Shown here: piece after piece, positions 1 to 64,000 of the stretch
How positions within the stretch are numbered: position 1 is the stretch's first letter
How the letters are laid out: every line of letters begins with the position of its first letter
Assembly: GCA_964628445.1 (NCBI GenBank)
Contig: CAZVOP010000008.1
Location: 5,376-69,375, forward strand
Length of the DNA stretch: 64,000 nt
Origin: an uncultured Pseudobdellovibrionaceae bacterium
Lineage (GTDB): Bacteria; Bdellovibrionota; Bdellovibrionia; Bdellovibrionales; UBA1609
Direction of reading: 5' to 3'
Position numbers and translations under genes: made by a program
The notes under the pieces: model-generated
What the model was told of the DNA's origin: nothing
What the model saw: the letters and a program-made list of their open reading frames with translations, nothing else
Database searches by the model: none

Positions 1-323
1 GTCTTAGTGATGTTGACGGTGTTGATCCGGAGATTCAGCGCCTGGGCATCCTTCTGCGCTTGGCCTATGCCGCCGCCGGAATCGATCCAAGTCTGTGCCG
101 TAAGAAGCGCTCTGTCGAATTCGGGCGGGAGGGAGTCGCGGTACTCCTTAAGCGAGCGGTCTTCAAAGTAACCGGCTCGATTCACGATTTTTCGCGCCAG
201 CTTTTCGGGTGCGGATGTAAGCTTTAACTCGCAAACCGCGACCTTCGCGAAGGCATTCGCACTAATGGAAAGGGCCGTAATAAGGAGCGCCTGACGGAGT
301 CCCATTCGGGCTATAGATGCCAT
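1..323 (-). CDS. hypothetical secreted protein, N-terminal part (gene runs off the window start)
   Basis: Manual minus-strand translation from ATG 323..321 gives MASIARMGLRQALLITALSISANAFAKV..., which looks like a signal peptide. The frame stays open to position 1. It is absent from the ORF track because it is truncated. Confidence 0.4.
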   Translation of the reverse strand, partial: MASIARMGLRQALLITALSISANAFAKVAVCELKLTSAPEKLARKIVNRAGYFEDRSLKEYRDSLPPEFDRALLTAQTWIDSGGGIGQAQKDAQALNLRINTVNITK

Positions 324-430
324 AATTATTCCAGGGACGAAACCCCTATAATGCAGGTCATGAAGGCTAAGGTGCCGGTTCCTGCGATTAGGGACATTTA
401 ACGCGCTGTTTAGCCAATATGGCATTTATT

Positions 431-450
431 TACCTTCGGCGCCGAAGGTA
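431..450. repeat. 20-bp perfect palindrome TACCTTCGGCGCCGAAGGTA (copy 1 of a dispersed palindromic family)
   Basis: Read directly. It lies between two minus-strand genes and could act as a terminator hairpin. Confidence 0.9.
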
Positions 451-485
451 AAGCTAGATTCGATCGCGCAAGAACATCAGCGCGG

Positions 486-1115
486 TTATTTGCTGTTCGA
501 ATAAACCGTGCACATCCAGTCGTGACGGAGTTCACCGTTTGAAGAGCGGTTGTAGGTTTTTCGGCAAGTGATCGTAATAAAGTGGCCAGCGCTTTGAAAC
601 GACAGCATAGGCGGAAGCCGTTGCCCGAAGAATCGGGCTTTTTCGCCGTAGAAACTAAAGACCGCGCCGCTCACGCTTGCCGGGACGATACCAAGAACGC
701 CACGGTCGACAGGGCCGTTGAAGGTAAAAAACTTGCTGGCTGCGGGGTATTGCCAGTCCACGATCTCTTCGTTGTTGTCTCTTTGCCATTCCGCACGCGG
801 CCTTAGCGAGAAAGTGCACATGAAATCATGGCGCGGGGAATTGTCGGTCGGGCGATTGTAATCGGGGCCGCAGTCGAGCAAGACGGCCCACAGATCACTC
901 AAAAAAGCGAGCGAGCGCCAGTCCTTTTGCACCGACGAGATCGGCATAACCTTCATCAACGCAGAGGTGTCGCCGCCGTAAATTTTGATTTCCTCGTGCG
1001 ACACGCCTTGTGCCGGGGCCACGCCAAGAACGTCAACGATCGCAATACCGCCGTCGTTTGCATGCGCTAAATTTAGGGAACAAGCCATAACCAGTAACCA
1101 CAGCCACTTTGTCAT
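486..1115 (-). CDS. hypothetical secreted protein with an internal duplication
   Basis: 209-aa ORF with the signal-like N-terminus MTKWLWLLVMACSLNLAHA. Two related half-domains each end in C..YNR(x7)RHD(F/W)MCT. Confidence 0.6.
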   Translation of the reverse strand: MTKWLWLLVMACSLNLAHANDGGIAIVDVLGVAPAQGVSHEEIKIYGGDTSALMKVMPISSVQKDWRSLAFLSDLWAVLLDCGPDYNRPTDNSPRHDFMCTFSLRPRAEWQRDNNEEIVDWQYPAASKFFTFNGPVDRGVLGIVPASVSGAVFSFYGEKARFFGQRLPPMLSFQSAGHFITITCRKTYNRSSNGELRHDWMCTVYSNSK

Positions 1116-1173
1116 TGGGATGCCTTCCGCGGAATGAATTCCACCCGCTTATACCTGACGCGGATCGACTCGG

Positions 1174-1389
1174 CTACAGCGAAAGTTCGAGCAGTTGCTG
1201 CTTAAGTTGTTCCATAAGTTGGGTCCGCCGCTCTTTTTCCTCATCGGCGAGGACGGGTTCGGTGTCGATCTCCAAGTTGAGTTCTTCGAGCTGAAGTTTC
1301 AGCTTGCGGCAGAGATCTTGTAGGCCCGAAGGAAGATTGCGTTTGTCTTTCACTCCTAAAGGATAGGTAGAAGCATATCGTTTTGACAA
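1174..1389 (-). CDS. small hypothetical charged/coiled-coil-like protein
   Basis: 71-aa ORF, divergent from ettA, with an E/L/K-rich C-terminus. No recognisable family. Confidence 0.35.
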   Translation of the reverse strand: MSKRYASTYPLGVKDKRNLPSGLQDLCRKLKLQLEELNLEIDTEPVLADEEKERRTQLMEQLKQQLLELSL

Positions 1390-1441
1390 GGGAGAAAGCG
1401 TTCGTTACAGATTCATTGTCACTCACGAGGAGAAATAGATC

Positions 1442-3121
1442 ATGTCTCACGAAATTATCTACACCATGAAGGGTGTCAGCAAAGTCTATCCGCCCAATAA
1501 GTACGTTCTCAAAAATATTTATCTTTCATATTTCTACGGGGCAAAGATAGGCGTTTTGGGTTTGAACGGCGCCGGAAAATCCACATTGCTGAAGATTATG
1601 GCAGGCGTGGATCACGAATTCCTCGGTGAAGCTTTCCCGGCGCGCGCTTTCAAAGTCGGATATCTCGAACAAACTCCCAAGCTTAATGAGGCGAAGACCG
1701 TTAAAGAAAACGTGATGGAAGGGCTCGGCGAGCTGAACGACTTGCTGATCGAATTCCAAAAGATCTCCGAAAAATTCAACGATCCCGATCTCGATCCCGA
1801 TGAAATGAATACGTTGATCGAAAAGCAAGGCGTGGTCCAAGAGCAAATCGAAGCGCGCGATGGCTGGGAAGTCGATCAGAAAGTCGAAACCGCCATGGAA
1901 GCATTGAGGTGTCCTCCGGGCGATCTTCCCGTCACGAATCTTTCGGGAGGGGAGGCGAGACGTGTCGCTCTTTGCCGCTTGCTTCTCTCGAACCCCGATA
2001 TTTTGCTGCTCGATGAACCGACCAACCATCTCGATGCCGAAAGCGTCGGTTGGCTTGAGAACTTCCTACATAAGTTCCCCGGCACCGTGATCGCGGTCAC
2101 TCACGATCGTTACTTCTTGGACAATGTGGCCGGCTGGATTCTTGAACTTGACCGCGGCGAAGGCATTCCGTGGAAGGGCAACTACACCTCATGGCTTGAG
2201 CAAAAAGAGAAACGCCAGGAGCAAGAACAAAAGTCCGAACAAAAGCGCAACAGAAACTTGGAGCGCGAATTGGAATGGGTGCGGATGTCCCCGCGCGCCA
2301 GACAAGCCAAGGCGAAGTCGCGCTTAAGTGCTTACGAAAATCTGCTCAAAGAGCCGACCGCCGAAAAACTGCAAGAGATGCAGATCTACATTCCGCCGGG
2401 CCCGCGTCTGGGCGAAGTGGTCATCGAGGCCAATAATATTTCGAAGGCTTACGGCGATAAACTCCTCTATGACAATTTGTCGTTCAGCATTCCGCGCGGC
2501 GCGATCGTCGGCATCGTCGGCCCCAACGGGGCCGGCAAAACCACATTGTTCCGTATGATCACCGGCCAAGAGAAGCCCGACTCAGGCTCTTTTAAAGTCG
2601 GCGACACGGTGAAGCTTGGCTACCTCGATCAGTCGCGCTCGAACATGAATCCCGAGTTACCCGTATGGGAAGAGATCTCCGACAAGCAGGATATCGTCCG
2701 CTTGGGCGCCAGAGAGGTTCCGGCGCGGGCCTATGCCTCATGGTTCGCCTTCTCGGGCGAAGCGCAGCAGAAGCGCGTGAAGGACCTTTCCGGAGGCGAG
2801 AGAAACCGCCTCTACATGGCGAAGATGTTAAAGAGCGGCGGCAACGTCCTTTTGCTGGATGAGCCGACCAACGATTTGGACGTCAACACCATGCGGGCAC
2901 TCGAGGAATCGATGCTCGAGTTCGGCGGCTGTGTGTTGGTGATCTCCCACGATCGCTGGTTTCTGGACCGCATTTGCACCCATATTTTGGCTTTTGAAGG
3001 CGACAGCAAAGTGGAGTTCTTCCACGGCAACTATCAAGAGTACGAGGCGGATCTTAAGAAGCGGCTCGGTGTTGAGACGCTGGTGCCGAAGCGGATTCAT
3101 TATCGCAAGCTAACTCACTGA
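1442..3121 (+). CDS. ettA: energy-dependent translational throttle protein EttA (ABC-F ATPase)
   Basis: 559 aa, colinear with E. coli EttA. It has two Walker A motifs (GLNGAGKST, GPNGAGKTT), two LSGGE signatures, and the ITHDRYFLDNVAGWILELDRGEGIPW block. Confidence 0.95.
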   Translation: MSHEIIYTMKGVSKVYPPNKYVLKNIYLSYFYGAKIGVLGLNGAGKSTLLKIMAGVDHEFLGEAFPARAFKVGYLEQTPKLNEAKTVKENVMEGLGELNDLLIEFQKISEKFNDPDLDPDEMNTLIEKQGVVQEQIEARDGWEVDQKVETAMEALRCPPGDLPVTNLSGGEARRVALCRLLLSNPDILLLDEPTNHLDAESVGWLENFLHKFPGTVIAVTHDRYFLDNVAGWILELDRGEGIPWKGNYTSWLEQKEKRQEQEQKSEQKRNRNLERELEWVRMSPRARQAKAKSRLSAYENLLKEPTAEKLQEMQIYIPPGPRLGEVVIEANNISKAYGDKLLYDNLSFSIPRGAIVGIVGPNGAGKTTLFRMITGQEKPDSGSFKVGDTVKLGYLDQSRSNMNPELPVWEEISDKQDIVRLGAREVPARAYASWFAFSGEAQQKRVKDLSGGERNRLYMAKMLKSGGNVLLLDEPTNDLDVNTMRALEESMLEFGGCVLVISHDRWFLDRICTHILAFEGDSKVEFFHGNYQEYEADLKKRLGVETLVPKRIHYRKLTH

Positions 3122-3154
3122 ATATTGCGGGAGCGGGTGTTACCGCTCCCTACG

Positions 3155-3739
3155 TTACTGCTCCCTGAGACTTTTCAATAGAGATTCATATATAGACTGA
3201 AGGCGGAGGAAATCTTCGCCCCTTTTCGCACGCACATCGGCCGGCAAATCTTGCCCCTGAGAATCGGGGTGAAGTTGCTTGGCCAAGCGGCGGTGCGCCT
3301 TTTTCAGCAGTGAACTCGAGATTTTCATAGGGAAATTTGCGCCCATCCGAGTCAAAATCGCGATTTGCAGCTGAATGTCCGGAGCGAGTTTATCGATCAA
3401 AAATGAAGGCTCCTCAGGGGGCGGCACAACTTGCGCGGGAGCCGCGACGGCGATCTTCACTTTTTCCCGAGGGGGCGGGGGAGCGTAACCGGATTTTTTT
3501 GCCGCTTTGACTTGCGCTTGAAACCATATGAATTCAGGCTCATGAGAGGTAAATTGCGGCTTAAACTCAGCTTTCTTCGCACTTTCCCCTCTGGAAGCAG
3601 GCGATTCCTCCTCGAGAAACTGCGATAAAATCTGCTGAAAAGTCGTCGCCTTCATATGTAAACGTATCGGTTTGAAGCGGTTTTCCATTGAGAAAACCGG
3701 ACCTTTCCTGGCCAAAAATTCTGCTTTTTCGAATATCAT
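3155..3739 (-). CDS. J-domain-containing protein (J domain at the C-terminus)
   Basis: The C-terminal stretch KKAHRRLAKQLHPDSQ...FLRLQSIYESLL has the HPD motif and J-domain helices. The N-terminal part is Pro-rich with no recognisable family. Confidence 0.65.
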   Translation of the reverse strand: MIFEKAEFLARKGPVFSMENRFKPIRLHMKATTFQQILSQFLEEESPASRGESAKKAEFKPQFTSHEPEFIWFQAQVKAAKKSGYAPPPPREKVKIAVAAPAQVVPPPEEPSFLIDKLAPDIQLQIAILTRMGANFPMKISSSLLKKAHRRLAKQLHPDSQGQDLPADVRAKRGEDFLRLQSIYESLLKSLREQ

Positions 3740-3878
3740 AGGAGTGGATGTGACCGCTCCCTCGAGTGAAAAAAGTGATTTTTACTGCATTTTTCTTTTG
3801 CCAAGGGTTTGCAAGTCAGTATCATCGTCTGTGTGAGCCAACACTAATTTAACCAAAGTAATTTGGAGGGGAAACTAA

Positions 3879-4244
3879 ATGGCTACTAAAAAAGCTACGA
3901 AAAAGGCGACCAAGAAAGCTACGAAGAAAGCCGCAAAAGGCACGACCAAAAAAGCAGTGGCTAAAAAAGCTACGAAAAAAGCCGGCGCAAAACGCAAGCC
4001 CAACGCTGCGTTCATGAAGCCGCTGACTCCCAGCGCGGCTCTCGCGGAAATCGTGGGATCTTCCCCGCTTCCCCGCACACAAGTTGTTAAAAAATTGTGG
4101 GCGTACATCAAAAAGAACGGTCTTCAAGATTCGAAGAACCGCCGCAACATCAATGCAGACGCCAAGTTGAAGACCGTTTTCGGTAAAGGCACTGTTTCGA
4201 TGTTCGAAATGACTAAACTCGTAAGCAAACACTTGCGCGGCTAA
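3879..4244 (+). CDS. SWIB/MDM2 domain protein with an N-terminal Lys/Ala-rich (KKAT)n tail
   Basis: The N-terminus reads MATKKATKKATKKATKKAAKGTTKK. It is followed by a SWIB-like core: LTPSAALAEIVGSSPLPRTQVVKKLWAYIKKNGLQD...RNINADAKLKTVFG. A GGAGGG RBS lies upstream. Confidence 0.85.
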   Translation: MATKKATKKATKKATKKAAKGTTKKAVAKKATKKAGAKRKPNAAFMKPLTPSAALAEIVGSSPLPRTQVVKKLWAYIKKNGLQDSKNRRNINADAKLKTVFGKGTVSMFEMTKLVSKHLRG

Positions 4245-4247
4245 GTC

Positions 4248-4280
4248 CAAAAGCCTCCCGTTATAGGGAGGCTTTTGATA
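4248..4280 (+). terminator. intrinsic terminator-like hairpin after the SWIB gene
   Basis: 12-bp stem CAAAAGCCTCCC / GGGAGGCTTTTG (4248-4259 / 4266-4277) with a 6-nt loop and a T-rich tail. Confidence 0.65.
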
Positions 4281-4333
4281 TTGAAAGCGCCCGCTTGCGG
4301 GCATTTTGATATTCTCGTTTTTAAGGCTCAATG

Positions 4334-4365
4334 AAAACCCTCGGAGACCCCGAGGGTTTTTTATT
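4334..4365. terminator. bidirectional-type intrinsic terminator hairpin
   Basis: AAAACCCTCGG-agacc-CCGAGGGTTTT, with an A-run on the 5' side and a T-run on the 3' side. Confidence 0.6.
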
Positions 4366-4576
4366 TGCGGGAAGCGTGGGCGCGCGCCGCACTCCCCGAG
4401 ATGCTTGTAGGAAATTCATTCTTGTAAAACGAAAAGCGCGCGGGTCCCGCCGCGTGCGTGACGACTTTCCGCGATCTTCAGAGGGGAATTAACCATTTAC
4501 TCACTGGGAATGGTCTTTGCTATAGGCTTTATCCACGAAGCGTGGCGAGACAAGGTTCCAGGGAACGGAGTACTTG

Positions 4577-4825
4577 ATGAGCAAATCTCAAGGTGACAGG
4601 CGAAGGTTGGGTTGGTTAACGGCAGCGATGCTGTTTGCTGTTCTTTCGTCTCCGGCTTGGGGCCTTGATCTCGACCATGAAATTGCCAAGAACGAAGCGG
4701 TTGCCACAGAGATCCGCGCCACGCTGGGACGCAGCCAGCCCGCCGCGACGAAGAGCAAGGCGGAAGGCGACCAGCAAGTCCAAGTCAAACTTATCAAGCG
4801 CGTAAAGAAAGCCAAGCGCTCTTAA
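4577..4825 (+). CDS. small hypothetical secreted protein
   Basis: ORF with a hydrophobic signal-like segment (LGWLTAAMLFAVLSSPAWG). The ATG at 4577 is preferred over the TTG at 4574. Confidence 0.4.
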   Translation: MSKSQGDRRRLGWLTAAMLFAVLSSPAWGLDLDHEIAKNEAVATEIRATLGRSQPAATKSKAEGDQQVQVKLIKRVKKAKRS

Positions 4826-4866
4826 AGCGACCCGGCCTTGCGGGGCCTCTTAAGTTCTGCTACCTC

Positions 4867-5628
4867 ATGATTATGACCCCACTGACTAAAGACGAAATCC
4901 CTAAAATGAAGGCCGCAGGTCAACTCGCGGGCAGAACCCTCGAGATGATCGCCAAATACATTAAGGCCGGGATCACCACCAACGAGATCGACAAGATCAT
5001 TCACGATTACACTCTCTCCAACGGCGCCATCCCCGCACCGCTGGGCTATCACGGCTATCCTAAGTCCAGCTGCACGTCGGTCAATTCAATGATCTGCCAC
5101 GGAGTCCCCGATGGGACCGTGCTCAAAGACGGCGACATCATCAATGTCGACATCACGTGCATCAAGGATGGCTTCTTCGGCGACACCTCGCGCACGTTTT
5201 TTGTCGGCGAAGTCTCCGAGCAAGCGAAGATCATCACCGAGTGTGCCGAAAAAGCCATGTGGAAGGGGATCGAAGAGGTTCGCGCGGGAGCCACGACCGG
5301 CGACATCGGTTTTGCGATCAATAAGTTCGTCACCAAGCAGGGCTTCTACGTCGTGCGTGAAATCGGCGGCCACGGGATCGGCAAGATCTTCCACGACGAT
5401 CCTTTTGTGCCGTCTTATGGGAAGAAGGGGCGCGGCGAGCGCCTGCGGGCCGGTTGCTGCATCACGGTGGAACCGATGATCAACGAGACCGACGCTGAAA
5501 TCGAAGAGTTCGATATCCCGGGCAGCGAGATCAAGTTCTACCACACGGCGGATCGGACTCTCTCTGCGCAATTTGAGCACACCTTGCTCATTACCGACGC
5601 CGGTTACGAAATCATGACGTTGCCCTAG
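4867..5628 (+). CDS. map: type I methionine aminopeptidase
   Basis: 253 aa with MAP type I blocks: HGYPKSSCTSVNSMICHGVP, DIINVDIT, FGDTSRTF, GHGIG, TVEPMI and QFEHT. Confidence 0.95.
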   Translation: MIMTPLTKDEIPKMKAAGQLAGRTLEMIAKYIKAGITTNEIDKIIHDYTLSNGAIPAPLGYHGYPKSSCTSVNSMICHGVPDGTVLKDGDIINVDITCIKDGFFGDTSRTFFVGEVSEQAKIITECAEKAMWKGIEEVRAGATTGDIGFAINKFVTKQGFYVVREIGGHGIGKIFHDDPFVPSYGKKGRGERLRAGCCITVEPMINETDAEIEEFDIPGSEIKFYHTADRTLSAQFEHTLLITDAGYEIMTLP

Positions 5629-5675
5629 CGGCGTTCGTCCTTTACACTGCCACCAAATAAATCCCAGGAGATCGC

Positions 5676-7115
5676 ATGCGCGAGGTTTCGAATATGAAAG
5701 CTAAAGGCAAGAATTCCACGAAGAATAAAGTCCTCAATCAAAAAGCCACCGGCAAAATGTCGGCGCAAAAGTCTTTAGCCGCGACGGCTTCGGGTGTCGA
5801 TTACCGCGTGTGCCTTGAAGCGATGGAAGATCCCAAAAAATTCGCCGAGATGGCGCGTTGGGGCCGTGAAGAAATCAAAATCGCCGAAACCGAAATGCCG
5901 GGCTTGATGGCCTTACGTAAAGAGTTCGGCAAATCGAAGCCTTTGAAAAACGCGCGCATTGCCGGCTGCCTGCATATGACCATTCAAACCGCGGTGTTGA
6001 TCGAAACTTTGATCGAGCTGGGTGCAAAGATCCGCTGGTCTTCATGCAATATCTTTTCGACTCAAGATCATGCCGCAGTGGCGATCGCCGCAGCCGGAAT
6101 CCCGGTTTTCGCTTGGAAAGGCGAGACCGACGAAGAGTTCAACTGGTGCATCGAGCAGACCATCACCGGTTGGGGCCCCGAAGGCTTTGACCTGATCTTG
6201 GATGACGGCGGTGATCTCACCAACATGATGCATGAGGCGCGCTTTTTGAAGCTGATGAAGCAGATCGTGGGCATCTCGGAAGAAACCACCACGGGTGTCC
6301 ACAACCTCGAGAGACTGCACAAAGACGGCAAGCTCAAAGTTCCCGCGATCAACATCAACGACTCCGTGACCAAATCGAAGTTCGACAATTTGTACGGCTG
6401 TCGCGAGTCGCTGGCCGACGGAATCAAGCGTGCCACCGACGTGATGTTGGCCGGTAAAAAAGTCGTTGTCGCAGGCTACGGCGACGTTGGAAAAGGTTGT
6501 GCTCATTCGATGAAGTCCTACGGCGCACGTGTTTTGGTGACTGAAATCGATCCGATCTGCGCGCTGCAAGCGGCGATGGAAGGCTATGAGGTCTGCACCA
6601 TGGAAGAGGCCGTTTTGGAAGGCGATATTTTCGTCACCGCCACCGGTTGCTGCGACATTTTGACCGAGAAGCATTTCAAAAACATGAAGTCGGGCGCCAT
6701 CGTCTGCAACATCGGCCACTTTGATATTGAAATCGACATGGCTTGGTTGAACAAAAACACCAAGCAGCGCGAAGTGAAGCCGCAAGTCGACATTCACACC
6801 TTCAAAGACGGGCGCGAGATCATCGTGTTGGCTAAAGGCCGCTTGGTGAATTTAGGCTGCGCCACGGGACACCCGTCCTTCGTGATGAGCAACTCGTTCA
6901 CCAATCAGGTGCTGGCGCAAATGGAACTGTGGATGAATCGCACGAAGTACAAAGAGATCGCGGTTTATCGCTTGCCGAAAGAGCTCGACGAGAAAGTCGC
7001 GGCCTTGCATTTAGAGAAAATCGGCGTGCGCCTCACCAAGCTCAGCGACAAGCAGGCCAAATATTTGGACATGAACCCGAAGGGGCCGTTTAAGCCCGAT
7101 CATTACCGCTACTAA
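5676..7115 (+). CDS. ahcY: adenosylhomocysteinase
   Basis: Carries [16 protein letters not shown]-like, [28 protein letters not shown], the [11 protein letters not shown] motif, GHFD.EID and GHPSFVMS blocks. The start is uncertain and could be 5694. Confidence 0.95.
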
Positions 7116-7118
7116 TTA

Positions 7119-7150
7119 CAAAAGGCTCCGTAAGGAGCCTTTTGTTTTTG
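7119..7150. terminator. bidirectional intrinsic terminator between convergent genes
   Basis: CAAAAGGCTCC-gtaa-GGAGCCTTTTG followed by TTTTT. It sits between ahcY (+) and the ORF at 7168 (-). Confidence 0.75.
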
Positions 7151-7167
7151 ATTGTGCAATTTGAGGT

Positions 7168-7629
7168 TTAATCGACCAGATTGTAGGAACTCTGGCACAA
7201 AGCGATGTCCATCATATCTTGTTGTTTTTCTTCCGAAACGTTAAGCGTAACCTCTTTACCATTGATGATCACGGACAATTCCGTATCCGCGGTTGTACGG
7301 TTTTGCACTTTCACCGTCTTAAATGAATCATCATGGAATATAGTTTCACAAACTTTATCTGTGGCCACAACCGAATAGATTCTTTCATTGCTAAGAATGC
7401 TAATTCCAGTGAGCAAAAAAGAATGTGAAGTCATTGTCTTGATCGGGTTGAAAAAGAAGCCCTGTTCGGCGGCGCGATCTTTAAGCTCTGTAATGGCACT
7501 CTCAAATCTGAGCTGACGCTTCTCCAATGCCGTTCTCTGTTCCGCCTTCACTTTCGCATTTTTGGCGGTGTCATTGGCAAAAGCCACTGAGCCGAGCAAG
7601 GCGGTAACAAGTAAGATACTCTTCAACAT
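7168..7629 (-). CDS. hypothetical secreted protein
   Basis: 153-aa ORF with the signal peptide MLKSILLVTALLGSVAFA. Confidence 0.55.
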   Translation of the reverse strand: MLKSILLVTALLGSVAFANDTAKNAKVKAEQRTALEKRQLRFESAITELKDRAAEQGFFFNPIKTMTSHSFLLTGISILSNERIYSVVATDKVCETIFHDDSFKTVKVQNRTTADTELSVIINGKEVTLNVSEEKQQDMMDIALCQSSYNLVD

Positions 7630-7662
7630 ACGTACTCCTTTATTGGGCTAATAATTCCAAAA

Positions 7663-8958
7663 TTAGTTTCTTGATATCCGTTTTTTCGAGGAAGACTTTT
7701 TAGCAACCGGCACAGGCTTTGGAATGAAGTTGTTCTCGACAACATATAAAGTCTTAAAACCTTTGCGCATAACGATGTTGCCGTCGGCGCCGATCTTCAA
7801 TTGACCGTCTTTGGTGAAGTCGGGAATTTCCGGAGTGGCGTCGTAGGTATTGAAGCCCGAGACTTTAGCCAACTCCAGTTCGTTTTTAAAATTTAAAGTC
7901 TTACGGCGCTGTTGCGCGCGGGCGATACAAGCCGACTTCTGCTCGGGACTTGAGTCCGCCTTGTAGCAATGTCCAAAATCATTTTGCGCCAATTCGCCTT
8001 GCGTGACCGGGCCGCCGGTGGCGCGCACCATCCAAAACAGCTCGCGGGCTTGGCCGGCGAACATGCGCACGCAGGCTCCCGAAGCACGATGCCCTAACAT
8101 GCCTTCAGCTCCTCCGGGGACGCGGTGAGTGGCGATGCCGCGAGTGGTGTCGAAGAAGACGGCGTGATCCATGGCCGAGCCTTCCCAGTCGCTTGAAACG
8201 TGGTCGATATGCAAGTACTCAGGAACGTAGTAGCCGGTCGGGGTTTGCGAGAAATAGGAATTCTTCGGCGAGTGGTGGCCGGGGGCTATGCCGAGTTCTT
8301 GACGGTCGCACTCGGAGATCTCTTGTTCTTCACGGCCGGTGGAAACTTTCCAATTGTCTTTGACCAAAGTTAAAAGAGTGTCGGTCTTATTTATGCGGCG
8401 ATAGACCTTCATGTTTTGGCCGTACTGCGCTTTGTTGATCACCACCACAAGATCAAAGTATTTGGATTTCCAATCTGCGGGGTTTTTCATGTCATCGTGA
8501 GGGAAAACGACAGTGGGTTCATAGGGCGCTACCGGAAGCTTTGCGGCTCGTTGCTTGATCGGGCAATTAAGATCATTCTCGTTATAGCTCGGAGTTTGCG
8601 GGCGTTGCTGTTCCTGGGGTTGAGAAAATAAATTCAAAGGGTCTAAAGTGAAGCCGGAAGACTGTCCGCCGAAGTTTAAAAACTGCGCCTTATGGATCAA
8701 CGTCTCTTCTTGTTGCTCTTCGTTGTCGCGGCTTTCTTCGCTCTTTTGAATGACCTGATTCAGAAGCTCGCGCTTTTCATCATCGGAGAGATTCATTTTT
8801 TGAATCAAAGCGGGTTGTTGCGCCAACTGCTCCAATGTATAGGACGCCTGACGGCTACCCTGCGCTTGAAAGCTTTTGAATTGAGCCCCGACAACGGCGA
8901 ACGACGGAAGAGGGGCGAGGGTGGTGAGGCAAACGACAGCCAATTTCCAATTGCGCAT
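7663..8958 (-). CDS. L,D-transpeptidase (YkuD) domain protein
   Basis: YkuD catalytic signature HRVPGGAEGMLGHRASGACVRM, matching H...S.GC.R. The start is chosen at MRNWKLAVVCLTTLAPLPSFA (signal peptide). The ORF track extends it to 9015. Confidence 0.8.
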   Translation of the reverse strand: MRNWKLAVVCLTTLAPLPSFAVVGAQFKSFQAQGSRQASYTLEQLAQQPALIQKMNLSDDEKRELLNQVIQKSEESRDNEEQQEETLIHKAQFLNFGGQSSGFTLDPLNLFSQPQEQQRPQTPSYNENDLNCPIKQRAAKLPVAPYEPTVVFPHDDMKNPADWKSKYFDLVVVINKAQYGQNMKVYRRINKTDTLLTLVKDNWKVSTGREEQEISECDRQELGIAPGHHSPKNSYFSQTPTGYYVPEYLHIDHVSSDWEGSAMDHAVFFDTTRGIATHRVPGGAEGMLGHRASGACVRMFAGQARELFWMVRATGGPVTQGELAQNDFGHCYKADSSPEQKSACIARAQQRRKTLNFKNELELAKVSGFNTYDATPEIPDFTKDGQLKIGADGNIVMRKGFKTLYVVENNFIPKPVPVAKKSSSKKRISRN

Positions 8959-9157
8959 ATGCAAAAGCTCCGAGTTTACGATTTTTGGTTCCAAAGTGCT
9001 CTTTGCACCATCCATTCCAGGCTGGCGTGTAATTTATAGGGGGCTTAGTGACAAAAAGCGGCGCTGAAGCCGCCTTAAAATGCTTTAAAAGCTGATCCTA
9101 CCTGGGTTTTGAGAGCAAGCGCGAACGAAGCAAATAGGGCGGCCGCAAGAAGACAAT

Positions 9158-9715
9158 TCACTTCTGACTCACGGGTGCGAGCGGGTTGACGAAGGCCAAA
9201 TAAAATTTCATCTCGGCGATGCTTTCGCGAATATCGTCCAAAGCCCGGTGGCCGTCTTTTTTCTTAAAACGCAAATTAAACAAGCCGTTGTACATCACTT
9301 TAAATGAAGTGACGTCCATCATGCGGTAATGAAGAGTCGATTCGAACAGCGGCATATAGCGGTTGATGAACAAGCGGTCTTGTGCGATCGAATTGCCGGC
9401 CAAAATTGCGCCGCGATCGAAAGGAAAATATTTGCGCGAAAAAGCGGCAAGCTCCTGATCGACGAGCAAAGGATCTTTTCCATCCGGGATCAAAGCGGTG
9501 AGGCCGCTGTCTTTGTGGTGCGTGCGGTTCCAATCGTCCATGGCGTCCAGATATTTTTGCGGCTGCTTAATGACGGTGTGGTACTCGGCAATGGAGTTCA
9601 TCTGCCAATCGGTGGCGATCGCCGCGACCTCGATCGGTACCTCTTTATTCACATCAAGCCCGGACATTTCCATATCAAGCCACAGCAGTTCCGCTTTTCC
9701 GCTCATTTCCATCAC
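9158..9715 (-). CDS. orn: oligoribonuclease
   Basis: Colinear with E. coli Orn: LLWLDMEMSGLD, DDWN..H..SGL, GNSI.QDR.F, HYR..DVS and ALDDIRESI. Confidence 0.9.
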   Translation of the reverse strand: MMEMSGKAELLWLDMEMSGLDVNKEVPIEVAAIATDWQMNSIAEYHTVIKQPQKYLDAMDDWNRTHHKDSGLTALIPDGKDPLLVDQELAAFSRKYFPFDRGAILAGNSIAQDRLFINRYMPLFESTLHYRMMDVTSFKVMYNGLFNLRFKKKDGHRALDDIRESIAEMKFYLAFVNPLAPVSQK

Positions 9716-9969
9716 TCCATGTAGACGATCATGACGCCGTCATTTGCTTGGCCGTTACTCAATCGTTCCGGCGACCAAGGGTAGTTGGCGAGTTTTAAGT
9801 ACTCAACGACCTTGGCTTTCACTTTTCCCGTACCCTTACCGGGCATGATCCGCACTTGGTTTTTGCCGGCGTGTTGAGCCAAAAACTTCTCGATCGCATC
9901 GAACACGTCTTCGACTTTGTAGCCATGCAGATCGAGGGTGGGCGCTGGTTTTTGGTTTTTATTGCCCAT
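9712..9969 (-). CDS. Smr domain protein
   Basis: LDLHGYKVEDV...IMPGKGTGKVK is a Smr/MutS2 C-terminal-type motif. There is a 4-bp overlap with orn. Confidence 0.8.
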   Translation of the reverse strand: MGNKNQKPAPTLDLHGYKVEDVFDAIEKFLAQHAGKNQVRIMPGKGTGKVKAKVVEYLKLANYPWSPERLSNGQANDGVMIVYME

Positions 9970-10073
9970 TTAGGGAAGCCTCCGGGTTCATAGTGTCGGC
10001 GAGGTGCAAAGATCAGTCAAATCGCCCTGAGCCACCCCTTGACTGGGTGGGCGGCTCTAGCCACAATGCGTCC

Positions 10074-10856
10074 ATGGAATTAAGCCTCGAAGGTCGATGG
10101 GCGCTAGTGGGTGGAGCCTCTCAAGGAATCGGTCAGGCCGCGGCGCGCGCGCTGGCGGAGCAAGGTGCGCGCGTGATTTTGATGTCGCGCCGTTCGGAAG
10201 TGCTCGAGCAAGTGCGCGCGGGGCTGCCCAATCCGCAACGTCATCGCACCTTAGCCGTTGATTTGGAACGTCTCGAAGATATTTCTCAAGCGCTCGGCCG
10301 TTTGGTGGCCGACGTGGGCCAAGTGAACATTTGGGTCAACAACACGGGGGGGCCTAAGGCGGGTCCATTGAGCGAAGCCAGTCCTGATGAAATGGAGCGC
10401 GCGTTTCGCGGCCATGTTCTCTCGTCACAAGTGATTTTGCGCACGCTACTTCCGGGTATGAAGGCCTCGAAATACGGCCGCATTATCAATGTGCTCTCAA
10501 CCTCCGTGAAAATTCCGATCGCGGGTCTTGGCGTTTCGAACACGATTCGCGCGGCGATGGCCAATTGGTCGAAGACTCTTTCGCAGGAACTGGGCCCCTT
10601 TGGGATCACCGTAAATAATATTTTGCCCGGTTATACCGAAACTCCACGGCTTGATTCTTTGGCGGTGGGTGCTGCGGCGAAGTCTGCGAAGAGTGAAGCC
10701 GCGGTCAAAGCCGAGTGGGCCGAACAAATTCCTTTACGCCGTTTGGGCGATCCGCGCGAGACCGCGGACGCAATCGTATTCTTGGCCTCGCCTGCAGCCG
10801 GTTATATTTCCGGCGTGCACTTACCTGTAGACGGCGGCCGCACGGGGGCGTTGTGA
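10074..10856 (+). CDS. SDR-family oxidoreductase
   Basis: VGGASQGIG Rossmann motif, NNTG, and a S...Y...K-type region. The start is taken at MELSLEGRWALV. The ORF track extends it to 9993. Confidence 0.85.
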   Translation: MELSLEGRWALVGGASQGIGQAAARALAEQGARVILMSRRSEVLEQVRAGLPNPQRHRTLAVDLERLEDISQALGRLVADVGQVNIWVNNTGGPKAGPLSEASPDEMERAFRGHVLSSQVILRTLLPGMKASKYGRIINVLSTSVKIPIAGLGVSNTIRAAMANWSKTLSQELGPFGITVNNILPGYTETPRLDSLAVGAAAKSAKSEAAVKAEWAEQIPLRRLGDPRETADAIVFLASPAAGYISGVHLPVDGGRTGAL

Positions 10857-12034
10857 AATTCGACATGTTCTTCTCGATCTGCCAGACCGAAGTGGATGGT
10901 TACAAGCCGTCTGAGAAAGTTATGTTCGAGAACTTCTTCGATCAAGTTCAATTGGCCGACAGCCTTGGTTACGGTGTCGCTTGGGTGGCGGAGACTCATC
11001 TCTCTTGCGAGATTCAAAAGAGCACGCCCGATCCGGTGATCCCGCATTTCGTCGGCGAAATCGGCCTCAACACCGACATCTTGCAATTGGCTCATGTGAT
11101 CTTCAGCAAAACTAAAAATATCGAAGTCGGCTCGGCCGTGCGAAATATTTTGTGTAACGGCGGTCCCATCGCGCACGCCGAAGCGATCCGCATGTTTTTA
11201 AGCTTGCGCGAATTGACCGAGGACAAACGCAAATTGAACATCGGCTTCGCCTCGGGCCGTTTTGAATTCTCGAATCGCCCTTACGGCATCAAACCGCGCA
11301 ACGCCTTGGAAAAGCTGGCGTGGGGTCCGATCAAGGGCAAAATCTTGGCGGAGGCGACCGAGATCTTTTTGCGCCTACTCAAGGGTGAGAAGATTTCACG
11401 CAGCGGTATTGCGCCGCAGTTTTTGCGCAAAGACGATTTTCGCACCGAAGACGAATGGCGGCGTGTGCTTCAGGTTGTGGGTGGGCATCCGACCGAGATC
11501 GCGCTGCATCCGTTTTGGGATTTCGACAAACTCGGCGTGATCCCCTTTGATGCGCCTCTAGATAAGCTGACCTTGACGATCGGAACGCATGATCCGGCAG
11601 TACAAGCCTTGGCCAATTCGATTCTTCCGGTCGGCGTATTCAATCTCTCCATCACGCCTCCTGAAGTGATCGAGCAGACTCATGCGCGCATGCGCGAAGT
11701 GTACAACCCCGCCGGCGGTGCCTGGCGCAGGGATTTGATGCCAAGAACCGCGATGGTCTTTGTCGATCAGACCACGGAAAAAGCGAAGCGCCGCAGTGAG
11801 CATGCCTGGGTCAATTATTGGAAAGCGATGGAAGGGACACTTGATCAGAAGAAAGTCGATCAAGCGGTCAGCAACACGTTGGCCGGTGATCCCGACACGT
11901 TGGCCGCGCAGATTCGTGCGAAGTACCATAAGGACGATCGGTTGATGTTGTGGTTTGATTTCAATAATCACAATAACGAAGAAGTAAAACGAAGTATGAC
12001 GGACTTTATGGAAAAGGTCGCGCCGCAACTCTAA
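10853..12034 (+). CDS. luciferase-like (LLM class) flavin-dependent oxidoreductase
   Basis: The N-terminus (FDMFFSICQTEVDG...LADSLGYGVAWVAETH) is typical of LLM proteins. The GTG start overlaps the SDR stop (GTGA); ATG 10865 is an alternative. Confidence 0.75.
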   Translation: MKFDMFFSICQTEVDGYKPSEKVMFENFFDQVQLADSLGYGVAWVAETHLSCEIQKSTPDPVIPHFVGEIGLNTDILQLAHVIFSKTKNIEVGSAVRNILCNGGPIAHAEAIRMFLSLRELTEDKRKLNIGFASGRFEFSNRPYGIKPRNALEKLAWGPIKGKILAEATEIFLRLLKGEKISRSGIAPQFLRKDDFRTEDEWRRVLQVVGGHPTEIALHPFWDFDKLGVIPFDAPLDKLTLTIGTHDPAVQALANSILPVGVFNLSITPPEVIEQTHARMREVYNPAGGAWRRDLMPRTAMVFVDQTTEKAKRRSEHAWVNYWKAMEGTLDQKKVDQAVSNTLAGDPDTLAAQIRAKYHKDDRLMLWFDFNNHNNEEVKRSMTDFMEKVAPQL

Positions 12035-12053
12035 GCGTGGGAAGTGGACCTAA

Positions 12054-13496
12054 ATGGAACGTTTGAAAAATTTTGTGAACGGGGAGTTCACTCTGCCTGC
12101 GGAAGGCAAATATCTCGACAAGATCAATCCCGCGACGGCTGAAAAAATCTACGAGCTTCCGGATTCCACCGAAGTCGATGTGGTTATGGCGATCAAGGCC
12201 GCACAAGCCGCCTTCGACGGCTGGTCAAGAACGCCTACGGTTGAGCGAAGCCGAATCCTTAACCGCATCGCCGATCTCATCGACAAGAATGCGGCGGCCT
12301 TAGCTGAAGCCGAAACGATCGACGTCGGCAAGCCCTTGGAGCTTTCCAAAACCTTGGACATCCCGCGCGCCGCCTTGAATTTTAGATTTTTCGCCAGCGC
12401 CATCATGCACAAGACCGAAATGGCCAGCGACATGGACGGGGATGCACTCAATTATGTTTTACGGCAACCCGTTGGCGTGGCGGGCCTTATCTCGCCGTGG
12501 AATCTGCCGCTTTATCTCTTAAGTTGGAAGATCGCCCCGGCCCTCGCTTGCGGGAACACGGTCGTTTGTAAACCGTCCGAGTGGACTTCAAAAACCGCCT
12601 TCCTACTCGGCGATATTCTGAACGAGGCGGGACTTCCAAAAGGAGTCTGCAACATAATTCTTGGCAAGGGCGATCCGGCCGGAAGCTACCTCGTCAAGCA
12701 TCCCGGCGTATCTTTGATCTCGTTCACGGGCGGCACCGCGACGGGTGAGAAAATTCAAACCATGGCCGCACCCTTCGTTAAAAAATTATCGCTCGAGCTT
12801 GGCGGAAAAAACGCGACCATCGTGATGAACGACGTGGATCTAGCCAAAGTGATTCCGCAAATCGCGCGCGCAAGCTTTCTCAATCAGGGCGAGATCTGTT
12901 TATGCGGCTCCAAAATCCTGGTGCAAGAGGGAATCTTTAAAGAATTCTGCGAACAGTTCGCCAAGCACGTCGACTCACTGGTCGTCGGCGACCCAATGGA
13001 CTCAAAGACCTTTATGGGTCCGATCGTCTCCAAACCGCAATACGACAAAGTGATGAGCTTGCTCGAAGTCGCGAAGAAAGACGGCGGCAAGGTCATCGCG
13101 GGCGGAGCTCGGCCTGAGTTGCCTGAACAAATAAAGAACGGTTATTTTTTAAGGCCCACGGTGATTCAAGATCTCACCAACTGCAGCGAAATCCACCAGA
13201 CCGAAATCTTCGGACCCGTGGTGACTCTCAATCCGTTTAAATATCCGCAAGACGCCGTCAAGTGGGCCAACAACTCGTCGTATGGGCTTTCGGCAAGCGT
13301 ATGGACAAAAGATTTGAAGCAAGCTCACAAGATCGCAGCCGGCCTAAAGGTCGGCACTGTCTGGGTCAACACCTGGCTGAAGCGCGATCTTCGGATGCCG
13401 TTCGGAGGCGCCAAGGCCTCAGGCATCGGCCGTGAGGGCGGGGAGCATTCCCTCGATTTCTTTACCGAGACCAAAACGGTCTGCGTGCAACTTTGA
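12054..13496 (+). CDS. NAD-dependent aldehyde dehydrogenase, 2-hydroxy/2-aminomuconic semialdehyde dehydrogenase-like
   Basis: ALDH blocks include LELGGKN and EEIFGPV-like EIFGPVV, plus a catalytic Cys region (NQGEICLCGSK). The DIPRAALNFRFFA block is characteristic of XylG/DmpC/AmnC-type enzymes. Confidence 0.9.
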   Translation: MERLKNFVNGEFTLPAEGKYLDKINPATAEKIYELPDSTEVDVVMAIKAAQAAFDGWSRTPTVERSRILNRIADLIDKNAAALAEAETIDVGKPLELSKTLDIPRAALNFRFFASAIMHKTEMASDMDGDALNYVLRQPVGVAGLISPWNLPLYLLSWKIAPALACGNTVVCKPSEWTSKTAFLLGDILNEAGLPKGVCNIILGKGDPAGSYLVKHPGVSLISFTGGTATGEKIQTMAAPFVKKLSLELGGKNATIVMNDVDLAKVIPQIARASFLNQGEICLCGSKILVQEGIFKEFCEQFAKHVDSLVVGDPMDSKTFMGPIVSKPQYDKVMSLLEVAKKDGGKVIAGGARPELPEQIKNGYFLRPTVIQDLTNCSEIHQTEIFGPVVTLNPFKYPQDAVKWANNSSYGLSASVWTKDLKQAHKIAAGLKVGTVWVNTWLKRDLRMPFGGAKASGIGREGGEHSLDFFTETKTVCVQL

Positions 13497-13497
13497 G

Positions 13498-13548
13498 GGC
13501 GCGCCGCACTTCTGGAGGCGCGCCGTACCTCCAGAGGTACGGCGCGCC
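13498..13548. promoter_or_regulatory. intercistronic GC-rich structured element with three GGCGCGCC octamers
   Basis: GGCGCGCC occurs at 13498, 13517 and 13541. Positions 13517-13548 form a perfect hairpin, GGCGCGCCGTACCTC-CA-GAGGTACGGCGCGCC. The element lies in the 64-nt gap between the ALDH and dioxygenase genes. Confidence 0.6.
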
Positions 13549-13560
13549 TGGGAGAGATTT

Positions 13561-14448
13561 ATGAAGTTAGGACAAATTGTAGCTGGAGTACTGGCGCCGC
13601 ATCCGCCGCATCTGGTGTATGCGGAGAATCCGCCGCAGAACGAGCCGCGCGCCGAGTGTGGCTGGGAAGTTCTGCGTTGGGCTTATGAGCGCTTGCGCAA
13701 ATCTTTAAGTGAGATCGAGTACGATGTGTTGATGGTGCATTCCCCGCATTGGCGCACCAATTCGGGCACGCATTTTCTTGGCGTTCCGAATTTTAAATCT
13801 TTGTCGGTCGATCCGGTGTTTCCGAATCTGTTTCGTTATTCTTATGACCTCAAGGTGGATGTGGCACTTGCGGAATCCGTTTGCCAGGAGGCATCACGCC
13901 TTGGCCTTGAGACCAAGATGATGCGTAACCCGGACTTCCGTATCGATTACGGGACGATCACGTCTTGCCATCTCACCAACCCAAAGTGGGATAAGCCGAT
14001 CGTGGGCATCTCGAGTGTCGGCGCCGCACGCTATTACAATATGAACGTGCTGCAGGCCATGATGTTCAAGCTGGGGCAGGCGACCAAGACCGCAATCGAA
14101 AAAAGCGGGAAAAAAGTCGTGTTGCTCTCATCAAATTCGCTCAGCCATCGCCATTTCACGTCGGAGCCGGCGGTGCCCGAAGACATGAGCTTCGAGCACA
14201 TCAACAATCACAATCAGTATCTGTGGGACATGAAGATGATCGAGCTGATGAAGCAGGGCAAATCGCGCGAGATCATCGACGTGATGAGCGACTTCACCGA
14301 ACAAGCGACCGCCGAAACCGACAGCGGGGGCTTAAGCTGGATGCTCTCGGCGATGGATTTTCCCAGCTATCCGGCCGAGGTGCATGGCTACGGCACGGTG
14401 ATTGGAACAGGCAACGCGGTCGTTGAGTGGCGGGAGGGGCGAGTATGA
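13561..14448 (+). CDS. class III extradiol dioxygenase, LigB-family catalytic (beta-like) subunit
   Basis: LAPHPPHLV, HSPHW, DYGT and SNSLSHRH blocks are typical of LigB/AmnB. The start at MKLGQIVAGV follows a GGAGAG RBS. The ORF track extends it to 13432. Confidence 0.85.
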   Translation: MKLGQIVAGVLAPHPPHLVYAENPPQNEPRAECGWEVLRWAYERLRKSLSEIEYDVLMVHSPHWRTNSGTHFLGVPNFKSLSVDPVFPNLFRYSYDLKVDVALAESVCQEASRLGLETKMMRNPDFRIDYGTITSCHLTNPKWDKPIVGISSVGAARYYNMNVLQAMMFKLGQATKTAIEKSGKKVVLLSSNSLSHRHFTSEPAVPEDMSFEHINNHNQYLWDMKMIELMKQGKSREIIDVMSDFTEQATAETDSGGLSWMLSAMDFPSYPAEVHGYGTVIGTGNAVVEWREGRV

Positions 14449-15401
14449 ATCCCGTTGTAAAAGGCTTCGTTTTGCCAGGCCTTCCGCATTTGTTGCTCAC
14501 ACCTGACGCCAACCCGGGCTGGAAAAAAATCCGTCAGGCCATGGACCAAGTCAAAAAACAAATCGAAGAGACCGACGCCGATGTGTTGCTGATCTATTCG
14601 ACCTATTGGCCAAGTGTGATCGGCCACCAAATTCAAGCGCGGCCGAATCCCGAGTGGACCCACGTCGATGATGAGTTTCATGATCTCGGCAGCATCCCTT
14701 ATAAAATGAAAGTCGATAAGGAATTGGCGCTTGAGTATGTGGCTTGTGCGAAAGCGCGCAATCTGCAAGCGCGCGCGATCGACTACCATGGCTTTCCGAT
14801 TGATACCGGGTCGGTGGTGGTCTCGAAGATCGTCAATCCCGATAACCGCATTCCCTGCGTGATCGTCTCGAGTAATGTCTACGCGGATCGTGCCGAGACT
14901 TTGATCTTAGGAAAGGCCGCTCGTGATGCGCTTTTGAAGCAAAATAAAAAAGCCGTGGCGATTATCGTGTCGTCACTTTCAAACCGCATTCATGAAAAGC
15001 ATGTTGAGGCCAAGGATGATCATATTCATTCGCTGAAAGACCAGGAGTGGAATTCGAAATTCTTGGAATTTTTAAAAGAAGGCCGCCTGGAAGACGTCTC
15101 GCAGCTGTCGCGACAATTCCATAAAGAAGCGCGCGTGAACAAAGTGGCCAACTTCAAACCATTTTGGTGGTTGGCTTCTGTCATGGGACAATCGAATTTG
15201 TATGCGGGCGAGGTGCTTGAGTATCAACCGGTTTATGGAAGCGGAGCGGCCGTGGTTGGTCTTACGCCATCATTAAAAGCCGCGCGCGATTTGGAATTTG
15301 ACGAGGCGGATCCGGATCGATTTCCGGGAGAGCGCAATGTCTTAGGCGGGGCCGAGCCCGAGCAAGACACCGACGCCGATTTGGAGATCGAAAAACCTTG
15401 A
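14445..15401 (+). CDS. LigB-family protein, probable non-catalytic (alpha-like) dioxygenase subunit
   Basis: LigB-like layout (FVLPGLPHLLL..., IDYHGFPIDTG), but the N-terminal HPPH is replaced by GLPH. Its start overlaps the upstream stop (ATGA). Confidence 0.75.
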   Translation: MNPVVKGFVLPGLPHLLLTPDANPGWKKIRQAMDQVKKQIEETDADVLLIYSTYWPSVIGHQIQARPNPEWTHVDDEFHDLGSIPYKMKVDKELALEYVACAKARNLQARAIDYHGFPIDTGSVVVSKIVNPDNRIPCVIVSSNVYADRAETLILGKAARDALLKQNKKAVAIIVSSLSNRIHEKHVEAKDDHIHSLKDQEWNSKFLEFLKEGRLEDVSQLSRQFHKEARVNKVANFKPFWWLASVMGQSNLYAGEVLEYQPVYGSGAAVVGLTPSLKAARDLEFDEADPDRFPGERNVLGGAEPEQDTDADLEIEKP

Positions 15402-16507
15402 GCAAAGACTTAATCGACGTCAAAGACGTGTATCCGAACGACCCCTTTGGTGAATCAAGCGAAGGCATACCCACCGGCCGCGATGTCGAGTGGGAGCCGC
15501 TCGTGGACTATCGAAGGAACGGTGTCAGTGAGAACACCGTTCACGGCGCGATCAGTTGGTACTCAGGCAACAAAATGATCCACAGCTTCGGGGGCAATGT
15601 TCTTTGTTACGGCCGGTCGATGATGAAGCCGTTTTACATCAAGGTGTTTAGCCGTGAACTGCAAGAGACCACCGACTGGCGGCAAAAGGCGATCGCCGTG
15701 AGCAGCCACAACGGCAGCGCCGAGCATGTCGAAGTTGCGCAGTCGCTCCTTAGCGAAAGCGAATGGGGCCTTATGCAAACACCGCTCGATTTGCCCCTGG
15801 TTCAGTTTGGCAGGCAAGTGCGCAGGCCTAGGCGGTGGTTCAATAACTCCAGCGGGCACCATGCGGCGATTCTTAAAGGCGCAAGACTTAAAGGTTGGAA
15901 CCGTGCGGGTTACACTTTGCCTTCACATAAAGTTTTTCAGGAATATCTTCAGATCGTAAAAAAATATTTGGGCCCCGAGTTCAAGCCGAAAAGAATAGCT
16001 CGTGACGGCGACGGCTTGCCAACGGTCGCGATGACGGTGAAGGAGCTTGCCGAGTGTTATGCGGGCCTGGCCAAAACTCGCGATGAAGACTGGATTTGGG
16101 AGTCGATGATCAAGTACCCCGATTTGGTCGGTGGCTTTAACCGCTTGGACACCACGGTGATGAAGTCCTGTAACGGTCAAGTGATCGCTAAAGAGGGCGC
16201 CGATGGGCTATTGGGCTTAGGGATTGTGCATCCCGATTATCCCGACGGCCTTGGCGTTGTGATTAAGATCGCGCACGGCTGGAACCCGCAAGCGACATGG
16301 TATGTGGCGCGCGGGATTCTCGGCGTTCTGGGTTTCACTTTAAGAAATCCGTATCCCTTGCGCAGACAAAAGGCATTTTTGGTGCCGGGCATGGTGCCGG
16401 CGAAATATTTAGAAAAATTGCGGGCGATTCCGACCTGGGATGACTGGGATCCCGACATCGACCGCTGGTACTTCGATCCATTTCAAAATCAGGGAGTGTG
16501 GGGATGA
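15398..16507 (+). CDS. asparaginase II (PF06089-like) family protein
   Basis: Carries GRSMMKPF, SSHNGSAEH, NNSSGHHAAIL, DGDGLP and AKEGADGL blocks resembling the Rhizobium-type asparaginase II family. A TTG start overlaps the upstream stop. Confidence 0.65.
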   Translation: MSKDLIDVKDVYPNDPFGESSEGIPTGRDVEWEPLVDYRRNGVSENTVHGAISWYSGNKMIHSFGGNVLCYGRSMMKPFYIKVFSRELQETTDWRQKAIAVSSHNGSAEHVEVAQSLLSESEWGLMQTPLDLPLVQFGRQVRRPRRWFNNSSGHHAAILKGARLKGWNRAGYTLPSHKVFQEYLQIVKKYLGPEFKPKRIARDGDGLPTVAMTVKELAECYAGLAKTRDEDWIWESMIKYPDLVGGFNRLDTTVMKSCNGQVIAKEGADGLLGLGIVHPDYPDGLGVVIKIAHGWNPQATWYVARGILGVLGFTLRNPYPLRRQKAFLVPGMVPAKYLEKLRAIPTWDDWDPDIDRWYFDPFQNQGVWG

Positions 16508-16917
16508 GCAAACACGTCTCAAAACGTGCGCCCGAGCCGGTGGGGCCTTACCCGCACGCGCGCAAAGCAGGCGACTTTATTTTTGTCAGCGGCATGGGGC
16601 CAAGACGGCCCGGCACAAAAGAAATTCCCGGTGTTCACCAAGATGCTTTGGGCAATGTCACGTCCTATGACATCGAGGCGCAAACCCGGTCCACGATTGA
16701 AAACATCAAGATGGTGCTTGAGGATATGGGCGCAAGCCTTGACGACGTGGTCGACGTGCAGGTTTTTTTGACCGCGATGAAAAACGATTTCGCGCGCTTC
16801 AATAAGGTTTACGGCGAATACTTCGGAAAAATCGGCCCAACGCGCACGACGGTCGAGGTTTTAAGTTTGCCGACCCCGATCGCGGTCGAACTTAAAGTGA
16901 TCGCTTATAAGAAATGA
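16504..16917 (+). CDS. RidA/YjgF-family enamine/imine deaminase
   Basis: PEPVGPYPHARKAGDFIFVSG ... RTTVEV, the typical RidA fold signature. ATGA overlap with the upstream gene. Confidence 0.9.
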   Translation: MSKHVSKRAPEPVGPYPHARKAGDFIFVSGMGPRRPGTKEIPGVHQDALGNVTSYDIEAQTRSTIENIKMVLEDMGASLDDVVDVQVFLTAMKNDFARFNKVYGEYFGKIGPTRTTVEVLSLPTPIAVELKVIAYKK

Positions 16918-18413
16918 TCGCGTTTTTATTTACTCTTCTCTTTGTTTTCAACTCCGTTCATGCCGATGAGCCGCTTCCGTTGGTGATCCAGGGAATGCGC
17001 ACCGCAATCTCCTCACTTGATCCTTATTCGACGGTGAGCGTGGAAAACTTTGAAGCCACGTCGAATGTTATCGAACCGCTGTTCCGCCTTGACCCGTTAA
17101 GCGGGGCCCTGAATCCCTGGCTTGGCCTCGAGGTGAAGACCTATCCATGGGAAAAACGCTTCCGCGTGAAGTTGCGCAAAGGTGTTCACTTTCATAACGG
17201 CGAAGAATTCAGCGCCGAGGATGTTCGCTTCACCTTCGAATCATTCAGCAAGCCGGCTTATAAGGCGGCGATCTGGCAGGGGATGTGGCCGGACGTGAAA
17301 AGCGTAAAGATCGTTGATCCGCTTACCGTCGATTTCACCATGAAGAATTGGCGCTACCAAAGTTTCGAAAGTTTGCTTACGGCCATGCGCATTTTGCCCA
17401 AGGCGTTTTATGGGAATATCAGCAAGACTAAATTTCGGAAGCAAATTATCGGCACCGGCCCTTTTGAGATGGAGCGCTTCGAAGGCAATGTCAGCTTAAG
17501 GCTTAGGCCGAATTCCGCATGGTGGGGTAAGCAAAGACCTGAGTTTAATTTATTGATAAAAAAAGTTTCCGATCAAGAGCTGGCCAAGCAGATGTTCGCC
17601 AAAGAAGAGCTCGACTTTTTTAAGGCCGACAAGAAGATTGAAAATGCGGCTCATATGGAAGTGGTGAAGAGCACCCTGCTTGGAACGGGGTTTTGGATCG
17701 ATCTCAATTTAAAGAATCCGCTTTTTCAGAGTGTGAAGGTGCGCCGAGCCCTTCTTTTGCTGTGGCAACGCGACGATCTTAACCGCCGGGTGTATGACGG
17801 ATCGATGGAGCCGGCGCTCGATATTTTTTCGCCCAATACGGAATACTATCCGAAGGGCGTAAAAGAAAAATCGAGCGTCAAAGAGGCGCGCCGCTTGCTT
17901 GAACAAGACGGCTGGCATGATGACGACCAAGACCAGGTCCTCGAGAAAAAATTTAAGGCCTTTCGCTTCACCTTGCTCGTTCGCTCAAGCGAGCAAGAGC
18001 GCTGGGCGACGCTTTTTCAAGCCGATGCGGCGGCTCTCGGCATTCAAGTGAGCATCGAAAAGGTCATGGAAGATGCGCAGTGGCTGAAGCGGCTGAAAGA
18101 CGGCAAGTACGATGCCTTTGCGGGCGAAGGCGGGTTGACCAATGAGCCCAACAGTCTCGCTTGGCAATCGGAAGCCTTCTATAACTTCTCGAAATATAAG
18201 AACGAGCAGGTCGATCAACTGACCAGGGAGCTTGAACGTGAGTTTGCCCTCCCCAAAAGGCGTCTCATGATGAGAAAACTCATCGCCATTATCCGAAAAG
18301 ATCAGCCGCAGGTGCCCGGTCTGATCTCGCGCGACGACTTTTACCTCACGAGCAAACGTCTGCACATCGATCCTCACCACCCCGGCCGAGCCTGGTTGTG
18401 GCAACTTCGTTGA
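16914..18413 (+). CDS. ABC transporter substrate-binding protein, family 5 (peptide/nickel type), orphan
   Basis: Signal peptide MIAFLFTLLFVFNSVHA and an SBP_bac_5-like layout (LDPY...EPLFRLD, GTGPFEMERFE). ATGA overlap with ridA. No permease or ATPase genes follow. Confidence 0.8.
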   Translation: MIAFLFTLLFVFNSVHADEPLPLVIQGMRTAISSLDPYSTVSVENFEATSNVIEPLFRLDPLSGALNPWLGLEVKTYPWEKRFRVKLRKGVHFHNGEEFSAEDVRFTFESFSKPAYKAAIWQGMWPDVKSVKIVDPLTVDFTMKNWRYQSFESLLTAMRILPKAFYGNISKTKFRKQIIGTGPFEMERFEGNVSLRLRPNSAWWGKQRPEFNLLIKKVSDQELAKQMFAKEELDFFKADKKIENAAHMEVVKSTLLGTGFWIDLNLKNPLFQSVKVRRALLLLWQRDDLNRRVYDGSMEPALDIFSPNTEYYPKGVKEKSSVKEARRLLEQDGWHDDDQDQVLEKKFKAFRFTLLVRSSEQERWATLFQADAAALGIQVSIEKVMEDAQWLKRLKDGKYDAFAGEGGLTNEPNSLAWQSEAFYNFSKYKNEQVDQLTRELEREFALPKRRLMMRKLIAIIRKDQPQVPGLISRDDFYLTSKRLHIDPHHPGRAWLWQLR

Positions 18414-18583
18414 CACTTTTCTAAAAATTCGTTCGACAGTTTTTTGTGAAAATTTGAAGTCGAAATAAAATGCAAAATTGTTGGCCAGCTCAGTATTCCA
18501 ATTCGATGCATGTGTGACGCATTGCTTTCAAAAATCCCTGGACCTTGCGAGGATTGAGTCATCCCAAGGAGAGAGGGACACAC

Positions 18584-21373
18584 ATGAAGACTTTAAAAAT
18601 GTTAGTGATCGCACAATTCGTATTCCTCGCTGCAGCTTGCTCGAAGACAGGAAGCTCAGGCGACATCCAACTCAAATCCGCTGCAAGTTGTGTGGCGCAA
18701 AAGCCCGCGGTGAATCCGGATGGCCTGGAAATCAAGGGAGCCGATGCCGCCCAAAAGGGACAAGTGGTTCGTTACGCCCTAAGTGAAGACTTAAGCTGTA
18801 ACACCAATCAGGAAGTTTCCTGGAAAACGGTGGCGACTTCCAATAGCGAGGGCACGGGCTCGGCCTATGTGGCCTCGTTCAAAAAAGCCGGTGAGTATGT
18901 GGTCACGGCAAGTATCACCGATCCCGCTTCAACCTCTCCTTATATGATATCCACCAAAACGATCGTGTCGGCGGATCTTGCGATCAACGGCCCACAAATC
19001 GGAATGGCCGAGTTACAGCATCATTTCTCTCTCGCTGTTCCCACGGATCTTACGCTGGCGTCAGCCGATTGGGATTTTGGCGATGGCAGCGCTCATGTTT
19101 CGTCCTTAGACGCCCAAGATCATACCTATATGATGGCCGGCGACTATGTGGTGACGGTGTCGGTACAAGCCACTAATGGCGACACGGCGACTTTAACCCA
19201 TGCCATTCATGTACTCCCTCCGACGGACGGAATGGAATGCGTGCGTGATTTGGCGACCTCTGGTCCAACGACGGCGGTTGCGGGGAATCCCGTAACACTT
19301 TCCGTTTTTATCCCACAATGTATTGCTTTTAGAGTCGGCGCGCTGGCTTGGAATTTCGGCGATGCCACGGCCGTCGACAGCAACCAAACCGCGACCCACA
19401 CGTATGCTGCGGCCGGTACTTACACGGTCACTCTGACTTTGATCGACAAACAGGGCCAACCGTTTTTGACATTAACGCGGACGATGGAAGTCAGTGCCTC
19501 GGGCGATGTGGATCCCGAAGATCCTCCGCCGGTGGACAACAACTCTTGCACCACCGTGGGCGCGCAGCGCACCTCTGATGGCGATATCTTTTCGGAAGAC
19601 GCGGCTTGTGGAGTGAACGGCACCAAAACGATGTCGTATCGCAATCACATTACCGAAGAGTGCCGCTTCACCGGCGAATCGCGCCGTTGGGTTGAAATCT
19701 CACGCGTAAAAGAATTGCTCAGCGAAGGCCAATGTCAAAATCAAGCCTGCGAGTTGCCGGCGGCCGCTATGACCGGCGTCGATCAAATCGCGATGGGCAT
19801 CTTGATCATCGGGGGCAAGTATTATCTGCCGAGCGGCACTTCGAAGACTTTTTATTCTTCGCAAACTCCGGCCGGCTCGTGCAGTGAAGTCGCGACCACG
19901 CGTTCTTGCGATAACGGCGTGCTCGGCGGATCGACCGCTAACGTTTTCTTGCTCTGTCACAACGGTTGCGCGGGCGTAGGCCCCCACGGCACGGTGCAAA
20001 CCGGCGTGAATGTCGGTCAAACAACCGTTCCGAAAACATGCTCTTTCGGTGAGACGGGCATTGTTGACACCTACACGCAAATCGCCGATCGCACTTGCGA
20101 CAGCGGTGAAGTGAAAACTTCGAACGTACGTACCGGCGGTCTTATGCTCGCAGGTGTATGCCCGACTTATTCTTATGGTGGAACGGAAAACTTCTCGGCT
20201 TGCTCGGCGGATTGCGGTGGCACTCAAACCCGCTTGTTTGAATGCCGCGATGACAAGGGCGTTGTCGCTCCGGCGGATCGTTGCATAGGCACGGCTCCGG
20301 TTGAGACTCGCGTTTGCGACGGCAATCCCGCGGCTGTACGCCGCACTGAATCCTCGACTTCGACCGAAGACGGCAGCAGCAGCATGGCTTGCCCGGCTAA
20401 CCAAATCGGTACGATTTCGAAAACTCGCGAAGTGGTGACCACCAAAGTGTATGCATGTATCAATCATCAGGTCGGCCTTGAAAGCTCAACGCCCGCATAT
20501 GGACCGTGGGTGGAAGAGCGCTATTGTAAGGACCTTGTGCCGCACCGTTGTTCGCAAGACTCTTTGAGTAACGAGGAGGCCAATGGCCGCTTCTTGTGGA
20601 TGCAAAAGTGCCGCGCGACGGTCCCGGCGATTGACGATTTTCTCAATGGCTTCGAAAAACTCGAAAAGCGCACGATCTATCATCAAGACAACTTGATTCT
20701 AGACGGCCGCATTGTTTACCCGACCTTTATGGATCACGGGAAGAATCCGGAAAAGCCGTGGATCGCACCGACTAAGCGAAGCGCTTCATGTAACGTTCCC
20801 GCAAAAGCTTATATCGCAACGGTCTGCTTGGCTTCATGTGCTACGCCTGAGCAAATGATTCTGGCGCAACCCGAAGCCAAAGGCCCGCTGAACTATGTGA
20901 AGATCTACGATGCTTGGGATAAGCAATTCCAGTTCGTGGCGACCATGACTTCGCAAAGCAATATGAGCAGCAAAGAAGTGCAAAAGACGAAAGTCGATCT
21001 GTGGGTTACGGAGCTTGTCGACACCCATCATGACGTCTTGGAGTTCACAATGAAGTCGGGACGACAGCTTCGTTTGACCCCGAATCATCCTGTGGTGACG
21101 ACAGAGGGGACAATGAAACTTTCCGGTGATTTCAAGGTCGGTGAACCGCTCGTGCAGCTTGGTGGGGTGCGTGATCCGATCGTGAGCATCAACAAGATCG
21201 ATTACTTCGGAAAGGTCTATAACGTCTTCACGAAGTCGAGCGAGATCCACAAGAACATCGTGGTCACGAACGGCTATTTGAACGGCACGGCTTATTTCCA
21301 AAACGACGGCGCCCAGCACTTGAATAGACGCTTGTTGCGCGGAGCCCTGATCCGTGGAGTGCTCGACAAATGA
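18584..21373 (+). CDS. large lipoprotein with PKD repeats, Cys-rich TSP1-like module(s) and a C-terminal Hint domain
   Basis: Lipobox MKTLKMLVIAQFVFLAAAC. PKD motifs WDFGDGS...HTY..AGDYVVTV and WNFGDAT...HTYAAAGTYTVTL. The block CSADCGGTQTRLFECRDDKG...DRC......VETRVCDG is TSP1-like. Hint blocks are C.TPEQMIL, LRLTPNHPVV and VYNVFT...HKNIVVTNGYL. Confidence 0.8.
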   Translation: MKTLKMLVIAQFVFLAAACSKTGSSGDIQLKSAASCVAQKPAVNPDGLEIKGADAAQKGQVVRYALSEDLSCNTNQEVSWKTVATSNSEGTGSAYVASFKKAGEYVVTASITDPASTSPYMISTKTIVSADLAINGPQIGMAELQHHFSLAVPTDLTLASADWDFGDGSAHVSSLDAQDHTYMMAGDYVVTVSVQATNGDTATLTHAIHVLPPTDGMECVRDLATSGPTTAVAGNPVTLSVFIPQCIAFRVGALAWNFGDATAVDSNQTATHTYAAAGTYTVTLTLIDKQGQPFLTLTRTMEVSASGDVDPEDPPPVDNNSCTTVGAQRTSDGDIFSEDAACGVNGTKTMSYRNHITEECRFTGESRRWVEISRVKELLSEGQCQNQACELPAAAMTGVDQIAMGILIIGGKYYLPSGTSKTFYSSQTPAGSCSEVATTRSCDNGVLGGSTANVFLLCHNGCAGVGPHGTVQTGVNVGQTTVPKTCSFGETGIVDTYTQIADRTCDSGEVKTSNVRTGGLMLAGVCPTYSYGGTENFSACSADCGGTQTRLFECRDDKGVVAPADRCIGTAPVETRVCDGNPAAVRRTESSTSTEDGSSSMACPANQIGTISKTREVVTTKVYACINHQVGLESSTPAYGPWVEERYCKDLVPHRCSQDSLSNEEANGRFLWMQKCRATVPAIDDFLNGFEKLEKRTIYHQDNLILDGRIVYPTFMDHGKNPEKPWIAPTKRSASCNVPAKAYIATVCLASCATPEQMILAQPEAKGPLNYVKIYDAWDKQFQFVATMTSQSNMSSKEVQKTKVDLWVTELVDTHHDVLEFTMKSGRQLRLTPNHPVVTTEGTMKLSGDFKVGEPLVQLGGVRDPIVSINKIDYFGKVYNVFTKSSEIHKNIVVTNGYLNGTAYFQNDGAQHLNRRLLRGALIRGVLDK

Positions 21374-22047
21374 ATAAGCGCTCAGTGATCACGATCGTGT
21401 GTTTAGTCTTAGGATACTGGGCGATTTCGATGACGAAGTCGCTGGCGACCAAGGACGGAAATCTTAAACTCTCAAGTGAAGAAGTGGAGGCGCGCCAAAC
21501 GGTGGCGCGCTCTCCCGCTGAAGCGAAGCCCAGCGGCATGGTTGCAGTCACCAAAGCCGACATCCCTCCGCCGCCCGAAACCAAACCTCCCGTACTGTTT
21601 GAGTCGCAAGCGGAGCTAAATGTTTACGCGGGTTTAAAGACGAAGGTTCTTCCGTCAGATGCGGAAAAATCAGAAAAGCAAAGACTGTTGAACAACAAAC
21701 ACGTCATCGCCGATATCGCCGCTCGCCTGATCACCATCCCTTTAATACCGCTCGGCCAACAAGACGTGGCCATTGATTTTCTAGTCGATGCCTTAAAAGG
21801 CGGGGATAAAGCGGCGACCGAAGAAGCCATGCGCGCGATCGTGCGCGATATGCAAGTTGAGGACACCAAGCTTGCCGTGGAAGTGCGCGAACAATTGGCC
21901 GGCATCAAGGCCGAGATCCTCTACAACTGGGCGGCCCTTGCGCCCGATGAGCAAGGCGACATCGCCCGCCAATTGCCCGGCCCCGCCAGCGAAAGGATCT
22001 GGCGCAACGTTCAAGACGCCCACGCCTCCAACCTCGCCGAGCACTGA
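21370..22047 (+). CDS. hypothetical membrane-anchored protein
   Basis: ATGA overlap with the Hint lipoprotein gene. N-terminal TM segment VITIVCLVLGYWAISM. Confidence 0.6.
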   Translation: MNKRSVITIVCLVLGYWAISMTKSLATKDGNLKLSSEEVEARQTVARSPAEAKPSGMVAVTKADIPPPPETKPPVLFESQAELNVYAGLKTKVLPSDAEKSEKQRLLNNKHVIADIAARLITIPLIPLGQQDVAIDFLVDALKGGDKAATEEAMRAIVRDMQVEDTKLAVEVREQLAGIKAEILYNWAALAPDEQGDIARQLPGPASERIWRNVQDAHASNLAEH

Positions 22048-22104
22048 TTCGCACCGAGTTGGCTCAAGCTTTTCACGGCCCCGTTTTTGAAGTACATATT
22101 CCTC

Positions 22105-22896
22105 ATGGCCAAAATCCGGTTTTTAAAACGATTTCGAGCCCATGCCGTGTCGATTTTATTGGCTATGGCTTGCTCAATTTCGGCCCTCGCTCAAAATACG
22201 GCCTCTTTGAAAGACTATAAGAGTTCGAAGCAAATTCTTCGCTTCGTCGGCACCTATATGATTGCTGGAGGGAGCGGAGAGGAGGCCCCCGCGTCGATGG
22301 TTATAGAAGACGGGAATTTGCGGTTTTTCATGATCTGCTCCTATGGTCAGATCTGCAATATTCCCCAAATTCCATTGAATCAGTTAGACCAAACCGTACG
22401 CAATGACTACTCGGGTGTCGTGAGCGAATACCGCCTGGACGGCGACACTCTTACTTGCCAGATCACGACGCGAGTGAACCGATGGAACCGCGTCGTCCGC
22501 CGCTTGGAATATAAACTTTCGGGCTCCGAACTATCTCTCAACGACACGCAAGTTTTCCAGCGACGCAAATTCTTAGGACGTGCATGGGTCAATGACACCG
22601 AAAGTTCAAAAGGTTACCGTTATGCCCACAACTATAAAGGCCGCTTCGTGAAAGTTTCGGAAAAACCGTTGCCGAGCGCGGAAATGCGCAAAATCAGTGA
22701 TGACCTTGATGTGGTCCGAGCCTGGCTTAAGCGCCGATACAATACGCCGACGGAAACTCAGCATGAAGTGATCGATCTTGCCCCGTTTCAAGAGAAGCAA
22801 GCCAGGAGTCTCCCGCGCAAAAGAAAATCGCAAAACGCGGAGATCCTCCAGTTCCCCGGCACGAAGAACGGCTGCGAGGAAAATCTAATTCCTTAA
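22105..22896 (+). CDS. hypothetical secreted protein
   Basis: ORF with a signal-like segment AVSILLAMACSISALAQN. The ATG at 22105 is preferred over the alternative start at 22087. Confidence 0.5.
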   Translation: MAKIRFLKRFRAHAVSILLAMACSISALAQNTASLKDYKSSKQILRFVGTYMIAGGSGEEAPASMVIEDGNLRFFMICSYGQICNIPQIPLNQLDQTVRNDYSGVVSEYRLDGDTLTCQITTRVNRWNRVVRRLEYKLSGSELSLNDTQVFQRRKFLGRAWVNDTESSKGYRYAHNYKGRFVKVSEKPLPSAEMRKISDDLDVVRAWLKRRYNTPTETQHEVIDLAPFQEKQARSLPRKRKSQNAEILQFPGTKNGCEENLIP

Positions 22897-23127
22897 GTCG
22901 TGCTACCGGTATTTTTAGAGGGGTGGCCGAGGTACTCAGTCTGCTGCTTTTTGCGGCAAATTCCCCCAGGATCACCGACGTGGAGAAGGATGCCTCGTGG
23001 GTCTGGGCGGCCGTCGTAGATGGGGATCTCGCCAAGGCTTCGGAGTTCGGCATCGATCCGCTCACGCGGAGCCTTTAACGCACCGTTTAGCCGCTACGGC
23101 AGTGATTCAAAAACTTCAATTCAATCG

Positions 23128-23156
23128 TTGCCAGGACCGCGTATTTTCAATAGATT
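23128..23156 (+). promoter_or_regulatory. candidate sigma70-type promoter for tRNA-Asp
   Basis: TTGCCA, a 17-nt spacer, then TAGATT, ending 22 nt upstream of the tRNA 5' end. Confidence 0.35.
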
Positions 23157-23178
23157 GCGTGGTTCCGATACGTGATGC

Positions 23179-23255
23179 GGGGTGGTAGTTAAGTTGGTTA
23201 TAACGTCCGCCTGTCACGCGGAAGGCCGCGGGTTCGAGTCCCGTCCACCCCGCCA
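23179..23255 (+). tRNA. tRNA-Asp (anticodon GTC)
   Basis: Manual cloverleaf: GGGGTGG-TA-GTTA-AGTTGGTTA-TAAC-G-TCCGC-CTGTCAC-GCGGA-AGGCC-GCGGG-TTCGAGT-CCCGT-CCACCCC-G-CCA. It is colinear with E. coli tRNA-Asp and has an encoded CCA. Confidence 0.95.
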
Positions 23256-23402
23256 TTTCAGATCCTAGAGGTCTGGTCACCTTTCGGTTCCCCAAAATCT
23301 TACATTCTGTTGTGTTGTTCGCCTCCGGCGAACGTGTTCGCGCTTTTGCGCTCACGCTCCCGTTGGTCGCGTTTGATTTACCTTCGGCGCCGAAGGTGTT
23401 GG
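23248..23402 (+). repeat. 155-bp direct repeat, copy A (last 8 nt of tRNA-Asp plus a hairpin-rich downstream element)
   Basis: Aligns by eye with 34129-34283 with 4 mismatches. It contains hairpins GTTCGCC-tcc-GGCGAAC (23317-23333) and GCGC-tttt-GCGC, and the ACCTTCGGCGCCGAAGGT palindrome (23379-23398). Confidence 0.9.
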
Positions 23403-23426
23403 GGTGGACGGGACTCGAACCCGCGG
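23401..23426 (-). repeat. inverted 26-nt copy of the tRNA-Asp T-arm/acceptor 3' half
   Basis: GGGGTGGACGGGACTCGAACCCGCGG is the exact reverse complement of 23226-23251. No complete cloverleaf surrounds it. Confidence 0.9.
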
Positions 23427-23498
23427 GTGAGGGGGAGTGGCAGCCCCGCCAATTTTCCCTCAACGGGAAACGATTTTTCGGTTCAGCCAATCCCAGGT

Positions 23499-24050
23499 TC
23501 AGTAAGTCAAGAACGTCAGGTGATCATTTTCACTCATAATATTTGGTTTGCGACAGAAGTTCTGAGGCATTTTGAGAAAACACCACAAGATTGTTTCTTC
23601 TATGACGTTCAAAGTGATGGCGATGTAAGAGGCATAGTATCAAGAGGCACTTCGCCGAGAAGCGATACGTTTAATTCGCTTAGAGGAAAGATCAACACTC
23701 TGATCCAGGCAGCTGGCCCAGCCACGGGAGAAGTTCAGCAAGCCCTTGTTGAAAAGGGCTACGATCATCTTCGCAGCCTATGTGAAGTGGTTGTTGAAAC
23801 AGATCTTCTCCAGGGCGTCACCAAGAGGTATCAGCCGAATGTTCGGATGACCGTCCTCGACAAGATAAGGTGCGATCGACTTCCGACCGCTATCGAAGCG
23901 ATTCAGCCTGTATTTGATAAGTGCTGCAGACAAATAGCGGCACATTCTCAACCGCTTGAGACTTTAAATGTGAGAGCCAATCTCACAGATTTAAAAGCTG
24001 ATTTTGCCGCCGTATCTTCGGCAAGGGACCTGTATCTCAATGGAAAATAA
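23499..24050 (+). pseudogene. 5'-truncated AAA_13/PrrC-RloC-like ABC-type ATPase (C-terminal ~180 aa only)
   Basis: The frame reads QVIIFTHNIWFATEV (a D-loop/H-loop-like block of AAA_13 ATPases) followed by a C-terminal helical region. Upstream, the same frame runs through repeat and tRNA-derived DNA. No Walker A is present. Confidence 0.5.
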
Positions 24051-24203
24051 GGAGCACTGAATCTGAGATTAGAAGTCTCTTAAGGCGATCTATTGACGGC
24101 AGATCGATTATGAATTAGCGTGACCTTACTCCATTTGGTTGGGGTATTTAGCCATTTGCTTGGCAACAAACTGAACTTAAAAAATTTAATAACGGAGAAT
24201 GAG

Positions 24204-24827
24204 ATGGATAAATCTGCCATTAAGGCGGCGATCGATGCTCAATCCAAGTTGATGGACTCAATTCCCATCGACGAGGCATTGGTGTCGGAAATTGACCGTC
24301 ATATTAAGGATACTGAAAACCAATTAAACCTGCGGCTGGTCCACATACCGGCAAAGTTCGTCATCCAAAACTTTTTGCCTGAGGTAAGCAAGCGAGGCAC
24401 TTTGCCATCGATTGTAAGCGAAGAAATTTGGGAGAGCTTTCTTTTCGGAAAGAACTGGTTTGCTCAAAAGGCGGTTCATAAGGAGATTTCATTCGACAGA
24501 CACGCGAAAGGTTTCGGCTTCTTTTATACGACTGGAGAGGTCACTTTCGATCTTGGTGTTGTCGAGTGCGACGGAGTGGACTGGTATGTACGAGTTCTCG
24601 AAGACAAACGAGAAACCCATAAACTCACAGGCGCATCTGTGGAGATCAAGTTAACGGCCTTTCAGTATTTGGAGACATTGTTGGCGCAGATCAATGATCA
24701 GGCCCACCTGATCGCCGATAAGTATCGCGCTGATCTCACAAGAGATGCTCTCGAAGGACATACCGGTATGCAAGTTATCGGAGGATGGAATCGTTTTTTT
24801 AGCACGGACCCATCCCAGATGCCATAA
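24204..24827 (+). CDS. hypothetical protein
   Basis: ORF with a GGAGA RBS before ATG 24204 and a terminator downstream. No recognisable family. Confidence 0.5.
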   Translation: MDKSAIKAAIDAQSKLMDSIPIDEALVSEIDRHIKDTENQLNLRLVHIPAKFVIQNFLPEVSKRGTLPSIVSEEIWESFLFGKNWFAQKAVHKEISFDRHAKGFGFFYTTGEVTFDLGVVECDGVDWYVRVLEDKRETHKLTGASVEIKLTAFQYLETLLAQINDQAHLIADKYRADLTRDALEGHTGMQVIGGWNRFFSTDPSQMP

Positions 24828-24840
24828 TTGTTAGAATGAC

Positions 24841-24869
24841 GGGCGGGGCTTATGCTCCGCCCACTTTTT
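24841..24869 (+). terminator. intrinsic terminator
   Basis: GGGCGGGG-cttatg-CTCCGCCC hairpin followed by ACTTTTT. Confidence 0.6.
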
Positions 24870-24902
24870 CAGAAGAACATTTGGGATGGCACGATGGGTT
24901 AG

Positions 24903-25012
24903 GGCTAGTTAGCCTGGTTACAAAAGCCAGAAATCGCCTGAAATCACTCGACGTCACGAAATGGCTGACTTAGCCCAATATCAGACCTAAATATTCGGAA
25001 CTACAAGAGCTG
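24903..25012 (+). repeat. ~110-bp direct repeat, copy 1 (flanks the DUF2235 cassette)
   Basis: Aligns by eye with 26118-26227, with many substitutions in the middle. Long exact blocks are GGCTAGTTAGCCTGGTT and GGCTGACTTAGCCCAATATCAGACCTAAATA. Confidence 0.85.
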
Positions 25013-25063
25013 AAGCATCTGACGTTTGCAGAATAAAAAAGAGATACAGAAACAGGATTTTAT

Positions 25064-26077
25064 ATGAAAAAGACAATTTTTATTTTCAATGACGGAACTG
25101 GACAATATTTAAAAAGCGAAGCTGTAACGAATGTTGCAAAACTTTATCGTTGTAGGCCAGGCGAAATTGGCAAGCAGAACTCCGCGGATGAATTCAAAAT
25201 CGATTCATCAAATGGCAATGTTTCGATTTATATCCGTGGAATTGGCACCATTGACAATCGATTCGTGCAAGAACCAAAGGACCAGTCTATCTGGGACAAA
25301 ATTTGTAGTTTATTTTCAACGAAGGCAAGGGAGCTTGGAGAGCAAGTCAGTGGCACCACGATCATTGACAGAGTCCAGCGATCATATGATCTATTCAATG
25401 AGTTCTATGCACATGGCGACGACATTATTTTAGTCGGTTTCAGCAGAGGAGCTGCTTCGATCAGGATATTGGCTTCTGAGTTGGTCAAACGTCACAATGT
25501 TAATATCAAATATATGCTAGTTTTTGACACAGTTTACTCTGTCATGGGCCAAATCAAAATCTTAGACAATGCCCCAACCGATCGTTTCGCAGATTTTGAT
25601 TTATCGCCGAAAATTCTTCAATGTGATCATTTAATTGCAGGAGATGAGATGAGGGAGAAATTTCCGATCTCGCCAATTAACAAACGTGAAGGGGTTCGTC
25701 AGGTTCTATTCGCAGGGTCACACTCTGATGTCGGGGGCGGACATTCCGCATGTGGTTTGTCCGATATAAGTCTCTCTTTCGCTTTGGAGCAGTTGCGATC
25801 ATATGGCTACGACTCCGATGCAAAAGCTCTTGCAAGTTTGAATGTCGCACCAAACATTCAACAAGAAATAACTTTTGTTGTATTGGGAGGAACCGGCCAA
25901 AGACATTTCCCCAGAAAATTGCAAGAACTGGAATTCGTTGTACATCGCTCGGTCATAGATCGTTCAGCCATAAGAGGAGCTGTTTCGATCGCTTTGGCTC
26001 AGCTTAGTACTTTTACGACGAAATCTGGGGATGAACTGGTCAATCCAAAGGATATTGACTCAAGCTTTGATTTATAG
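25064..26077 (+). CDS. DUF2235 alpha/beta hydrolase (T6SS Tle1-like phospholipase family)
   Basis: IFIFNDGTGQ N-terminus, GFSRGAASIR nucleophile elbow, and the FAGSHSDVGGGH block typical of DUF2235. Confidence 0.8.
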   Translation: MKKTIFIFNDGTGQYLKSEAVTNVAKLYRCRPGEIGKQNSADEFKIDSSNGNVSIYIRGIGTIDNRFVQEPKDQSIWDKICSLFSTKARELGEQVSGTTIIDRVQRSYDLFNEFYAHGDDIILVGFSRGAASIRILASELVKRHNVNIKYMLVFDTVYSVMGQIKILDNAPTDRFADFDLSPKILQCDHLIAGDEMREKFPISPINKREGVRQVLFAGSHSDVGGGHSACGLSDISLSFALEQLRSYGYDSDAKALASLNVAPNIQQEITFVVLGGTGQRHFPRKLQELEFVVHRSVIDRSAIRGAVSIALAQLSTFTTKSGDELVNPKDIDSSFDL

Positions 26078-26117
26078 CTCGAACGCACTAATTGGCTTGG
26101 ATAGCATGATGTATCAA

Positions 26118-26227
26118 GGCTAGTTAGCCTGGTTGCAAAAATGAATGTCACCCAAGATCACCCGACGTCACACGTTTGGCTGACTTAGCCCAATATCAGA
26201 CCTAAATAATCGGAATTACAGGTGCTG
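26118..26227 (+). repeat. ~110-bp direct repeat, copy 2
   Basis: See 24903-25012. This copy directly abuts the tRNA-3'-end copy at 26229. Confidence 0.85.
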
Positions 26228-26228
26228 T

Positions 26229-26244
26229 GTCCACCCCGCCATTT
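26229..26244 (+). repeat. direct 16-nt copy of the tRNA-Asp 3' end plus flank (att-like)
   Basis: GTCCACCCCGCCATTT is identical to 23243-23258. Confidence 0.8.
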
Positions 26245-26458
26245 ATTCAAATCGGTCACACCAACAAACATTGAAAACGGCTTTTTGAAGTCATAACGGA
26301 GACTTCCGTTTTCAATTCGCGGGTTCGATAATGGGGCTAAAGTCGTCCATTCGACTCCGTCAAAACTTCCGACACTCCTGATATCGGGAATACCTGTTTA
26401 CCCGTATACCGGATATCCGAATGAAAACCCTTACTTAGACTGGGTCGATATCTACGGC

Positions 26459-27223
26459 TCATCTAGAATAGATGAATTCCTTGGCCTTCTGTGCAACCCC
26501 TTCGGCTCCTCCGAACAGATGATATCCATCAATATTCATCATTTCCAGATCCCTAAAGGCTTCTCGAATGACGGATTCAGGAAACTCAATCTTAATGAGT
26601 AAACTCTTTTGAATTTCATCAATTTTATCCGAGAGGGAAGGTTCTAGAGATAAATCCAGTAAAAAAATACTCTTCTGCATCAAGGGACGCTCAAAAAAAG
26701 GAGCAGGTTTTATGGGAAGGGGTGGAAACTTTCTGGAAGATCTGATGAGGCTTATAAAAAGTTTATTTTTCAAATTCGTGATCTGTCCTCCAAGAGTGTG
26801 GAGATCCGAGTAATTTTCGCCGAGCTTTTTCTTATACTGTTCGAGATTGAGGGCAAAGAGGGTCTTTGAGGCTAGGGAGTAGCGAGTAAAGTAGGTGGCA
26901 ATATAGGGCGAGAACGTCCAGTCGAGCAAACGCGTGGGACACCCATGATGTTGCATGATTTGCATAACATCGATCCACGTAAGATCGGTAGGAGCGTTGA
27001 TTTTCGTGTAGGCAATACTGTCCCTAAAGTAGTTGAGTGCCTTAAATTCAATATCCGGCCAATTGCTTTCCTGAATGTTTTGGTGGAAAAGATGACGATA
27101 TAGCGAGGATGAAAGATCAAATTTGGAATCTGCATGTCCTCTCCAAATGAATTCACCCTCAGAATTTAATTGGTCAATGAGAGATTTAACATGTGACCAT
27201 TTATCAAGAACATAGGTTTCCAT
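26459..27223 (-). CDS. FRG domain protein
   Basis: FIWRGHADSKFDLSSSLYR and MQHHGCPTRLLDWTFSPYIATYF match the FRG domain signature (FRGq...; HyG.pTrlLDwT). Confidence 0.8.
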   Translation of the reverse strand: METYVLDKWSHVKSLIDQLNSEGEFIWRGHADSKFDLSSSLYRHLFHQNIQESNWPDIEFKALNYFRDSIAYTKINAPTDLTWIDVMQIMQHHGCPTRLLDWTFSPYIATYFTRYSLASKTLFALNLEQYKKKLGENYSDLHTLGGQITNLKNKLFISLIRSSRKFPPLPIKPAPFFERPLMQKSIFLLDLSLEPSLSDKIDEIQKSLLIKIEFPESVIREAFRDLEMMNIDGYHLFGGAEGVAQKAKEFIYSR

Positions 27224-27274
27224 ACTGGATTCTAGGAATCCAAATCAAATGAAGTCAAACAGTGGGTAGGCAAA

Positions 27275-27952
27275 ATGCGTAAAGAAATCGAAATTTTAAG
27301 AAATGAAGTCGAAACGGCTTTAAGGAGTTGCCTTGCTCTAAATCAATTCAAGAGATCATTGGGCTGTGAGGAGTGCACTGAAAAGATAAATGAGAACATA
27401 TATTTTTGGATGGTCTTCGAACGATCAGTTCAAGCAAGTATGTTTATTGGGCTTAGAAGACTATTTGAAAACGAAAATGACACTTTTAATTTTCAAATGA
27501 TGATAAACCTATTTCGGGCAAATATAGGGGAATTTTCTAAGAGCTCTTTGCGCCAGAGAAAAATTGAGGGGTCTGCAAATGCTAGTGAATGGATTGATCG
27601 CTACATGGACGACGCGCATGAAGCAACTGAGGACGATTTCTGCCGGCTCTCGAGGCTTGCAAAAAGCAAGAACAAGCAAATAAAAGAAATATCTATTAAA
27701 ATCGCCAGTAAGGTTTATGCACACGCGATTCATGATGACCGAGAAATTTCTAATGAATTGATGAGCGACCTAAAGATTTCCGATGTCGAAGATGCGCTGA
27801 ATGCGATTTGGCATGTGTATCAGCAAATTTGGCAAATGTATGAAAACGGGCGAAGTCCTGAAATGGAAATTGGAAAGTACCCTTATGAGAAAGAGATTGT
27901 TGATGCCGTTTCAAAGCAGATTGGATGCACTTGCCTAAAGACTGATGCCTGA
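27275..27952 (+). CDS. hypothetical protein (helical), divergent from the FRG gene
   Basis: 225-aa ORF in AT-rich DNA. I cannot place a convincing HEPN Rx4-6H motif. Confidence 0.5.
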   Translation: MRKEIEILRNEVETALRSCLALNQFKRSLGCEECTEKINENIYFWMVFERSVQASMFIGLRRLFENENDTFNFQMMINLFRANIGEFSKSSLRQRKIEGSANASEWIDRYMDDAHEATEDDFCRLSRLAKSKNKQIKEISIKIASKVYAHAIHDDREISNELMSDLKISDVEDALNAIWHVYQQIWQMYENGRSPEMEIGKYPYEKEIVDAVSKQIGCTCLKTDA

Positions 27953-28575
27953 GTCGATGACTTCTGTGACGCATATAATATTCGAAACAAATAGTTCCAA
28001 ATTTGTCCACTCGACCCCGCCAATTTTCGAAAGCCTGCCGAGAGCAAAATGCCAAAAAGCCAGTAGAGCTTAATAGTTGAAAACACAGTAAGAGGTCGAC
28101 GTTCCACGTTTGAATATTTCTTGAAATGCCTTAAAATGCGCCACATTTACCAACTCAATTGGGCGTGAATTCAAAAGGGGCATCAAATATGGATGAGCCG
28201 CTGAGTTCTTGCATGTCGCAACATTGAATCTGAAACTGCATATTTGGTTCTCAAAACGGCGGCTTTGGCCGCGAGTCCGGAAGGATTTTGTTTAGGATAA
28301 CATGCGAAAATGGTCCTTCTTCAAATTGATATGCAGTCATAGTCCGACCATTGAGCGCAGACGCATAGTCTCTGTCCGTGTAATCAACTAGTCTGCCAGA
28401 GAAGGATTTTCCAATATTTGAGAAAGCAGTTTCTCTGTGCCGCGTTTGAAAGGACAAGGATCTAGTGCATAGTTGACTTTTGACTTACGGAAAGAAAGGT
28501 CTAAACTCGATTCAGCTTGGGTTTTGGCAGAGGGGAAGTAAGTGTTCAAATTCAGTCCTGATATGATAAGCGCAG

Positions 28576-30192
28576 CTAGCTGACAGTTTTTCTTTCACCT
28601 TTGACTCGGAAAAACATTTCCTCCTTAACTACGACGTTGACACCTGGCAAATGCTTTTTGAACGTGGATTCCATTTCCGTTCTTAGTTCCTGCTTTTTGG
28701 ACGATAAATATTCTGCTTCAGCTTGAATCAGAATGGCATCATGCATCGGTAAGATAATCTTAACCGGAAATTTTTCCGCTATAGAAATTATCGACTCTTT
28801 TAAAATATACGAAGCAGTACCCTGAATTATTTGATTTACGGCCCATCTCCGCTCTGCGGGAGAAAGTTTCCCAGTATGTTTTCTATACCGGCGGTTTCCG
28901 TTTATTGAGGCGGAATATCCCTGAGTTTCCATCTCTCGCCAAACTCGTTCCTTCCACCGTGTAATTTCATGGAACTGACTAAATAGCTTTTCAAATATAG
29001 TTGTCGATTCGACTCTTGATTTTCCAAGAAGTTCAGATAGAAAACCGACAAGGCCATCCTTTTCCATCCCAAATGAAAAGGCCAGGAAAACTACTTTAAA
29101 TATAGATCGGTACCCCGGCTGTCCCATTATGTCGTTAGCGAGACTTTCGTAAAGATCTCCGGCGTTGCAAAGGTCTTTTAGATACTGATCATTAGAAATA
29201 GACGCTAGGATCGCCGGCTCAAAGCAAGAATAGTCAAAATAGATAAATTGCTTTCCTGTTTCCGGCACGATGACATCGCGGTGCTCTTTTTTTAGGATCT
29301 GAAGACGCGGATCGTTTACCAGAATTCGTCCTGTTATAGTGCCCATTATATCATAAGTGGGATTAATGTAGTCAGAGCTTGAAAGTGATATATCCAAAAG
29401 TGATCGCCTGGTGCGCTCATCTTTAACTAAATCTAGTATGAGTGAAAATTTAGGATCTAAGTGTTTACGTGCTTTCAAAAAGCTGAAGATATCTGTTTCT
29501 TCACTTAAAATAGATTCGCCAGTTTGGCTCAAATACCTTTTGATTTCTTCGTAAGATGCAGTGGTTCCTTTGAAGCCATGATGAGTACGTAACTCATATA
29601 GTTTTTTGAAGTGGTCAGCCTCTATATTCGAAAGTTTTTCTTCAATTTTAGATTTATCAACTTTTATTCCATCCAGATGCGAGCGAAGAAAAATATTAAA
29701 GGCTTTTATCTCACAGTTTTCAAAGCGTTCCCATTCGCCTCGTTTTTCCAAATCTTTTTTAATCGCAAAATATCGACCGGCTAACCTTTGTAAAAATATT
29801 TGACAGTCACTCTCGTTTAACTGTTTCTTTGAAGAAAAGCCTTTAAGTTGTCTGCATATCGAAAGTAATTCGCTGTAGTCTGCATAGTAATCCTTCAAAA
29901 GCTGATGAAGGCTCCACGGCACATCCGTGCCGAATTCTTTTTTCGGATGTCCAAAGTAGTAATATGCCAGAGACGTAATATCCACGAAGGTTGGATTTAA
30001 TGTCTTAGGTTCAATTTTTTTCTTAAGTAGGCTTCTTTCAATAGAAAAGGTCACAATAGTGCGGTTCTCTTTAGCAAGCCCATTAATATCAGATTTTAAA
30101 AAACCTTCGTTATCGTCATACTGGAAATATCTAAAATCATTTGCTTCAGTGTTGTTTGGGACGGCGATGAGAAATAGTTCAGAATTATTCAT
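28576..30192 (-). CDS. stand-alone family-A DNA polymerase (no 5'-3' exonuclease; DEDD exonuclease motifs not evident)
   Basis: PolA blocks: TGRILVNDPRLQIL, motif A FIYFDYSCFEPAILA, motif B RSIFKVVFLAFSFGM, RRWAVNQIIQGTASYILK, and motif C LPMHDAILIQ. The start overlaps the RT stop (ATGAATAA). Confidence 0.85.
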   Translation of the reverse strand: MNNSELFLIAVPNNTEANDFRYFQYDDNEGFLKSDINGLAKENRTIVTFSIERSLLKKKIEPKTLNPTFVDITSLAYYYFGHPKKEFGTDVPWSLHQLLKDYYADYSELLSICRQLKGFSSKKQLNESDCQIFLQRLAGRYFAIKKDLEKRGEWERFENCEIKAFNIFLRSHLDGIKVDKSKIEEKLSNIEADHFKKLYELRTHHGFKGTTASYEEIKRYLSQTGESILSEETDIFSFLKARKHLDPKFSLILDLVKDERTRRSLLDISLSSSDYINPTYDIMGTITGRILVNDPRLQILKKEHRDVIVPETGKQFIYFDYSCFEPAILASISNDQYLKDLCNAGDLYESLANDIMGQPGYRSIFKVVFLAFSFGMEKDGLVGFLSELLGKSRVESTTIFEKLFSQFHEITRWKERVWREMETQGYSASINGNRRYRKHTGKLSPAERRWAVNQIIQGTASYILKESIISIAEKFPVKIILPMHDAILIQAEAEYLSSKKQELRTEMESTFKKHLPGVNVVVKEEMFFRVKGERKTVS

Positions 30193-31828
30193 AGACCACT
30201 ATCCCGTCATACAGATCTCTAAAATTTGTCTTATCGGGGCCGATAAAATATTGCCCCTGCATTTTTTCTCTAACCCTACCGTATGTTCCTTTAGTCGAGT
30301 GATTTGAATGAGGTGCAATATACTCTCGTATTCCTTGGTTGAAAGGTATTTCATGGACCGAGATCAACATTTGCCGTTGTAACCAAGAGCTTTTGCATGA
30401 TTGGAACTTTTGAAGCAGTTTGGCTTTTTGGTCAGGGTCGCCAAATTTGCCAATATAAAGACTCGCTCCAGCCAGATCGGGAGCCTTCGTCGAGCGTTGA
30501 AGTACCGACAAGGCGTATTTAATCAAGTCGTCATGCTTATGATTCTTCAATATAAATAACGACCAGATTCTGTAGTTCTGCCAACTATAAATTGACTTCG
30601 ATTGCATAACTAAAAAATCTCTTATTTTTCCGAGATGTCCTTCTTCAAGATGTGCGAAGGCTAAGTATTTAATTAGTGAGTCCGTAGATGCTGGTTGATG
30701 CTCCAATTCATTGATTATTTGTTCTGTGAGGCCGGTGAAATAATCATTGGGAATATCTAATTCTTCGCAACTTAATATTCCCTCTATCCTCCGAATCGCG
30801 AATCTGAAACCTCTAGATTGGGTATTGTCATTTTGAACTAGGTTCAATGTATAGTCCCGCAGGTACGGAAGACTTTTTTGAATTAGCTCAAGTGAGCGGG
30901 AGCGCCACATGTTGTCTATCGCTTCCAAGTGCCTGTCTGTATTCATAAATGAATCGGTAATTTTAGATTCCCCAAGAGTTCCAATTTTTGTTTTCGCAGA
31001 ATTTAAATTAAGTCCGATTGCTCTTAAGGTTTCGGAGAGTAATTTTAAGGCTCTCTTCGCTGAGTTTTTGTCATCACATACAATTCTTATATCGTCCATG
31101 TAACGAAAATACTCAAAGCCTGCTTTTTGCATCTCCCGATCAACATAGTCCATTAAAATATTGGCTAAAAATGATGAGGCATCTCTGTTTTGAGGAATGC
31201 CGTTTGTGCCATTGAAACTCCAAAGTTTCATAAAGTCTGTAAGCAGCTCGATTGTCCTTCGGAGCTTAATTTTTTCTGAAGGTGGCGCATTGAGATCTCT
31301 AATCTTAGTTTCTAGGCACCGTTTTAGTTGAGCGATCTGAATATTTTCATAATAATTAAATACGTCTGTTATAAGGATGGTCTTATTGGGAGAAGCCGAA
31401 TGTCGGATAAGCCCTTCAAAAGCCTTAAATTGCTCAACATGATGTTTAAATAGGAATTTATCGTTGCGGGATTGCCCATCATTGTATCGATGGCTAAATG
31501 AATTGTCAGAGAGTAATGGGTCGTAGTAGGGGATTAAATAACTAGTAAGGGCCAAATAAATTAGGCGATCGTAAACATTAGTTTCCAAGCTATATCGTAT
31601 TAGAAAGTCTTTTTTAGGAACATTAAATATTTCAGCTTTTTCTGGAGTGTACACTCCATGATTTTCGTGGATATTTTCATAATAGTATTTACTGATGTCA
31701 TCTCGATTAAGACAGTCCCGAAATCGAATAGGGTCAGGAAACCAATCGTCTTTAAGATCCTCTTTTAAATCGCGAATTGCCTTCGCGATATTTATATCGA
31801 AGCCGCCTAAGCCGATTTCTTTAGTCAT
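30185..31828 (-). CDS. UG/Abi-type (defence-associated) reverse transcriptase with a C-terminal alpha-repeat domain
   Basis: RT motifs ITDVFNYYENI, GIPQNRDASSFLANILM, FRYMDDIRIV (YxDD) and LNLNSAKTKI. These are followed by about 250 aa of helical repeat-like sequence. Confidence 0.9.
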   Translation of the reverse strand: MTKEIGLGGFDINIAKAIRDLKEDLKDDWFPDPIRFRDCLNRDDISKYYYENIHENHGVYTPEKAEIFNVPKKDFLIRYSLETNVYDRLIYLALTSYLIPYYDPLLSDNSFSHRYNDGQSRNDKFLFKHHVEQFKAFEGLIRHSASPNKTILITDVFNYYENIQIAQLKRCLETKIRDLNAPPSEKIKLRRTIELLTDFMKLWSFNGTNGIPQNRDASSFLANILMDYVDREMQKAGFEYFRYMDDIRIVCDDKNSAKRALKLLSETLRAIGLNLNSAKTKIGTLGESKITDSFMNTDRHLEAIDNMWRSRSLELIQKSLPYLRDYTLNLVQNDNTQSRGFRFAIRRIEGILSCEELDIPNDYFTGLTEQIINELEHQPASTDSLIKYLAFAHLEEGHLGKIRDFLVMQSKSIYSWQNYRIWSLFILKNHKHDDLIKYALSVLQRSTKAPDLAGASLYIGKFGDPDQKAKLLQKFQSCKSSWLQRQMLISVHEIPFNQGIREYIAPHSNHSTKGTYGRVREKMQGQYFIGPDKTNFRDLYDGIVVYE

Positions 31829-31864
31829 GAACTTTAAGTCGAGCGCAAGTAGTTAAGAGCAGTT

Positions 31865-32062
31865 CTAAAGAGAGGCATCGAGACCTTCTATAGATTTCGA
31901 TTGTTTTTCATCTTTAGTATGCTTTAAAGGTGGCTGCTCGGAGAAGGCTAAGCGTGTGTTTAAAATTTTCCATTGGGGCCAGTTTCGGATTTCACGAGTA
32001 GAGTCTAAGATTGTTTTAATTGGGTCAATTAACCCTGGGTCTGCATCAGTTTTAGCTGTCAT
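31865..32062 (-). CDS. small hypothetical ORF, translationally coupled to the deaminase gene (could instead be non-coding)
   Basis: 65 aa. The ATG overlaps the deaminase stop (ATGA). No recognisable family. Confidence 0.35.
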   Translation of the reverse strand: MTAKTDADPGLIDPIKTILDSTREIRNWPQWKILNTRLAFSEQPPLKHTKDEKQSKSIEGLDASL

Positions 32063-33606
32063 ATTACTCCTCCATTGCTTAAATCGGACGTTATCAGTGT
32101 TTCTTTTTCTAAATATGAACTCACCACTAATGGCACCCTGACGTTAGCTGATTTTCTATCGAAAACTGTAACCGCGCCAGAGCCCCTGAGTTTTCTCTTT
32201 AATTGATGGCCCATTCCTAACTTCATAGAAAAAAGATCCAAATATCTTCTGGCTGCAACGCCTATGAAATGCTCAAAAGTGACTTCTCCAGAGGAGAGTT
32301 GATTTAAAGAAATTGCATCTCCGTGAAGATTACCTGCTTGGCTTTTGGGGTATGGCTCAACGAACAGGGTTCTTTTAATTCCTGCCTCAACAATATGCTT
32401 TGCACAGTTATGGCAAGGGAAAGTAGTACAGTATATTGTTCCATCCCTGGTAGTTGCACCTATTCTCGTGCTACTTAAGATTGCGGACATTTCAGCATGT
32501 GTCGCACGATTAAATTCAGTGATATCGGTTAAGCCGGTCTCCTCTAGGATTTTCAGCCCTTCGCTTAACAGGTCAGGATCTGGACCGGACTTAAATTTCT
32601 TCATTACATTCAGGACTATTTGATTCTTGCTCTTCTCATTGGGGTCATAACCCAATCTAAAATCTCGCCAATCCTCTTCTGGAGGGGTCGGCCAATAAGG
32701 ACCGCCACCAGAACGGGGCACATCATTGGATCCAAGGCCAATAACATCGCCATGGGCGTTTACTAGAACGGCGCCAACCTGCCTAGATAGATCAGCGGAT
32801 CTAACCGAAAAGGAGTACGCCATATACATCATGTGTTCGTCGAACGTTGGGGTTATATGGGGATTTCCAAAGATAAGGTCTAAAGCTCGAACCAATTGTT
32901 CTCTAATTGCCTTATCGTCCTGAGCGTCGAACTTTAGGAAGAAATCTGACAACTGAAAGGTATCGCGTGTTTGTTGGCCATACGCAGATTCTTCGGAGAT
33001 ATCTTTTTCTATCAGCTCATAAGCCTCGGATTTTTTAATCCCTCGTTTATTGTCTAAAAACTGAATTCGATCCTCTTCCGGTGAGAAGACGCCAATCTGA
33101 TAATATCCAACGCCATAAGTTTCGCGTAAAAGCTTTGATTCTTCAGGGTTTTTTAAAGATCTAAATAGGTAGGCAGTTGCAGCAGGAGTTTTGCCGCGAT
33201 AGCTTTTCACCATTTGAACGGCGTACTTGGCTAGTAAAGACGGACTCTTATAATGTTTTCTTACCTTATTGCCAGCTTCCATCTGAGAATAAATTTCGTT
33301 AAATGGAGAGGCGCTATCGATTTTAAGATTTAGCTTTTGAAAATATTGATGAGAGAAAAAATCACTAAATTTAATTGGCTGAAGTTTATAATCGTACTCT
33401 GTTAGAACTTGGTCCAGGACTGTCTGTATTCTACCCAAATCAGTGCCAGTTGCAGCCACTAATCCAATAAACAATTCGGATTTTGATCCCCCTAAATTTT
33501 GCATGGGCAAAGTATATTTCTCTGAACTTTCTGTGTACAAGTCGATCTTGGGAATTAGAGTAAATTTGATGGAACTTATGATTTTGAGACCCCTGCGCAT
33601 GCACAT
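32059..33606 (-). CDS. anti-phage dCTP deaminase-like protein (N-terminal kinase-like region plus C-terminal dCMP/cytidine deaminase zinc domain)
   Basis: Deaminase signature THAEMSAI...FPCHNCAKHIV (HAE...PCxxC). The N-terminus ELFIGLVAATGTDLGRI resembles the N-terminal module of the described defence dCTP deaminases. The start is uncertain (33606, 33600 or 33504). Confidence 0.75.
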   Translation of the reverse strand: MCMRRGLKIISSIKFTLIPKIDLYTESSEKYTLPMQNLGGSKSELFIGLVAATGTDLGRIQTVLDQVLTEYDYKLQPIKFSDFFSHQYFQKLNLKIDSASPFNEIYSQMEAGNKVRKHYKSPSLLAKYAVQMVKSYRGKTPAATAYLFRSLKNPEESKLLRETYGVGYYQIGVFSPEEDRIQFLDNKRGIKKSEAYELIEKDISEESAYGQQTRDTFQLSDFFLKFDAQDDKAIREQLVRALDLIFGNPHITPTFDEHMMYMAYSFSVRSADLSRQVGAVLVNAHGDVIGLGSNDVPRSGGGPYWPTPPEEDWRDFRLGYDPNEKSKNQIVLNVMKKFKSGPDPDLLSEGLKILEETGLTDITEFNRATHAEMSAILSSTRIGATTRDGTIYCTTFPCHNCAKHIVEAGIKRTLFVEPYPKSQAGNLHGDAISLNQLSSGEVTFEHFIGVAARRYLDLFSMKLGMGHQLKRKLRGSGAVTVFDRKSANVRVPLVVSSYLEKETLITSDLSNGGVI

Positions 33607-34103
33607 TTAGAGGGTTGATGGGGCGACGAGTCGAGAAAGGGCCGATCTGAAAATTTGAATTTAGGAATTGTGAGCCGAACTTGCTAATGACAGTGAGCAA
33701 GTGCTTTGGATAAATTTGGATCTGTGAATGGCCTTTAGCGAGCCACGTAAGCCGACTACATCGGCTTACGAATCCTCGCACTTCGTTTGCGGATGGAAAT
33801 GAATTAGACGGTTCGATATTTCCGAGAGATTGCCATCTTTCAAAGCCGCCTCTCCGAAGAATAAGATCGGTCAATCCGCTCATTAGCGGCATATCCGATG
33901 ATATGCCGTTTGAAAATCCGACACCTAATATAAACGCGTCATTTGCAGAAGATTCGAAAACCATTTGTCGCCTCAAGTTTGGGTGGCAAAATCGGATTTT
34001 CTTAATGATTGATCATCATAACGTCGAGAAAGTCCGATTTGAATGTGATTCAGGGCATTAATCGGACACTGCTCATGGCGACGCCTTATCCGGCAGAGTG
34101 GAG

Positions 34104-34139
34104 AAAGGTTCGATACTCGTCCCATTTGCCCCGCCATTT
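34104..34139 (+). repeat. degenerate tRNA-3'-half-like direct repeat (copy B)
   Basis: AAAGGTTCGATACTCGTCCCATTTGCCCCGCCATTT has a T-loop-like GGTTCGA and ends in CCGCCATTT like the tRNA-Asp end. It is near-identical to 35060-35094. Confidence 0.75.
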
Positions 34140-34283
34140 CAGATTCTAGAGGTCTGGTCACCTTTCGGCTCCCCAAAATCTTACATTCTGTTGTGTTGTT
34201 CGCCTCCGGCGAACGTGTTCGCGCTTTTGCGCTCACGCTCGCTTTGGTCGCGTTTGATTTACCTTCGGCGCCGAAGGTGTTGG
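34129..34283 (+). repeat. 155-bp direct repeat, copy B
   Basis: See 23248-23402. It includes the palindrome at 34260-34279. Confidence 0.9.
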
Positions 34284-34319
34284 AGGGCGGACTCTCCCGT
34301 GCGGTTCTGCTGGAACCTC

Positions 34320-34970
34320 TTATTCCTTCAATGTCGCATTGAAGACCGCCAACTGAGCCGCGAAAGCATTCTGGTAGGCGGGCCGCGCTTCACTGCGAGC
34401 AATATAGGCGCAAAGGTTTGGGTGGTGCTCCAGTAAACCTGATCCGTCTAGTCTGCGCAACACCGTGACCATCAGCAGGTCGCCGGCACTGAATTCGCCG
34501 TCGAGCCATTCGGCGGCACCTAGTCGAGTGGAAAGTTCTTTAAGCCGGACTTGGACGCGCTCATCCAGTAAAGGCAGTCGATCCTTGTGCCAGCTCTTGT
34601 CGCGCTCAAAGAGTGCGCAGACTCCGCGCTCGACAATCGGTGGTTCCATTGTGCTGAGGGCGGAGAACATCCAAGCGATCGCGCGCGCCCGGCCCTTCGG
34701 TTCCGCAGGAAGCAGGCCCGCGTGTGCCTCGGCGATGTGAAGCACGATGGCTCCCGACTCGAACAGCACGAGATCCCCTTCTTGGTAGGTGGGAATTTGC
34801 CCAAATGGATGAAGCGCTCGATACGCGGGCTCTTTCATCTCCTGAAATGAAACAAGACGGACATCGTAGGGCTGTCCCACTTCTTCGAGAGCCCAGCGAA
34901 CGCGCAGATCGCGCGCCAGTCCTCGGCCGCGATCGGGAGAGTTTTTGAAGGCTGTAATTGTGGGAGTCAT
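34320..34970 (-). CDS. glutathione S-transferase
   Basis: Thioredoxin-like N-domain HPFGQIPTYQEGDLVLFESGAIVLHI plus a helical C-domain. Confidence 0.9.
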   Translation of the reverse strand: MTPTITAFKNSPDRGRGLARDLRVRWALEEVGQPYDVRLVSFQEMKEPAYRALHPFGQIPTYQEGDLVLFESGAIVLHIAEAHAGLLPAEPKGRARAIAWMFSALSTMEPPIVERGVCALFERDKSWHKDRLPLLDERVQVRLKELSTRLGAAEWLDGEFSAGDLLMVTVLRRLDGSGLLEHHPNLCAYIARSEARPAYQNAFAAQLAVFNATLKE

Positions 34971-35059
34971 ACGTCATCTCCGGTTTATAGAATGAGCTTA
35001 CCCTTCGAAAACGGTAGCTGGAGATTCGCGAATGGTCATCACTCAAATGACTCGCGGCA

Positions 35060-35094
35060 AAAGGTTCGATACTCGCCCCATTTCCTCCGCCATT
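35060..35094 (+). repeat. degenerate tRNA-3'-half-like direct repeat (copy C)
   Basis: AAAGGTTCGATACTCGCCCCATTTCCTCCGCCATT. Together with copy B it brackets the GST gene. Confidence 0.75.
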
Positions 35095-35244
35095 ATTACT
35101 CCAATAATTTCTGATATTTGGGGTACGTGCTTCAAGGTAATTCATTCAGGTCTCGACCTTAATCTCAAGTAATAAATCTTGCGTAGGGTCCCTATAAATT
35201 CTTAAATATAAACAAAATATATTCTACATAAGGGGAGAGGTAAC

Positions 35245-35505
35245 ATGAAAATTAAAGCAATAAATTATGATCTACAAAATGGTGACATGGATGATTATCA
35301 AGATCTTTTTAAGGCAATAAAGACAATCGGACAGGCTCGTCATGCTCAGGGAAGCTTTTGGCTGGTGAAAACTGACAAAACCTCCGCAGCAATTAGAGAT
35401 CTACTTAAAATTCATTTAAAGCCAGGGGATAAATTGATGATTAGCACTTTTAGTGAGTGGGCTTCCTATCAAATGAATACGACCGCGGAATGGCTGAATG
35501 AATAA
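35245..35505 (+). CDS. small hypothetical protein
   Basis: 86-aa ORF with a GGGGAGAGG RBS, in AT-rich DNA. The pattern (INYDL...DY.DLF..I...G.A.H.QGSFWLV) loosely recalls small ferredoxin-fold proteins. No assignment made. Confidence 0.5.
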   Translation: MKIKAINYDLQNGDMDDYQDLFKAIKTIGQARHAQGSFWLVKTDKTSAAIRDLLKIHLKPGDKLMISTFSEWASYQMNTTAEWLNE

Positions 35506-35653
35506 GTTCTGAGTTTGTTCCATTTAACCAGATCCAGGCTTTTGGCCAGATTAGATCAAAATCATAACTGAATAAAACAAGTCTTCTTTACCTTCGACCA
35601 ACTTGGGTAAACAAATAGCACTATAGGCATCATGGATCAATACTTGGAGAAAA

Positions 35654-36289
35654 ATGAAAGCTCAAAAGTTCAATCTAACCGTCGGTTCAGCTAAGAGAAC
35701 TTTAATCCTTCAAAGGAAAAGTCTATTTGGAAAAATGGGCATATTTCTTGATCAAGAAAAGTTAGCGGACCTTGCGTCCGTGAAGGAGCTTCGAAAGGGA
35801 CAAGAGTTCACTCTGCAAGACGGTTCAACCTTGGTTTTCAAGATGGTGTCGAACCCCTTTCCCGAATTTCAGATTTCCCATAACGGAAACCCGGTCGAAG
35901 GCTCAGCGAATGACAGCGGGACTCGCATACGTACCGCTTACAATTTAATGGCCTTTATTTGCGCCATCAATTTCTTAATTGGAATTATGGCGATCGCCAT
36001 CAAATCGAAAATGCTTTTAGGTCTTGGTTTTGGGCCCTACAATCTCCTGATCGGAACATGTTTTCTTCTCTGCCTTATTTTTAGCAACTCAAAAAAGAGA
36101 TTCACTCCGCTTGCTTTAGGGCTCCTGATTTTCTCCTTGGATACGGTTTTGGCATTGTACAGTGCCTTTGTGATCCTCCATATGTTTCCAAATCCTGGGA
36201 TACTGATTGTGCGCTTTTTCATAATATGGCCATGGTGGAAGGGCGTTCGAGAGGCGTTGAAAGTTAAGCCTCTGCAGGATCCATCTTGA
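35654..36289 (+). CDS. hypothetical membrane protein
   Basis: The C-terminal half has about 4 hydrophobic helices (LMAFICAINFLIGIMAIAI, LLIGTCFLLCLIF, and others). Confidence 0.55.
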   Translation: MKAQKFNLTVGSAKRTLILQRKSLFGKMGIFLDQEKLADLASVKELRKGQEFTLQDGSTLVFKMVSNPFPEFQISHNGNPVEGSANDSGTRIRTAYNLMAFICAINFLIGIMAIAIKSKMLLGLGFGPYNLLIGTCFLLCLIFSNSKKRFTPLALGLLIFSLDTVLALYSAFVILHMFPNPGILIVRFFIIWPWWKGVREALKVKPLQDPS

Positions 36290-36521
36290 CTTGATAGTTC
36301 ATGATTCGCGATACTTAAGGCGCTGGCAGAGGCTCAGTCATTTTATCTGCCCAGTCATCTTAAAGGAGGTGCCCATGAAAACTCAATTCGTTCATCGTGC
36401 AGCCTCCACTCTCCGCTAGGAATAATTCCAAAGACTATTTCGAAAGCGTTCTCGGCACGGCTGCGCACTTATCAATTCTGCTTCAGCTTTCCTGAAGCAG
36501 CAACCAGCCTAGGAGCTTAAG

Positions 36522-37106
36522 GTGAAATTAAGAAGAAAAGAGGTCGGTCCGCGCCGGCTTGTCCTACGACATCTGCGGTCCGACGATTATGAGTTTTGGT
36601 TTGATGCCTATATAAATTGTTTGCCCGTACAGACCAAATGGGATTTGGGCCCAAGGCCTGCACGCCAGTGTTCAAAAGCGATGTTCAAGAGGATCATGAA
36701 GCGGCATCATGATTTAGCTAAAAACGATGATTATTACTGGTTCGGTGTGTTTGAAAAGAAAAGCGGCGAACTGATCGGACATATTGATTTCGATATCTTT
36801 GTTCGAGGCACTCATCAATTCGCAAATTTTGGATACCGAATTTATAACCGGCATTGGGGCAATGGCTTCGGACGAGAAGCCGCAGCAGCAGGCTTGCGAA
36901 TCGGGTTCAGGCAACTCAAGTTGAACCGATTGGAAGCTGCGATCAATCTCGACAATAGAAAATCCATTCGCCTTGCGAAAGCCATTGGAATGCGGAAAGA
37001 GGGGATCAAGAAGAGGTACTGGTTTGAGTATGGAGGGTGGGTCGACCATCTTATCTATGTGGCCAATCCAGAGGACATCGGACTGAGGCCCCGCAAGCCA
37101 TTCTAA
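36522..37106 (+). CDS. GNAT N-acetyltransferase (RimJ/RimL-like)
   Basis: Carries HWGNGFGREAAAAGLRIGF and RLEAAINLDNRKSIRLAKAIGMRKEG blocks. GTG start after an AGGAG RBS. Confidence 0.85.
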   Translation: MKLRRKEVGPRRLVLRHLRSDDYEFWFDAYINCLPVQTKWDLGPRPARQCSKAMFKRIMKRHHDLAKNDDYYWFGVFEKKSGELIGHIDFDIFVRGTHQFANFGYRIYNRHWGNGFGREAAAAGLRIGFRQLKLNRLEAAINLDNRKSIRLAKAIGMRKEGIKKRYWFEYGGWVDHLIYVANPEDIGLRPRKPF

Positions 37107-37128
37107 AAAGAAACTGCGCTTTTTTCCA

Positions 37129-37152
37129 GCTACCTTCGGCGCCGAAGGTAGC
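37129..37152. repeat. 24-bp perfect palindrome GCTACCTTCGGCGCCGAAGGTAGC (family copy, probable bidirectional terminator)
   Basis: Read directly. It lies between the convergent GNAT and CHAD genes. Confidence 0.9.
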
Positions 37153-37158
37153 CGGGTG

Positions 37159-37914
37159 CTATCGGTAAGAGCTATCAATTTTGCGGGTCACTCTTTGAAG
37201 TGTCGGCCCAGCCAATCGAATCGCTGCGGCGGCGAGAGAGGATCGATCGCGCTTCAGAGTGCGTTTCCTCCCGACGAAATGTTGAAGGGTTTCGAGGTCG
37301 TGTGCCTTTCCCAATAGGCTCTGGACGTCTTTCAACGACTCAACGGGCCTCCCAAGAGCCTCAAGTACGTAGCGTGTTTTCTTAATCGCAATGCGAAATT
37401 TGTGAAGCCGCGCACTGCCATGAAGTCGGCGTTTTTGCCAATGGACGATGCTCTTTCGAAGCGTTCCTAATGCAGAGCCCAGTTCGAGTTCATTTTGTGA
37501 ACGGACATCCTTGATGACGGTTGCCATTTCACGGGACAACTTTTGACGTCTCTTCTCTTTCAAGTGGCGGCGCAGAGATTTTACTTTCACTTTACGTTTT
37601 AATTTCAAGCTCAAAGGATCGATCTCATATTTCTTCGCATCCTTGATCGCCATGTCCAACTCGCGGGCGGCCCCAAGCAAATGACCAAGCTTTCGCAGGC
37701 GCTGATCTAATTTGTCAAAGGGTAGGGGAGGCGAGCTATTTTTTAATATCCACAGAACGGCACGACTGCGGCGAACGGCGATTCGGAGTTGATGCACGTC
37801 AGGCCGGGAAGCGTTGCTAAATACTTTCAGCCCAAGCTCACTCAGTATGACCCGTTGAGCTTTAAAGTATTTGAGCAAGTGGACAGTGCTTCGATTCATA
37901 TCAGAACGGGTCAC
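37159..37914 (-). CDS. CHAD domain protein
   Basis: Repeated HQLRIAVRRSRAVL and HKFRIAIKKTRYVLE motifs are typical of CHAD. Confidence 0.8.
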   Translation of the reverse strand: MTRSDMNRSTVHLLKYFKAQRVILSELGLKVFSNASRPDVHQLRIAVRRSRAVLWILKNSSPPLPFDKLDQRLRKLGHLLGAARELDMAIKDAKKYEIDPLSLKLKRKVKVKSLRRHLKEKRRQKLSREMATVIKDVRSQNELELGSALGTLRKSIVHWQKRRLHGSARLHKFRIAIKKTRYVLEALGRPVESLKDVQSLLGKAHDLETLQHFVGRKRTLKRDRSSLAAAAIRLAGPTLQRVTRKIDSSYR

Positions 37915-37925
37915 GCTGAAGTTTA

Positions 37926-38384
37926 TTACGTTAACGTCCTAGTGACCTGTTCATCGTGGGCCGATTTGGATATCTGACTTAGTGCCTCTTCCACATTGTC
38001 TTTTTCATCATCAGCGAGTTTGGCTCGGGCAAGATCCCCTAGAGATACGACTCCGACCATTCGTTTTTGGCGGTTCAATACAGGTAGCCGTCGGATTTGA
38101 TTTTTACCCATGTTTTGCGTCACGTCCTCAACCGTTTGATCGTCGTAGCAATAAAGCACGTCGTCAGAAATGGTTTCCCTCACATTGGTCTTGTTCGGAT
38201 CCATACCCTTGGCGACGGCGCGGATCGCAATGTCGCGATCTGTGATTACACCGATGAGCCGGTCATTTTCGCCGACCGGCAGAAAGCCGAAATCTCCATC
38301 CGCCATTTTCTTCGCGACCTGGCTCAGAGTCATCTGAGGGTCTGCCAATTCAACATTTTTTGTCATGCATTCTCGAATCTGCAT
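37926..38384 (-). CDS. CBS domain pair protein
   Basis: Two CBS motifs (DFGFLPVGENDRLIGVITDRDI and IRRLPVLNRQKRMVGVVSLGDL). The start at MQIRECM follows an AAGGAG RBS. The ORF track extends it to 38447. Confidence 0.85.
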   Translation of the reverse strand: MQIRECMTKNVELADPQMTLSQVAKKMADGDFGFLPVGENDRLIGVITDRDIAIRAVAKGMDPNKTNVRETISDDVLYCYDDQTVEDVTQNMGKNQIRRLPVLNRQKRMVGVVSLGDLARAKLADDEKDNVEEALSQISKSAHDEQVTRTLT

Positions 38385-38528
38385 AGCGCGCTCCTTTAAG
38401 GTAAAGATATTGGTTGTTGTGTGGAGGGCGCGGTAGGGTTTCCACATGTAAAACGAAAATCTTGTGATTCATAATTCCGCTCCTCAACGCCCTTTAGGTA
38501 TAGCAAAAGAGATGCCCGCATTTAGTTT

Positions 38529-38546
38529 GCCTTCGGCGCCGAGGGT
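38529..38546. repeat. imperfect copy of the palindrome family (GCCTTCGGCGCCGAGGGT)
   Basis: Read directly, in a divergent intergenic region. Confidence 0.7.
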
Positions 38547-38628
38547 GCATCGGGACTGAACTTTGCATCAACAGCCGCCGTTGCATGAGTGGGCCTTCGG
38601 GGACCGGCCCATCTAAGCAGGAGGAATT

Positions 38629-39636
38629 TTGGTTGGAAAACACGCGCGTAATAATGCCTCGCGCTCAAGGGCAGCCGTGCGAAGCAAGCATGTAGACTGG
38701 CCGGCACTGGATTATGATCTATGGAAAGAAACTTACCAAACACTGCATCGATGGATTCAAATCATTGGTAAACTTCGAACCTGCAAAAGCGAATGGGTCA
38801 ATCACTCCTGGAATTCGACTTTTTATTTAACTCCTTATGGGCTGACCACTTCGGCAATTGCCGACGGCGCTCGAAGTTTCTCTGTAGATTTTGATTTCTG
38901 CGCGCACCAATTAATTTTCCAAACAAGCGAAGGGAAAAGGCTTGTTCTTCCGCTTAAGAGCGAGTCGGTTGCTTCGTTTTACAAAAAAGTTATGGGAGCA
39001 CTCGCATATTTTGAGATCGCGGCCGCCTTTGATCCGCATCCGAACGAGCTTCCCGATGCGGTCGCGTTTTTCGAGGATAGAATCCACCAAACTTACGTGC
39101 CCTCACAGGCCTATAATTTCTGGCAGGTCATGGTGAGGATCTCACCAGTCTTTAAACTCTTCAGATCTGATTTTATCGGAAAATGCAGCCCGGTCCACTT
39201 CTTCTGGGGCGGCTTCGATCTGGCGGTCACCCGCTTTTCGGGTCGAACGGCGCCATTACACCCGGGCGGGGTGCCGCACCTTTCCGACAAGATCGTTCGC
39301 GATGCCTATTCTCACGAAGTCAGCAGCTGCGGCTTTTGGCCGGGCAACGAGATTTATCCCCACGCCGCTTTTTACAGCTATGCCTATCCTGAACCCAAAG
39401 GCCTCAAAGATTATCTGATTGAACCTGACTCTGCATTTTACCATCCTGACCTTCAGGAATTCATCCTACCGTACGACCTCGTGCGATCGACCGCTTCGCC
39501 CGAAACTGAGCTGATGCGTTTTTTGAAAACCACCTATCGGGCGGCCGCAGATCTCGGTAAATGGAATCGCGAGGCCCTCGAAGATAGCCCTTATCTTTCT
39601 GAATTGAAGAGCGGTCGATTTATAAACAAAATTTGA
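38629..39636 (+). CDS. DUF5996-like hypothetical protein
   Basis: The W.ETYQTLHRWIQIIGKLR ... NHSWNSTFYLTPYGLTT pattern matches my recollection of DUF5996. The start codon is uncertain. Confidence 0.6.
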   Translation: MVGKHARNNASRSRAAVRSKHVDWPALDYDLWKETYQTLHRWIQIIGKLRTCKSEWVNHSWNSTFYLTPYGLTTSAIADGARSFSVDFDFCAHQLIFQTSEGKRLVLPLKSESVASFYKKVMGALAYFEIAAAFDPHPNELPDAVAFFEDRIHQTYVPSQAYNFWQVMVRISPVFKLFRSDFIGKCSPVHFFWGGFDLAVTRFSGRTAPLHPGGVPHLSDKIVRDAYSHEVSSCGFWPGNEIYPHAAFYSYAYPEPKGLKDYLIEPDSAFYHPDLQEFILPYDLVRSTASPETELMRFLKTTYRAAADLGKWNREALEDSPYLSELKSGRFINKI

Positions 39637-39676
39637 AAAATTACTTAAGATTGTTTTCGGCGCCATGTGGCGTTTA

Positions 39677-40975
39677 TCATTTGGGGTCTTTCGGCAGAAT
39701 CATTTTGCCGCACGCACCGTCCGCGGCCGTTGAATCCCCGAATCGAACTATAGCTACGCCACCAAACGAATCTCTGGATTCCTCGAGAAGATCTTTAACC
39801 TTTTTCCAGTACCGGCTATTGCTCAATGTAAGCGAGCAGAGTGCACTGAATCGCTCCGCATCGGTAAGGTCATGCCCAATACAAAATTCACGACCGCGGC
39901 CGGCTTCACAAAGCTTGATTGCGATATTCAACCAAGATGGGCCGACGTCAACCCCGGTCTTGACCATGAACTTCATTGTTTTCAGGAAGTGCTCACCACG
40001 GAGTACCTCACGCTTGAGAAACTCCGCGCTTGTAATCAAGCCTTCACTGAAATGAACCTCGGCTTCTGACCCGGGCATTGTGCGAGCCGCTCGCAGAAAA
40101 TTTTGTTCGCGGTGGATCATGTCCGATAGCGATTTGTCCAATTCAACGATTTCGACAACAACTCGACCGGCCTCGGTTTTTGCCAATTGGGCGAAGGCCT
40201 CGGATCTTTTTTGGGCGGCGGCCGTTTCACTGGCCACTTTGGCCATTTCCGTCGGATTGAATTCTGTTGGTACCTTAGAGGGCTCACTGTCGAGCTTCAT
40301 CTGTTCACGTCCCATGCGGTCGCTTTCGGTTTTCCAATCCTTGATTCGTTCTTCGAGAAATTTCTTTTGCGCTTCCTCGAAGTCGGGGCTTTTCTTTTGT
40401 TCAAGATCGTTGCTTAGACGATCGGCATTTTGCTTTGCGGCGTCTGTGCGTATCTGCATTCTCTGATTATAATCCTGCTTCCAGTGGTCGTAGTTGGCCT
40501 TGGCATTTTGATTTGCGGCCTGGATGATTTGTTGCTGAAGTTTAGCATCTGAGCTACAGAGCCGTGTGCCGTCGCGGCCACAGCCTAGTCCAAGTGGAAT
40601 AAATCCCGCGTTTCTCGATTGTGGTGCATGGAGACCACGGAACGTTTGCATGGCTGTTCGGCCATCCATTGAAAAATCAATTTCATAGTCAAATTCGCAG
40701 CCCTCGGCCGCAATCTTTGGATCGTAAGCCGCATAGATGGGAGTGGATTTTGAATTTGGGCTCAAGTTGGCGGGAGTGAGTGCTCTCCATTCAAAACCAG
40801 AACTTTCATGAGAAAAGGTAGGGCCGAGCGGTACACTGTTCGCATACAGTTGCACTGGCCAATAGTGACCCTTGGTATGTAGCCGAACAATAACGCGAAT
40901 ATATCCAAGATTGCTTTGAGCTTGGGCACCATTTCCCAAGAGAACGGCCAGTAGGATTCCAACGAAGAATTTCAT
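39677..40975 (-). CDS. hypothetical secreted protein (third gene of a secreted-protein operon)
   Basis: Signal peptide MKFFVGILLAVLLGNGAQA. The ATG overlaps the upstream stop (ATGA). Charged helical middle region. Confidence 0.6.
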   Translation of the reverse strand: MKFFVGILLAVLLGNGAQAQSNLGYIRVIVRLHTKGHYWPVQLYANSVPLGPTFSHESSGFEWRALTPANLSPNSKSTPIYAAYDPKIAAEGCEFDYEIDFSMDGRTAMQTFRGLHAPQSRNAGFIPLGLGCGRDGTRLCSSDAKLQQQIIQAANQNAKANYDHWKQDYNQRMQIRTDAAKQNADRLSNDLEQKKSPDFEEAQKKFLEERIKDWKTESDRMGREQMKLDSEPSKVPTEFNPTEMAKVASETAAAQKRSEAFAQLAKTEAGRVVVEIVELDKSLSDMIHREQNFLRAARTMPGSEAEVHFSEGLITSAEFLKREVLRGEHFLKTMKFMVKTGVDVGPSWLNIAIKLCEAGRGREFCIGHDLTDAERFSALCSLTLSNSRYWKKVKDLLEESRDSFGGVAIVRFGDSTAADGACGKMILPKDPK

Positions 40976-42228
40976 TGTTGCCTCCTTAGGCTGCAGCGCT
41001 GAATCGAACCACTCGCAATGTTCCAAAGATCTTCACCGAAACTTTGAAAATATTCTTGCTCCGACTGCGGTCGGCTGGTCGCTGTATGCTCTAGCCAGGT
41101 ATGAATATCATTTCCAATTCCTTCTGCATCTTTGCGAATGCTTTCGTCCTTCGAGGCGCAATGGCTGAGCCGGCTTTCTTGGCGTTGGAGGGTTTTGACC
41201 AACCGTAGTGAATCTTGGGCCGGATTGCATTGCAGAGAGGCGAGAACAAGCGTGCGTTCATCGACTTCCGACTTAAGCTCTTGCTCCAATGACTGTTGTA
41301 TTATGGAGCCGGACAAAATGATGGCCTGTTTGAGCGCGCTTTGCTGCAAGATCATTTTCTCGCGCGCAAATCTACAAGCACCTTGAGGGTAAGCGATTTG
41401 ATTGGCCCAAGAAGGATTGTGACTGCCGAATTCCGCGAGCATGGCATCGCGGATCGCACTCGCGCGTGCGGCTAGTGCGTCCACGCCTAAATTTTTATGA
41501 ATATCGGTCTTAATCTGGTTTCTCAGTGCGGCCGTGTATTGCAGGTTTTTCGTATTGGCCGCCATTTTGGAGAGGCGAATTTGATCGTTGAGAAAATTAA
41601 TTTTATCGCGCGGAGCTTTGCCTTCGCCGATCAAATAGGGAGGGAGTGTGCGCAAGTAGATGGCGATCGAACTTTTCACTCCGGCGGGAAGCGCGTCATT
41701 GTCTTTAAGCTTGATGAGTTCGCCGAGCTTTCCTTGGCGGGAAGAGTCGTGCAACTTATCCCAGTTTTCTTCCAAGTCCGCCTTGAGCGTTTGTTCACTG
41801 CTCAGTTGGGTGTCGATATCGCGCAATTGGGCATTGTTTTCCGAGCTGCCCTGATTGGGGATGGACCGCATTTTGGTGAGTGTATTTTCGAGTGAATGCA
41901 AGCGCACGTCGATCATGGCTTCGGCCTTGTGAACGGGCTTCAAAATCTCATCCATCGTCAATGCGCGCATGATGGCGTCGAGATTGGCCAATTCCTGTTC
42001 TTGTGCCGCGAGCGCGGCTTTCGCCGCTTGGCAGTTCTGTTCTTTTTTCGCTTGCGAAACTTTTAGGCGGTCTTCGAAGTCGTCCGGGTCCTCATTAGCT
42101 CCGGGACTTAAAATCTCGGAATCCCCGGCGCGACAATTCGAAATGAGCTGATTCAGCGATGCTGCCTCGGCGGGATGTGTCTGTATAGTCGAAATGAATA
42201 GGACGATCCAAATTGCGCGCATTTTCAA
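40972..42228 (-). CDS. hypothetical secreted coiled-coil-like protein
   Basis: Signal peptide M(K)MRAIWIVLFISTIQTHPAEA. Start is TTG 42228 or ATG 42222, 1 nt after the upstream stop. Confidence 0.6.
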   Translation of the reverse strand: MKMRAIWIVLFISTIQTHPAEAASLNQLISNCRAGDSEILSPGANEDPDDFEDRLKVSQAKKEQNCQAAKAALAAQEQELANLDAIMRALTMDEILKPVHKAEAMIDVRLHSLENTLTKMRSIPNQGSSENNAQLRDIDTQLSSEQTLKADLEENWDKLHDSSRQGKLGELIKLKDNDALPAGVKSSIAIYLRTLPPYLIGEGKAPRDKINFLNDQIRLSKMAANTKNLQYTAALRNQIKTDIHKNLGVDALAARASAIRDAMLAEFGSHNPSWANQIAYPQGACRFAREKMILQQSALKQAIILSGSIIQQSLEQELKSEVDERTLVLASLQCNPAQDSLRLVKTLQRQESRLSHCASKDESIRKDAEGIGNDIHTWLEHTATSRPQSEQEYFQSFGEDLWNIASGSIQRCSLRRQQ

Positions 42229-42229
42229 C

Positions 42230-44209
42230 TCAGTTTGGTATGCTTGGTAAATTGTCCAATGAGGTCATGAAACGTTCGTAAGTATCGGCAATGACATTTT
42301 TTAAATTTGCCCTGAATGCAATGTTGGCTCCTGCTTCACCGTTGAGACCTTCCAAAGCATCCATGACGAGTTGAACCAATTTGTCGTCATTCACATCCCG
42401 TTTTTCGACGACATGAGTGATCAGTGCGATAAAGGATTTCTGTGCCGAGGTCGAACTATGCAATATTTTTTGCAAGTCGCGTAAAGCGCTCAGTGTTTTT
42501 CGAGCAGAAGATTGCAGAAGGTTAATGGAATATACGGCTTCTTCATAAGACGTATTGTCCTTGAGATGGCTAATGGACTCTTCAAGGGAGCGCTTGAATC
42601 CCGAAGCGTCGGCTTGCACGAGCGCGTGGTAACCTTGCAGCAAAGGCTGGCGAGGATCGTTCGACGCCATACGGTCGACAAATTTCCACAGATCTTCGAT
42701 TTTTTTCTTAGCTTCACGTTCAAGGCTGTTAATCTGACTGTCCAAAAAGTTAGTTATGGACGAATTCAGTCTCTGGCGGTCTTTGAGTAGGGCCTGCCAT
42801 TGTTCCCGCAACTCTTGCGCGTCGGCGGCCCCTAGTCCGCGAACTTGCATAATCGAAATGACCAATTGTTCGAGGTCTTGTGCGTCTCGCGGAAGAGACT
42901 CACGCAATTCGAGTAGCTTCAAAGCTTTGATATCCAAATCCTTAGCCTCCGCCAATGTCGAGCGCACAATAGTTTCAGTCGCACGGAAAGCCTGGGCTCC
43001 TGTCAAATGCTGAACTTCATTGCTCAACCGAATGAGATCGGATTTCTGAAGCAAAATGCCGCTCGGAAAAAGGGATATGTATTTTAGGTCGCTCAGTTGA
43101 GTGAAGTGCGCAACGTTCTTATCGGCCATGGATTGGAAATCTTCGGGAAATATTTTTGCCAAACTCTGCAAAGCCTTGAGCCGGCGAGTTTGAGCGAAGA
43201 AGTCGATCGTGGATTCCAAATTGGAAGAGTTCACGAGTTCACTGATCTGCACCTTGTCATTCGCAGCCACTTCCACGCGGCCGCTTTTCACCGCTAAGCG
43301 ATAGAGCTCCAGTAAAATTTGTAGTTGAACGCGTGTGAGGGAATCAATGGTCTTCTTCTCTCCTACTCCTTTTTGGAGGATATTTTTAACGAGGTGTAAG
43401 TTCTGGTTCAACTCGTTGATCTTGTTGTCAATGCTGCTTTGCTTTGATTCATCGGCGTCGTCGATTGTAGGGCAGGTTAATTTCCCCCGTTTATTCGCAT
43501 CGCTCCCAAGCGCTTTCAAGTTTTCCACGGAGGAGATTTTAACTTCCTTGGGGTCGATCGCGCACGCGGGCGAAACCTTATTGATGAATTTCTCCTCGTA
43601 CCCGTGGGAAGGATCACGGCAAAGTTTGAAGTCTTTCACGCCGCATTTTTCCGAGTTGACATACTGGCTAGCCGTGATTCTCACGGAGACGATGCACTTG
43701 ATGTTATGCCAGTTGGCTTGGCCTTCATAGAGGCCGTTAAAGTGACTACGCTCATTGTCGTACACGTCGAATTTTGAGGGATCTAAGCTAGCAATATGAT
43801 TGAGGAGGGCCGCTTCCTCGGATGGGTTCGTAGATTTTTCCTTCCAGTAGTCCCAATACTCTTGAAGGGAGGCAATCTCTGCCAATTTATTTTTGATTTG
43901 GGGGTTAGTGGCCAAAGCCGTTGCGCAATAGGGACCGGCATTTGAGCTTCTTGGATTTTGTTCATTCACATGCCAATCGAATGTGTAGTCCCGGACGTCC
44001 AAAGGACGGACAATATTACACCAATTGTACTTTTCAGGTCCACAAGCTTTGGTTCGTAATTCCCTAAAGTTCTTGCCGTGCTGAGGGGATTCGCAAGAAG
44101 TGTAAGGCTGATAAATAACCGTAGATTGGCAGTTTGCCAGGGATTCGGCGGCCGCGTGCGCGCCGGCAAACAAAATAGAGCATAAAGCCAGTAAATGGAT
44201 GCTGTTCAT
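42230..44209 (-). CDS. hypothetical large secreted protein (Cys-rich N-terminal region, helical C-terminal region)
   Basis: The start is chosen at MNSIHLLALCSILFAGAHA (signal peptide). The ORF track extends it to 44308. Confidence 0.6.
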   Translation of the reverse strand: MNSIHLLALCSILFAGAHAAAESLANCQSTVIYQPYTSCESPQHGKNFRELRTKACGPEKYNWCNIVRPLDVRDYTFDWHVNEQNPRSSNAGPYCATALATNPQIKNKLAEIASLQEYWDYWKEKSTNPSEEAALLNHIASLDPSKFDVYDNERSHFNGLYEGQANWHNIKCIVSVRITASQYVNSEKCGVKDFKLCRDPSHGYEEKFINKVSPACAIDPKEVKISSVENLKALGSDANKRGKLTCPTIDDADESKQSSIDNKINELNQNLHLVKNILQKGVGEKKTIDSLTRVQLQILLELYRLAVKSGRVEVAANDKVQISELVNSSNLESTIDFFAQTRRLKALQSLAKIFPEDFQSMADKNVAHFTQLSDLKYISLFPSGILLQKSDLIRLSNEVQHLTGAQAFRATETIVRSTLAEAKDLDIKALKLLELRESLPRDAQDLEQLVISIMQVRGLGAADAQELREQWQALLKDRQRLNSSITNFLDSQINSLEREAKKKIEDLWKFVDRMASNDPRQPLLQGYHALVQADASGFKRSLEESISHLKDNTSYEEAVYSINLLQSSARKTLSALRDLQKILHSSTSAQKSFIALITHVVEKRDVNDDKLVQLVMDALEGLNGEAGANIAFRANLKNVIADTYERFMTSLDNLPSIPN

Positions 44210-44348
44210 ACGGTCTCCTCGGATCTGCCAGATATGCATGTGGTATGCCAGTCGTCCGACACGTGAAATCAATTCTAATTTATAAACAAAATATGAATAA
44301 ACCACCATGGGGCAGTGGGCAGTGCAGTGACTAGCCTTGAACTAAAAC

Positions 44349-45242
44349 TCACTTCAAAATTCCCAATTTGCAGGCGGCGGTTCTCCAGGGTGAATCGTCG
44401 CCGGTGCATTCGCTGGGCTTCTCGGGTGGCGGCTTCTGTGAAGTTTGCACCGCTGAATCTTCGCTCCGGCGGTGTCGAAGCCGGTGACGTATGTGCCGCC
44501 GGCTGGAACTGCGGCGCGAAATCCGATGTCGATGTCTGCGATGGCTCGAGCGGACAGTTGGCTTTTCGGGCTCACTGTCCTTTAAATCTTTAGCTTTTGA
44601 GGTCGGGTCTGGAGGAGGCTCTTCGCTCAGCTTCTTTTTGTTTTCGGGTTTTGCAAGCGCTGCCGGATTTTGTATTGCCCCTTCGGGATCCATCACTTGC
44701 ACAATATCGGAGGCAACGACTCGGGGAGGCCCGCCGAACACCAAATCGACGACGGGAACAAACTTCCGGCCATCCTCTTTGTAGCCAATTCGGCTTAAGG
44801 TGCAAGGCGTTCCGGGGCCGGAGTCCACAATCGCCAAAGGAAACCAAAGGCCTTTTTCAACACTTGGGGTGGCGGAATTTTCCGTAGCGTAAGTTGTTTG
44901 AACTGAGAAATGCCAATTTTGAATAACAACGGTGACCTTCGTGAAAACGGAGAGATCAAAAGTTGTGGCTTTGGGGAAAATGCCGATTTCGACTTGATCG
45001 CGTTGATGCAAAACGGATTCAATTGCCGAGCCTCGGGCTTTCAAGTTCTCAGTGAGTTTCTGAATATTGAAATCGATGTGAGTGGCAACTTGATTGTTGA
45101 GTTGCGCCTGTGTCATGTCACAGCGAATTGCTTTTGATCTTAGATACGGATTCAGCCAATCCGGTTCAACGGCAAAAGCGTTCACCGAAAAGAAAAATAG
45201 TGGAGCCAGGATCTTTAATTTCATCCACGACAACTTAAACAA
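44349..45242 (-). CDS. hypothetical secreted protein with an Arg/His/Ser-rich C-terminal tail
   Basis: Signal-like LKILAPLFFFSVNAFA. The tail reads SSHRRHRHRISRRSSSRRHIRHRLRHRR. Confidence 0.5.
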   Translation of the reverse strand: MFKLSWMKLKILAPLFFFSVNAFAVEPDWLNPYLRSKAIRCDMTQAQLNNQVATHIDFNIQKLTENLKARGSAIESVLHQRDQVEIGIFPKATTFDLSVFTKVTVVIQNWHFSVQTTYATENSATPSVEKGLWFPLAIVDSGPGTPCTLSRIGYKEDGRKFVPVVDLVFGGPPRVVASDIVQVMDPEGAIQNPAALAKPENKKKLSEEPPPDPTSKAKDLKDSEPEKPTVRSSHRRHRHRISRRSSSRRHIRHRLRHRRSEDSAVQTSQKPPPEKPSECTGDDSPWRTAACKLGILK

Positions 45243-45321
45243 AAATTAACTGGAGGCAACGTCGGGGCGCCCCGTATTTAAAGAATGCGCAATAAATTCA
45301 GGATTGGTTCCATATTTGTTC

Positions 45322-45795
45322 TCATGAGCCGTAGCGATTCTCGCTGGCGATTTGCTCATGGAGCTGTTTTTCGACTTCTTCTTTGCTCCAAACTTTACCT
45401 TTGCCCGCGCCCGGACAAAAAGCCGTGATTTCCGAACTCCAAGCCTTGGCATTCATGATCTCGGGCCAAAACGGCCAAGTCCGGCATTGCGTGGGACGGG
45501 CGTGATAGATCCCGCAACGTTTGCCTTCTAAAAATACGCACTCCGGCTTGGGCGAGTCTTTGAGTTTCCACACTTCATCGGCTTTGTCGCAGTACCTAAT
45601 TGTGAACGAGCGTGTCGTTATTTTCAGAAGCTTCGCGATGCGACGGCGATCTTCAATTGTCAGATAAACCGCGCCGTAGCCCCCGCGCGAAACACAGCAG
45701 TTGCCGCTGCCTTGGCACTCAAACTGGATTCCGTTTTCCCAGAACTTTTTCTTTTTCATGTATTCGATCGTGGCGTCGTGGGCGGGTAGAATCAA
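45322..45795 (-). CDS. YkgJ-family cysteine-cluster (zinc/iron-chelating) protein
   Basis: FECQGSGNCC... and C-terminal CVFLEGKRCGIYHARPTQCRTWPFWP are typical of the CxxCxxCC family. Confidence 0.8.
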   Translation of the reverse strand: MILPAHDATIEYMKKKKFWENGIQFECQGSGNCCVSRGGYGAVYLTIEDRRRIAKLLKITTRSFTIRYCDKADEVWKLKDSPKPECVFLEGKRCGIYHARPTQCRTWPFWPEIMNAKAWSSEITAFCPGAGKGKVWSKEEVEKQLHEQIASENRYGS

Positions 45796-45875
45796 TGCTT
45801 GACGCCGACTTCTATGGAAAATCCCGGCGGCGTCATGTATGGTCGCCCTTGAGCGCTATTGCGTTGGAGGTCACG

Positions 45876-46667
45876 ATGTCCGCGAAAGCTCTTCATGTTC
45901 ATGCCCAAGGGAAAATCGGCGCCCCGGCTCTCCTCTTCCTCCATGCGTTTCCGTTTTCCGCAGCAATGTGGAAAGAACAATTGAATTTATTTTCAGAAAG
46001 ATTCTACTGTCTGGCTCCCGATCTGCCGGGGTTTGGGGAAAGTGCTCTCCCTGATCACGCGGTGACCTTTGAGCATTATGTCGATTCCGTCTTGAATTAT
46101 TTGAAGGAATCGGGAATTGAACAAGCGGTTTGGTGCGGCCTTTCGATGGGAGGCTATCTCGCGCTTCGCCTGTATGAACGAGCGCCGGATCAGTGCCGTG
46201 CGCTCATACTCTGCGATACGAAGGCCGGTGCCGACGGCAATGAAGCTAAACTGAAACGCTGGGATGCCATTCAAATGTTGCAAAGAAATCGGGCTGAATT
46301 CATCGCGGCCCAATGGCAGGCGCTTGTCGGCGCAAGTTCAAAAAATGGCGGCCTTCTCAAGATGCGTTTTGAAGAAATCATCGCGGGAACTTCGGATCGC
46401 GGAATAGCCGCGGGCCTTGCCGCCATGGCCACGCGCACCGATAGCACGCCGGGCCTTTCCAAAATTCGAGTTCCCACGCTGCTTGTGGTCGGTGAGGAGG
46501 ATAAGGTGACGCCTGTAAGCGAATCCGAAGCCATGAGCAAAGCCATTGCCGGCAGCCGGGTGAAAATCATAAGCAAGAGTGGTCATTTGAGTAATTTAGA
46601 AAATCCTCAGGGCTTTAACGATCATCTTTCTGAATTTTTGACGTCGTTGTCGGAGAGCAAAGACTGA
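45876..46667 (+). CDS. alpha/beta-fold hydrolase
   Basis: LLFLHAFPFSAAMW, nucleophile elbow GLSMGG, and C-terminal SGHLSNLENP. The start at MSAKALHV is preferred over the 45612 extension. Confidence 0.85.
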   Translation: MSAKALHVHAQGKIGAPALLFLHAFPFSAAMWKEQLNLFSERFYCLAPDLPGFGESALPDHAVTFEHYVDSVLNYLKESGIEQAVWCGLSMGGYLALRLYERAPDQCRALILCDTKAGADGNEAKLKRWDAIQMLQRNRAEFIAAQWQALVGASSKNGGLLKMRFEEIIAGTSDRGIAAGLAAMATRTDSTPGLSKIRVPTLLVVGEEDKVTPVSESEAMSKAIAGSRVKIISKSGHLSNLENPQGFNDHLSEFLTSLSESKD

Positions 46668-47602
46668 CAATTACGCCTGCGGCCATAGACGCCGCCTTCA
46701 GCATAATTTTCGAGTGCATGCAGTTTTCCGACTTGGAATTGGTAACCTCGCCTGGCTCGCTCATTGAGAGCTTCGGTTTCGAGTTCAATAAGAAGATGTG
46801 CGGCCCAGGTCCATTGTAGGTTGCCGGCCTTGTCACGTTCAACTTTGGGAATGTCGTTCATCGTGTAATCCGATTCATAACCCAAATACCGGCCAAAAAG
46901 AGTAAGCAGTGACTTCCCCTTAAAGAGCGAGTGATTGCTTGACCAGTCACGAAGGATCCATTGACCTCGACTGCGAACATAAACTATCTGGTCGGCGCGA
47001 AAATCTCCGATGTTTTCGAACATACTGGTCGCGCGTGCGAAAGCTCTTAATGCATCCGTCATTTCGTTCAGCTGTTGCCTCGTGAAGAACCCATGATTCT
47101 TTATGAACAGATCTAATGTCGGTCCCTCGGCTCTCTCCGCAACAATAAAGAGCCCCGGGAACTCATCAAATATTCGTGTCACTGGCACGCCTTGTTCGGC
47201 GAGTTCCTTGTAGCCGTTCTGCATTTCCCTCATCATCACGGGGGGAGCACGAAAGTCTATTCCATCTTGTCCGTCGGAAAAGGGTGCTTCACGGCTGATC
47301 GCCAAGCGCAAAACCTTGTCGGGCTCGCCCCGAAGCGAAAAGACTCGCGTTTGGCCGCCAGCCCCTAAAAATTGATCAATCATAAAAGTATGGGTCTTAT
47401 AAAGAGTGCGGCGGCCAAAGAAGCGATACTTCGGCCTGAACTCACGCACATGAACGACATCACCCGAGCTCAGTGAAGCCACGGTTTGGTCATAATCCCG
47501 ATTCCACTTCAAATCGATATCGGCCGCGTGCGCTTGAGCAAAGATGGGGATCACGAGGCAAAGGAATGCTAGTTTTTTAGGCAAAAATCGAAGGCCGGTC
47601 AT
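46622..47602 (-). CDS. hypothetical secreted protein, possibly with a protein-kinase-like fold
   Basis: Signal peptide MTGLRFLPKKLAFLCLVIPIFAQAHA. Carries LGAGGQTRVF (G-loop-like), FIVAERAEGPTL (hinge-like), GDFRADQIVY and ILRDWS. The ORF-track extension to 47917 overlaps the next gene. Confidence 0.5.
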   Translation of the reverse strand: MTGLRFLPKKLAFLCLVIPIFAQAHAADIDLKWNRDYDQTVASLSSGDVVHVREFRPKYRFFGRRTLYKTHTFMIDQFLGAGGQTRVFSLRGEPDKVLRLAISREAPFSDGQDGIDFRAPPVMMREMQNGYKELAEQGVPVTRIFDEFPGLFIVAERAEGPTLDLFIKNHGFFTRQQLNEMTDALRAFARATSMFENIGDFRADQIVYVRSRGQWILRDWSSNHSLFKGKSLLTLFGRYLGYESDYTMNDIPKVERDKAGNLQWTWAAHLLIELETEALNERARRGYQFQVGKLHALENYAEGGVYGRRRNCQSLLSDNDVKNSER

Positions 47603-47702
47603 GCGCTCTCTTCTATCTTGGCTGGATCGAGAATAGCTACTGTTTTCCTCGAGTCGAGACCGGATCCGCTGCGGAGAGTACGATGACGTAAATGCCCGGG
47701 CT

Positions 47703-48332
47703 CTAAGGATTGGTGCAGTGGCCGGCGAAGCACGAGTTGGCAAAGCCGGGACAGTCGTCATCTGAGTCACATTGGTTGGTGTCTTCGGATGTACACTTGC
47801 CCGCAAAGCATGAGTTGGCAAAGCCTGGACAATCATCGTCTGAATCGCATTGGTTTTGATCGCTTGAAGTGCATTGCCCTGCAAAACAAGAATTGGCAAA
47901 GCCAGGGCAATCGTCATCTGAGTTGCATTTTTTCATCGGCTTCATCAAACCGAAAAAGGCATTCATTTTTAAGTTGGCCGAAGCCTTCGCATTTTGTAGA
48001 TATTTTTGAGCGCCTGGGCAGGCTGCCGCCGCCAAAATCAAATTTCTTGTGCCGCCGACCTTCACGTCGGGCCAGTTAGGGTCTTCTTTCACTTTAATGT
48101 CGGGCCAAGTTTGGTCTTTTTTCACCTTTATATCCGGCCAGTTGCTCTCTTCTTGAATGATGACATCGGGCCAATTGGATTCAAACTTGATTTTGCAATC
48201 GGGCCAGTTGTTGTCGATGGCGACTTTTAAGTCCGGCCAGTTGTTGTCCTGTTTTACTTTTATCGTGGGTGTGGCGTTGATTTGAAGGGATGTGAGTGAA
48301 AGCAAAATGAAACCGGTGATCCATTTGAACAT
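47703..48332 (-). CDS. secreted repeat protein: 6 x 11-aa NWPD repeats plus 3 x Cys-rich CxSDDDCPGFANSCFAGxCT modules
   Basis: Signal peptide MFKWITGFILLSLTSLQINA. Repeats were read from the translation. The ORF track extends it to 48467. Confidence 0.65.
   Translation of the reverse strand: MFKWITGFILLSLTSLQINATPTIKVKQDNNWPDLKVAIDNNWPDCKIKFESNWPDVIIQEESNWPDIKVKKDQTWPDIKVKEDPNWPDVKVGGTRNLILAAAACPGAQKYLQNAKASANLKMNAFFGLMKPMKKCNSDDDCPGFANSCFAGQCTSSDQNQCDSDDDCPGFANSCFAGKCTSEDTNQCDSDDDCPGFANSCFAGHCTNP
47706..47927. repeat. 78-bp tandem repeat (~2.8 copies) encoding the Cys-rich modules
   Basis: CDSDDDCPGFANSCFAG(Q/K/H)CT... is repeated three times at 26-aa periodicity. Confidence 0.8.
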
Positions 48333-48475
48333 ACGGCGACGCCCCCTTTTTGTAGTGTCACGTTGGCACTTTGTTACATGCCATTGCAGGCCTAGTGCCA
48401 AGGAAATCGGAGCAAACTGACACCGTTGCGTCGTGATTCTGCGATCCATATTGAGGTAGTCTTGCACTCACTATT

Positions 48476-49036
48476 ATGAATGAACCGGAAGATCGACCCA
48501 AGTTAAAGCCCATCTCCTTTCCGGGAAAAATTCATCTCATTAATAATGATCAAGAGCTATTGTTGGTCGCGGACAAATTGCACGCGGCCAAGGAACTCGG
48601 CTTTGATACCGAAACCAAGCCAAGTTTCCGCAAGGGCGATGTTTTTAAAACGGCGCTCTTGCAACTCGCGACCGAAGAGGATGCCTACATTATCCGGCTT
48701 CATTATGTGACCCAGTTTCAAGTGATCAACAGCATCTTCGAAAATCATGGCATCTTTAAAATCGGTGCAGCGGTTCGTGACGACATCAAGTCTCTACAAA
48801 AGATCTCTCACTTCACCCCGCGCAATTTCGTGGAACTGCAAACTCTGGCCAAAGAAAAGGGACTTAAGAACTTCGGGTTAAGGGGAATGGCCGAAGAGGT
48901 TTTGCAGGGGGCCCTCTCTAAAAGAACGAAGATGACGAATTGGGAAGCTCACACCTTGACCGATCAACAGTTGATGTACGCGGCGACGGACGCGTGGATC
49001 GGGCTTATGTTGTATCGAAGGCTTCATGAAACATAG
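48476..49036 (+). CDS. 3'-5' exonuclease domain protein (RNase D/WRN-exonuclease-like)
   Basis: Exo I LGFDTETKP, an ExoII-like region, and Exo III-like YAATDAW. Confidence 0.85.
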   Translation: MNEPEDRPKLKPISFPGKIHLINNDQELLLVADKLHAAKELGFDTETKPSFRKGDVFKTALLQLATEEDAYIIRLHYVTQFQVINSIFENHGIFKIGAAVRDDIKSLQKISHFTPRNFVELQTLAKEKGLKNFGLRGMAEEVLQGALSKRTKMTNWEAHTLTDQQLMYAATDAWIGLMLYRRLHET

Positions 49037-49119
49037 TTCACAGGCGACGCATTGTTTCTTGTCCAGACAAGAAGTGTCGCGTTACGAAGGCGCGGGGTTG
49101 CGCCCTCATGACATACGAT

Positions 49120-50148
49120 TCAATTCGCGGGATGGCAGAATTCGTAGCTATCCACAACAAACTTGGGATCAAGCACCGACGGGTACGTCGAGTTGCTCTC
49201 CACCGCGCGCACCGATTCTTTATCGAAGCCCGCTTTTTCGCAAAGGGTGAGAAAGCTTTCGAGATCGAGCAACACTTCCGAAATTAAATTGCCCGCGCCG
49301 GTCACGCGCAACGTGTTGGTGGTGATGTAGTTGCCGCAGCCGTTAAAATTTTCGACGGGCAGTTCCACGCCGTAGGCGCCCATGGTCCACGTTTGGATCG
49401 GGCCCTGCAGCTCGCTGCGCGATTGAAGCACGCCGGGGGCGGGACTCAGATAGGCGCGGGTCTTGTAATTCACTTTGGTGGCGTCTAAACGCGAATAACT
49501 GGAGCAAACAAAAACCTTTCCCACCAGATCTTCGAGTGCCGGCGGCACGGCCGTCGACATCACCGAGCGCAATTCACTCAACCCGAATTTGGCGAACTTG
49601 CTTTCGTCGATCAGGCCGCCCAACGTTTCGCTGGTGCTTGAGCGGGTCACGATGAACTCAGAAAGCGGCAAGCCGTCACTTGAAGTGATTTGCAGCACAA
49701 GCGACGAGTCATTATTGGTGTAACCCTCGGCGACGATGTCGATTTGCGTGAAGGCCTGCCCGGGAGAAACAAGGACAAAGGTCGTATCGGGTAACATCAC
49801 CAAGTTTTTATAGTTTTCCGGATTGCCGCTCGTAACTTTTGCAAATTGGGAAAGTCCGTCGAGTGAAACTTTTGTCGTGCCGTTGATGCCGGTAGCGCTA
49901 TGGATCAGGGTTTTTCCGGCCTTGCCTGCAGAATAACCGGTCAGTTTGATCTCCAAAATATTCTTCGCACTCGCAAACTTAATATAAATGTGTTCGCCGC
50001 CCGAGGATCTGCTTGGCCCGCTCTTTTGCACAAGCATCGTGGAATCCACCGGAACGCTTGTCCCGAGTCCGATATTCAGTTGCGTGCTAGTGACGGCATG
50101 AGCGCCGATGGATACAAAGAAAAATAAAGCCAAGATGGATAATCGCAT
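49120..50148 (-). CDS. hypothetical secreted protein
   Basis: The start is chosen at MRLSILALFFFVSIGAHA (signal peptide). The ORF track extends it to 50259. Confidence 0.6.
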   Translation of the reverse strand: MRLSILALFFFVSIGAHAVTSTQLNIGLGTSVPVDSTMLVQKSGPSRSSGGEHIYIKFASAKNILEIKLTGYSAGKAGKTLIHSATGINGTTKVSLDGLSQFAKVTSGNPENYKNLVMLPDTTFVLVSPGQAFTQIDIVAEGYTNNDSSLVLQITSSDGLPLSEFIVTRSSTSETLGGLIDESKFAKFGLSELRSVMSTAVPPALEDLVGKVFVCSSYSRLDATKVNYKTRAYLSPAPGVLQSRSELQGPIQTWTMGAYGVELPVENFNGCGNYITTNTLRVTGAGNLISEVLLDLESFLTLCEKAGFDKESVRAVESNSTYPSVLDPKFVVDSYEFCHPAN

Positions 50149-50275
50149 TTCGATCCCCCCGAATCGTTTTGAATCACGGGCCAACGCTACCCGAATTTCC
50201 GACTTGTAGGCAAACAAATTTACGATTAGATCTTGAACCGTTGCGATCAAGCTTTGCAATCTTCCGGGGGGATAG

Positions 50276-52240
50276 ATGAATAAGACACTTCTTTATTTCG
50301 TGGCTGTATATTTGGCGTCGCCGTTTTGTGTTTCCCAAGCGCAAGCCAGCGTCGATGTCTCAAACGGTAAAGTGACGATCAATGTTTCCGGATACGATTC
50401 CGATCAATGGGGCGGAAGCGGATCCAGCGCGGGCACGGCCGATATCCATCTCGCCTACGAAGATGCCGCAAAAACTATCGTCTTAATTACAGGCACAACC
50501 GTTCGCGCCGGAAAAACGAGTTCGGTTTCCGAGCGCATCGCGGTCAAAGATCTTAAATCCATAGTCATCTACGCCGTTGGCGGTAGCGGAGCGAATGGTT
50601 ACTCGGGCTCAAGCGGTTCTTCGGGCCGCGATGGTTCAGAGGGGCGCGACGGTTCCAACGGGAACGATGGATGCCCTCCTGGAGACGGCGGCCGAGGTAG
50701 CGATGGATCCGACGGTAGTGACGGAAGCGATGGCAGCGACGGAAGCAACGGCGGTTATGGAGGCCGCGGCGGAACGGTGCAGGTGAGCACTGCGCCCGAT
50801 CAAAGTGAGTTGATGTTATTTGTGAAAACCGCGACGAGCGGTGGGGATGGCGGCCGCGGTGGTTACGGCGGTTCAGGAGGTTCGGGCGGGCGTGGAGGTC
50901 GCGGCGGTGACGGCGGCCGGGGCGGACGCAACACTTGCAAAGATGAAAAAGGAAATCCCAAGTGGGGACCTGATGGCTCGACCGGGTGGCGCGGCAATGA
51001 TGGGCGTAACGGCAATTCGGGCCGCAGCGGTTCTTCGGGTCGCGATGGTTCGGGCGGTCGCTCGGGTTCGCGCAGCTTTAATTTGGTGGATAGCCGCGGC
51101 ACGCAAACGTTTGCAAGCATCTTCGCTCTTGATGTCAGTGAGGCTAAATTTGTCGATGACACCGGCGATGAAATCTTGCAACCGGGTGAGCGCCTTTATT
51201 TAAAAACTTTGAAAATCACCAACAAGGGGCCAATGCCCAGTCCAGCCGGGCAAACGATCCGCATCTCCGTGCTGCCGTCGAAAACCGCGCTGACTCCGGC
51301 GCCGCTTTCGGCTACAAGCGCGCCGATCGCCGCGTCCGCGGTTTCGGCTCTTGAGTTCAAGAAAGGCGCACTGACTTTGCAGACTCCGGCCGATAGCGCG
51401 TTAGTCGGCAAAAAAGTGACGACTTCGATTCGCTTGAGCATAAACAATGTGAGTTTTGATGCCGATATTGACACAGGCATGGCCGTGCGCTGGCCGCTGA
51501 CCTTGACGGCCGCAGCCTCAAGAATTTCGGCGTTGTTTGAGATGCCCAAATCTCTTTCTTACACCTTGAAGAATGTCGGATCGACGGATTTAGGCCCAAA
51601 CGGTAGCCAACCTTTGTTCGTGATGATCGGCTGGAATTCGAAAACGGTTCCGAGCTCGGATGTTTCGATCACGCTCAATGACGGCCGCGTGTTCAATTTG
51701 GAACAGCCTGTGCTGCTTTCCGATCTGACGGTTCCGGCGAAGGGAACGTTATCTTTACCGCTGACGATGAAGGTGCGCGATAGCCGTCTCCTCACCAGTG
51801 CTTCTGGAACATTGAGCGTCAGTTTGCGTCTTCAAGATATGAGCTCTGCTAATGAAGTCATTCTTCAAAGCGCCGATGCGAATGTGTCGCTCGATCTTGA
51901 TCTTAAAGCTTTGCCGTGGAATCAGACGTTGAATCTTTCGGGCACGCGAATCCAATGTTTGTTCCCGAATCTGGCGACCCCCGCGCAGCCGATGGCGTCA
52001 CTCGAAATCAATAAATCCGCGGGCTCAAACACCATGCAAGTGCGGCTGGCTGTGCCAGGGTCTGCGGCCTCGAGTATTTCGCCCGTGATGGCGATGTCCG
52101 CAAGCCGCATGTTGCCCGCTTACGTGCAATTCACCGGCACATGGACGGCGCAGAACGTGGTGGATTTTTTAAATCAGATCGTTTCGCCCAATTCACCGCG
52201 GGGAAGTTGGTCGTTTAAAAGTTGTAGCGTCGCTCCCTAA
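50276..52240 (+). CDS. secreted protein with two Gly-rich Gly-X-Y/GSD-repeat tracts
   Basis: Signal peptide MNKTLLYFVAVYLASPFCVSQAQA. The tracts are GANGYSGSSGSSGRDGSEGRDGSNGNDG...GSDGSDGSDGSDGSDGSNGGYGGRGG and GGDGGRGGYGGSGGSGGRGGRGGDGGRGG...GNDGRNGNSGRSGSSGRDGSGGRSGS. Confidence 0.7.
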   Translation: MNKTLLYFVAVYLASPFCVSQAQASVDVSNGKVTINVSGYDSDQWGGSGSSAGTADIHLAYEDAAKTIVLITGTTVRAGKTSSVSERIAVKDLKSIVIYAVGGSGANGYSGSSGSSGRDGSEGRDGSNGNDGCPPGDGGRGSDGSDGSDGSDGSDGSNGGYGGRGGTVQVSTAPDQSELMLFVKTATSGGDGGRGGYGGSGGSGGRGGRGGDGGRGGRNTCKDEKGNPKWGPDGSTGWRGNDGRNGNSGRSGSSGRDGSGGRSGSRSFNLVDSRGTQTFASIFALDVSEAKFVDDTGDEILQPGERLYLKTLKITNKGPMPSPAGQTIRISVLPSKTALTPAPLSATSAPIAASAVSALEFKKGALTLQTPADSALVGKKVTTSIRLSINNVSFDADIDTGMAVRWPLTLTAAASRISALFEMPKSLSYTLKNVGSTDLGPNGSQPLFVMIGWNSKTVPSSDVSITLNDGRVFNLEQPVLLSDLTVPAKGTLSLPLTMKVRDSRLLTSASGTLSVSLRLQDMSSANEVILQSADANVSLDLDLKALPWNQTLNLSGTRIQCLFPNLATPAQPMASLEINKSAGSNTMQVRLAVPGSAASSISPVMAMSASRMLPAYVQFTGTWTAQNVVDFLNQIVSPNSPRGSWSFKSCSVAP

Positions 52241-52748
52241 AGCGGCAGCTATTGCGCGGGCTCGGCAGGGCTTATGAAAAGCTTTTTTTCAACAAATTTT
52301 AGGTCCTACGGCTATCGTTTAGTTCTTGTGAAAGCCGTTTAAGAATTTGAGCTGAAGCCAGTAAAAGTTGGTCTAAGGTAGCGTTATAAATCAATATTCG
52401 AGCACTCACGGCGAAAGTGGCGATGCTTACTAGATCATCCCACTAAGCGAACAGGAGATGTTTCTGACGGATAGACTACTAACGCCTCTCCCATGAGAGG
52501 CCGTGGTCATCAACGCATGGTCGATAGTTTGAAGTCGCGTGTTAGGCAGTGTTCCGATCAGTGCAGGCACTGCAGCGAGTCTAAAGAAGGCGAGCCGAAT
52601 ATTACCCGACTGGCCATAGAGCATGCACGAGGCGCCTCGATCGGTTTAGAAATACTTAATCCGTAATAAAGATGTTTAGTCTCTAGATGAGTCATAAGTA
52701 TTTCTCAAATATTGCCGAACGATAGAATAAGCATTCTTGGAGGGGTTA

Positions 52749-55700
52749 ATGAATTTTAGGCTGCTGACCGACGCAATGGATGAAATTATTAACGAGGGTA
52801 GTGTTCGCGTTGAAGTCATCAGAAAAATGCAGATAAGACTTGAAGAGCTGATTAACGAAAGCTCTGAACAGGGCTACTTAATACTCCTTGAGGGAATCAA
52901 ATTATTTAACCAGCAAAAAATATCAAGTTACAAAAAGGCTAGAGAGCAATTTCAACGTCTCAAAATCTATGAAGAGTTGAAGCCATATCGAATATTTCTA
53001 TTATCGGCATGTTATTATTTTTTGGACGAATTTGATCAGGGAATAAAAATTCTTAAGGAATCAATGCAGGATTCAAATAGTAGGGAAGACTTAGTTTTAG
53101 AGGCGCTAGGATTCTTTTATACAGATTTGAAGAAATATGCACAGGCAATAGAGTCATTCGATGGCGCGGTTGCCCTAAATTCGAAGCGAAAATCTTTATG
53201 CCAGTGGGGAAAGGCGATCGTACTTTGCAAGCTTAATAAACGCGATGAGGCAGAAAACTGTTACAAACAGTCTTTAGAGGGATCCGTCGATAATAGGGCT
53301 AGGGGTCTCGAGGGACTGGCAGAGCTGGCTCTTATACAGGATAAGCATGAGGAGGCCTTCGACATATTAAATCGTGCGCTTGAGGAGCCAAACCTTAGTG
53401 AATGGTCGAAGGTTTCACTTCTGCGAACTAGAGCAAACGTATTTTATGACGTAGACAGGGAGATGGAGGGAATTCAGGATTTAAAGTCAGCGTTGAGTCT
53501 TAATGGGCATAATCTTGATCATCGACTTCATATATATAAGAGACTAGCGGATCTTTATATTGAACTGGATGACCTAGAAAGCGCTAGGCAAGCAATCGAA
53601 GATGGATCTCATGTTCCTATTGAAAGCGAAAGAAAGGCTTCGCTGAATTTTGTCCGAGCTGAATTACTATTTATGGAAAATGAGGCCGATTCGGCTTTGG
53701 CTAATTTGGATAAAATAGCTCAGGGCAGTAAGGATCCTACTTGGATTAGAGAAGTTCATAAACGAAAATTTAGCCACTATCTGGATGAAAATAAGGTTGG
53801 TTTAGCTAAAATTGAAATTGATAAGCTTTCTAAGATGGCGGAAGAAAATTCACATAAAGTTGACGTTTTGAGGAAAAAAGCAAAATTGAATATTTCTCAG
53901 GGCCGAAAGGACGAAGCTTTAGATAATCTTAAGCAGGCTTTAAGTTTAAATGAAGATTTGGGAATAAGGCGTCCACTGCTTCGACAACATAGCGATCTAC
54001 TCTTGGAAATGGGCAAGATAGACGAAGCCGAAATAGAACTAAAATCGGCATTGGAAAATGAAGTCGGAGGCCAGCAATCAGCTTTGGCTTGGCGGGCATT
54101 AGCTCAGATTGAGCGGGAGAGGGGAAATTTTGAAGAGGCAATTCACAATATCGATAAGTCATTAGAGTTGTGGAAGGTTCCTAGGCATCAAGCCTCTTGT
54201 CTAATTGTTAAATCTAATATTTACAAAGCCGAAGGTATTTACTTTAAGGCATTTCAATCGTTGGACGATGCTCTTAAATTGGATTTCCCAAACGCATTTA
54301 AGTTTAATGTTCTCATGGCAAAGGGCAAGCTGTCGCGCGAGACACAAAAATTTGAAGAAGCTCTGGAAATTATAGATAAAGCGGCTGCGACTTTAGGCGG
54401 TAACAAGCCTAACCCCATCTGTCTTTATGAAATGGCCCTAACGCTAGAAGGGCTAGGTGATGTTGCAAAGGCTATCGATAAATATCGAGAGGCTTTTCGG
54501 AGTGAAAAGTCATCGGATTTTCGGTCAGTGATTAAATTTAGGGAAGGCGTATTGTGCTTTGAAAATCAAAAATATCCTGAGGCAGTCGAAGCATTTAGAA
54601 TGTCGCTTGAGCTAAATTCAAAGGGCCCCTCTATCATCGCTCTCTATCTCGCATTTTCTTTGGTAAAAGAACAAAGTGATGATTTAAAATTAACTGTCTT
54701 GGATTCATTTTCAAAAATGGGTGATATCGAAAAGTGTTCTGTCCATATCGCGAAGGGATGGTGGTTTTATGCAAATCGTAGATTTGGCGAGGCTATAAAG
54801 AGTTTCGAGATCGCAAATGTTTGCGAAGATCATCCTTTGGCGGGGTTTGTAAAGTTTTATTTAGCAAGCGCTTACTTTGAGTTAGGTCAAAATAAAGAGG
54901 CACTCAAACTAGCAAAACAAGCTGAGAATTTTCTTTCAACAGGAGAGTCCAAGAATCTCATGGCGCCATATAGTGTTCAGGAGCTTCTTGCTAAAGTACA
55001 CGAACAGAGTGAGGAACTTTTTATTGCAAAAGACTATCTTGAGCGAGCGATTGCAGGTGGTTCCAGAAACGCTATTGGTATATTTGAGATTGATAATAAA
55101 ATTTCACGTTTTTTAAAAAAAGGAAAGGATAGGGAAAAGGCTTTTGAGGAGGAGATGATCCAGCAGGAAAATAAAAGCAAAAATTCAATATCATTACGCA
55201 ACAACAGCATGAAAATTGGGAATCATCGGTCAGATAAAATTATTGAGTCGATAGGGAATGCATTGATTTTCGGCAACCCTCATTTAGGAGAGTCATTTCG
55301 AAATGGTTTCGAATATACATGTCACTACACAAGCGCGGAAACGGCTCTTTTTCACATTCTTCCTTCGCAATATAATCACGACTTTGGAAATGAGACAAAA
55401 GTTATTCAGTTGCGGCTAAATCCTCTGGGGCAGGCAAATGATATAGAGGAAGGGGAGTTTAAATTAAATTTGAAGCAGGAGGATAAGACCTTTCCCGAGC
55501 GTCTTTTTTCTAGTCTTAAGACTCAAATAAAAGAAGAATTCAAAGTGTTTTGTATGAGCTGGTCGAATGTGCCTTTTGACGAGATCACATATTCTTCTGC
55601 GCCGTTTTTGATCCCGCCTATGTGGTCTCGCTATGGTCGAGTACATACTGGGGTTGTTATAATATTTGACCTCGAAAAATTTAGAGCTTGTGTCGAAGAG

Positions 55701-56132
55701 TTCTTCGCAAAAAATGAATATAGTATATTCGCACTTAAGCGGGTAATTTACGGTTATCCCGGCCGGCAGGTTGGGGTAAAAACTAGAATTGATAGTGACG
55801 AGCTCCTCCAGTTAAACACTCCTGTTGATTTGAAGTCTGTCTTTAAAGAGCGGGATGGATCAGTCAACGTGGAGCGATTGAACGCACTGTTTTTTAAGCC
55901 TCCTCACTGGAATTACGAGCGTGAAATTCGATTGGTGGCTCAGATTGGAAAACCTGGCCCGATTCCAATGAAAATCCCTAGCAGTTGCATTCGTGGGATA
56001 ATTCTTGGCTCTCAATGCAAAAGGGGGTTTCGAAAGATGTTCAACAGGGCCTGCGAAGATAATGATTGGTTTTTATTGGAACACAATCCAACATCTGAAG
56101 GGCCTCATGGCGCTTTGTCTCGAGTAGGTTGA
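52749..56132 (+). CDS. TPR-repeat protein with a C-terminal DUF2971 domain
   Basis: About 800 aa of TPR-like repeats, then CHYTSAETALFHIL, NDIEEGEF, FCMSWSN...MWSRYGRVHTGVVIIF and PHWNYEREIRLV (DUF2971 pattern). ATG 52749 follows a GGAGGGG RBS. The DNA is AT-rich. Confidence 0.8.
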   Translation: MNFRLLTDAMDEIINEGSVRVEVIRKMQIRLEELINESSEQGYLILLEGIKLFNQQKISSYKKAREQFQRLKIYEELKPYRIFLLSACYYFLDEFDQGIKILKESMQDSNSREDLVLEALGFFYTDLKKYAQAIESFDGAVALNSKRKSLCQWGKAIVLCKLNKRDEAENCYKQSLEGSVDNRARGLEGLAELALIQDKHEEAFDILNRALEEPNLSEWSKVSLLRTRANVFYDVDREMEGIQDLKSALSLNGHNLDHRLHIYKRLADLYIELDDLESARQAIEDGSHVPIESERKASLNFVRAELLFMENEADSALANLDKIAQGSKDPTWIREVHKRKFSHYLDENKVGLAKIEIDKLSKMAEENSHKVDVLRKKAKLNISQGRKDEALDNLKQALSLNEDLGIRRPLLRQHSDLLLEMGKIDEAEIELKSALENEVGGQQSALAWRALAQIERERGNFEEAIHNIDKSLELWKVPRHQASCLIVKSNIYKAEGIYFKAFQSLDDALKLDFPNAFKFNVLMAKGKLSRETQKFEEALEIIDKAAATLGGNKPNPICLYEMALTLEGLGDVAKAIDKYREAFRSEKSSDFRSVIKFREGVLCFENQKYPEAVEAFRMSLELNSKGPSIIALYLAFSLVKEQSDDLKLTVLDSFSKMGDIEKCSVHIAKGWWFYANRRFGEAIKSFEIANVCEDHPLAGFVKFYLASAYFELGQNKEALKLAKQAENFLSTGESKNLMAPYSVQELLAKVHEQSEELFIAKDYLERAIAGGSRNAIGIFEIDNKISRFLKKGKDREKAFEEEMIQQENKSKNSISLRNNSMKIGNHRSDKIIESIGNALIFGNPHLGESFRNGFEYTCHYTSAETALFHILPSQYNHDFGNETKVIQLRLNPLGQANDIEEGEFKLNLKQEDKTFPERLFSSLKTQIKEEFKVFCMSWSNVPFDEITYSSAPFLIPPMWSRYGRVHTGVVIIFDLEKFRACVEEFFAKNEYSIFALKRVIYGYPGRQVGVKTRIDSDELLQLNTPVDLKSVFKERDGSVNVERLNALFFKPPHWNYEREIRLVAQIGKPGPIPMKIPSSCIRGIILGSQCKRGFRKMFNRACEDNDWFLLEHNPTSEGPHGALSRVG

Positions 56133-56272
56133 ACTCTTATTCGCACTCAGAAAGGACTTGCCTGAACCGACTTGGTGAATCTAAATACTTCGGTAAGTAA
56201 CCACACTAACCCGGCATGGATTGCAGATCCGCAACCCCCGGGTTAAATCAAGACGCTTATGTCGGAGTTTAT

Positions 56273-56602
56273 ATGTCAATCACTTGGTCTTGGATCGTTC
56301 TCGCCTTAGCGGGGCTATTGGAAGTGTGTTGGGCGATTGGCCTTAAATACACCGATGGTTTCACGAAGCTTATTCCAAGCCTTTTTACGATCGTCACCTT
56401 GGCGGGCAGTATGTATTTGCTGGCGCGCGCGAGCCAAACTCTCCCCATCGGCACAGCCTACGGGGTTTGGGTGGGGATTGGCGCTTTAGGGGCGGCCGCA
56501 CTGGGCATATTTCTGTTTAACGAATCCGCATCTCCAGCCCGTCTATTTTTTCTGGCCCTGCTTTTGATCGCCATCACCGGGCTAAAGCTGACGGCGGAGT
56601 GA
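56273..56602 (+). CDS. sugE: SMR-family transporter SugE/Gdx (guanidinium/quaternary ammonium exporter)
   Basis: Colinear with E. coli SugE: AGLLEV.WA.GLKYT.GF, LP.GTAY.VW.GIGA.GAA and GLKL. Confidence 0.9.
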
Positions 56603-57773
56603 TTTCGCCAAGCAGGCCTTCGCAGTTGTTTTTACGCGGCGATAAAAACTGAGCCAAGCCCGTCATCATGCGCTTTCCAACCTGCTGCATTTCTCCCGCA
56701 CTTCGCACGGCCATAAGTTCGGGATGCATCTGCAAAAGTAAAATCGAATCGTCATACTCAAGAGCTTCGGTGACGCCATCGTCGGGACTGACTGCCGCGA
56801 GTTGAAGTTTGACCCAGGCTTTGGGATTGGGCGAGTGGATCACCCATTGGTGATGATAGGTGTTGGCGGTGATATTTTTAACCCGGCCTGTAAGGTTATA
56901 AAAAATCGATTTGCTGGTTTTAAAAATTTGAATCGGATGCGAAGGCTCTTCATCCGAATGCGCATGGCTCGATCCTTCGCCAAGACCTCGGCCGTGGCGA
57001 ATGGGGCCTTTGATTTCTTCCGTGATGTCATGGCCCACATCGTAGCCCATCACTTTGGCGGCAAGTTGTGCTCCCCGGCAGATGGCAAGCAGGCGGTCGC
57101 TTCGCCCCACAAGCTTTGACGTGATGGTCAGCACTTTGCGCTTGATGAGCGCGGCCTCGAAACGGTCGCGCACGAGGTTGACGTTGGTGGAGCGGATATT
57201 TTCTTCGTTGAACACGCGGCGATCAATGTCATCGCCTCCGATCGCGACAAACGACATGAAGGCATTGTCCAAGAGTTCAATAAACAGCTGTGCCTCGCTC
57301 TTGCTTAAGCCTAAGTCCGCGGCGAGAGGAACAAGGTAGGGCGTGACCCCACCGCCATAAAGGGGATCAAGGATCGAGCGCATGCGTTCGCCTTGGGCGG
57401 CTATGTCTTGCGGCATGTTCGCGATAATGAGAGTACGGCGATTGAAATCGCTGGATTTGAGATCTTCGAAATGTGTTTTCTCTAAAATTGGAAACGGACT
57501 GCGCTTGATCAGCGGCATAAGTTCAGAATTTTGCGAAACGGCGGCTTCAAAACGCTGGGCCGCTTGGGCTGGGGTTTCGCCATTTTTCACGGCAAGAATG
57601 ATCCCTGGGCCGTGCGGGCTTGGCTTCCAAACCGTAAGGTCGAGAGCCGCCGCGGAAAAGCTCAAGAACAGAGTGAATCCCAATACGCCAAAGAGCCGGA
57701 AACGGCGCGAAGTGCCGTTTTTAGGCGCGGCTAAAGGAAACGCCAAGAGTTTAGCGAAAATAGATCGGGGCAT
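56574..57773 (-). CDS. class-I glutamine amidotransferase-like / peptidase C26 (gamma-glutamyl hydrolase-type) protein with an N-terminal signal/anchor
   Basis: [10 protein letters not shown] (nucleophile Cys) and LLLQMHPE (His). The 3' end overlaps sugE by 29 nt (convergent). Confidence 0.7.
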
Positions 57774-57869
57774 ACCCGTTAATTTGCATTTCTCATTCCG
57801 CGTTCACGAGGGTTTGTCGTAAACGAGAGCCCCTTAAGGGGCTCTCGAGGAAGGGCCTTTAAGCGCAGC

Positions 57870-58226
57870 TCACTGATCCAAAGATTCGAGGGTCAAGCTG
57901 ACTGAGTCCGAGTTAAAGGTATTTTGCTGACACACTCGGGAAAGAATCTTCGTTTGACGAAAGCCCAGCTGGCGGCTTTCGCGTAGGCCATTTACCGCAT
58001 CGATAAGAGAGCGAGCATCGGCCATCAATTGTTGGCTGTTTGCATCGATTTCGTCCCCCGAATTCTCCAAAATCGCGAAATTGCCGAGAATTGCGTTTGC
58101 CGATCCTTGAATGCTGGTTTGGTATTTGACGATTTTTCGTGAACAATCTTTATTTATTGATGTCTCTGCGGCAGAGCCAATTGAGCTGAAAAGCATTAAA
58201 GCAGCTAGAAATGATATGCAGTTCAT
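57870..58226 (-). CDS. small hypothetical secreted protein
   Basis: Signal peptide MNCISFLAALMLFSSIGSAAE. Confidence 0.5.
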   Translation of the reverse strand: MNCISFLAALMLFSSIGSAAETSINKDCSRKIVKYQTSIQGSANAILGNFAILENSGDEIDANSQQLMADARSLIDAVNGLRESRQLGFRQTKILSRVCQQNTFNSDSVSLTLESLDQ

Positions 58227-58477
58227 GGGAAATCTCCTGTTTTATTTTTTGGCAGATACCGCCGCTTTGCGGCCGACGGCTCATCCAAATCTATTTAATT
58301 TTGTTTAAAAACATTTAGTGTGGGCAATTGCAAGATGCGCTCCGGCCTGAGTTTAAGGCTCGCGCCAGTGAGAATCGACCAATAGTGGGCGCCCAAGTTT
58401 TCCATTGGCCGGGGAGCAAAGGATCCTCAACACAGGTTTGAAGATCCTTTAAATTCAAGGATGAGGTTATCCGGTAA

Positions 58478-59203
58478 TTACCTTACCGGCAGCAATTCGT
58501 TGGTGCCGGAGATGCGGTACGAAGTGCCGCTCATCTCTCCATGTCTAACTTTCTTCGCCGGAAATTTATTGAAGTTGATGGTCAGCCGGCATGAGGACGC
58601 AAAACCGCTTCCTGACCAGTTGGACATATCCTCACTTTCGACGTCGATCAGCATCACCGTAGCGTCTTTCGCCGAGATCGAAATTGAAGTCTCATTGTTG
58701 CGGGCGATCATAGATCCGCTCGGCAATGAGATTTCTACACCGGAATCTTTATCCATCGTGCGTAAGGTGAGAGTCGCTGACGTTTTATCGCTCAATAGTT
58801 TACGGGACTCGGACTGAAGGATCAGGGAGGTGGATACGTCTTTTTTGATGTATCGCGAACCTGCTCCCAACAATGCATTTGCCGCTCCGATGTTCGAGAT
58901 CGATTTTCGTGACAATTTCTTGCCCGCCTGGCCTTTGTCCAAATTCAAATAGAAGAACTCGGCATCCACCAAGACTTGCGAATTCATGTAGTTGGGGCGC
59001 ATCACTTTAAAGGTGGTCGTTTGCGAGCCCCGATATCCGTATTTGGCCAGATGATCGAGGTTGGTCGCGCACGTGGCACTCACCGATTCAATTCGCGTGA
59101 CCGAATCGTCGGAAAGATTCCAATCATCCTCTTTAAATTCGCTGGCCGCGCTGACCGAGGCTGCGGTGAAAAGGAGCACTAATAATACGGACTGCTTCTT
59201 CAT
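58478..59203 (-). CDS. hypothetical secreted protein
   Basis: Signal peptide MKKQSVLLVLLFTAASVSAAS. Confidence 0.6.
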   Translation of the reverse strand: MKKQSVLLVLLFTAASVSAASEFKEDDWNLSDDSVTRIESVSATCATNLDHLAKYGYRGSQTTTFKVMRPNYMNSQVLVDAEFFYLNLDKGQAGKKLSRKSISNIGAANALLGAGSRYIKKDVSTSLILQSESRKLLSDKTSATLTLRTMDKDSGVEISLPSGSMIARNNETSISISAKDATVMLIDVESEDMSNWSGSGFASSCRLTINFNKFPAKKVRHGEMSGTSYRISGTNELLPVR

Positions 59204-59331
59204 AATCTCTCCTAAGTACGGCCGTTAAACGGCACGCGGATCAATTTTTGTCGGGCCAACTCGACTTGACTGCGGTTAAATTGGAATCGAGAGGAGAATG
59301 TTCAATATAGATGCCAAAGGGAGGCGCGCGT

Positions 59332-59850
59332 TTAAGACTCGCGCCAGACAAAGCTTTCACGTAGGTGAAAGTCGGGCTTCAGTCCCGCGTGCTTGAGAGC
59401 GAAGTAGTTTACACCTTCTCTGGTGCGGATCACGGCGTTCAAGCTTGCTTCAAGACGGTTAAGCGCGATTTTCGCATGCAGTCCGCAGGTCAGCGAATTC
59501 GCGGTCGCCGCGATCGACGCGAGTTCGAGGGTATCGGAGGTGCGGGGAGGTTGCGGGCTTCGGTAGCCGTCAAAAGAGTACAGATTCCATTTTTGCAGTG
59601 CGGGCGAAAGATTCAGTTCCCAATAGCGGGCTTCGCCTTGGACGCCGATAAAAGCTTCGAAGCAAGTCGTCTTCCATAACTCATCCGCGCGTTCCCAAGT
59701 CTTCCATTGGCCGGGGCGCAAGGAGTCCTCAATACGGTTTTGCGGATCTTTCAACAAAAATTCAACGATGAGTTGATCGCCCACGGCCTCAATGCGGCCG
59801 TGAACTTCGATGTCGTCAATGGCAGTGAAGGGCTTAAGCCTCGTAAACAT
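59332..59850 (-). CDS. hypothetical protein, DOMON-like domain suspected
   Basis: CFEAFIGVQGEARYWELNLSP...WNLYSFDGYR resembles DOMON-like/CBM9-like proteins. The start at MFTRLKPF avoids overlap with the upstream lipoprotein gene. Confidence 0.45.
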   Translation of the reverse strand: MFTRLKPFTAIDDIEVHGRIEAVGDQLIVEFLLKDPQNRIEDSLRPGQWKTWERADELWKTTCFEAFIGVQGEARYWELNLSPALQKWNLYSFDGYRSPQPPRTSDTLELASIAATANSLTCGLHAKIALNRLEASLNAVIRTREGVNYFALKHAGLKPDFHLRESFVWRES

Positions 59851-59857
59851 TACGAGT

Positions 59858-60067
59858 TTACTTGTATTGGCCCGGATAAGCGGTGTTCTCGAGTTGAAGG
59901 GCGGTGACCGATTCGCCGGCTTCATTCTTCTCGATGCACTTGTTCACGATCTTGATATTTTTGTGATAGCACGCGGGGAATTTTTCGAGACCGGCCGTAT
60001 TTTGTTTAGCTTTACTTGCGCAGCCGGCGACAAAAAGTAAGGCGATAAATAATAACGTGGTTTTCAT
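59858..60067 (-). CDS. small lipoprotein
   Basis: Lipobox MKTTLLFIALLFVAGC. 69 aa. Confidence 0.6.
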   Translation of the reverse strand: MKTTLLFIALLFVAGCASKAKQNTAGLEKFPACYHKNIKIVNKCIEKNEAGESVTALQLENTAYPGQYK

Positions 60068-60088
60068 AGCGGGAGATCCTCCTCTAAA

Positions 60089-60616
60089 TTATTTTTTGGC
60101 TTTCAAAGCAGTGATAATGTTGGCGACGCGATCGGCATCTTTGACCGGATCGACGTCTTTTTCGATCGCGCGGATTTTTAAATCGGGATCAAGCACAAAC
60201 GTCCAGCGCTTCGAGATATTCAGAACGGGCATCTTGGTGCCGTAGAGTTTGATGATGTCGGCTTTCTCATCGGCCAGCAGAGTAAAATTCAAATGATGAT
60301 GCTCATGGAATTTTTTTTGCGCCTCGACGCTATCGGCGCTGATGCCGTAAACGTCGGCTCCTTGAGCCCGGATCTTTTTAATGTTGTCGCGAAACGCGCA
60401 AGCCTGTTTGGTGCAGCCGGGAGTTTCTGCCTTGGGGTAAAAATAAAGGACCGTCCATTGGCCTTTGCGTGAATTCAAATCAAAATCTTCGCCGGTGTGG
60501 GTCTTGGTCTTGAAGGTGGGCGCCGGTGTATCCAGACTCAACTCGGCGGCTTTGGCTGCGAACGGAGTCCCCACAATGCTAATTAAGGCAACCAACAAGG
60601 ACAGCGGATTTTTCAT
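60089..60616 (-). CDS. bcp: peroxiredoxin (Bcp-type, AhpC/TSA family) with a signal peptide
   Basis: WTVLYFYPKAETPGCTKQACAFRD catalytic motif. The N-terminal MKNPLSLLVALISIVGTPFAAKA suggests export. Confidence 0.9.
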   Translation of the reverse strand: MKNPLSLLVALISIVGTPFAAKAAELSLDTPAPTFKTKTHTGEDFDLNSRKGQWTVLYFYPKAETPGCTKQACAFRDNIKKIRAQGADVYGISADSVEAQKKFHEHHHLNFTLLADEKADIIKLYGTKMPVLNISKRWTFVLDPDLKIRAIEKDVDPVKDADRVANIITALKAKK

Positions 60617-60664
60617 ACTTCACCTCATACGTAAGAGATAAAAGATACTGCATTTGAACCGGGG

Positions 60665-61339
60665 ATGTCGCGCCCTGACGCTCTGGTACAAAATGCACAT
60701 CGCCAATCCCCCTTGTCTGACGTAGTCTGGGGAATGACACCCTCGAACATCGCCGAAGAATTGGGTAAATCGGGTCTATGCATCTGTCCGCGCTTCTTGT
60801 CGCCGCAAACGCTTCGTGAAACCGCCGATGACTTGGACCGCTTACGTACGGCGGGAAGTTTTGAGCGCGCCGGCACCGGCCAAGGTCTTGAGAACACAAA
60901 AGGCGGAGGCATCCGCAGCGACGAGACCTACTGGTTCGACCGCGAGCTTGAAAACCCGGCGCAGGAATTAATTTGGGAAAAACTCGATCTGTTGAGGCAG
61001 GCGTTCAACCGCACGCTCTTTCTTGGGATCACCGGCTTCGAAGGGCATTACTCGGCTTATCCCAAGGGCGGGTTTTATAAACGGCATAAAGATAGTTTTC
61101 GCGCGGATTCAAAACGCATAGTTTCGCTGATCGTTTATTTGAACCGCGACTGGAAATCCGCGGACGGCGGCCAACTGCGGATTTATGACGGCGATTCGTA
61201 CACCGATATAGATCCCGTTGGCGGGACGATGGTTTGCTTCATGAGCCGCGAATCCGAACACGAGGTCATGCCGAGTCATCAAGAACGATTTAGTTTTTGC
61301 GGATGGTTTAAAGTCCGCCAGCAATTGATTTTTCCATAA
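60665..61339 (+). CDS. 2OG-Fe(II) oxygenase (prolyl 4-hydroxylase-like)
   Basis: Has the HKD (HxD) triad element, LIVYLNRDWKSADGGQLRIY, and the distal SEHEVMP His. Confidence 0.8.
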   Translation: MSRPDALVQNAHRQSPLSDVVWGMTPSNIAEELGKSGLCICPRFLSPQTLRETADDLDRLRTAGSFERAGTGQGLENTKGGGIRSDETYWFDRELENPAQELIWEKLDLLRQAFNRTLFLGITGFEGHYSAYPKGGFYKRHKDSFRADSKRIVSLIVYLNRDWKSADGGQLRIYDGDSYTDIDPVGGTMVCFMSRESEHEVMPSHQERFSFCGWFKVRQQLIFP

Positions 61340-61784
61340 CCAGATCGACGGTCGAATAGCCAAGCGACTGATAGAGCCGGATCGCCGTCTCGTTAAAACC
61401 GAACACATGCAGGCCGATGCGGTCTAAGCCCATGTTTTTTACTTCTTTCTCAATTAAACGCATCATCGTTTTGCCAAGACCAACTCCGCGGAATTCTTCT
61501 TCAATGATCACATCGCAAATGAAGGCGTGACGGTTTGAGGGGCTGCTCATGACTTGAAACCAAATAAAGCCCAAGATCTCTTGCCGTTCATTTTTGAAAG
61601 TGTAGAGGTGATTGTCTTTGGAGTGGAGTTCTTCGGGCAAAAAGCGCTTGAAGCTTTCCTCGGCCACACTTAGCGCTTCCGCCTCGCTCAAGTGCTGGGC
61701 TCTCATTTTATCCGCGGCATACAATTTTTTGCTGCGCGGAGACCAAATTGCATATTCCTGGGATGTCATTTTTGTCAGAGTCAT
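61308..61784 (-). CDS. GNAT N-acetyltransferase
   Basis: EEEFRGVGLGKTMM acetyl-CoA binding motif (R/Q-x-x-G-x-G/A). The 3' end overlaps the 2OG oxygenase gene by 32 nt (convergent). Confidence 0.85.
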   Translation of the reverse strand: MTLTKMTSQEYAIWSPRSKKLYAADKMRAQHLSEAEALSVAEESFKRFLPEELHSKDNHLYTFKNERQEILGFIWFQVMSSPSNRHAFICDVIIEEEFRGVGLGKTMMRLIEKEVKNMGLDRIGLHVFGFNETAIRLYQSLGYSTVDLVMEKSIAGGL

Positions 61785-61937
61785 AATTCCGAATCAAAAC
61801 ATCGTTCATGCGGTTTTGGCCACCAAAAAATCCGCCGCATGAACGGCCTGGCCCGCATCCCGGATGGAATTGCTATGGGAAATCGCTGTCTTCCAACGTT
61901 GTTTTAATGTCGTTTCAATGGCGCCGCAGTTTATGGT

Positions 61938-63176
61938 ATGACTTGCACCTTCATGGCGAATCTAATTCTGATCGACGATAAAAAAATCCGTAAGCAGGCG
62001 TTTTCCAAGCTTGAAAAGTTGCTGAAGAAGCTGCAGCGGATGGAAACGAATGTCGAGTCTTTCCATGAGCGTGATGAGCGTCTGTTTAAAGAATGGTTTG
62101 AGTTGACCTTTCGTGAACAGCAGCAACAGGTCGCGGCCCTTCGCGGGCAATACCGGGAACTTGCCGATTTCCACAATCAGATGCATGCGCTGGCCCAGAT
62201 GGAAGATCTCTCTTTGCCCGAAGCGGCTTTTATCTTGCGTGAGGAAGAGCGCCTCCTCCACTCGGGCAGTGAAGAGCAACGCCGTCTCATCAATGATGCG
62301 CGCCGCCTGCGTGAACAGTTTGTGCACTCGCAATCCGAGAGAAACGAGAAGCGTTTTGAGCGCGAGGACGACGAGGCTTCTGAAGATCGCTACATTCCTC
62401 CCGATGAAGAAGACATGGAAGAGAGCGAGCTGATTGCACAGCTTGACGATGAGGAACTCCGCGAATGGTGCGCGTCTTCGAAGTCGGCGTTTATTTTGCT
62501 CGGTAAAACCCTGCGCGTGGCAAGTTTCACCAAGGACTTCACCTTGTTCTTTAGACTATGGGATGTGACCCATGTGAAGGTTCAAGAGCAGTTCGCCAGG
62601 CGGTTTATGAAAGAGCACGGCTACTCGTTGATCGAGGTCATCGAAGAAATGCGCGGGCGCGTGAATGACGGCGAATCCGTTGAGGGCGCAAAACTCGAAG
62701 CCTTGAAGCTGACCTACCGCCAACTCGCACGCAAGCTTCATCCGGATATGCATGCGGCGGCCAAGAGCGAGAGTGCGGACTGGCGTAAAAAAATGTGGGA
62801 GCGTGTGCAAGAGGCCTACAAGCGACAAGACGGAAAGGCCTTAAATAAGCTCTTCCATTTGGTTTTGCTGCGTGGCCGTGAGCTTGAGCAATTGCGCCTA
62901 AGTGAACTGCATATGAGCCATAAATGGCTCGCCGATGAAATTGAGCAGACCAACCATCACGTCAAAAAACTCCGCCGCCAGCCGGCTTGGGGATTTTCAA
63001 GGCGCAAAGATTTTCAGCCGATCAAGCAAAAACTCGAACGCGAGATGGCCAAGGTGCGCGATTCTTTGGAAGAGCAAGTGATCGAGCTTCGCACTCATCA
63101 CGCCTTTCTTGAGCGCATGGGGCGCGAGTCGGCAGGCTCGCCTTACCGGCGGCGGCGGCGCGGTCGCGGGCGTTAG
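61938..63176 (+). CDS. charged helical protein with an internal J-like domain
   Basis: YRQLARKLHPDMH...WERVQEAYK has an HPD motif and a J-domain helix II/III pattern. The rest is E/R-rich with an RRRRRGRGR tail. Confidence 0.55.
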   Translation: MTCTFMANLILIDDKKIRKQAFSKLEKLLKKLQRMETNVESFHERDERLFKEWFELTFREQQQQVAALRGQYRELADFHNQMHALAQMEDLSLPEAAFILREEERLLHSGSEEQRRLINDARRLREQFVHSQSERNEKRFEREDDEASEDRYIPPDEEDMEESELIAQLDDEELREWCASSKSAFILLGKTLRVASFTKDFTLFFRLWDVTHVKVQEQFARRFMKEHGYSLIEVIEEMRGRVNDGESVEGAKLEALKLTYRQLARKLHPDMHAAAKSESADWRKKMWERVQEAYKRQDGKALNKLFHLVLLRGRELEQLRLSELHMSHKWLADEIEQTNHHVKKLRRQPAWGFSRRKDFQPIKQKLEREMAKVRDSLEEQVIELRTHHAFLERMGRESAGSPYRRRRRGRGR

Positions 63177-63604
63177 GATTTTCTCAAGGCCGCGCCAAGG
63201 CCGTCCAAAATCCCGTCCCAACCTTCTTGGATACGGTCTTGAAGGTGCGCGTATTCCGATTTCACTTCGTGAGTTAACGTCACTTCGCAACCTTGTTGCA
63301 AAGCCAGAATGTCGATGTTGACCGGATCGCTTTCTTTGGCGTCTTTTTGCACGGCGAATTGAAATGAAATGTGGTTCGGTTTTTCGAGGCGGGTGTACTC
63401 GCCGTAGTGGGCGGCGTCGCCGTCCTGGCGCCGGTCGACGAATAAAAATTTGCCGCCGACTTTTGCGTCGATCTCGGCTTTGATCATCTTGCCGGTCAAT
63501 GTGGCAAACATAAACTTGGCCGCCTTCGTGGGGTCGAGAAGGGTTTCGTAAACACGCTCAGCCGGTACATTATAACGATGTGTTGATTTCACTTTAATGC
63601 GCAT
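63173..63604 (-). CDS. SRPBCC-family protein (AHSA1/START-like)
   Basis: The VPAERVYETLLDP...GGKFLFV... pattern is typical of Activator-of-Hsp90-ATPase-homolog-like SRPBCC proteins. Confidence 0.8.
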   Translation of the reverse strand: MRIKVKSTHRYNVPAERVYETLLDPTKAAKFMFATLTGKMIKAEIDAKVGGKFLFVDRRQDGDAAHYGEYTRLEKPNHISFQFAVQKDAKESDPVNIDILALQQGCEVTLTHEVKSEYAHLQDRIQEGWDGILDGLGAALRKS

Positions 63605-63734
63605 ATTTATATTCCCAGTTAACCTTTGTTCGATTTAACCAGAAGTTGTCTCTAAGAGTCACGGGCTTTTGGTACGGGCTTTGCGGTGTTTCGTTCTGTA
63701 TGAGCTCAAGAATTGAATCAAAGGAGCGGGTAAC

Positions 63735-63980
63735 ATGACTAAATCAGTGACGAAATCGAAATCGGCAAAGAAAAAGGCATCGCCGCTCGGCAAGATTAAG
63801 GCTCTGGCATTGAGTAAAATTACGACGCCGAAGAAGACAAAAAAGAACGCCACGTCGATCGCAAAGGCATTGCTCGCTCGTGAAATGGCGAAAAATCGCG
63901 ATCGTTCAGTCAATCCTAAAACGGCGGCGGATCCCGCCCACGCTCATGGACATCGGCGCTTGAGTGTGCGCCAGTCTTAA
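63735..63980 (+). CDS. small Lys-rich basic protein
   Basis: 81-aa ORF MTKSVTKSKSAKKKASPLGK...TPKKTKKNAT with a GGAGCGGG RBS-like sequence upstream. No recognisable family. Confidence 0.45.
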   Translation: MTKSVTKSKSAKKKASPLGKIKALALSKITTPKKTKKNATSIAKALLAREMAKNRDRSVNPKTAADPAHAHGHRRLSVRQS

Positions 63981-64000
63981 GCCATGCTGAATGGCTATGA

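Follow-up and report, generated by a model that had tools for sequence, protein, structure and literature searches.

A probable composite defence island at the tRNA-Asp gene of a Bdellovibrio-like bacterium, with leftover copies of the tRNA end

Introduction

The locus behind the tRNA-Asp gene of this Bdellovibrio-like genome (G000; 3.35 Mb, a draft of 150 contigs) raises the question of how AT-rich DNA rich in defence genes came to lie at a tRNA 3′ end with no recombinase gene beside it. The window, the whole stretch of 64,000 nucleotides analysed here, lies on contig C8, and its features are collected in Table 1. We regard the 13-kb segment from 23256 to ~36450 as probably a composite accessory island, mostly of defence genes, that was built at a tRNA-Asp hot spot by separate insertions, because several leftover copies of the tRNA end lie inside it.

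Structure of the tRNA-Asp locus

The tRNA-Asp gene is intact with an encoded CCA and is the single tRNA-Asp in the whole assembly. In seven congeners the upstream genes and the tRNA are kept and all similarity ends exactly after the CCA (base 23255), so that the insert starts at the tRNA 3′ end, as in a tRNA-associated island; the regions downstream of tRNA-Asp in these congeners differ from the window and from one another. The base composition is likewise atypical, with a module GC content of 0.40-0.46 vs 0.521 for the genome, lower than the 1st to 3rd percentile among 1-kb windows, and of the five 5-kb windows in the genome with a GC content < 0.43, three fall in the island. An integrase gene at one end, another usual mark of such islands, was not found: PF00589, searched through the whole genome, had no match on C8, PF00239 had none in the whole assembly, and the island ORFs showed no recombinase domain in Pfam, PHROGs, or NCBIfam. 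The initial annotation, which had described an intact tRNA-Asp ending at 23255, AT-rich DNA after it, and no tyrosine or serine recombinase ORF, is borne out on these points. The only tRNA-adjacent integrase in G000 adjoins tRNA-Ser. A divergent tyrosine integrase lies 57 nt after tRNA-Asp in G001 and a resolvase ~570 nt after it in G016; neither has a homologue in G000.

The right border is provisional and is placed by GC content, because the right flank is syntenic in no sampled species. A 20-kb DNA query from this flank returned scattered single-gene matches, none of them syntenic, its DUF5996 protein was found in none of 18 relatives, and G016 and G001 have nothing in common with the window on their right sides. 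The empty site that had been proposed, with the tRNA running straight into the 34.3- or 35.1-kb flank, was found in no sampled genome of the genus, and the glutathione S-transferase (GST) gene between these flanks is itself accessory in the genus, not core, with the best genus homologue 44% identical. In the AT-rich tail, an 86-aa ORF matches the phage protein family phrog_1090 (E 9.2e-18), and a 211-aa ORF has no family match.

Table 1. Features of the tRNA-Asp island and its borders (window coordinates).
Feature	Position	Strand	Evidence
tRNA-Asp(GTC), island anchor	23179..23255	+	ARAGORN; Rfam tRNA 72 bits; genome-wide ARAGORN
S1 trailer copy A, hairpin-rich	23256..23400	+	97% identical to 34140-34283; R1 genus-wide matches
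Perfect inverted copy of the final 26 nt of the tRNA body (T arm and acceptor 3′ strand, without GCCA)	23401..23426	-	Repeat search, 100%
J2, fossil junction: CCCCGCCA + flank ATTTTCCC...CAGGTTCAGTAAGT	23444..23501	+	Repeat search, cross-species flank comparison
PDC-S06 candidate gene, C-terminal fragment	23502..24050	+	PADLOC PDLC04888, E 9.8e-37; profile 674-849/851
235-aa ORF, no family	24120..24827	+	No match in Pfam, PADLOC, PHROGs, NCBIfam
Direct repeat copy 1, TCACCC / TGGCTA motif inside	24884..25012	+	Repeat search
Tle1-like / DUF2235 hydrolase gene	25064..26077	+	Pfam PF09994, E 1.1e-32
Direct repeat copy 2, abuts J3, 83-92% identity with copy 1	26099..26227	+	Repeat search
J3, fossil junction: exact tRNA-end 16-mer + 86 nt of ancestral native flank	26229..26330	+	Alignments with G005, G006
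Tentative third series-B copy with a 12-nt insert	26318..26361	+	By eye; alignment A7 core only 14/20; weak
FRG-domain gene, candidate PDC-S15	26459..27223	-	Pfam PF08867, E 2.3e-18; PADLOC, E 4.6e-36
HEPN AbiU2-like gene	27275..27952	+	Pfam PF18734, E 5.5e-13
J4, fossil junction: GTCCAC-TCGA-CCCCGCCAATTTTC	28005..28028	+	Repeat search, genome-wide core and near-match counts
RT-associated family-A DNA polymerase	28576..30192	-	PADLOC RTasPolA, E 1.7e-115, 385 bits; Pfam DNA_pol_A
UG9-type defence-associated reverse transcriptase, small variant	30185..31828	-	PADLOC RT_UG9_small, 613 bits
dCTP-deaminase-type defence gene	32059..33606	-	PADLOC dCTPase, 496 bits; Pfam dCMP_cyt_deam_1
J5, tRNA-Asp pseudo-3′-half, series B	34104..34139	+	Repeat search, cross-species 20-mer matches
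S1 trailer copy B (34140-34283) + degenerate inverted tRNA half (34284-34306)	34140..34306	+	Repeat search, R1
Glutathione S-transferase gene, GC-rich block (0.57)	34320..34970	-	Pfam GST_N
J6, second series-B copy, 91% identical to J5, without S1 trailer	35060..35094	+	Repeat search
AT-rich tail, GC 0.407	35095..36450	+	Right end by composition alone

Junctions left inside the island

The 16-mer GTCCACCCCGCCATTT from the tRNA end occurs exactly at 23243 and 26229, with no third site in the window (0.02 expected), and these two sites are the only ones in the entire genome; the exact direct copy at 26229-26244 that had been noted before is thereby confirmed. The core CCCCGCCAWTT, consisting of the final 8 nt of the tRNA and 3 flank nt, was counted genome-wide on both strands and found 9 times, with 5 direct copies in 23.2-34.2 kb vs 0.016 expected (P ~1e-11). 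With an 18-mer of the tRNA end and ≤3 edits, 4 of the 14 genome-wide matches lie in the island. Besides the exact 16-mer, tRNA-end copies start at 23444, 28005, and 34129, with a variant at 35087, so that the tRNA 3′ end is repeated distally in direct orientation, as in other islands of this kind. The remnants at 23444-23457 (CCCCGCCAATTTTC) and 28005-28028 were missed in the initial annotation, and the repeat signal it described is real and stronger than stated there.

The flanks of these copies resemble sequences that adjoin tRNA-Asp in other species. The J2 flank resembles the sequence directly after tRNA-Asp in G009 and G015. The J3 region aligns with the tRNA-Asp end and native flank of G005 at 89/102 identities (87%, E 6e-31), and its flank also aligns with the sequence directly after tRNA-Asp in G006. 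Because the 16-mer at 26229 and its next 86 nt match the tRNA-Asp end and native flank of another species, 23256-26228 is an insertion, and its empty site is present in G005 and G006, where the tRNA runs directly into the 26245 flank. Against an island model count the short identity blocks (8-16 nt), which leave the T loop outside, and no second exact tRNA-end copy was found near tRNA-Asp in other genus genomes.

The distal tRNA-like sequences form a series of their own, which we call series B. The two degenerate copies described in the initial annotation both exist, as 35-nt sequences at 34104-34138 and 35060-35094 (J5 and J6), but represent a distinct and conserved pseudo-3′-half, TCGYCCCATTTSCYCYGCCA, instead of random decay. 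Downstream of tRNA-Asp, G001 has an identical copy of the J5 20-mer and G016 a pattern match with 0 mismatches. In both genomes, the series-B sequence with an S1 trailer (see below) is situated on the contig and strand of tRNA-Asp itself, 10.9 kb away in G016 and 56.7 kb away in G001. Because the pseudo-half with the same trailer is also found downstream of tRNA-Asp in these two species, the comparison suggests that 34104-34283 is an old shared distal border instead of the fresh att scars of two modules. Series-B matches with 2 mismatches in G004, G011, G012, G013, and G017 look spurious, since no S1 follows and they apparently lie in coding sequence.

Insertion of foreign DNA at the tRNA-Asp 3′ end more than once is supported by these data. 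Of the repeated site-specific integration proposed initially, the repeated insertion stands, on the fossil junctions and the synteny break; no integrase, excisionase, or circular form was seen, so that site-specific recombination is no more than inferred. The accompanying partition into three modules was wrong in detail, having overlooked 23444, 28005, and S1.

The tRNA-trailer element S1

A 165-nt direct repeat, missed previously, links 23238-23402 with 34119-34283 (95% identical overall and 97% over the 147 nt after the CCA). This repeat is a tRNA-trailer element, S1, and it occupies the sequence beyond 34139, which is not unique flank. Copy A ends in a REP-like palindrome, ACCTTCGGCGCCGAAGGT, found genome-wide, and is followed by a perfect 26-nt inverted copy of the tRNA 3′ half, likewise missed previously; the same architecture with cognate tRNA halves is seen in G009 (Val) and G001 (Asp, Leu). 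We searched the genus with a sequence-only model, R1, because RNAalifold missed the middle hairpin through gap placement. S1-like copies of ~110-150 nt were located directly 3′ of many different tRNA genes in the genus, trailing the CCA end in no fewer than 11 kinds of tRNA gene, and nearly all of the 32 distinct matches are preceded by a ...CCA end. Rfam matched neither S1 nor the island leader to any known RNA.

These S1 units count against the island model in that they show that, in this genus, copies of a tRNA end can form where no island has integrated. In addition, the two S1 copies are 97% identical yet their arms differ greatly, which simple accretion does not predict. Some S1 insertions could leave an inverted cognate tRNA 3′-half, a conserved purine-rich linker, and a short direct repeat of the tRNA end, and such leftovers could form a "mini-tRNA" consisting of an acceptor stem and a T arm. 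S1 units could also create extra att-like tRNA ends, such as those at 23444 and 34104. That S1 is a small mobile or copy-pasted element targeting tRNA 3′ ends, whose units seed or redirect island accretion, is a conjecture we hold to be doubtful. We know of no described bacterial element that behaves in this way.

Cargo of the island

Judged by profile matches, the cargo of the island is made up of known or candidate anti-phage genes, one of them truncated. PADLOC matches to PDC-S06, PDC-S15, RT_UG9_small, RTasPolA, and dCTPase lie together with Pfam HEPN_AbiU2, the clustering by which defence islands are recognized. The PDC-S06 gene beside J2 has lost ~670 N-terminal residues. The Tle1-like gene is bracketed by ~130-nt direct repeats that the initial annotation did not record, and their TCACCC / TGGCTA motif is also present 90-190 nt after tRNA-Asp in G009, G015, G016, and G007.

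Both the reverse transcriptase (RT) and its associated polymerase are full length, and their genes overlap by 8 nt, as befits a DRT UG9 system. The two nearest RT relatives (55-57% identity) have the RT-PolA pair without a deaminase; hence, the dCTP deaminase is probably a separate neighbouring system and not a third subunit of UG9 RT-PolA, and the RT-PolA-deaminase operon assumed initially gives way to two known systems side by side. Neither a tRNA nor an integrase or deaminase gene lies around these two homologues; elsewhere, then, the RT module is not bound to tRNA-Asp. A related-locus search with the RT alone found nothing, and exact look-ups of the 269-aa upstream ORF and the GST found neither protein on record. 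In PMC9226505, UG9 is described as enriched in defence islands and as a predicted, not validated, defence gene. Compared with the UG9 RT and family-A polymerase presented there, the RT here matches RT_UG9_small end to end and adjoins RTasPolA in the same way, but a dCTP-deaminase gene is located upstream.

Discussion

The locus shares with tyrosine-integrase tRNA islands and tandem arrays an insert directly after the tRNA 3′ end, direct tRNA-end repeats, atypical composition, content that varies among relatives, and distal copies that are more degenerate. It differs in that it has no integrase, in that the identity blocks are only 8-16 nt, and in that a second att-like series, the pseudo-3′-half, is also reused. 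Like defence islands at integration hot spots, it clusters PDC-S06, PDC-S15, AbiU2-like HEPN, UG9 RT-PolA, and dCTP deaminase genes; the host, however, is Bdellovibrio-like, one system is truncated, and the genes are known from sequence alone. Single genes bracketed by direct repeats (Tle1-like, GST) recall integron cassette arrays, but the repeats here are ~130 nt or 35 nt; the integron reading was rejected because there is no IntI-type integrase, and the contig has no tyrosine recombinase.

Instead of serial insertion, the hot spot might have turned over by homologous recombination between conserved anchors, the invariant tRNA-Asp on the left and the pseudo-3′-half with its S1 trailer on the right, with no dedicated integrase. 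DNA would then enter by double crossover or by a Campbell-type single crossover of S1-carrying circles, and the tRNA-end remnants would be old scars, some imported with donor DNA. We consider this rather unlikely. The two anchors are preserved in G000, G016, and G001, with entirely different DNA between them, and the 165-nt repeat encloses exactly 10.9 kb, which is what a single crossover at S1 would leave. At 23444 and 26229, the remnants are followed by flanks of the types seen in different species, and no integrase-family match occurs on any of the seven relatives' tRNA-Asp contigs that were examined, with or without foreign DNA after the tRNA. However, a double crossover makes no direct repeats of the tRNA end, and several exist here, each with a different flank; the 8-16-nt cores are too short for efficient RecA-dependent recombination, and recombinases do lie at tRNA-Asp in G001 and G016.

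The tRNA-end copies could also be by-products of local duplication by S1 or mini-tRNA units, the foreign genes having entered separately by illegitimate recombination. The regular position of S1 after a CCA end, the arrays of pseudo-tRNA ends and S1 that stand away from any island in G001 and G009, and the S1 sequences behind two window junctions (J0 and J5) are in keeping with this idea. Nevertheless, no S1 follows J2, J3, J4, or J6, J3 is followed by the ancestral native tRNA-Asp flank, and the junctions coincide with changes in gene content and with a truncated gene, and we judge the by-product explanation improbable. A draft genome of many contigs with a 165-nt repeat invites the further suspicion of chance matches or of a chimeric metagenome contig joined at repeats, which is very improbable indeed in view of the extreme repeat statistics, the junction flanks homologous to those of independent genomes, and the 4 positions at which the two S1 copies differ within one contig.

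As the fossil junctions show, separate insertions each left a direct copy of the last 8-16 nt of the tRNA, with the core CCCCGCCAWTT, followed by the sequence that adjoined the tRNA when that insertion took place. The oldest recognizable layer is probably the displaced tRNA-Asp pseudo-3′-half with its S1 trailer at 34104-34283, and the DNA with the FRG, AbiU2-like, UG9 RT-PolA, and dCTP-deaminase genes sits between this border and the ancestral flank at 26229-26330. Later, a 2.8-kb element (23452-26228), carrying the now truncated PDC-S06, a gene without known family, and the Tle1-like cassette, probably inserted at the tRNA end, and the 188-nt S1 unit at 23256-23443 probably came last. The recombination may have been performed by integrases crossing over at the extreme tRNA 3′ end, either brought in by the arriving elements or acting in trans. 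K. P. Williams (Nucleic Acids Res. 2002) reportedly distinguished classes of sublocation within tRNA genes that include crossover at the extreme 3′ end. A deletion afterwards took away the ~670 PDC-S06 codons, and any recombinase gene was lost, leaving an island that is presumably immobile.

The island is of a familiar, ordinary kind and adds no new principle, and it is the tRNA-trailer/mini-tRNA repeat that might reward further study. The locus offers a clear, layered example of a tRNA hot spot collecting and then eroding anti-phage genes in a predatory lineage little studied for defence, with att-like scars that can be dated by comparing the sequence after each scar with the one that now adjoins the tRNA in sister species.

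The tRNA-Asp anchor and its direct-repeat remnants

The 3.35-Mb draft genome (150 contigs) carries a single tRNA-Asp gene, recognized in the window by both ARAGORN and Rfam, and a low-GC island starts directly after its CCA end. The initial annotation had reported a copy of the tRNA end at 26229; the 16-mer GTCCACCCCGCCATTT indeed occurs exactly at 23243 and 26229, and has no third copy in the window (0.02 expected) or in the genome. Two further direct copies of the tRNA end, at 23444 and 28005, were found by a repeat search and direct counts. The 11-mer CCCCGCCAWTT, which joins the terminal 8 nt of the tRNA to 3 nt of flank, occurs nine times in the genome on both strands, and five of the nine are direct copies within 23.2-34.2 kb (0.016 expected, P ~1e-11). 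A search with the terminal 18 nt of the tRNA at up to three edits gave 14 matches in the genome, 4 of them in this region. The region also holds a perfect inverted copy of the tRNA 3' half and a long direct repeat.

Features at and around the tRNA-Asp gene (window positions)
Feature	Position	Strand	Remark
Insertion upstream of tRNA-Asp	22048-23178		1.1 kb; includes a 269-aa ORF without family
tRNA-Asp(GTC)	23179-23255		CCA encoded
165-nt direct repeat	23238-23402, 34119-34283
S1 trailer copies	23256-23400, 34140-34283		loci 23256-23451, 34140-34306
REP-like palindrome	23380-23397, 34261-34278		ACCTTCGGCGCCGAAGGT plus a few flanking bases
Inverted copy of tRNA 3' half	23401-23426		26 nt, perfect
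Direct tRNA-end copy	23444-23457		CCCCGCCAATTTTC
PDC-S06, truncated	23502-24050	+	last ~180 residues of 851-residue profile
TCACCC/TGGCTA motif	24930-25000, 26140-26215		within ~130-nt repeats
Tle1-like / DUF2235	25064-26077	+
Possible third series-B copy	26318-26361		weak match
FRG / PDC-S15	26459-27223	-
HEPN AbiU2-like	27275-27952	+
Direct tRNA-end copy	28005-28028		GTCCAC-TCGA-CCCCGCCAATTTTC
RTasPolA	28576-30192	-	385 bits
RT_UG9_small	30185-31828	-	613 bits
dCTP-deaminase type	32059-33606	-	496 bits
GST	34320-34970	-
86-aa ORF	35245-35505	+	phage family phrog_1090
Genes of near-normal GC	36451-52700		GNAT, CHAD, CBS, DUF5996, several without family
1131-aa gene	52737-56132		TPR repeats and DUF2971; GC 0.403 (0.5th percentile), strong GC skew

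Native flanks and recombinases in relatives

The comparisons were made with species-level representatives, which show little synteny, and exact look-ups of the 269-aa ORF and GST proteins found no conspecific genome. The upstream genes (a PKD lipoprotein and a 225-aa gene) and the tRNA are kept in seven species of the genus, and the similarity of the window to them stops exactly at the tRNA-Asp CCA; the downstream regions of the seven have almost nothing in common with the window or with one another. The relatives have only ~100 nt separating the 225-aa gene from the tRNA, so the 1.1 kb found here is a separate insertion.

The copy at 26229 and its next 86 nt align with the tRNA-Asp 3' end and immediate flank of the relative G005 at 87% identity (89/102, E 6e-31), and also with G006. 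Compared with both species, 23256-26228 is an insertion at the tRNA end, bounded by the 16-nt direct repeat. This resembles an empty site for the proximal part only; for the right side of the island, none of the species sampled shows synteny. After the copy at 23444 comes ATTTTCCC...CAGGTTCAGTAAGT, which resembles the sequence directly 3' of tRNA-Asp in G009 and G015. This homology ends at the start of the truncated PDC-S06 fragment, which points to a later internal deletion. In G009, G015, G016, and G007 (loci L025, L027, L028, and L030), a conserved motif lies ~90-190 nt after tRNA-Asp: three copies of TCAC(C/A)C spaced ~11 nt apart, then two or three of TGGCTA/GGGCTA. It occurs twice in the window, in the repeats that bracket the Tle1-like gene, and could hold arm-type or operator sites.

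The tRNA-Asp bears mobile DNA in relatives: a divergent 448-aa tyrosine integrase lies 57 nt after it in G001 (L023:8696-10042, contig C7; PF00589, 31.8 bits), a resolvase ~570 nt after it in G016, and XRE regulators follow it in G009 and G015. The source genome has no homologue of this integrase or resolvase; PF00589 has no match on the contig of the window (C8) and PF00239 none in the whole assembly, in agreement with the initial view that no recombinase remains at the island. The search for integrases through the rest of the genome, also suggested there, gave none at tRNA-Asp, the only tRNA-adjacent one adjoining tRNA-Ser.

A probable old distal border and the S1 family

The two 35-nt copies of the tRNA 3' half at 34104 and 35060, 91% identical to each other, are present as first described, but they are not mere degenerate copies: compared with the tRNA, both carry one shared 5-nt insertion and an identical set of substitutions, and they form a separate sequence (series B) conserved in G001 and G016. 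The series-B 20-mer at 34104, TCGTCCCATTTGCCCCGCCA, lies 10.9 kb after tRNA-Asp; an identical one lies 56.7 kb after it in G001, and TCGCCCCATTTGCCCTGCCA 10.9 kb after it in G016, both on the contig and strand of their tRNA-Asp. All three are followed by S1, a trailer element found after tRNA CCA ends. We interpret series B followed by S1 as an ancient, displaced end of tRNA-Asp that keeps its trailer; this distal border would predate the present cargo. Given the integrase at tRNA-Asp and the series-B/S1 array 56.7 kb further on, a large element may survive intact at this site in G001.

An S1 model built from 23256-23372 and its relatives gave 33 matches in 7 of 18 genus genomes, 16 of the copies being in G001, some in arrays. 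No Rfam family matched S1. Among 32 distinct matches inspected (the two window loci, L078, L085, L101, L102, and others), 18 have their start no more than ~10 nt from the CCA end of a complete tRNA gene (Val, four Leu isoacceptors, Phe, Met, Asn, Thr, Gly, or Asp); the family follows the CCA of at least 11 tRNA types. Most of the rest follow a short pseudo-tRNA end (...CCA). By eye, a middle hairpin keeps its position from copy to copy with wholly different sequence (GTTCGCC/GGCGAAC versus GGCCTGC/GCAGGCC). After S1, the loci of Asp (window), Val (G009), and Leu-CAG and Asp (G001) carry, in order, an inverted 3' half of the cognate tRNA, a similar purine-rich linker, and the last 8-11 nt of the tRNA in direct orientation, which together look like a "mini-tRNA"; other copies lack this feature, and it is therefore not obligatory. 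The window S1 copies are 97% identical, whereas their arms are 100% and ~65% tRNA-like, a pattern that may reflect gene conversion or one crossover inside S1. A palindrome in both copies recurs on at least 10 other contigs as a dispersed REP-like repeat.

Cargo, base composition, and right edge

The cargo includes known defence genes. The pairing of UG9 with PolA has been described (PMC9226505). The nearest RT homologues (55-57% identity) keep PolA but lack a neighbouring deaminase, tRNA, or integrase; hence the "RT-PolA-deaminase operon" of the initial annotation is better taken as two known systems that adjoin each other.

The genome has a GC content of 0.521 (sd 0.03, 1-kb windows). It drops to 0.40-0.46 in the modules spanning 23458-34103 and 35095-36450, values under the 1st to 3rd percentile, and three of the five 5-kb genomic windows below 0.43 lie in the island. 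GC is high (0.57-0.59) in the S1 units and the GST block, and the GST gene is itself accessory. GC alone would place the right end at ~36.45 kb. The genes beyond it have near-normal GC, yet the accessory region may extend further right, since the DUF5996 protein was not found in 18 relatives and synteny is absent. The 1131-aa gene is a second foreign-looking block. The genome's only other stretches of very low GC are contig C108 (5.9 kb, 0.357), with a weak integrase-like ORF, and C6:12.5-24.5 kb (0.414), which ends at the integrase adjoining tRNA-Ser(GCT).

Origin of the island

The initial observation is confirmed and its interpretation supported in part; a layered island built by insertions at the tRNA-Asp 3' end is probably the best account. 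The comparisons show where the island lies, the repeat statistics, the homology of the two fossil flanks, a distal border shared with other species, foreign base composition, known defence cargo, a truncated gene, and the lack of recombinases. The insertions would be the work of integrases that acted on the very 3' end of the tRNA, in an order that is likewise presumptive. The main rival holds that the tRNA and the series-B/S1 anchor served as the two sites of homologous recombination and that the DNA between them turned over in this way. It may well explain the arrival of the present cargo but leaves the multiple short direct repeats unexplained, and we consider it rather unlikely. The island thus ranks as an unremarkable composite defence island of a known kind, anchored at a tRNA and decayed, and the tRNA-trailer/mini-tRNA repeat family is an unusual by-product of its study.

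Follow-up and report, generated by a model that had tools for sequence, protein, structure and literature searches.

Probable tandem arrangement of two catalogued anti-phage systems in one bacterial defence cassette: a dCTP deaminase and its small partner, and a UG9 reverse transcriptase and its family-A polymerase

The window, a 64,000-nucleotide stretch of DNA from an uncultured Pseudobdellovibrionaceae bacterium, contains four adjacent genes that very probably represent two catalogued anti-phage systems, arranged head-to-tail on the minus strand within a single cassette; we place the probability of this reading at roughly 0.8. Module A (31865-33606) joins a dCTP deaminase to a 65-aa partner encoded by a translationally coupled gene, and module B (28576-31828) is, judging from its gene neighbourhoods in other genomes, an autonomous pair comprising a small-variant UG9 reverse transcriptase (RT) and a dedicated family-A DNA polymerase (PolA). 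The original prediction for this locus took the combination of a UG/Abi RT and a family-A polymerase to be undescribed, which is incorrect: the pairing was reported by Kojima & Kanehisa 2008 (as 'family D') and again by Mestre et al. 2022, and PADLOC holds an HMM for the polymerase (RTasPolA). The RT and PolA genes therefore make up the UG9 system, known since 2008, rather than a defence module of a new class.

Direct reading of the sequence confirmed the layout previously noted, that is, four minus-strand ORFs with two gene overlaps and a 36-nt gap in AT-rich DNA (GC 0.38-0.44, compared with about 0.50-0.56 in flanking DNA). The tetranucleotide ATGA at 32059-32062 is common to the deaminase TGA and the ATG of the small ORF, and ATGAATAA at 30185-30192 is where the RT stop overlaps the start of PolA. 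Translation also recovered all motifs that had been listed: ITDVFNYYENI, GIPQNRDASSFLANILM, YMDD and LNLNSAKTKI in the RT; DYSCFEP, RSIFKVVFLAFSFGM, QGTASY and MHDA in PolA; and HAE and PCHNC in the deaminase. These genes share a cassette of ~6.1 kb (28.03-34.10 kb), itself part of a 10.9 kb, low-GC island inserted at a tRNA-Asp gene (Table 1); a weak further copy of repeat family D2 lies at 27990-28024.

Table 1. Genes, spacer and boundary elements of the island within the window.
Feature	Position	Strand	Description
tRNA-Asp	23179-23255	plus	ARAGORN and Rfam; GC falls from here
165-nt direct repeat, first copy	23238-23402	plus	Repeat family D1; with tRNA-Asp, the island integration site
tRNA-3'-end-like remnant	28010-28025	plus	Repeat family D6, 81% identity to tRNA-Asp 3' end; PolA-side cassette edge
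RT-associated PolA (RTasPolA)	28576-30192	minus	538 aa; Pol I large-fragment-like, vestigial exo-like N-terminal lobe, motif C HDA not HDE
UG9 (small variant) Class 1 UG/Abi RT	30185-31828	minus	547 aa; RT domain with YMDD, C-terminal alpha-helical repeat domain
Spacer	31829-31864	minus	36 nt, small-ORF stop to RT ATG; seam between deaminase and UG9 modules
Small protein	31865-32062	minus	65 aa; conserved downstream companion of dCTP deaminases, core (F/Y)W..LE....V..WPxWK
Anti-phage dCTP deaminase	32059-33606	minus	515 aa as called; kinase-like N-terminal module and zinc deaminase domain (NF041025, PADLOC, Pfam)
tRNA-3'-half-like remnant	34104-34138	plus	Repeat family D2; with 34119-34283, deaminase-side edge of cassette and island
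165-nt direct repeat, second copy	34119-34283	plus	D1, 95% identity to first copy; with 34104-34138, deaminase-side edge of cassette and island

The four genes had been interpreted as one integrated module, in which DNA synthesis by the RT and PolA may be wired to manipulation of the nucleotide pool by the deaminase; dUTP-rich product DNA or pool sensing would be examples of such a link. Their common strand, overlaps of 4 and 8 nt, gap of only 36 nt and enclosure in one cassette with tRNA-end remnants at its edges are all features that such a module would display; furthermore, neither a consensus promoter nor a terminator was found in the spacer between the modules. An Rfam search of the spacer returned zero matches at E<=1. 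Comparison with other genomes makes this interpretation very improbable. No deaminase or small ORF occurred in any of 83 UG9 loci, and no UG9 RT or PolA in any of 88 deaminase loci, although these loci are representatives rather than a census and the two zero counts bound co-occurrence at only about 3-4%. The closest relatives of the RT (55-57% identity) lack the deaminase module, with the two nearest loci (L001 and L003) and D. shibae plasmid pDSHI01 carrying RT and PolA without a deaminase, and the closest relatives of the deaminase (57-72% identity) lack the UG9 module. Each module, moreover, matches a system catalogued as self-sufficient. Given so short a gap with no detectable promoter or terminator, co-expression of the two neighbouring systems is likely and they are probably co-transcribed in this genome, which we read as cassette packaging and not as one mechanism; lineage-specific functional interplay between them may nevertheless occur.

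The RT matches the PADLOC profile RT_UG9_small at 613 bits (1.3e-184) across profile positions 3-541 of 541, ahead of the next-best profiles UG9_large (319 bits) and UG21 (199 bits), and also matches Pfam RVT_1 (1.1e-15), so that its original placement among UG/Abi (DRT-type) enzymes, and not with group II intron, retron or DGR RTs, is sustained. It corresponds to the small variant in having no N-terminal trypsin-like protease (the protein is 547 aa long and the match begins at residue 5) and no upstream MBL hydrolase, the upstream genes being the 65-aa ORF and the deaminase. An AlphaFold (AF2) model (pLDDT 92.7) is all-helical at residues about 299-522, in agreement with the helical tail of ~250 aa that had been anticipated. 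The best Foldseek matches to this model were DRT4/UG15, DRT6, AbiK, Abi-P2 and AbiA, all at full length with TM 0.53-0.68, and by its predicted structure the protein is a Class 1 UG/Abi enzyme with the RT and alpha-repeat fold of AbiK, DRT4 and DRT6. It shares a YxDD palm and an alpha-repeat domain with those five enzymes, which differ in acting alone or with fused domains and in having no dedicated polymerase partner; the priming Tyr has no conserved position among their families.

The polymerase, as previously proposed, belongs to family A with intact palm and fingers, matching PADLOC RTasPolA (1.7e-115, profile positions 10-474 of 475) and Pfam DNA_pol_A (1.3e-35), and its model (pLDDT 88.7) aligns at full length with the large fragments of Bst and Aquifex Pol I and with the polymerase domain of Pol theta (Foldseek, TM about 0.75). 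Residues D320, E325, R362, K366, Q457, H484, D485 and A486 are invariant in the family. Motif C reads PMHDA in 55 of 59 sequences; the third carboxylate of the canonical HDE is therefore absent, a variant within family A that leaves membership intact. As this equivalent of Klenow E883 is missing family-wide, PolA activity could be reduced or altered. The N-terminal lobe retains a single near-invariant acidic residue, D71, and a search there for a DxE motif found none, so the exonuclease carboxylates (Exo I-III) are not recovered. Since the motif A, B and C carboxylates and the Arg and Lys are invariant, while the N-terminal lobe has but one conserved acidic residue, the protein is predicted to be competent for polymerization but to lack exonuclease activity.

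Of 83 related loci spanning many phyla, 80 have PolA as the next gene downstream of the RT, and the other three reach contig ends. The earlier reading of RT and PolA as a functional, translationally coupled unit is supported, and the two genes form a conserved pair. The 8-nt overlap, advanced as evidence for such a unit, exists as described, but it is kept in 59 loci and as a family-wide trait does not constitute locus-specific evidence. Assignment of the RT to a UG class whose known partner is unrelated had been named as grounds for rejecting the original prediction; UG9 does have a known partner, which is PolA itself. Like known UG9-small systems, the pair combines full-length HMM matches for both proteins, RT-to-PolA order, the 8-nt overlap, a C-terminal alpha-repeat, no N-terminal protease, no upstream MBL gene and a defence-island setting. 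It differs from known members in sitting 36 nt behind the operon of another system, and from most of them in having F374 in PolA motif B, where Tyr is usual. Identity to the nearest recorded sequences is 55-57% for the RT and 40-43% for PolA.

No published experiments on any UG9-PolA system were found in the literature searched, and its role in defence hence rests on enrichment in defence islands (Mestre 2022). That enrichment counts against the view that the pair helps a mobile element to replicate or move instead of serving defence, which we regard as the least probable of all the alternatives. Five plasmid records, including conjugative plasmids, and two viral contigs do carry the pair. However, there were zero matches in 50,697 phage genomes and only 2 full-length matches among 2.9 million viral contigs, most loci are chromosomal in varied contexts, and the D. 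shibae pair is cargo situated between transfer genes, away from the rep locus. In the present island its neighbours, besides the dCTP deaminase, are genes for PDC-S15/FRG, HEPN AbiU2 and a Tle1-like lipase.

For the mechanism of UG9-PolA as a defence system we tentatively suggest a model in which the RT supplies an untemplated strand and PolA the second. The RT would make protein-primed, template-free ssDNA, as other Class 1 enzymes do (PMC13275509; PMC12783706). Being unable to initiate synthesis de novo, PolA would have to extend an existing 3' end, either snapped back or handed off, using the RT product as template and yielding duplex or hairpin DNA. Such DNA might build up, as a toxin or a decoy, when phage proteins block host nucleases, and abortive infection would follow. 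The scheme is drawn by analogy with two further systems, and we hold it to be possible at somewhat less than even odds. DRT7/UG10 likewise joins a Class 1 RT and alpha-repeat to a second DNA polymerase with no ncRNA; its PrimPol domain copies the strand made by the RT, a precedent for an RT product serving as both template and primer for duplex synthesis. The second polymerase of DRT7 is nonetheless an AEP PrimPol domain on the same polypeptide and is able to prime, whereas that of UG9 is a separate family-A enzyme requiring a 3' end, and the poly(dT) specificity of DRT7 cannot be assumed for UG9. In DRT3, which comprises Drt3a (a Class 2 RT), Drt3b (a Class 1 RT) and an ncRNA, dsDNA is also made by two separately encoded polymerases that produce complementary strands, the Class 1 RT giving the untemplated one; the partner there is a second RT using an ncRNA template, in contrast to the DNA-dependent polymerase of UG9, for which an ncRNA was not found. 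Among Class 1 DRTs, UG9-PolA appears to be alone in having recruited a classical Pol I-type polymerase. Since both DRT7 and DRT3 have been shown to use a pair of polymerases in making duplex DNA, UG9-PolA offers a directly testable third solution of this kind, for which the HDA motif peculiar to the family and the acidic tail of the RT provide handles for mutagenesis.

Two other accounts of the pair are each unlikely. The first supposes that synthesis is RNA-templated, the RT copying an undetected ncRNA or mRNA and PolA making the second strand, in the manner of Class 2 DRTs or retroelements. Most UG9 RTs do have non-coding DNA ahead of them, differing in length between loci with a median of about 225 nt, and the ncRNAs of UG2 and UG8 are known for their low sequence conservation. 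Against this, the architecture is that of a Class 1 RT with alpha-repeat, whose best structural matches are template-independent enzymes; several loci have <70 nt upstream of the RT, and here the upstream space is occupied by a protein-coding gene of another system. Searches for an RNA partner gave no Rfam match at E<=1, with tests that are blind to structured ncRNAs of little sequence conservation, and no conserved DNA was found upstream or downstream of UG9 loci beyond near-identical loci and close relatives.

The second account makes PolA an effector or sensor instead of a second-strand synthase, for instance by poisoning phage replication forks or competing with them, or by extending or filling phage DNA ends, or else a scaffold of reduced catalytic ability under the control of the RT-DNA adduct. 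The family-wide change of HDE to HDA in motif C fits this suggestion, as do the faster divergence of PolA than of the RT in the same loci and the example of DRT1, where an attached effector is regulated by DNA adducts. Yet both metal-binding Asp residues, the Glu at the steric-gate position, the motif B Arg and Lys and QGTAS are all invariant, which argues for real dNTP polymerization, and in the closest precedents, where a Class 1 RT is paired with another polymerase, that polymerase copies the RT product.

Turning to module A, anti-phage dCTP deaminases convert dCTP to dUTP upon infection, and phage DNA synthesis is starved. The identification of the first gene as such an enzyme holds good: it scores 432.7 bits (profile positions 1-433 of 437) against NCBIfam NF041025 'anti-phage dCTP deaminase', an equivalog HMM with a curated cut-off of 400 bits, and also matches PADLOC dCTPase (5e-149) and Pfam dCMP_cyt_deam_1 (2.9e-17), with 3505 homologues at E<=1e-20. 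Its true start is probably Met35 at 33504, and not 33606, because family-profile matches begin at residues 36-44, homologues are 476-504 aa long and a -35/-10-like site lies nearby at 33539-33511. The protein resembles the deaminases of Tal et al. and AvcID (Hsueh et al.) in its NF041025 score above the cut-off, kinase-like N-terminus, HAE/PCxxC deaminase domain and defence-island setting. Published systems consist of a single gene, or of a deaminase with the sRNA antitoxin AvcI transcribed ahead of avcD, whereas here and in most surveyed relatives a protein of 55-75 aa is encoded directly downstream; an E. coli-type plasmid copy of the deaminase lacks it. Rfam searches gave no match to an sRNA antitoxin, which may yet lie in the ~500 nt of non-coding DNA upstream of the deaminase.

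Genuine small homologues of the 65-aa protein were found by exhaustive phmmer searches, and in at least 51 of the 79 loci where this could be tested an iterated HMM matched an ORF immediately behind the deaminase, with no match in the 83 UG9 loci. It is present in all three nearest deaminase relatives (L168, L169, L171), follows the deaminase also in L085-L087 and a Vibrio plasmid, and occurs as a domain fused to the deaminase C-terminus in two proteins (P0185, P0204). Substitutions at codon positions 1, 2 and 3 (2389/2280/3264) indicate that the ORF evolves as coding sequence, and its synteny downstream of deaminases, the fusions and its absence from UG9 loci mark it as a deaminase partner, part of that module and not a linker to the RT. 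We infer that it is a regulatory or inhibitory subunit of the deaminase, perhaps acting as a labile protein inhibitor in the role that the AvcI sRNA plays in AvcID. Its presence beside most surveyed dCTP deaminases suggests that the family often has a second, unannotated component; that a large subset of these systems has an overlooked component regulating the enzyme is plausible, though we would put it just short of an even chance, and if true the 'single-gene' label of dCTP deaminase defence is incomplete for most members. The start of the small gene overlaps the 3' end of the deaminase gene, to which its translation is coupled, and annotation appears often to miss it.

The four minus-strand open reading frames that had been put forward as one new defence module lie where the original prediction placed them, and the motifs quoted from their translations are all present. 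The junctions are likewise seen in the sequence, namely an ATGA overlap of deaminase and small ORF at 32059-32062, a spacer of 36 nt between the small ORF and the reverse transcriptase (RT) gene, and an overlap of RT and polymerase (PolA) genes, ATGAATAA, at 30185-30192; the AT-rich setting is borne out by a GC content of 0.38-0.44 across the locus region against ~0.50-0.56 in the flanks. The RT matches Pfam RVT_1 and, over its full length, the PADLOC profile RT_UG9_small (613 bits, 1.3e-184), with UG9_large (319 bits) and UG21 (199 bits) as runners-up. The polymerase matches Pfam DNA_pol_A and the PADLOC model for RT-associated family-A DNA polymerases, RTasPolA (1.7e-115, profile positions 10-474 of 475). 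The deaminase matches Pfam dCMP_cyt_deam_1 and PADLOC dCTPase (5e-149), and scores 432.7 bits against the NCBIfam 'anti-phage dCTP deaminase' equivalog, above the curated cut-off of 400, with a match that spans its kinase-like and deaminase parts; the small ORF has no match in the Pfam, PADLOC or NCBIfam libraries. The true start of the deaminase is probably Met35 (33504) rather than 33606, since family profiles match from residues 36-44, homologues are 476-504 aa long and a -35/-10-like site lies at 33539-33511. A scan of the locus for promoters and terminators gave counts at background level, with none between the deaminase-small ORF and RT-PolA modules, which are probably co-transcribed in this genome given a gap of only 36 nt and no detectable terminator. 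Two systems of known kind are juxtaposed here, and the locus is a fairly divergent new member of both kinds: the predicted gene identities and the RT-PolA unit stand, but the novelty and the four-gene module do not, and the remaining interest lies in the mechanism of UG9-PolA and in a conserved small partner of dCTP deaminases.

Features of the window and of related loci (L001-L083, UG9 loci; L085-L171, deaminase loci)
Feature	Position	Strand	Match or remark
Deaminase ORF, 515 aa	32059-33606	minus	
Small ORF, 65 aa	31865-32062	minus	
RT ORF, 547 aa	30185-31828	minus	
Acidic C-terminal tail of RT	30185-30260; L001-L083	minus (window)	
PolA ORF, 538 aa	28576-30192	minus	
Small-protein family members	31865-32062; L085-L171, 3' of deaminase; L172, 3948-4127	minus (window)	
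tRNA-Asp gene	23179-23255		
165-nt direct repeat	23238-23402 and 34119-34283		95% identity; first copy begins in tRNA-Asp 3' end
Shorter tRNA-3'-end-like remnants	26229-26244; 27990-28025; from 34104; 35060-35094		subdivide the island
246-aa ORF, apparent PDC-S06 C-terminal remnant	23310-24050	plus	PADLOC PDC-S06 9.8e-37
Tle1-like lipase (phospholipase) gene	25064-26077	plus	Pfam T6SS_Tle1-like_cat 1.1e-32
FRG-domain protein	26459-27223	minus	PADLOC PDC-S15 4.6e-36
HEPN AbiU2 protein	27275-27952	plus	Pfam 5.5e-13
TPR + DUF2971 gene, 1131 aa	52737-56132	plus	PADLOC PDC-S31 8.4e-11

The pairing of RT and PolA, originally taken to be undescribed, was already reported for UG9 by Mestre et al. 2022, who credit Kojima & Kanehisa 2008 (their family D is the present UG9), and a PADLOC model of the polymerase exists. 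According to Mestre et al., 60 of 79 UG9 members are of the small variant, which does not have the MBL/protease pair, and the class is enriched in defence islands, at that date without experimental validation. Our search of later literature found no experimental or mechanistic UG9 paper; the sole mention after 2022 is of the accessory MBL/protease pair found in the large variant, and the 2026 papers on DRT7 and DRT3 mention neither UG9 nor PolA. DRT10 was ruled out as a system name, as it denotes UG17.

Among the 522 RT homologues collected, even the two nearest share just 57% and 55% identity, and a genome scan with the single RT query, which reaches close relatives only, returned no match. 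Synteny was assessed by tblastn of the four window proteins against 83 UG9 loci, comprising the context of the closest relatives (two look-ups) and 80 loci from species-representative genomes of many phyla, found with an RT alignment. In 80/83 the PolA gene comes directly after that of the RT, the remaining 3 stopping at a contig edge just past the RT, and the pair is a conserved unit as had been proposed; neither the deaminase (0/83) nor the small ORF (0/83) was detected at these loci, which argues against a single module of four genes. The RT stop and PolA start overlap by exactly 8 nt in 59 UG9 loci, and the overlap is therefore a family trait. The same overlap occurs on the Dinoroseobacter shibae plasmid pDSHI01, where the pair is annotated merely as 'RNA-directed DNA polymerase' and 'DNA polymerase'. 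The pair has no match in 50,697 phage genomes, two full-length matches among 2.9 million viral contigs, and occurs in five plasmid records, there as cargo; it belongs to neither phage nor plasmid replication modules, a setting that the original prediction had named as telling against it if invariable.

The 65-aa ORF is part of the deaminase module. Exhaustive searching with phmmer yielded the true small homologues P0127, P0129 and two-copy P0124, which have E(V/I)(K/R)xWPxWK(I/V)xNxxLAFSE in common; P0129 begins 12 nt past a deaminase 58% identical to that of the window, at a locus with an opposite-strand gene next and no RT. The survey was extended to ~90 deaminase loci, including 80 metagenomic loci whose deaminases are 38-46% identical to the window's, and an iterated profile HMM was run against six-frame ORFs from every locus. 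Of 58 matches, 52 were scored as same-strand ORFs immediately following the deaminase; those in L089, L106, L118 and L130 also adjoin it, having been mis-scored through an inexact estimate of the deaminase end, and the remaining two are the window itself and L114 (upstream, opposite strand). In ~1 Mb of UG9 loci the same HMM found no match. The small ORF is present in at least 51 of 79 testable deaminase loci, and in all three of the closest deaminase relatives (72%, 67% and 57% identity), which have neither RT nor PolA, a called ORF of 61-67 aa overlaps or abuts the deaminase stop; in two homologues, P0185 and P0204, the domain is joined to the deaminase C-terminus. Substitutions at codon positions 1/2/3 number 2389/2280/3264 and different codons are used in 46% of identical-residue columns, so conservation acts at the protein level.

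Members of this family are 55-75 aa long, with a core of (F/Y)W..LE....V..WPxWK, and directly follow the deaminase in most surveyed loci; on a Vibrio nigripulchritudo RefSeq plasmid an unannotated small ORF overlaps the end of an annotated 'anti-phage dCTP deaminase', and the E. coli plasmid and Zymomonas copies of the deaminase have none. Such a partner appears to be undescribed: Tal et al. present the dCTP deaminase system as a single gene, the AvcID work adds to avcD an sRNA antitoxin transcribed ahead of it, and neither mentions a downstream protein. The idea that the PADLOC dCTPase profile harbours the domain in its C-terminal, unmatched portion was ruled out, given that the small ORF has no PADLOC match and that the E. 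coli-type plasmid deaminase has no such domain or ORF. In P0124 (150 aa, metagenomic) the conserved domain occurs twice in tandem. At L170/L171 a deaminase-small ORF pair, 57% identical to the window's, lies in another defence island, with neighbours that include a RES-domain protein, a resolvase and a CBASS-like operon (CD-NTase, Cap15, TIR).

In two systems that have been solved, a Class 1 RT is combined with a further polymerase. In DRT7/UG10, protein-primed poly(dT) made by the RT is template and primer for a fused PrimPol, the product being duplex-like DNA, and in DRT3 each of two RTs, Drt3b (Class 1) and Drt3a (Class 2), contributes one of the complementary strands, dsDNA building up once phage Gam blocks RecBCD. 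By analogy, the UG9 RT would produce protein-linked ssDNA; PolA, which needs a snapped-back or handed-off 3' end because it cannot initiate de novo, would extend that end along the RT-made strand; and the duplex or hairpin product would accumulate in infection and cause abortive infection. We assign this three-step mechanism a probability of about 0.45.

[quoted passage not shown] Y60, 91% conserved and located in a fingers loop, is only a candidate priming residue; AbiK Y44 and Abi-P2 Y61 are likewise found in a fingers loop (PMC12783706). UG9 RTs also have a conserved acidic, hYDE-like C-terminal tail, ...(Y/V)DE(I/V)SxY(D/E)*, within whose Tyr-Asp/Glu codons the PolA ATG sits, and which might be a PolA-docking peptide; we infer that Y60 and the tail are candidate functional handles. 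In each of the 59 loci with an overlapping junction the penultimate RT residue is Tyr, although the ATG constraint also permits His, Asn and Asp; it was downgraded as a priming residue since it is missing from Bacteroidota-type loci without the overlap, whose RT ends ...YDELP(D/E)(F/D)IS.

Synthesis templated by RNA, the first alternative to duplex formation from RT-made DNA, we consider improbable. The RT-upstream regions of the window and of UG9 loci L001 and L003 aligned with no convincing conservation, and when upstream and downstream flanks were compared all against all by blastn, similarity was confined to pairs of near-identical loci or to the N-terminal coding sequence of the RT, counted as flank where conservative start calls lie downstream of it. 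Rfam, at the gathering threshold and at E<=1, returned tRNA only; at sequence level there is no evidence of an RNA component of UG9-PolA.

The predicted PolA model (pLDDT 88.7) superposes over its full length on the Bst and Aquifex Pol I large fragments and the Pol theta polymerase domain (TM ~0.75). Residues 146-516 align by sequence with the Klenow polymerase domain, and the first ~145 residues are for this reason regarded as a shrunken exo-like lobe, which has no DxE motif and just one near-invariant acidic residue. The core residues D320, E325 (steric-gate position), R362, K366, Q457, H484 and D485 are invariant; motif C reads PMHDA instead of HDE in 55/59 family sequences (window residues 482-486), and the RT-associated PolA family as a whole lacks the third active-site carboxylate of Pol I. 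That PolA is an effector or regulator, not the second-strand synthase of the proposed duplex-DNA mechanism, seems unlikely.

The two copies of the 165-nt repeat bracket a 10.9-kb low-GC island, which shorter tRNA-end remnants split into sub-cassettes, suggesting that insertions followed one another at a single tRNA hotspot; we saw no integrase gene in the interval 23-37 kb. PolA, RT, small ORF and deaminase share one ~6.1-kb sub-cassette (28025-34104), which we read as two systems packaged together. The 246-aa ORF starts inside the first repeat copy. Its match to the PDC-S06 profiles (~850 residues) is confined to their C-terminal ~180 residues, and the ORF appears to be what truncation has left of a larger candidate defence gene. 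The Tle1-like gene lies between direct repeats of 42 and 51 nt (83-92% identity), 1215 nt apart (24884-25012, 26099-26227), and the divergent FRG and HEPN AbiU2 genes form their own sub-cassette beside the UG9 module. A second low-GC patch (GC ~0.40, GC skew 0.16-0.24) is filled by the 1131-aa gene, with many TPR repeats and a C-terminal DUF2971, which may be another candidate defence gene.
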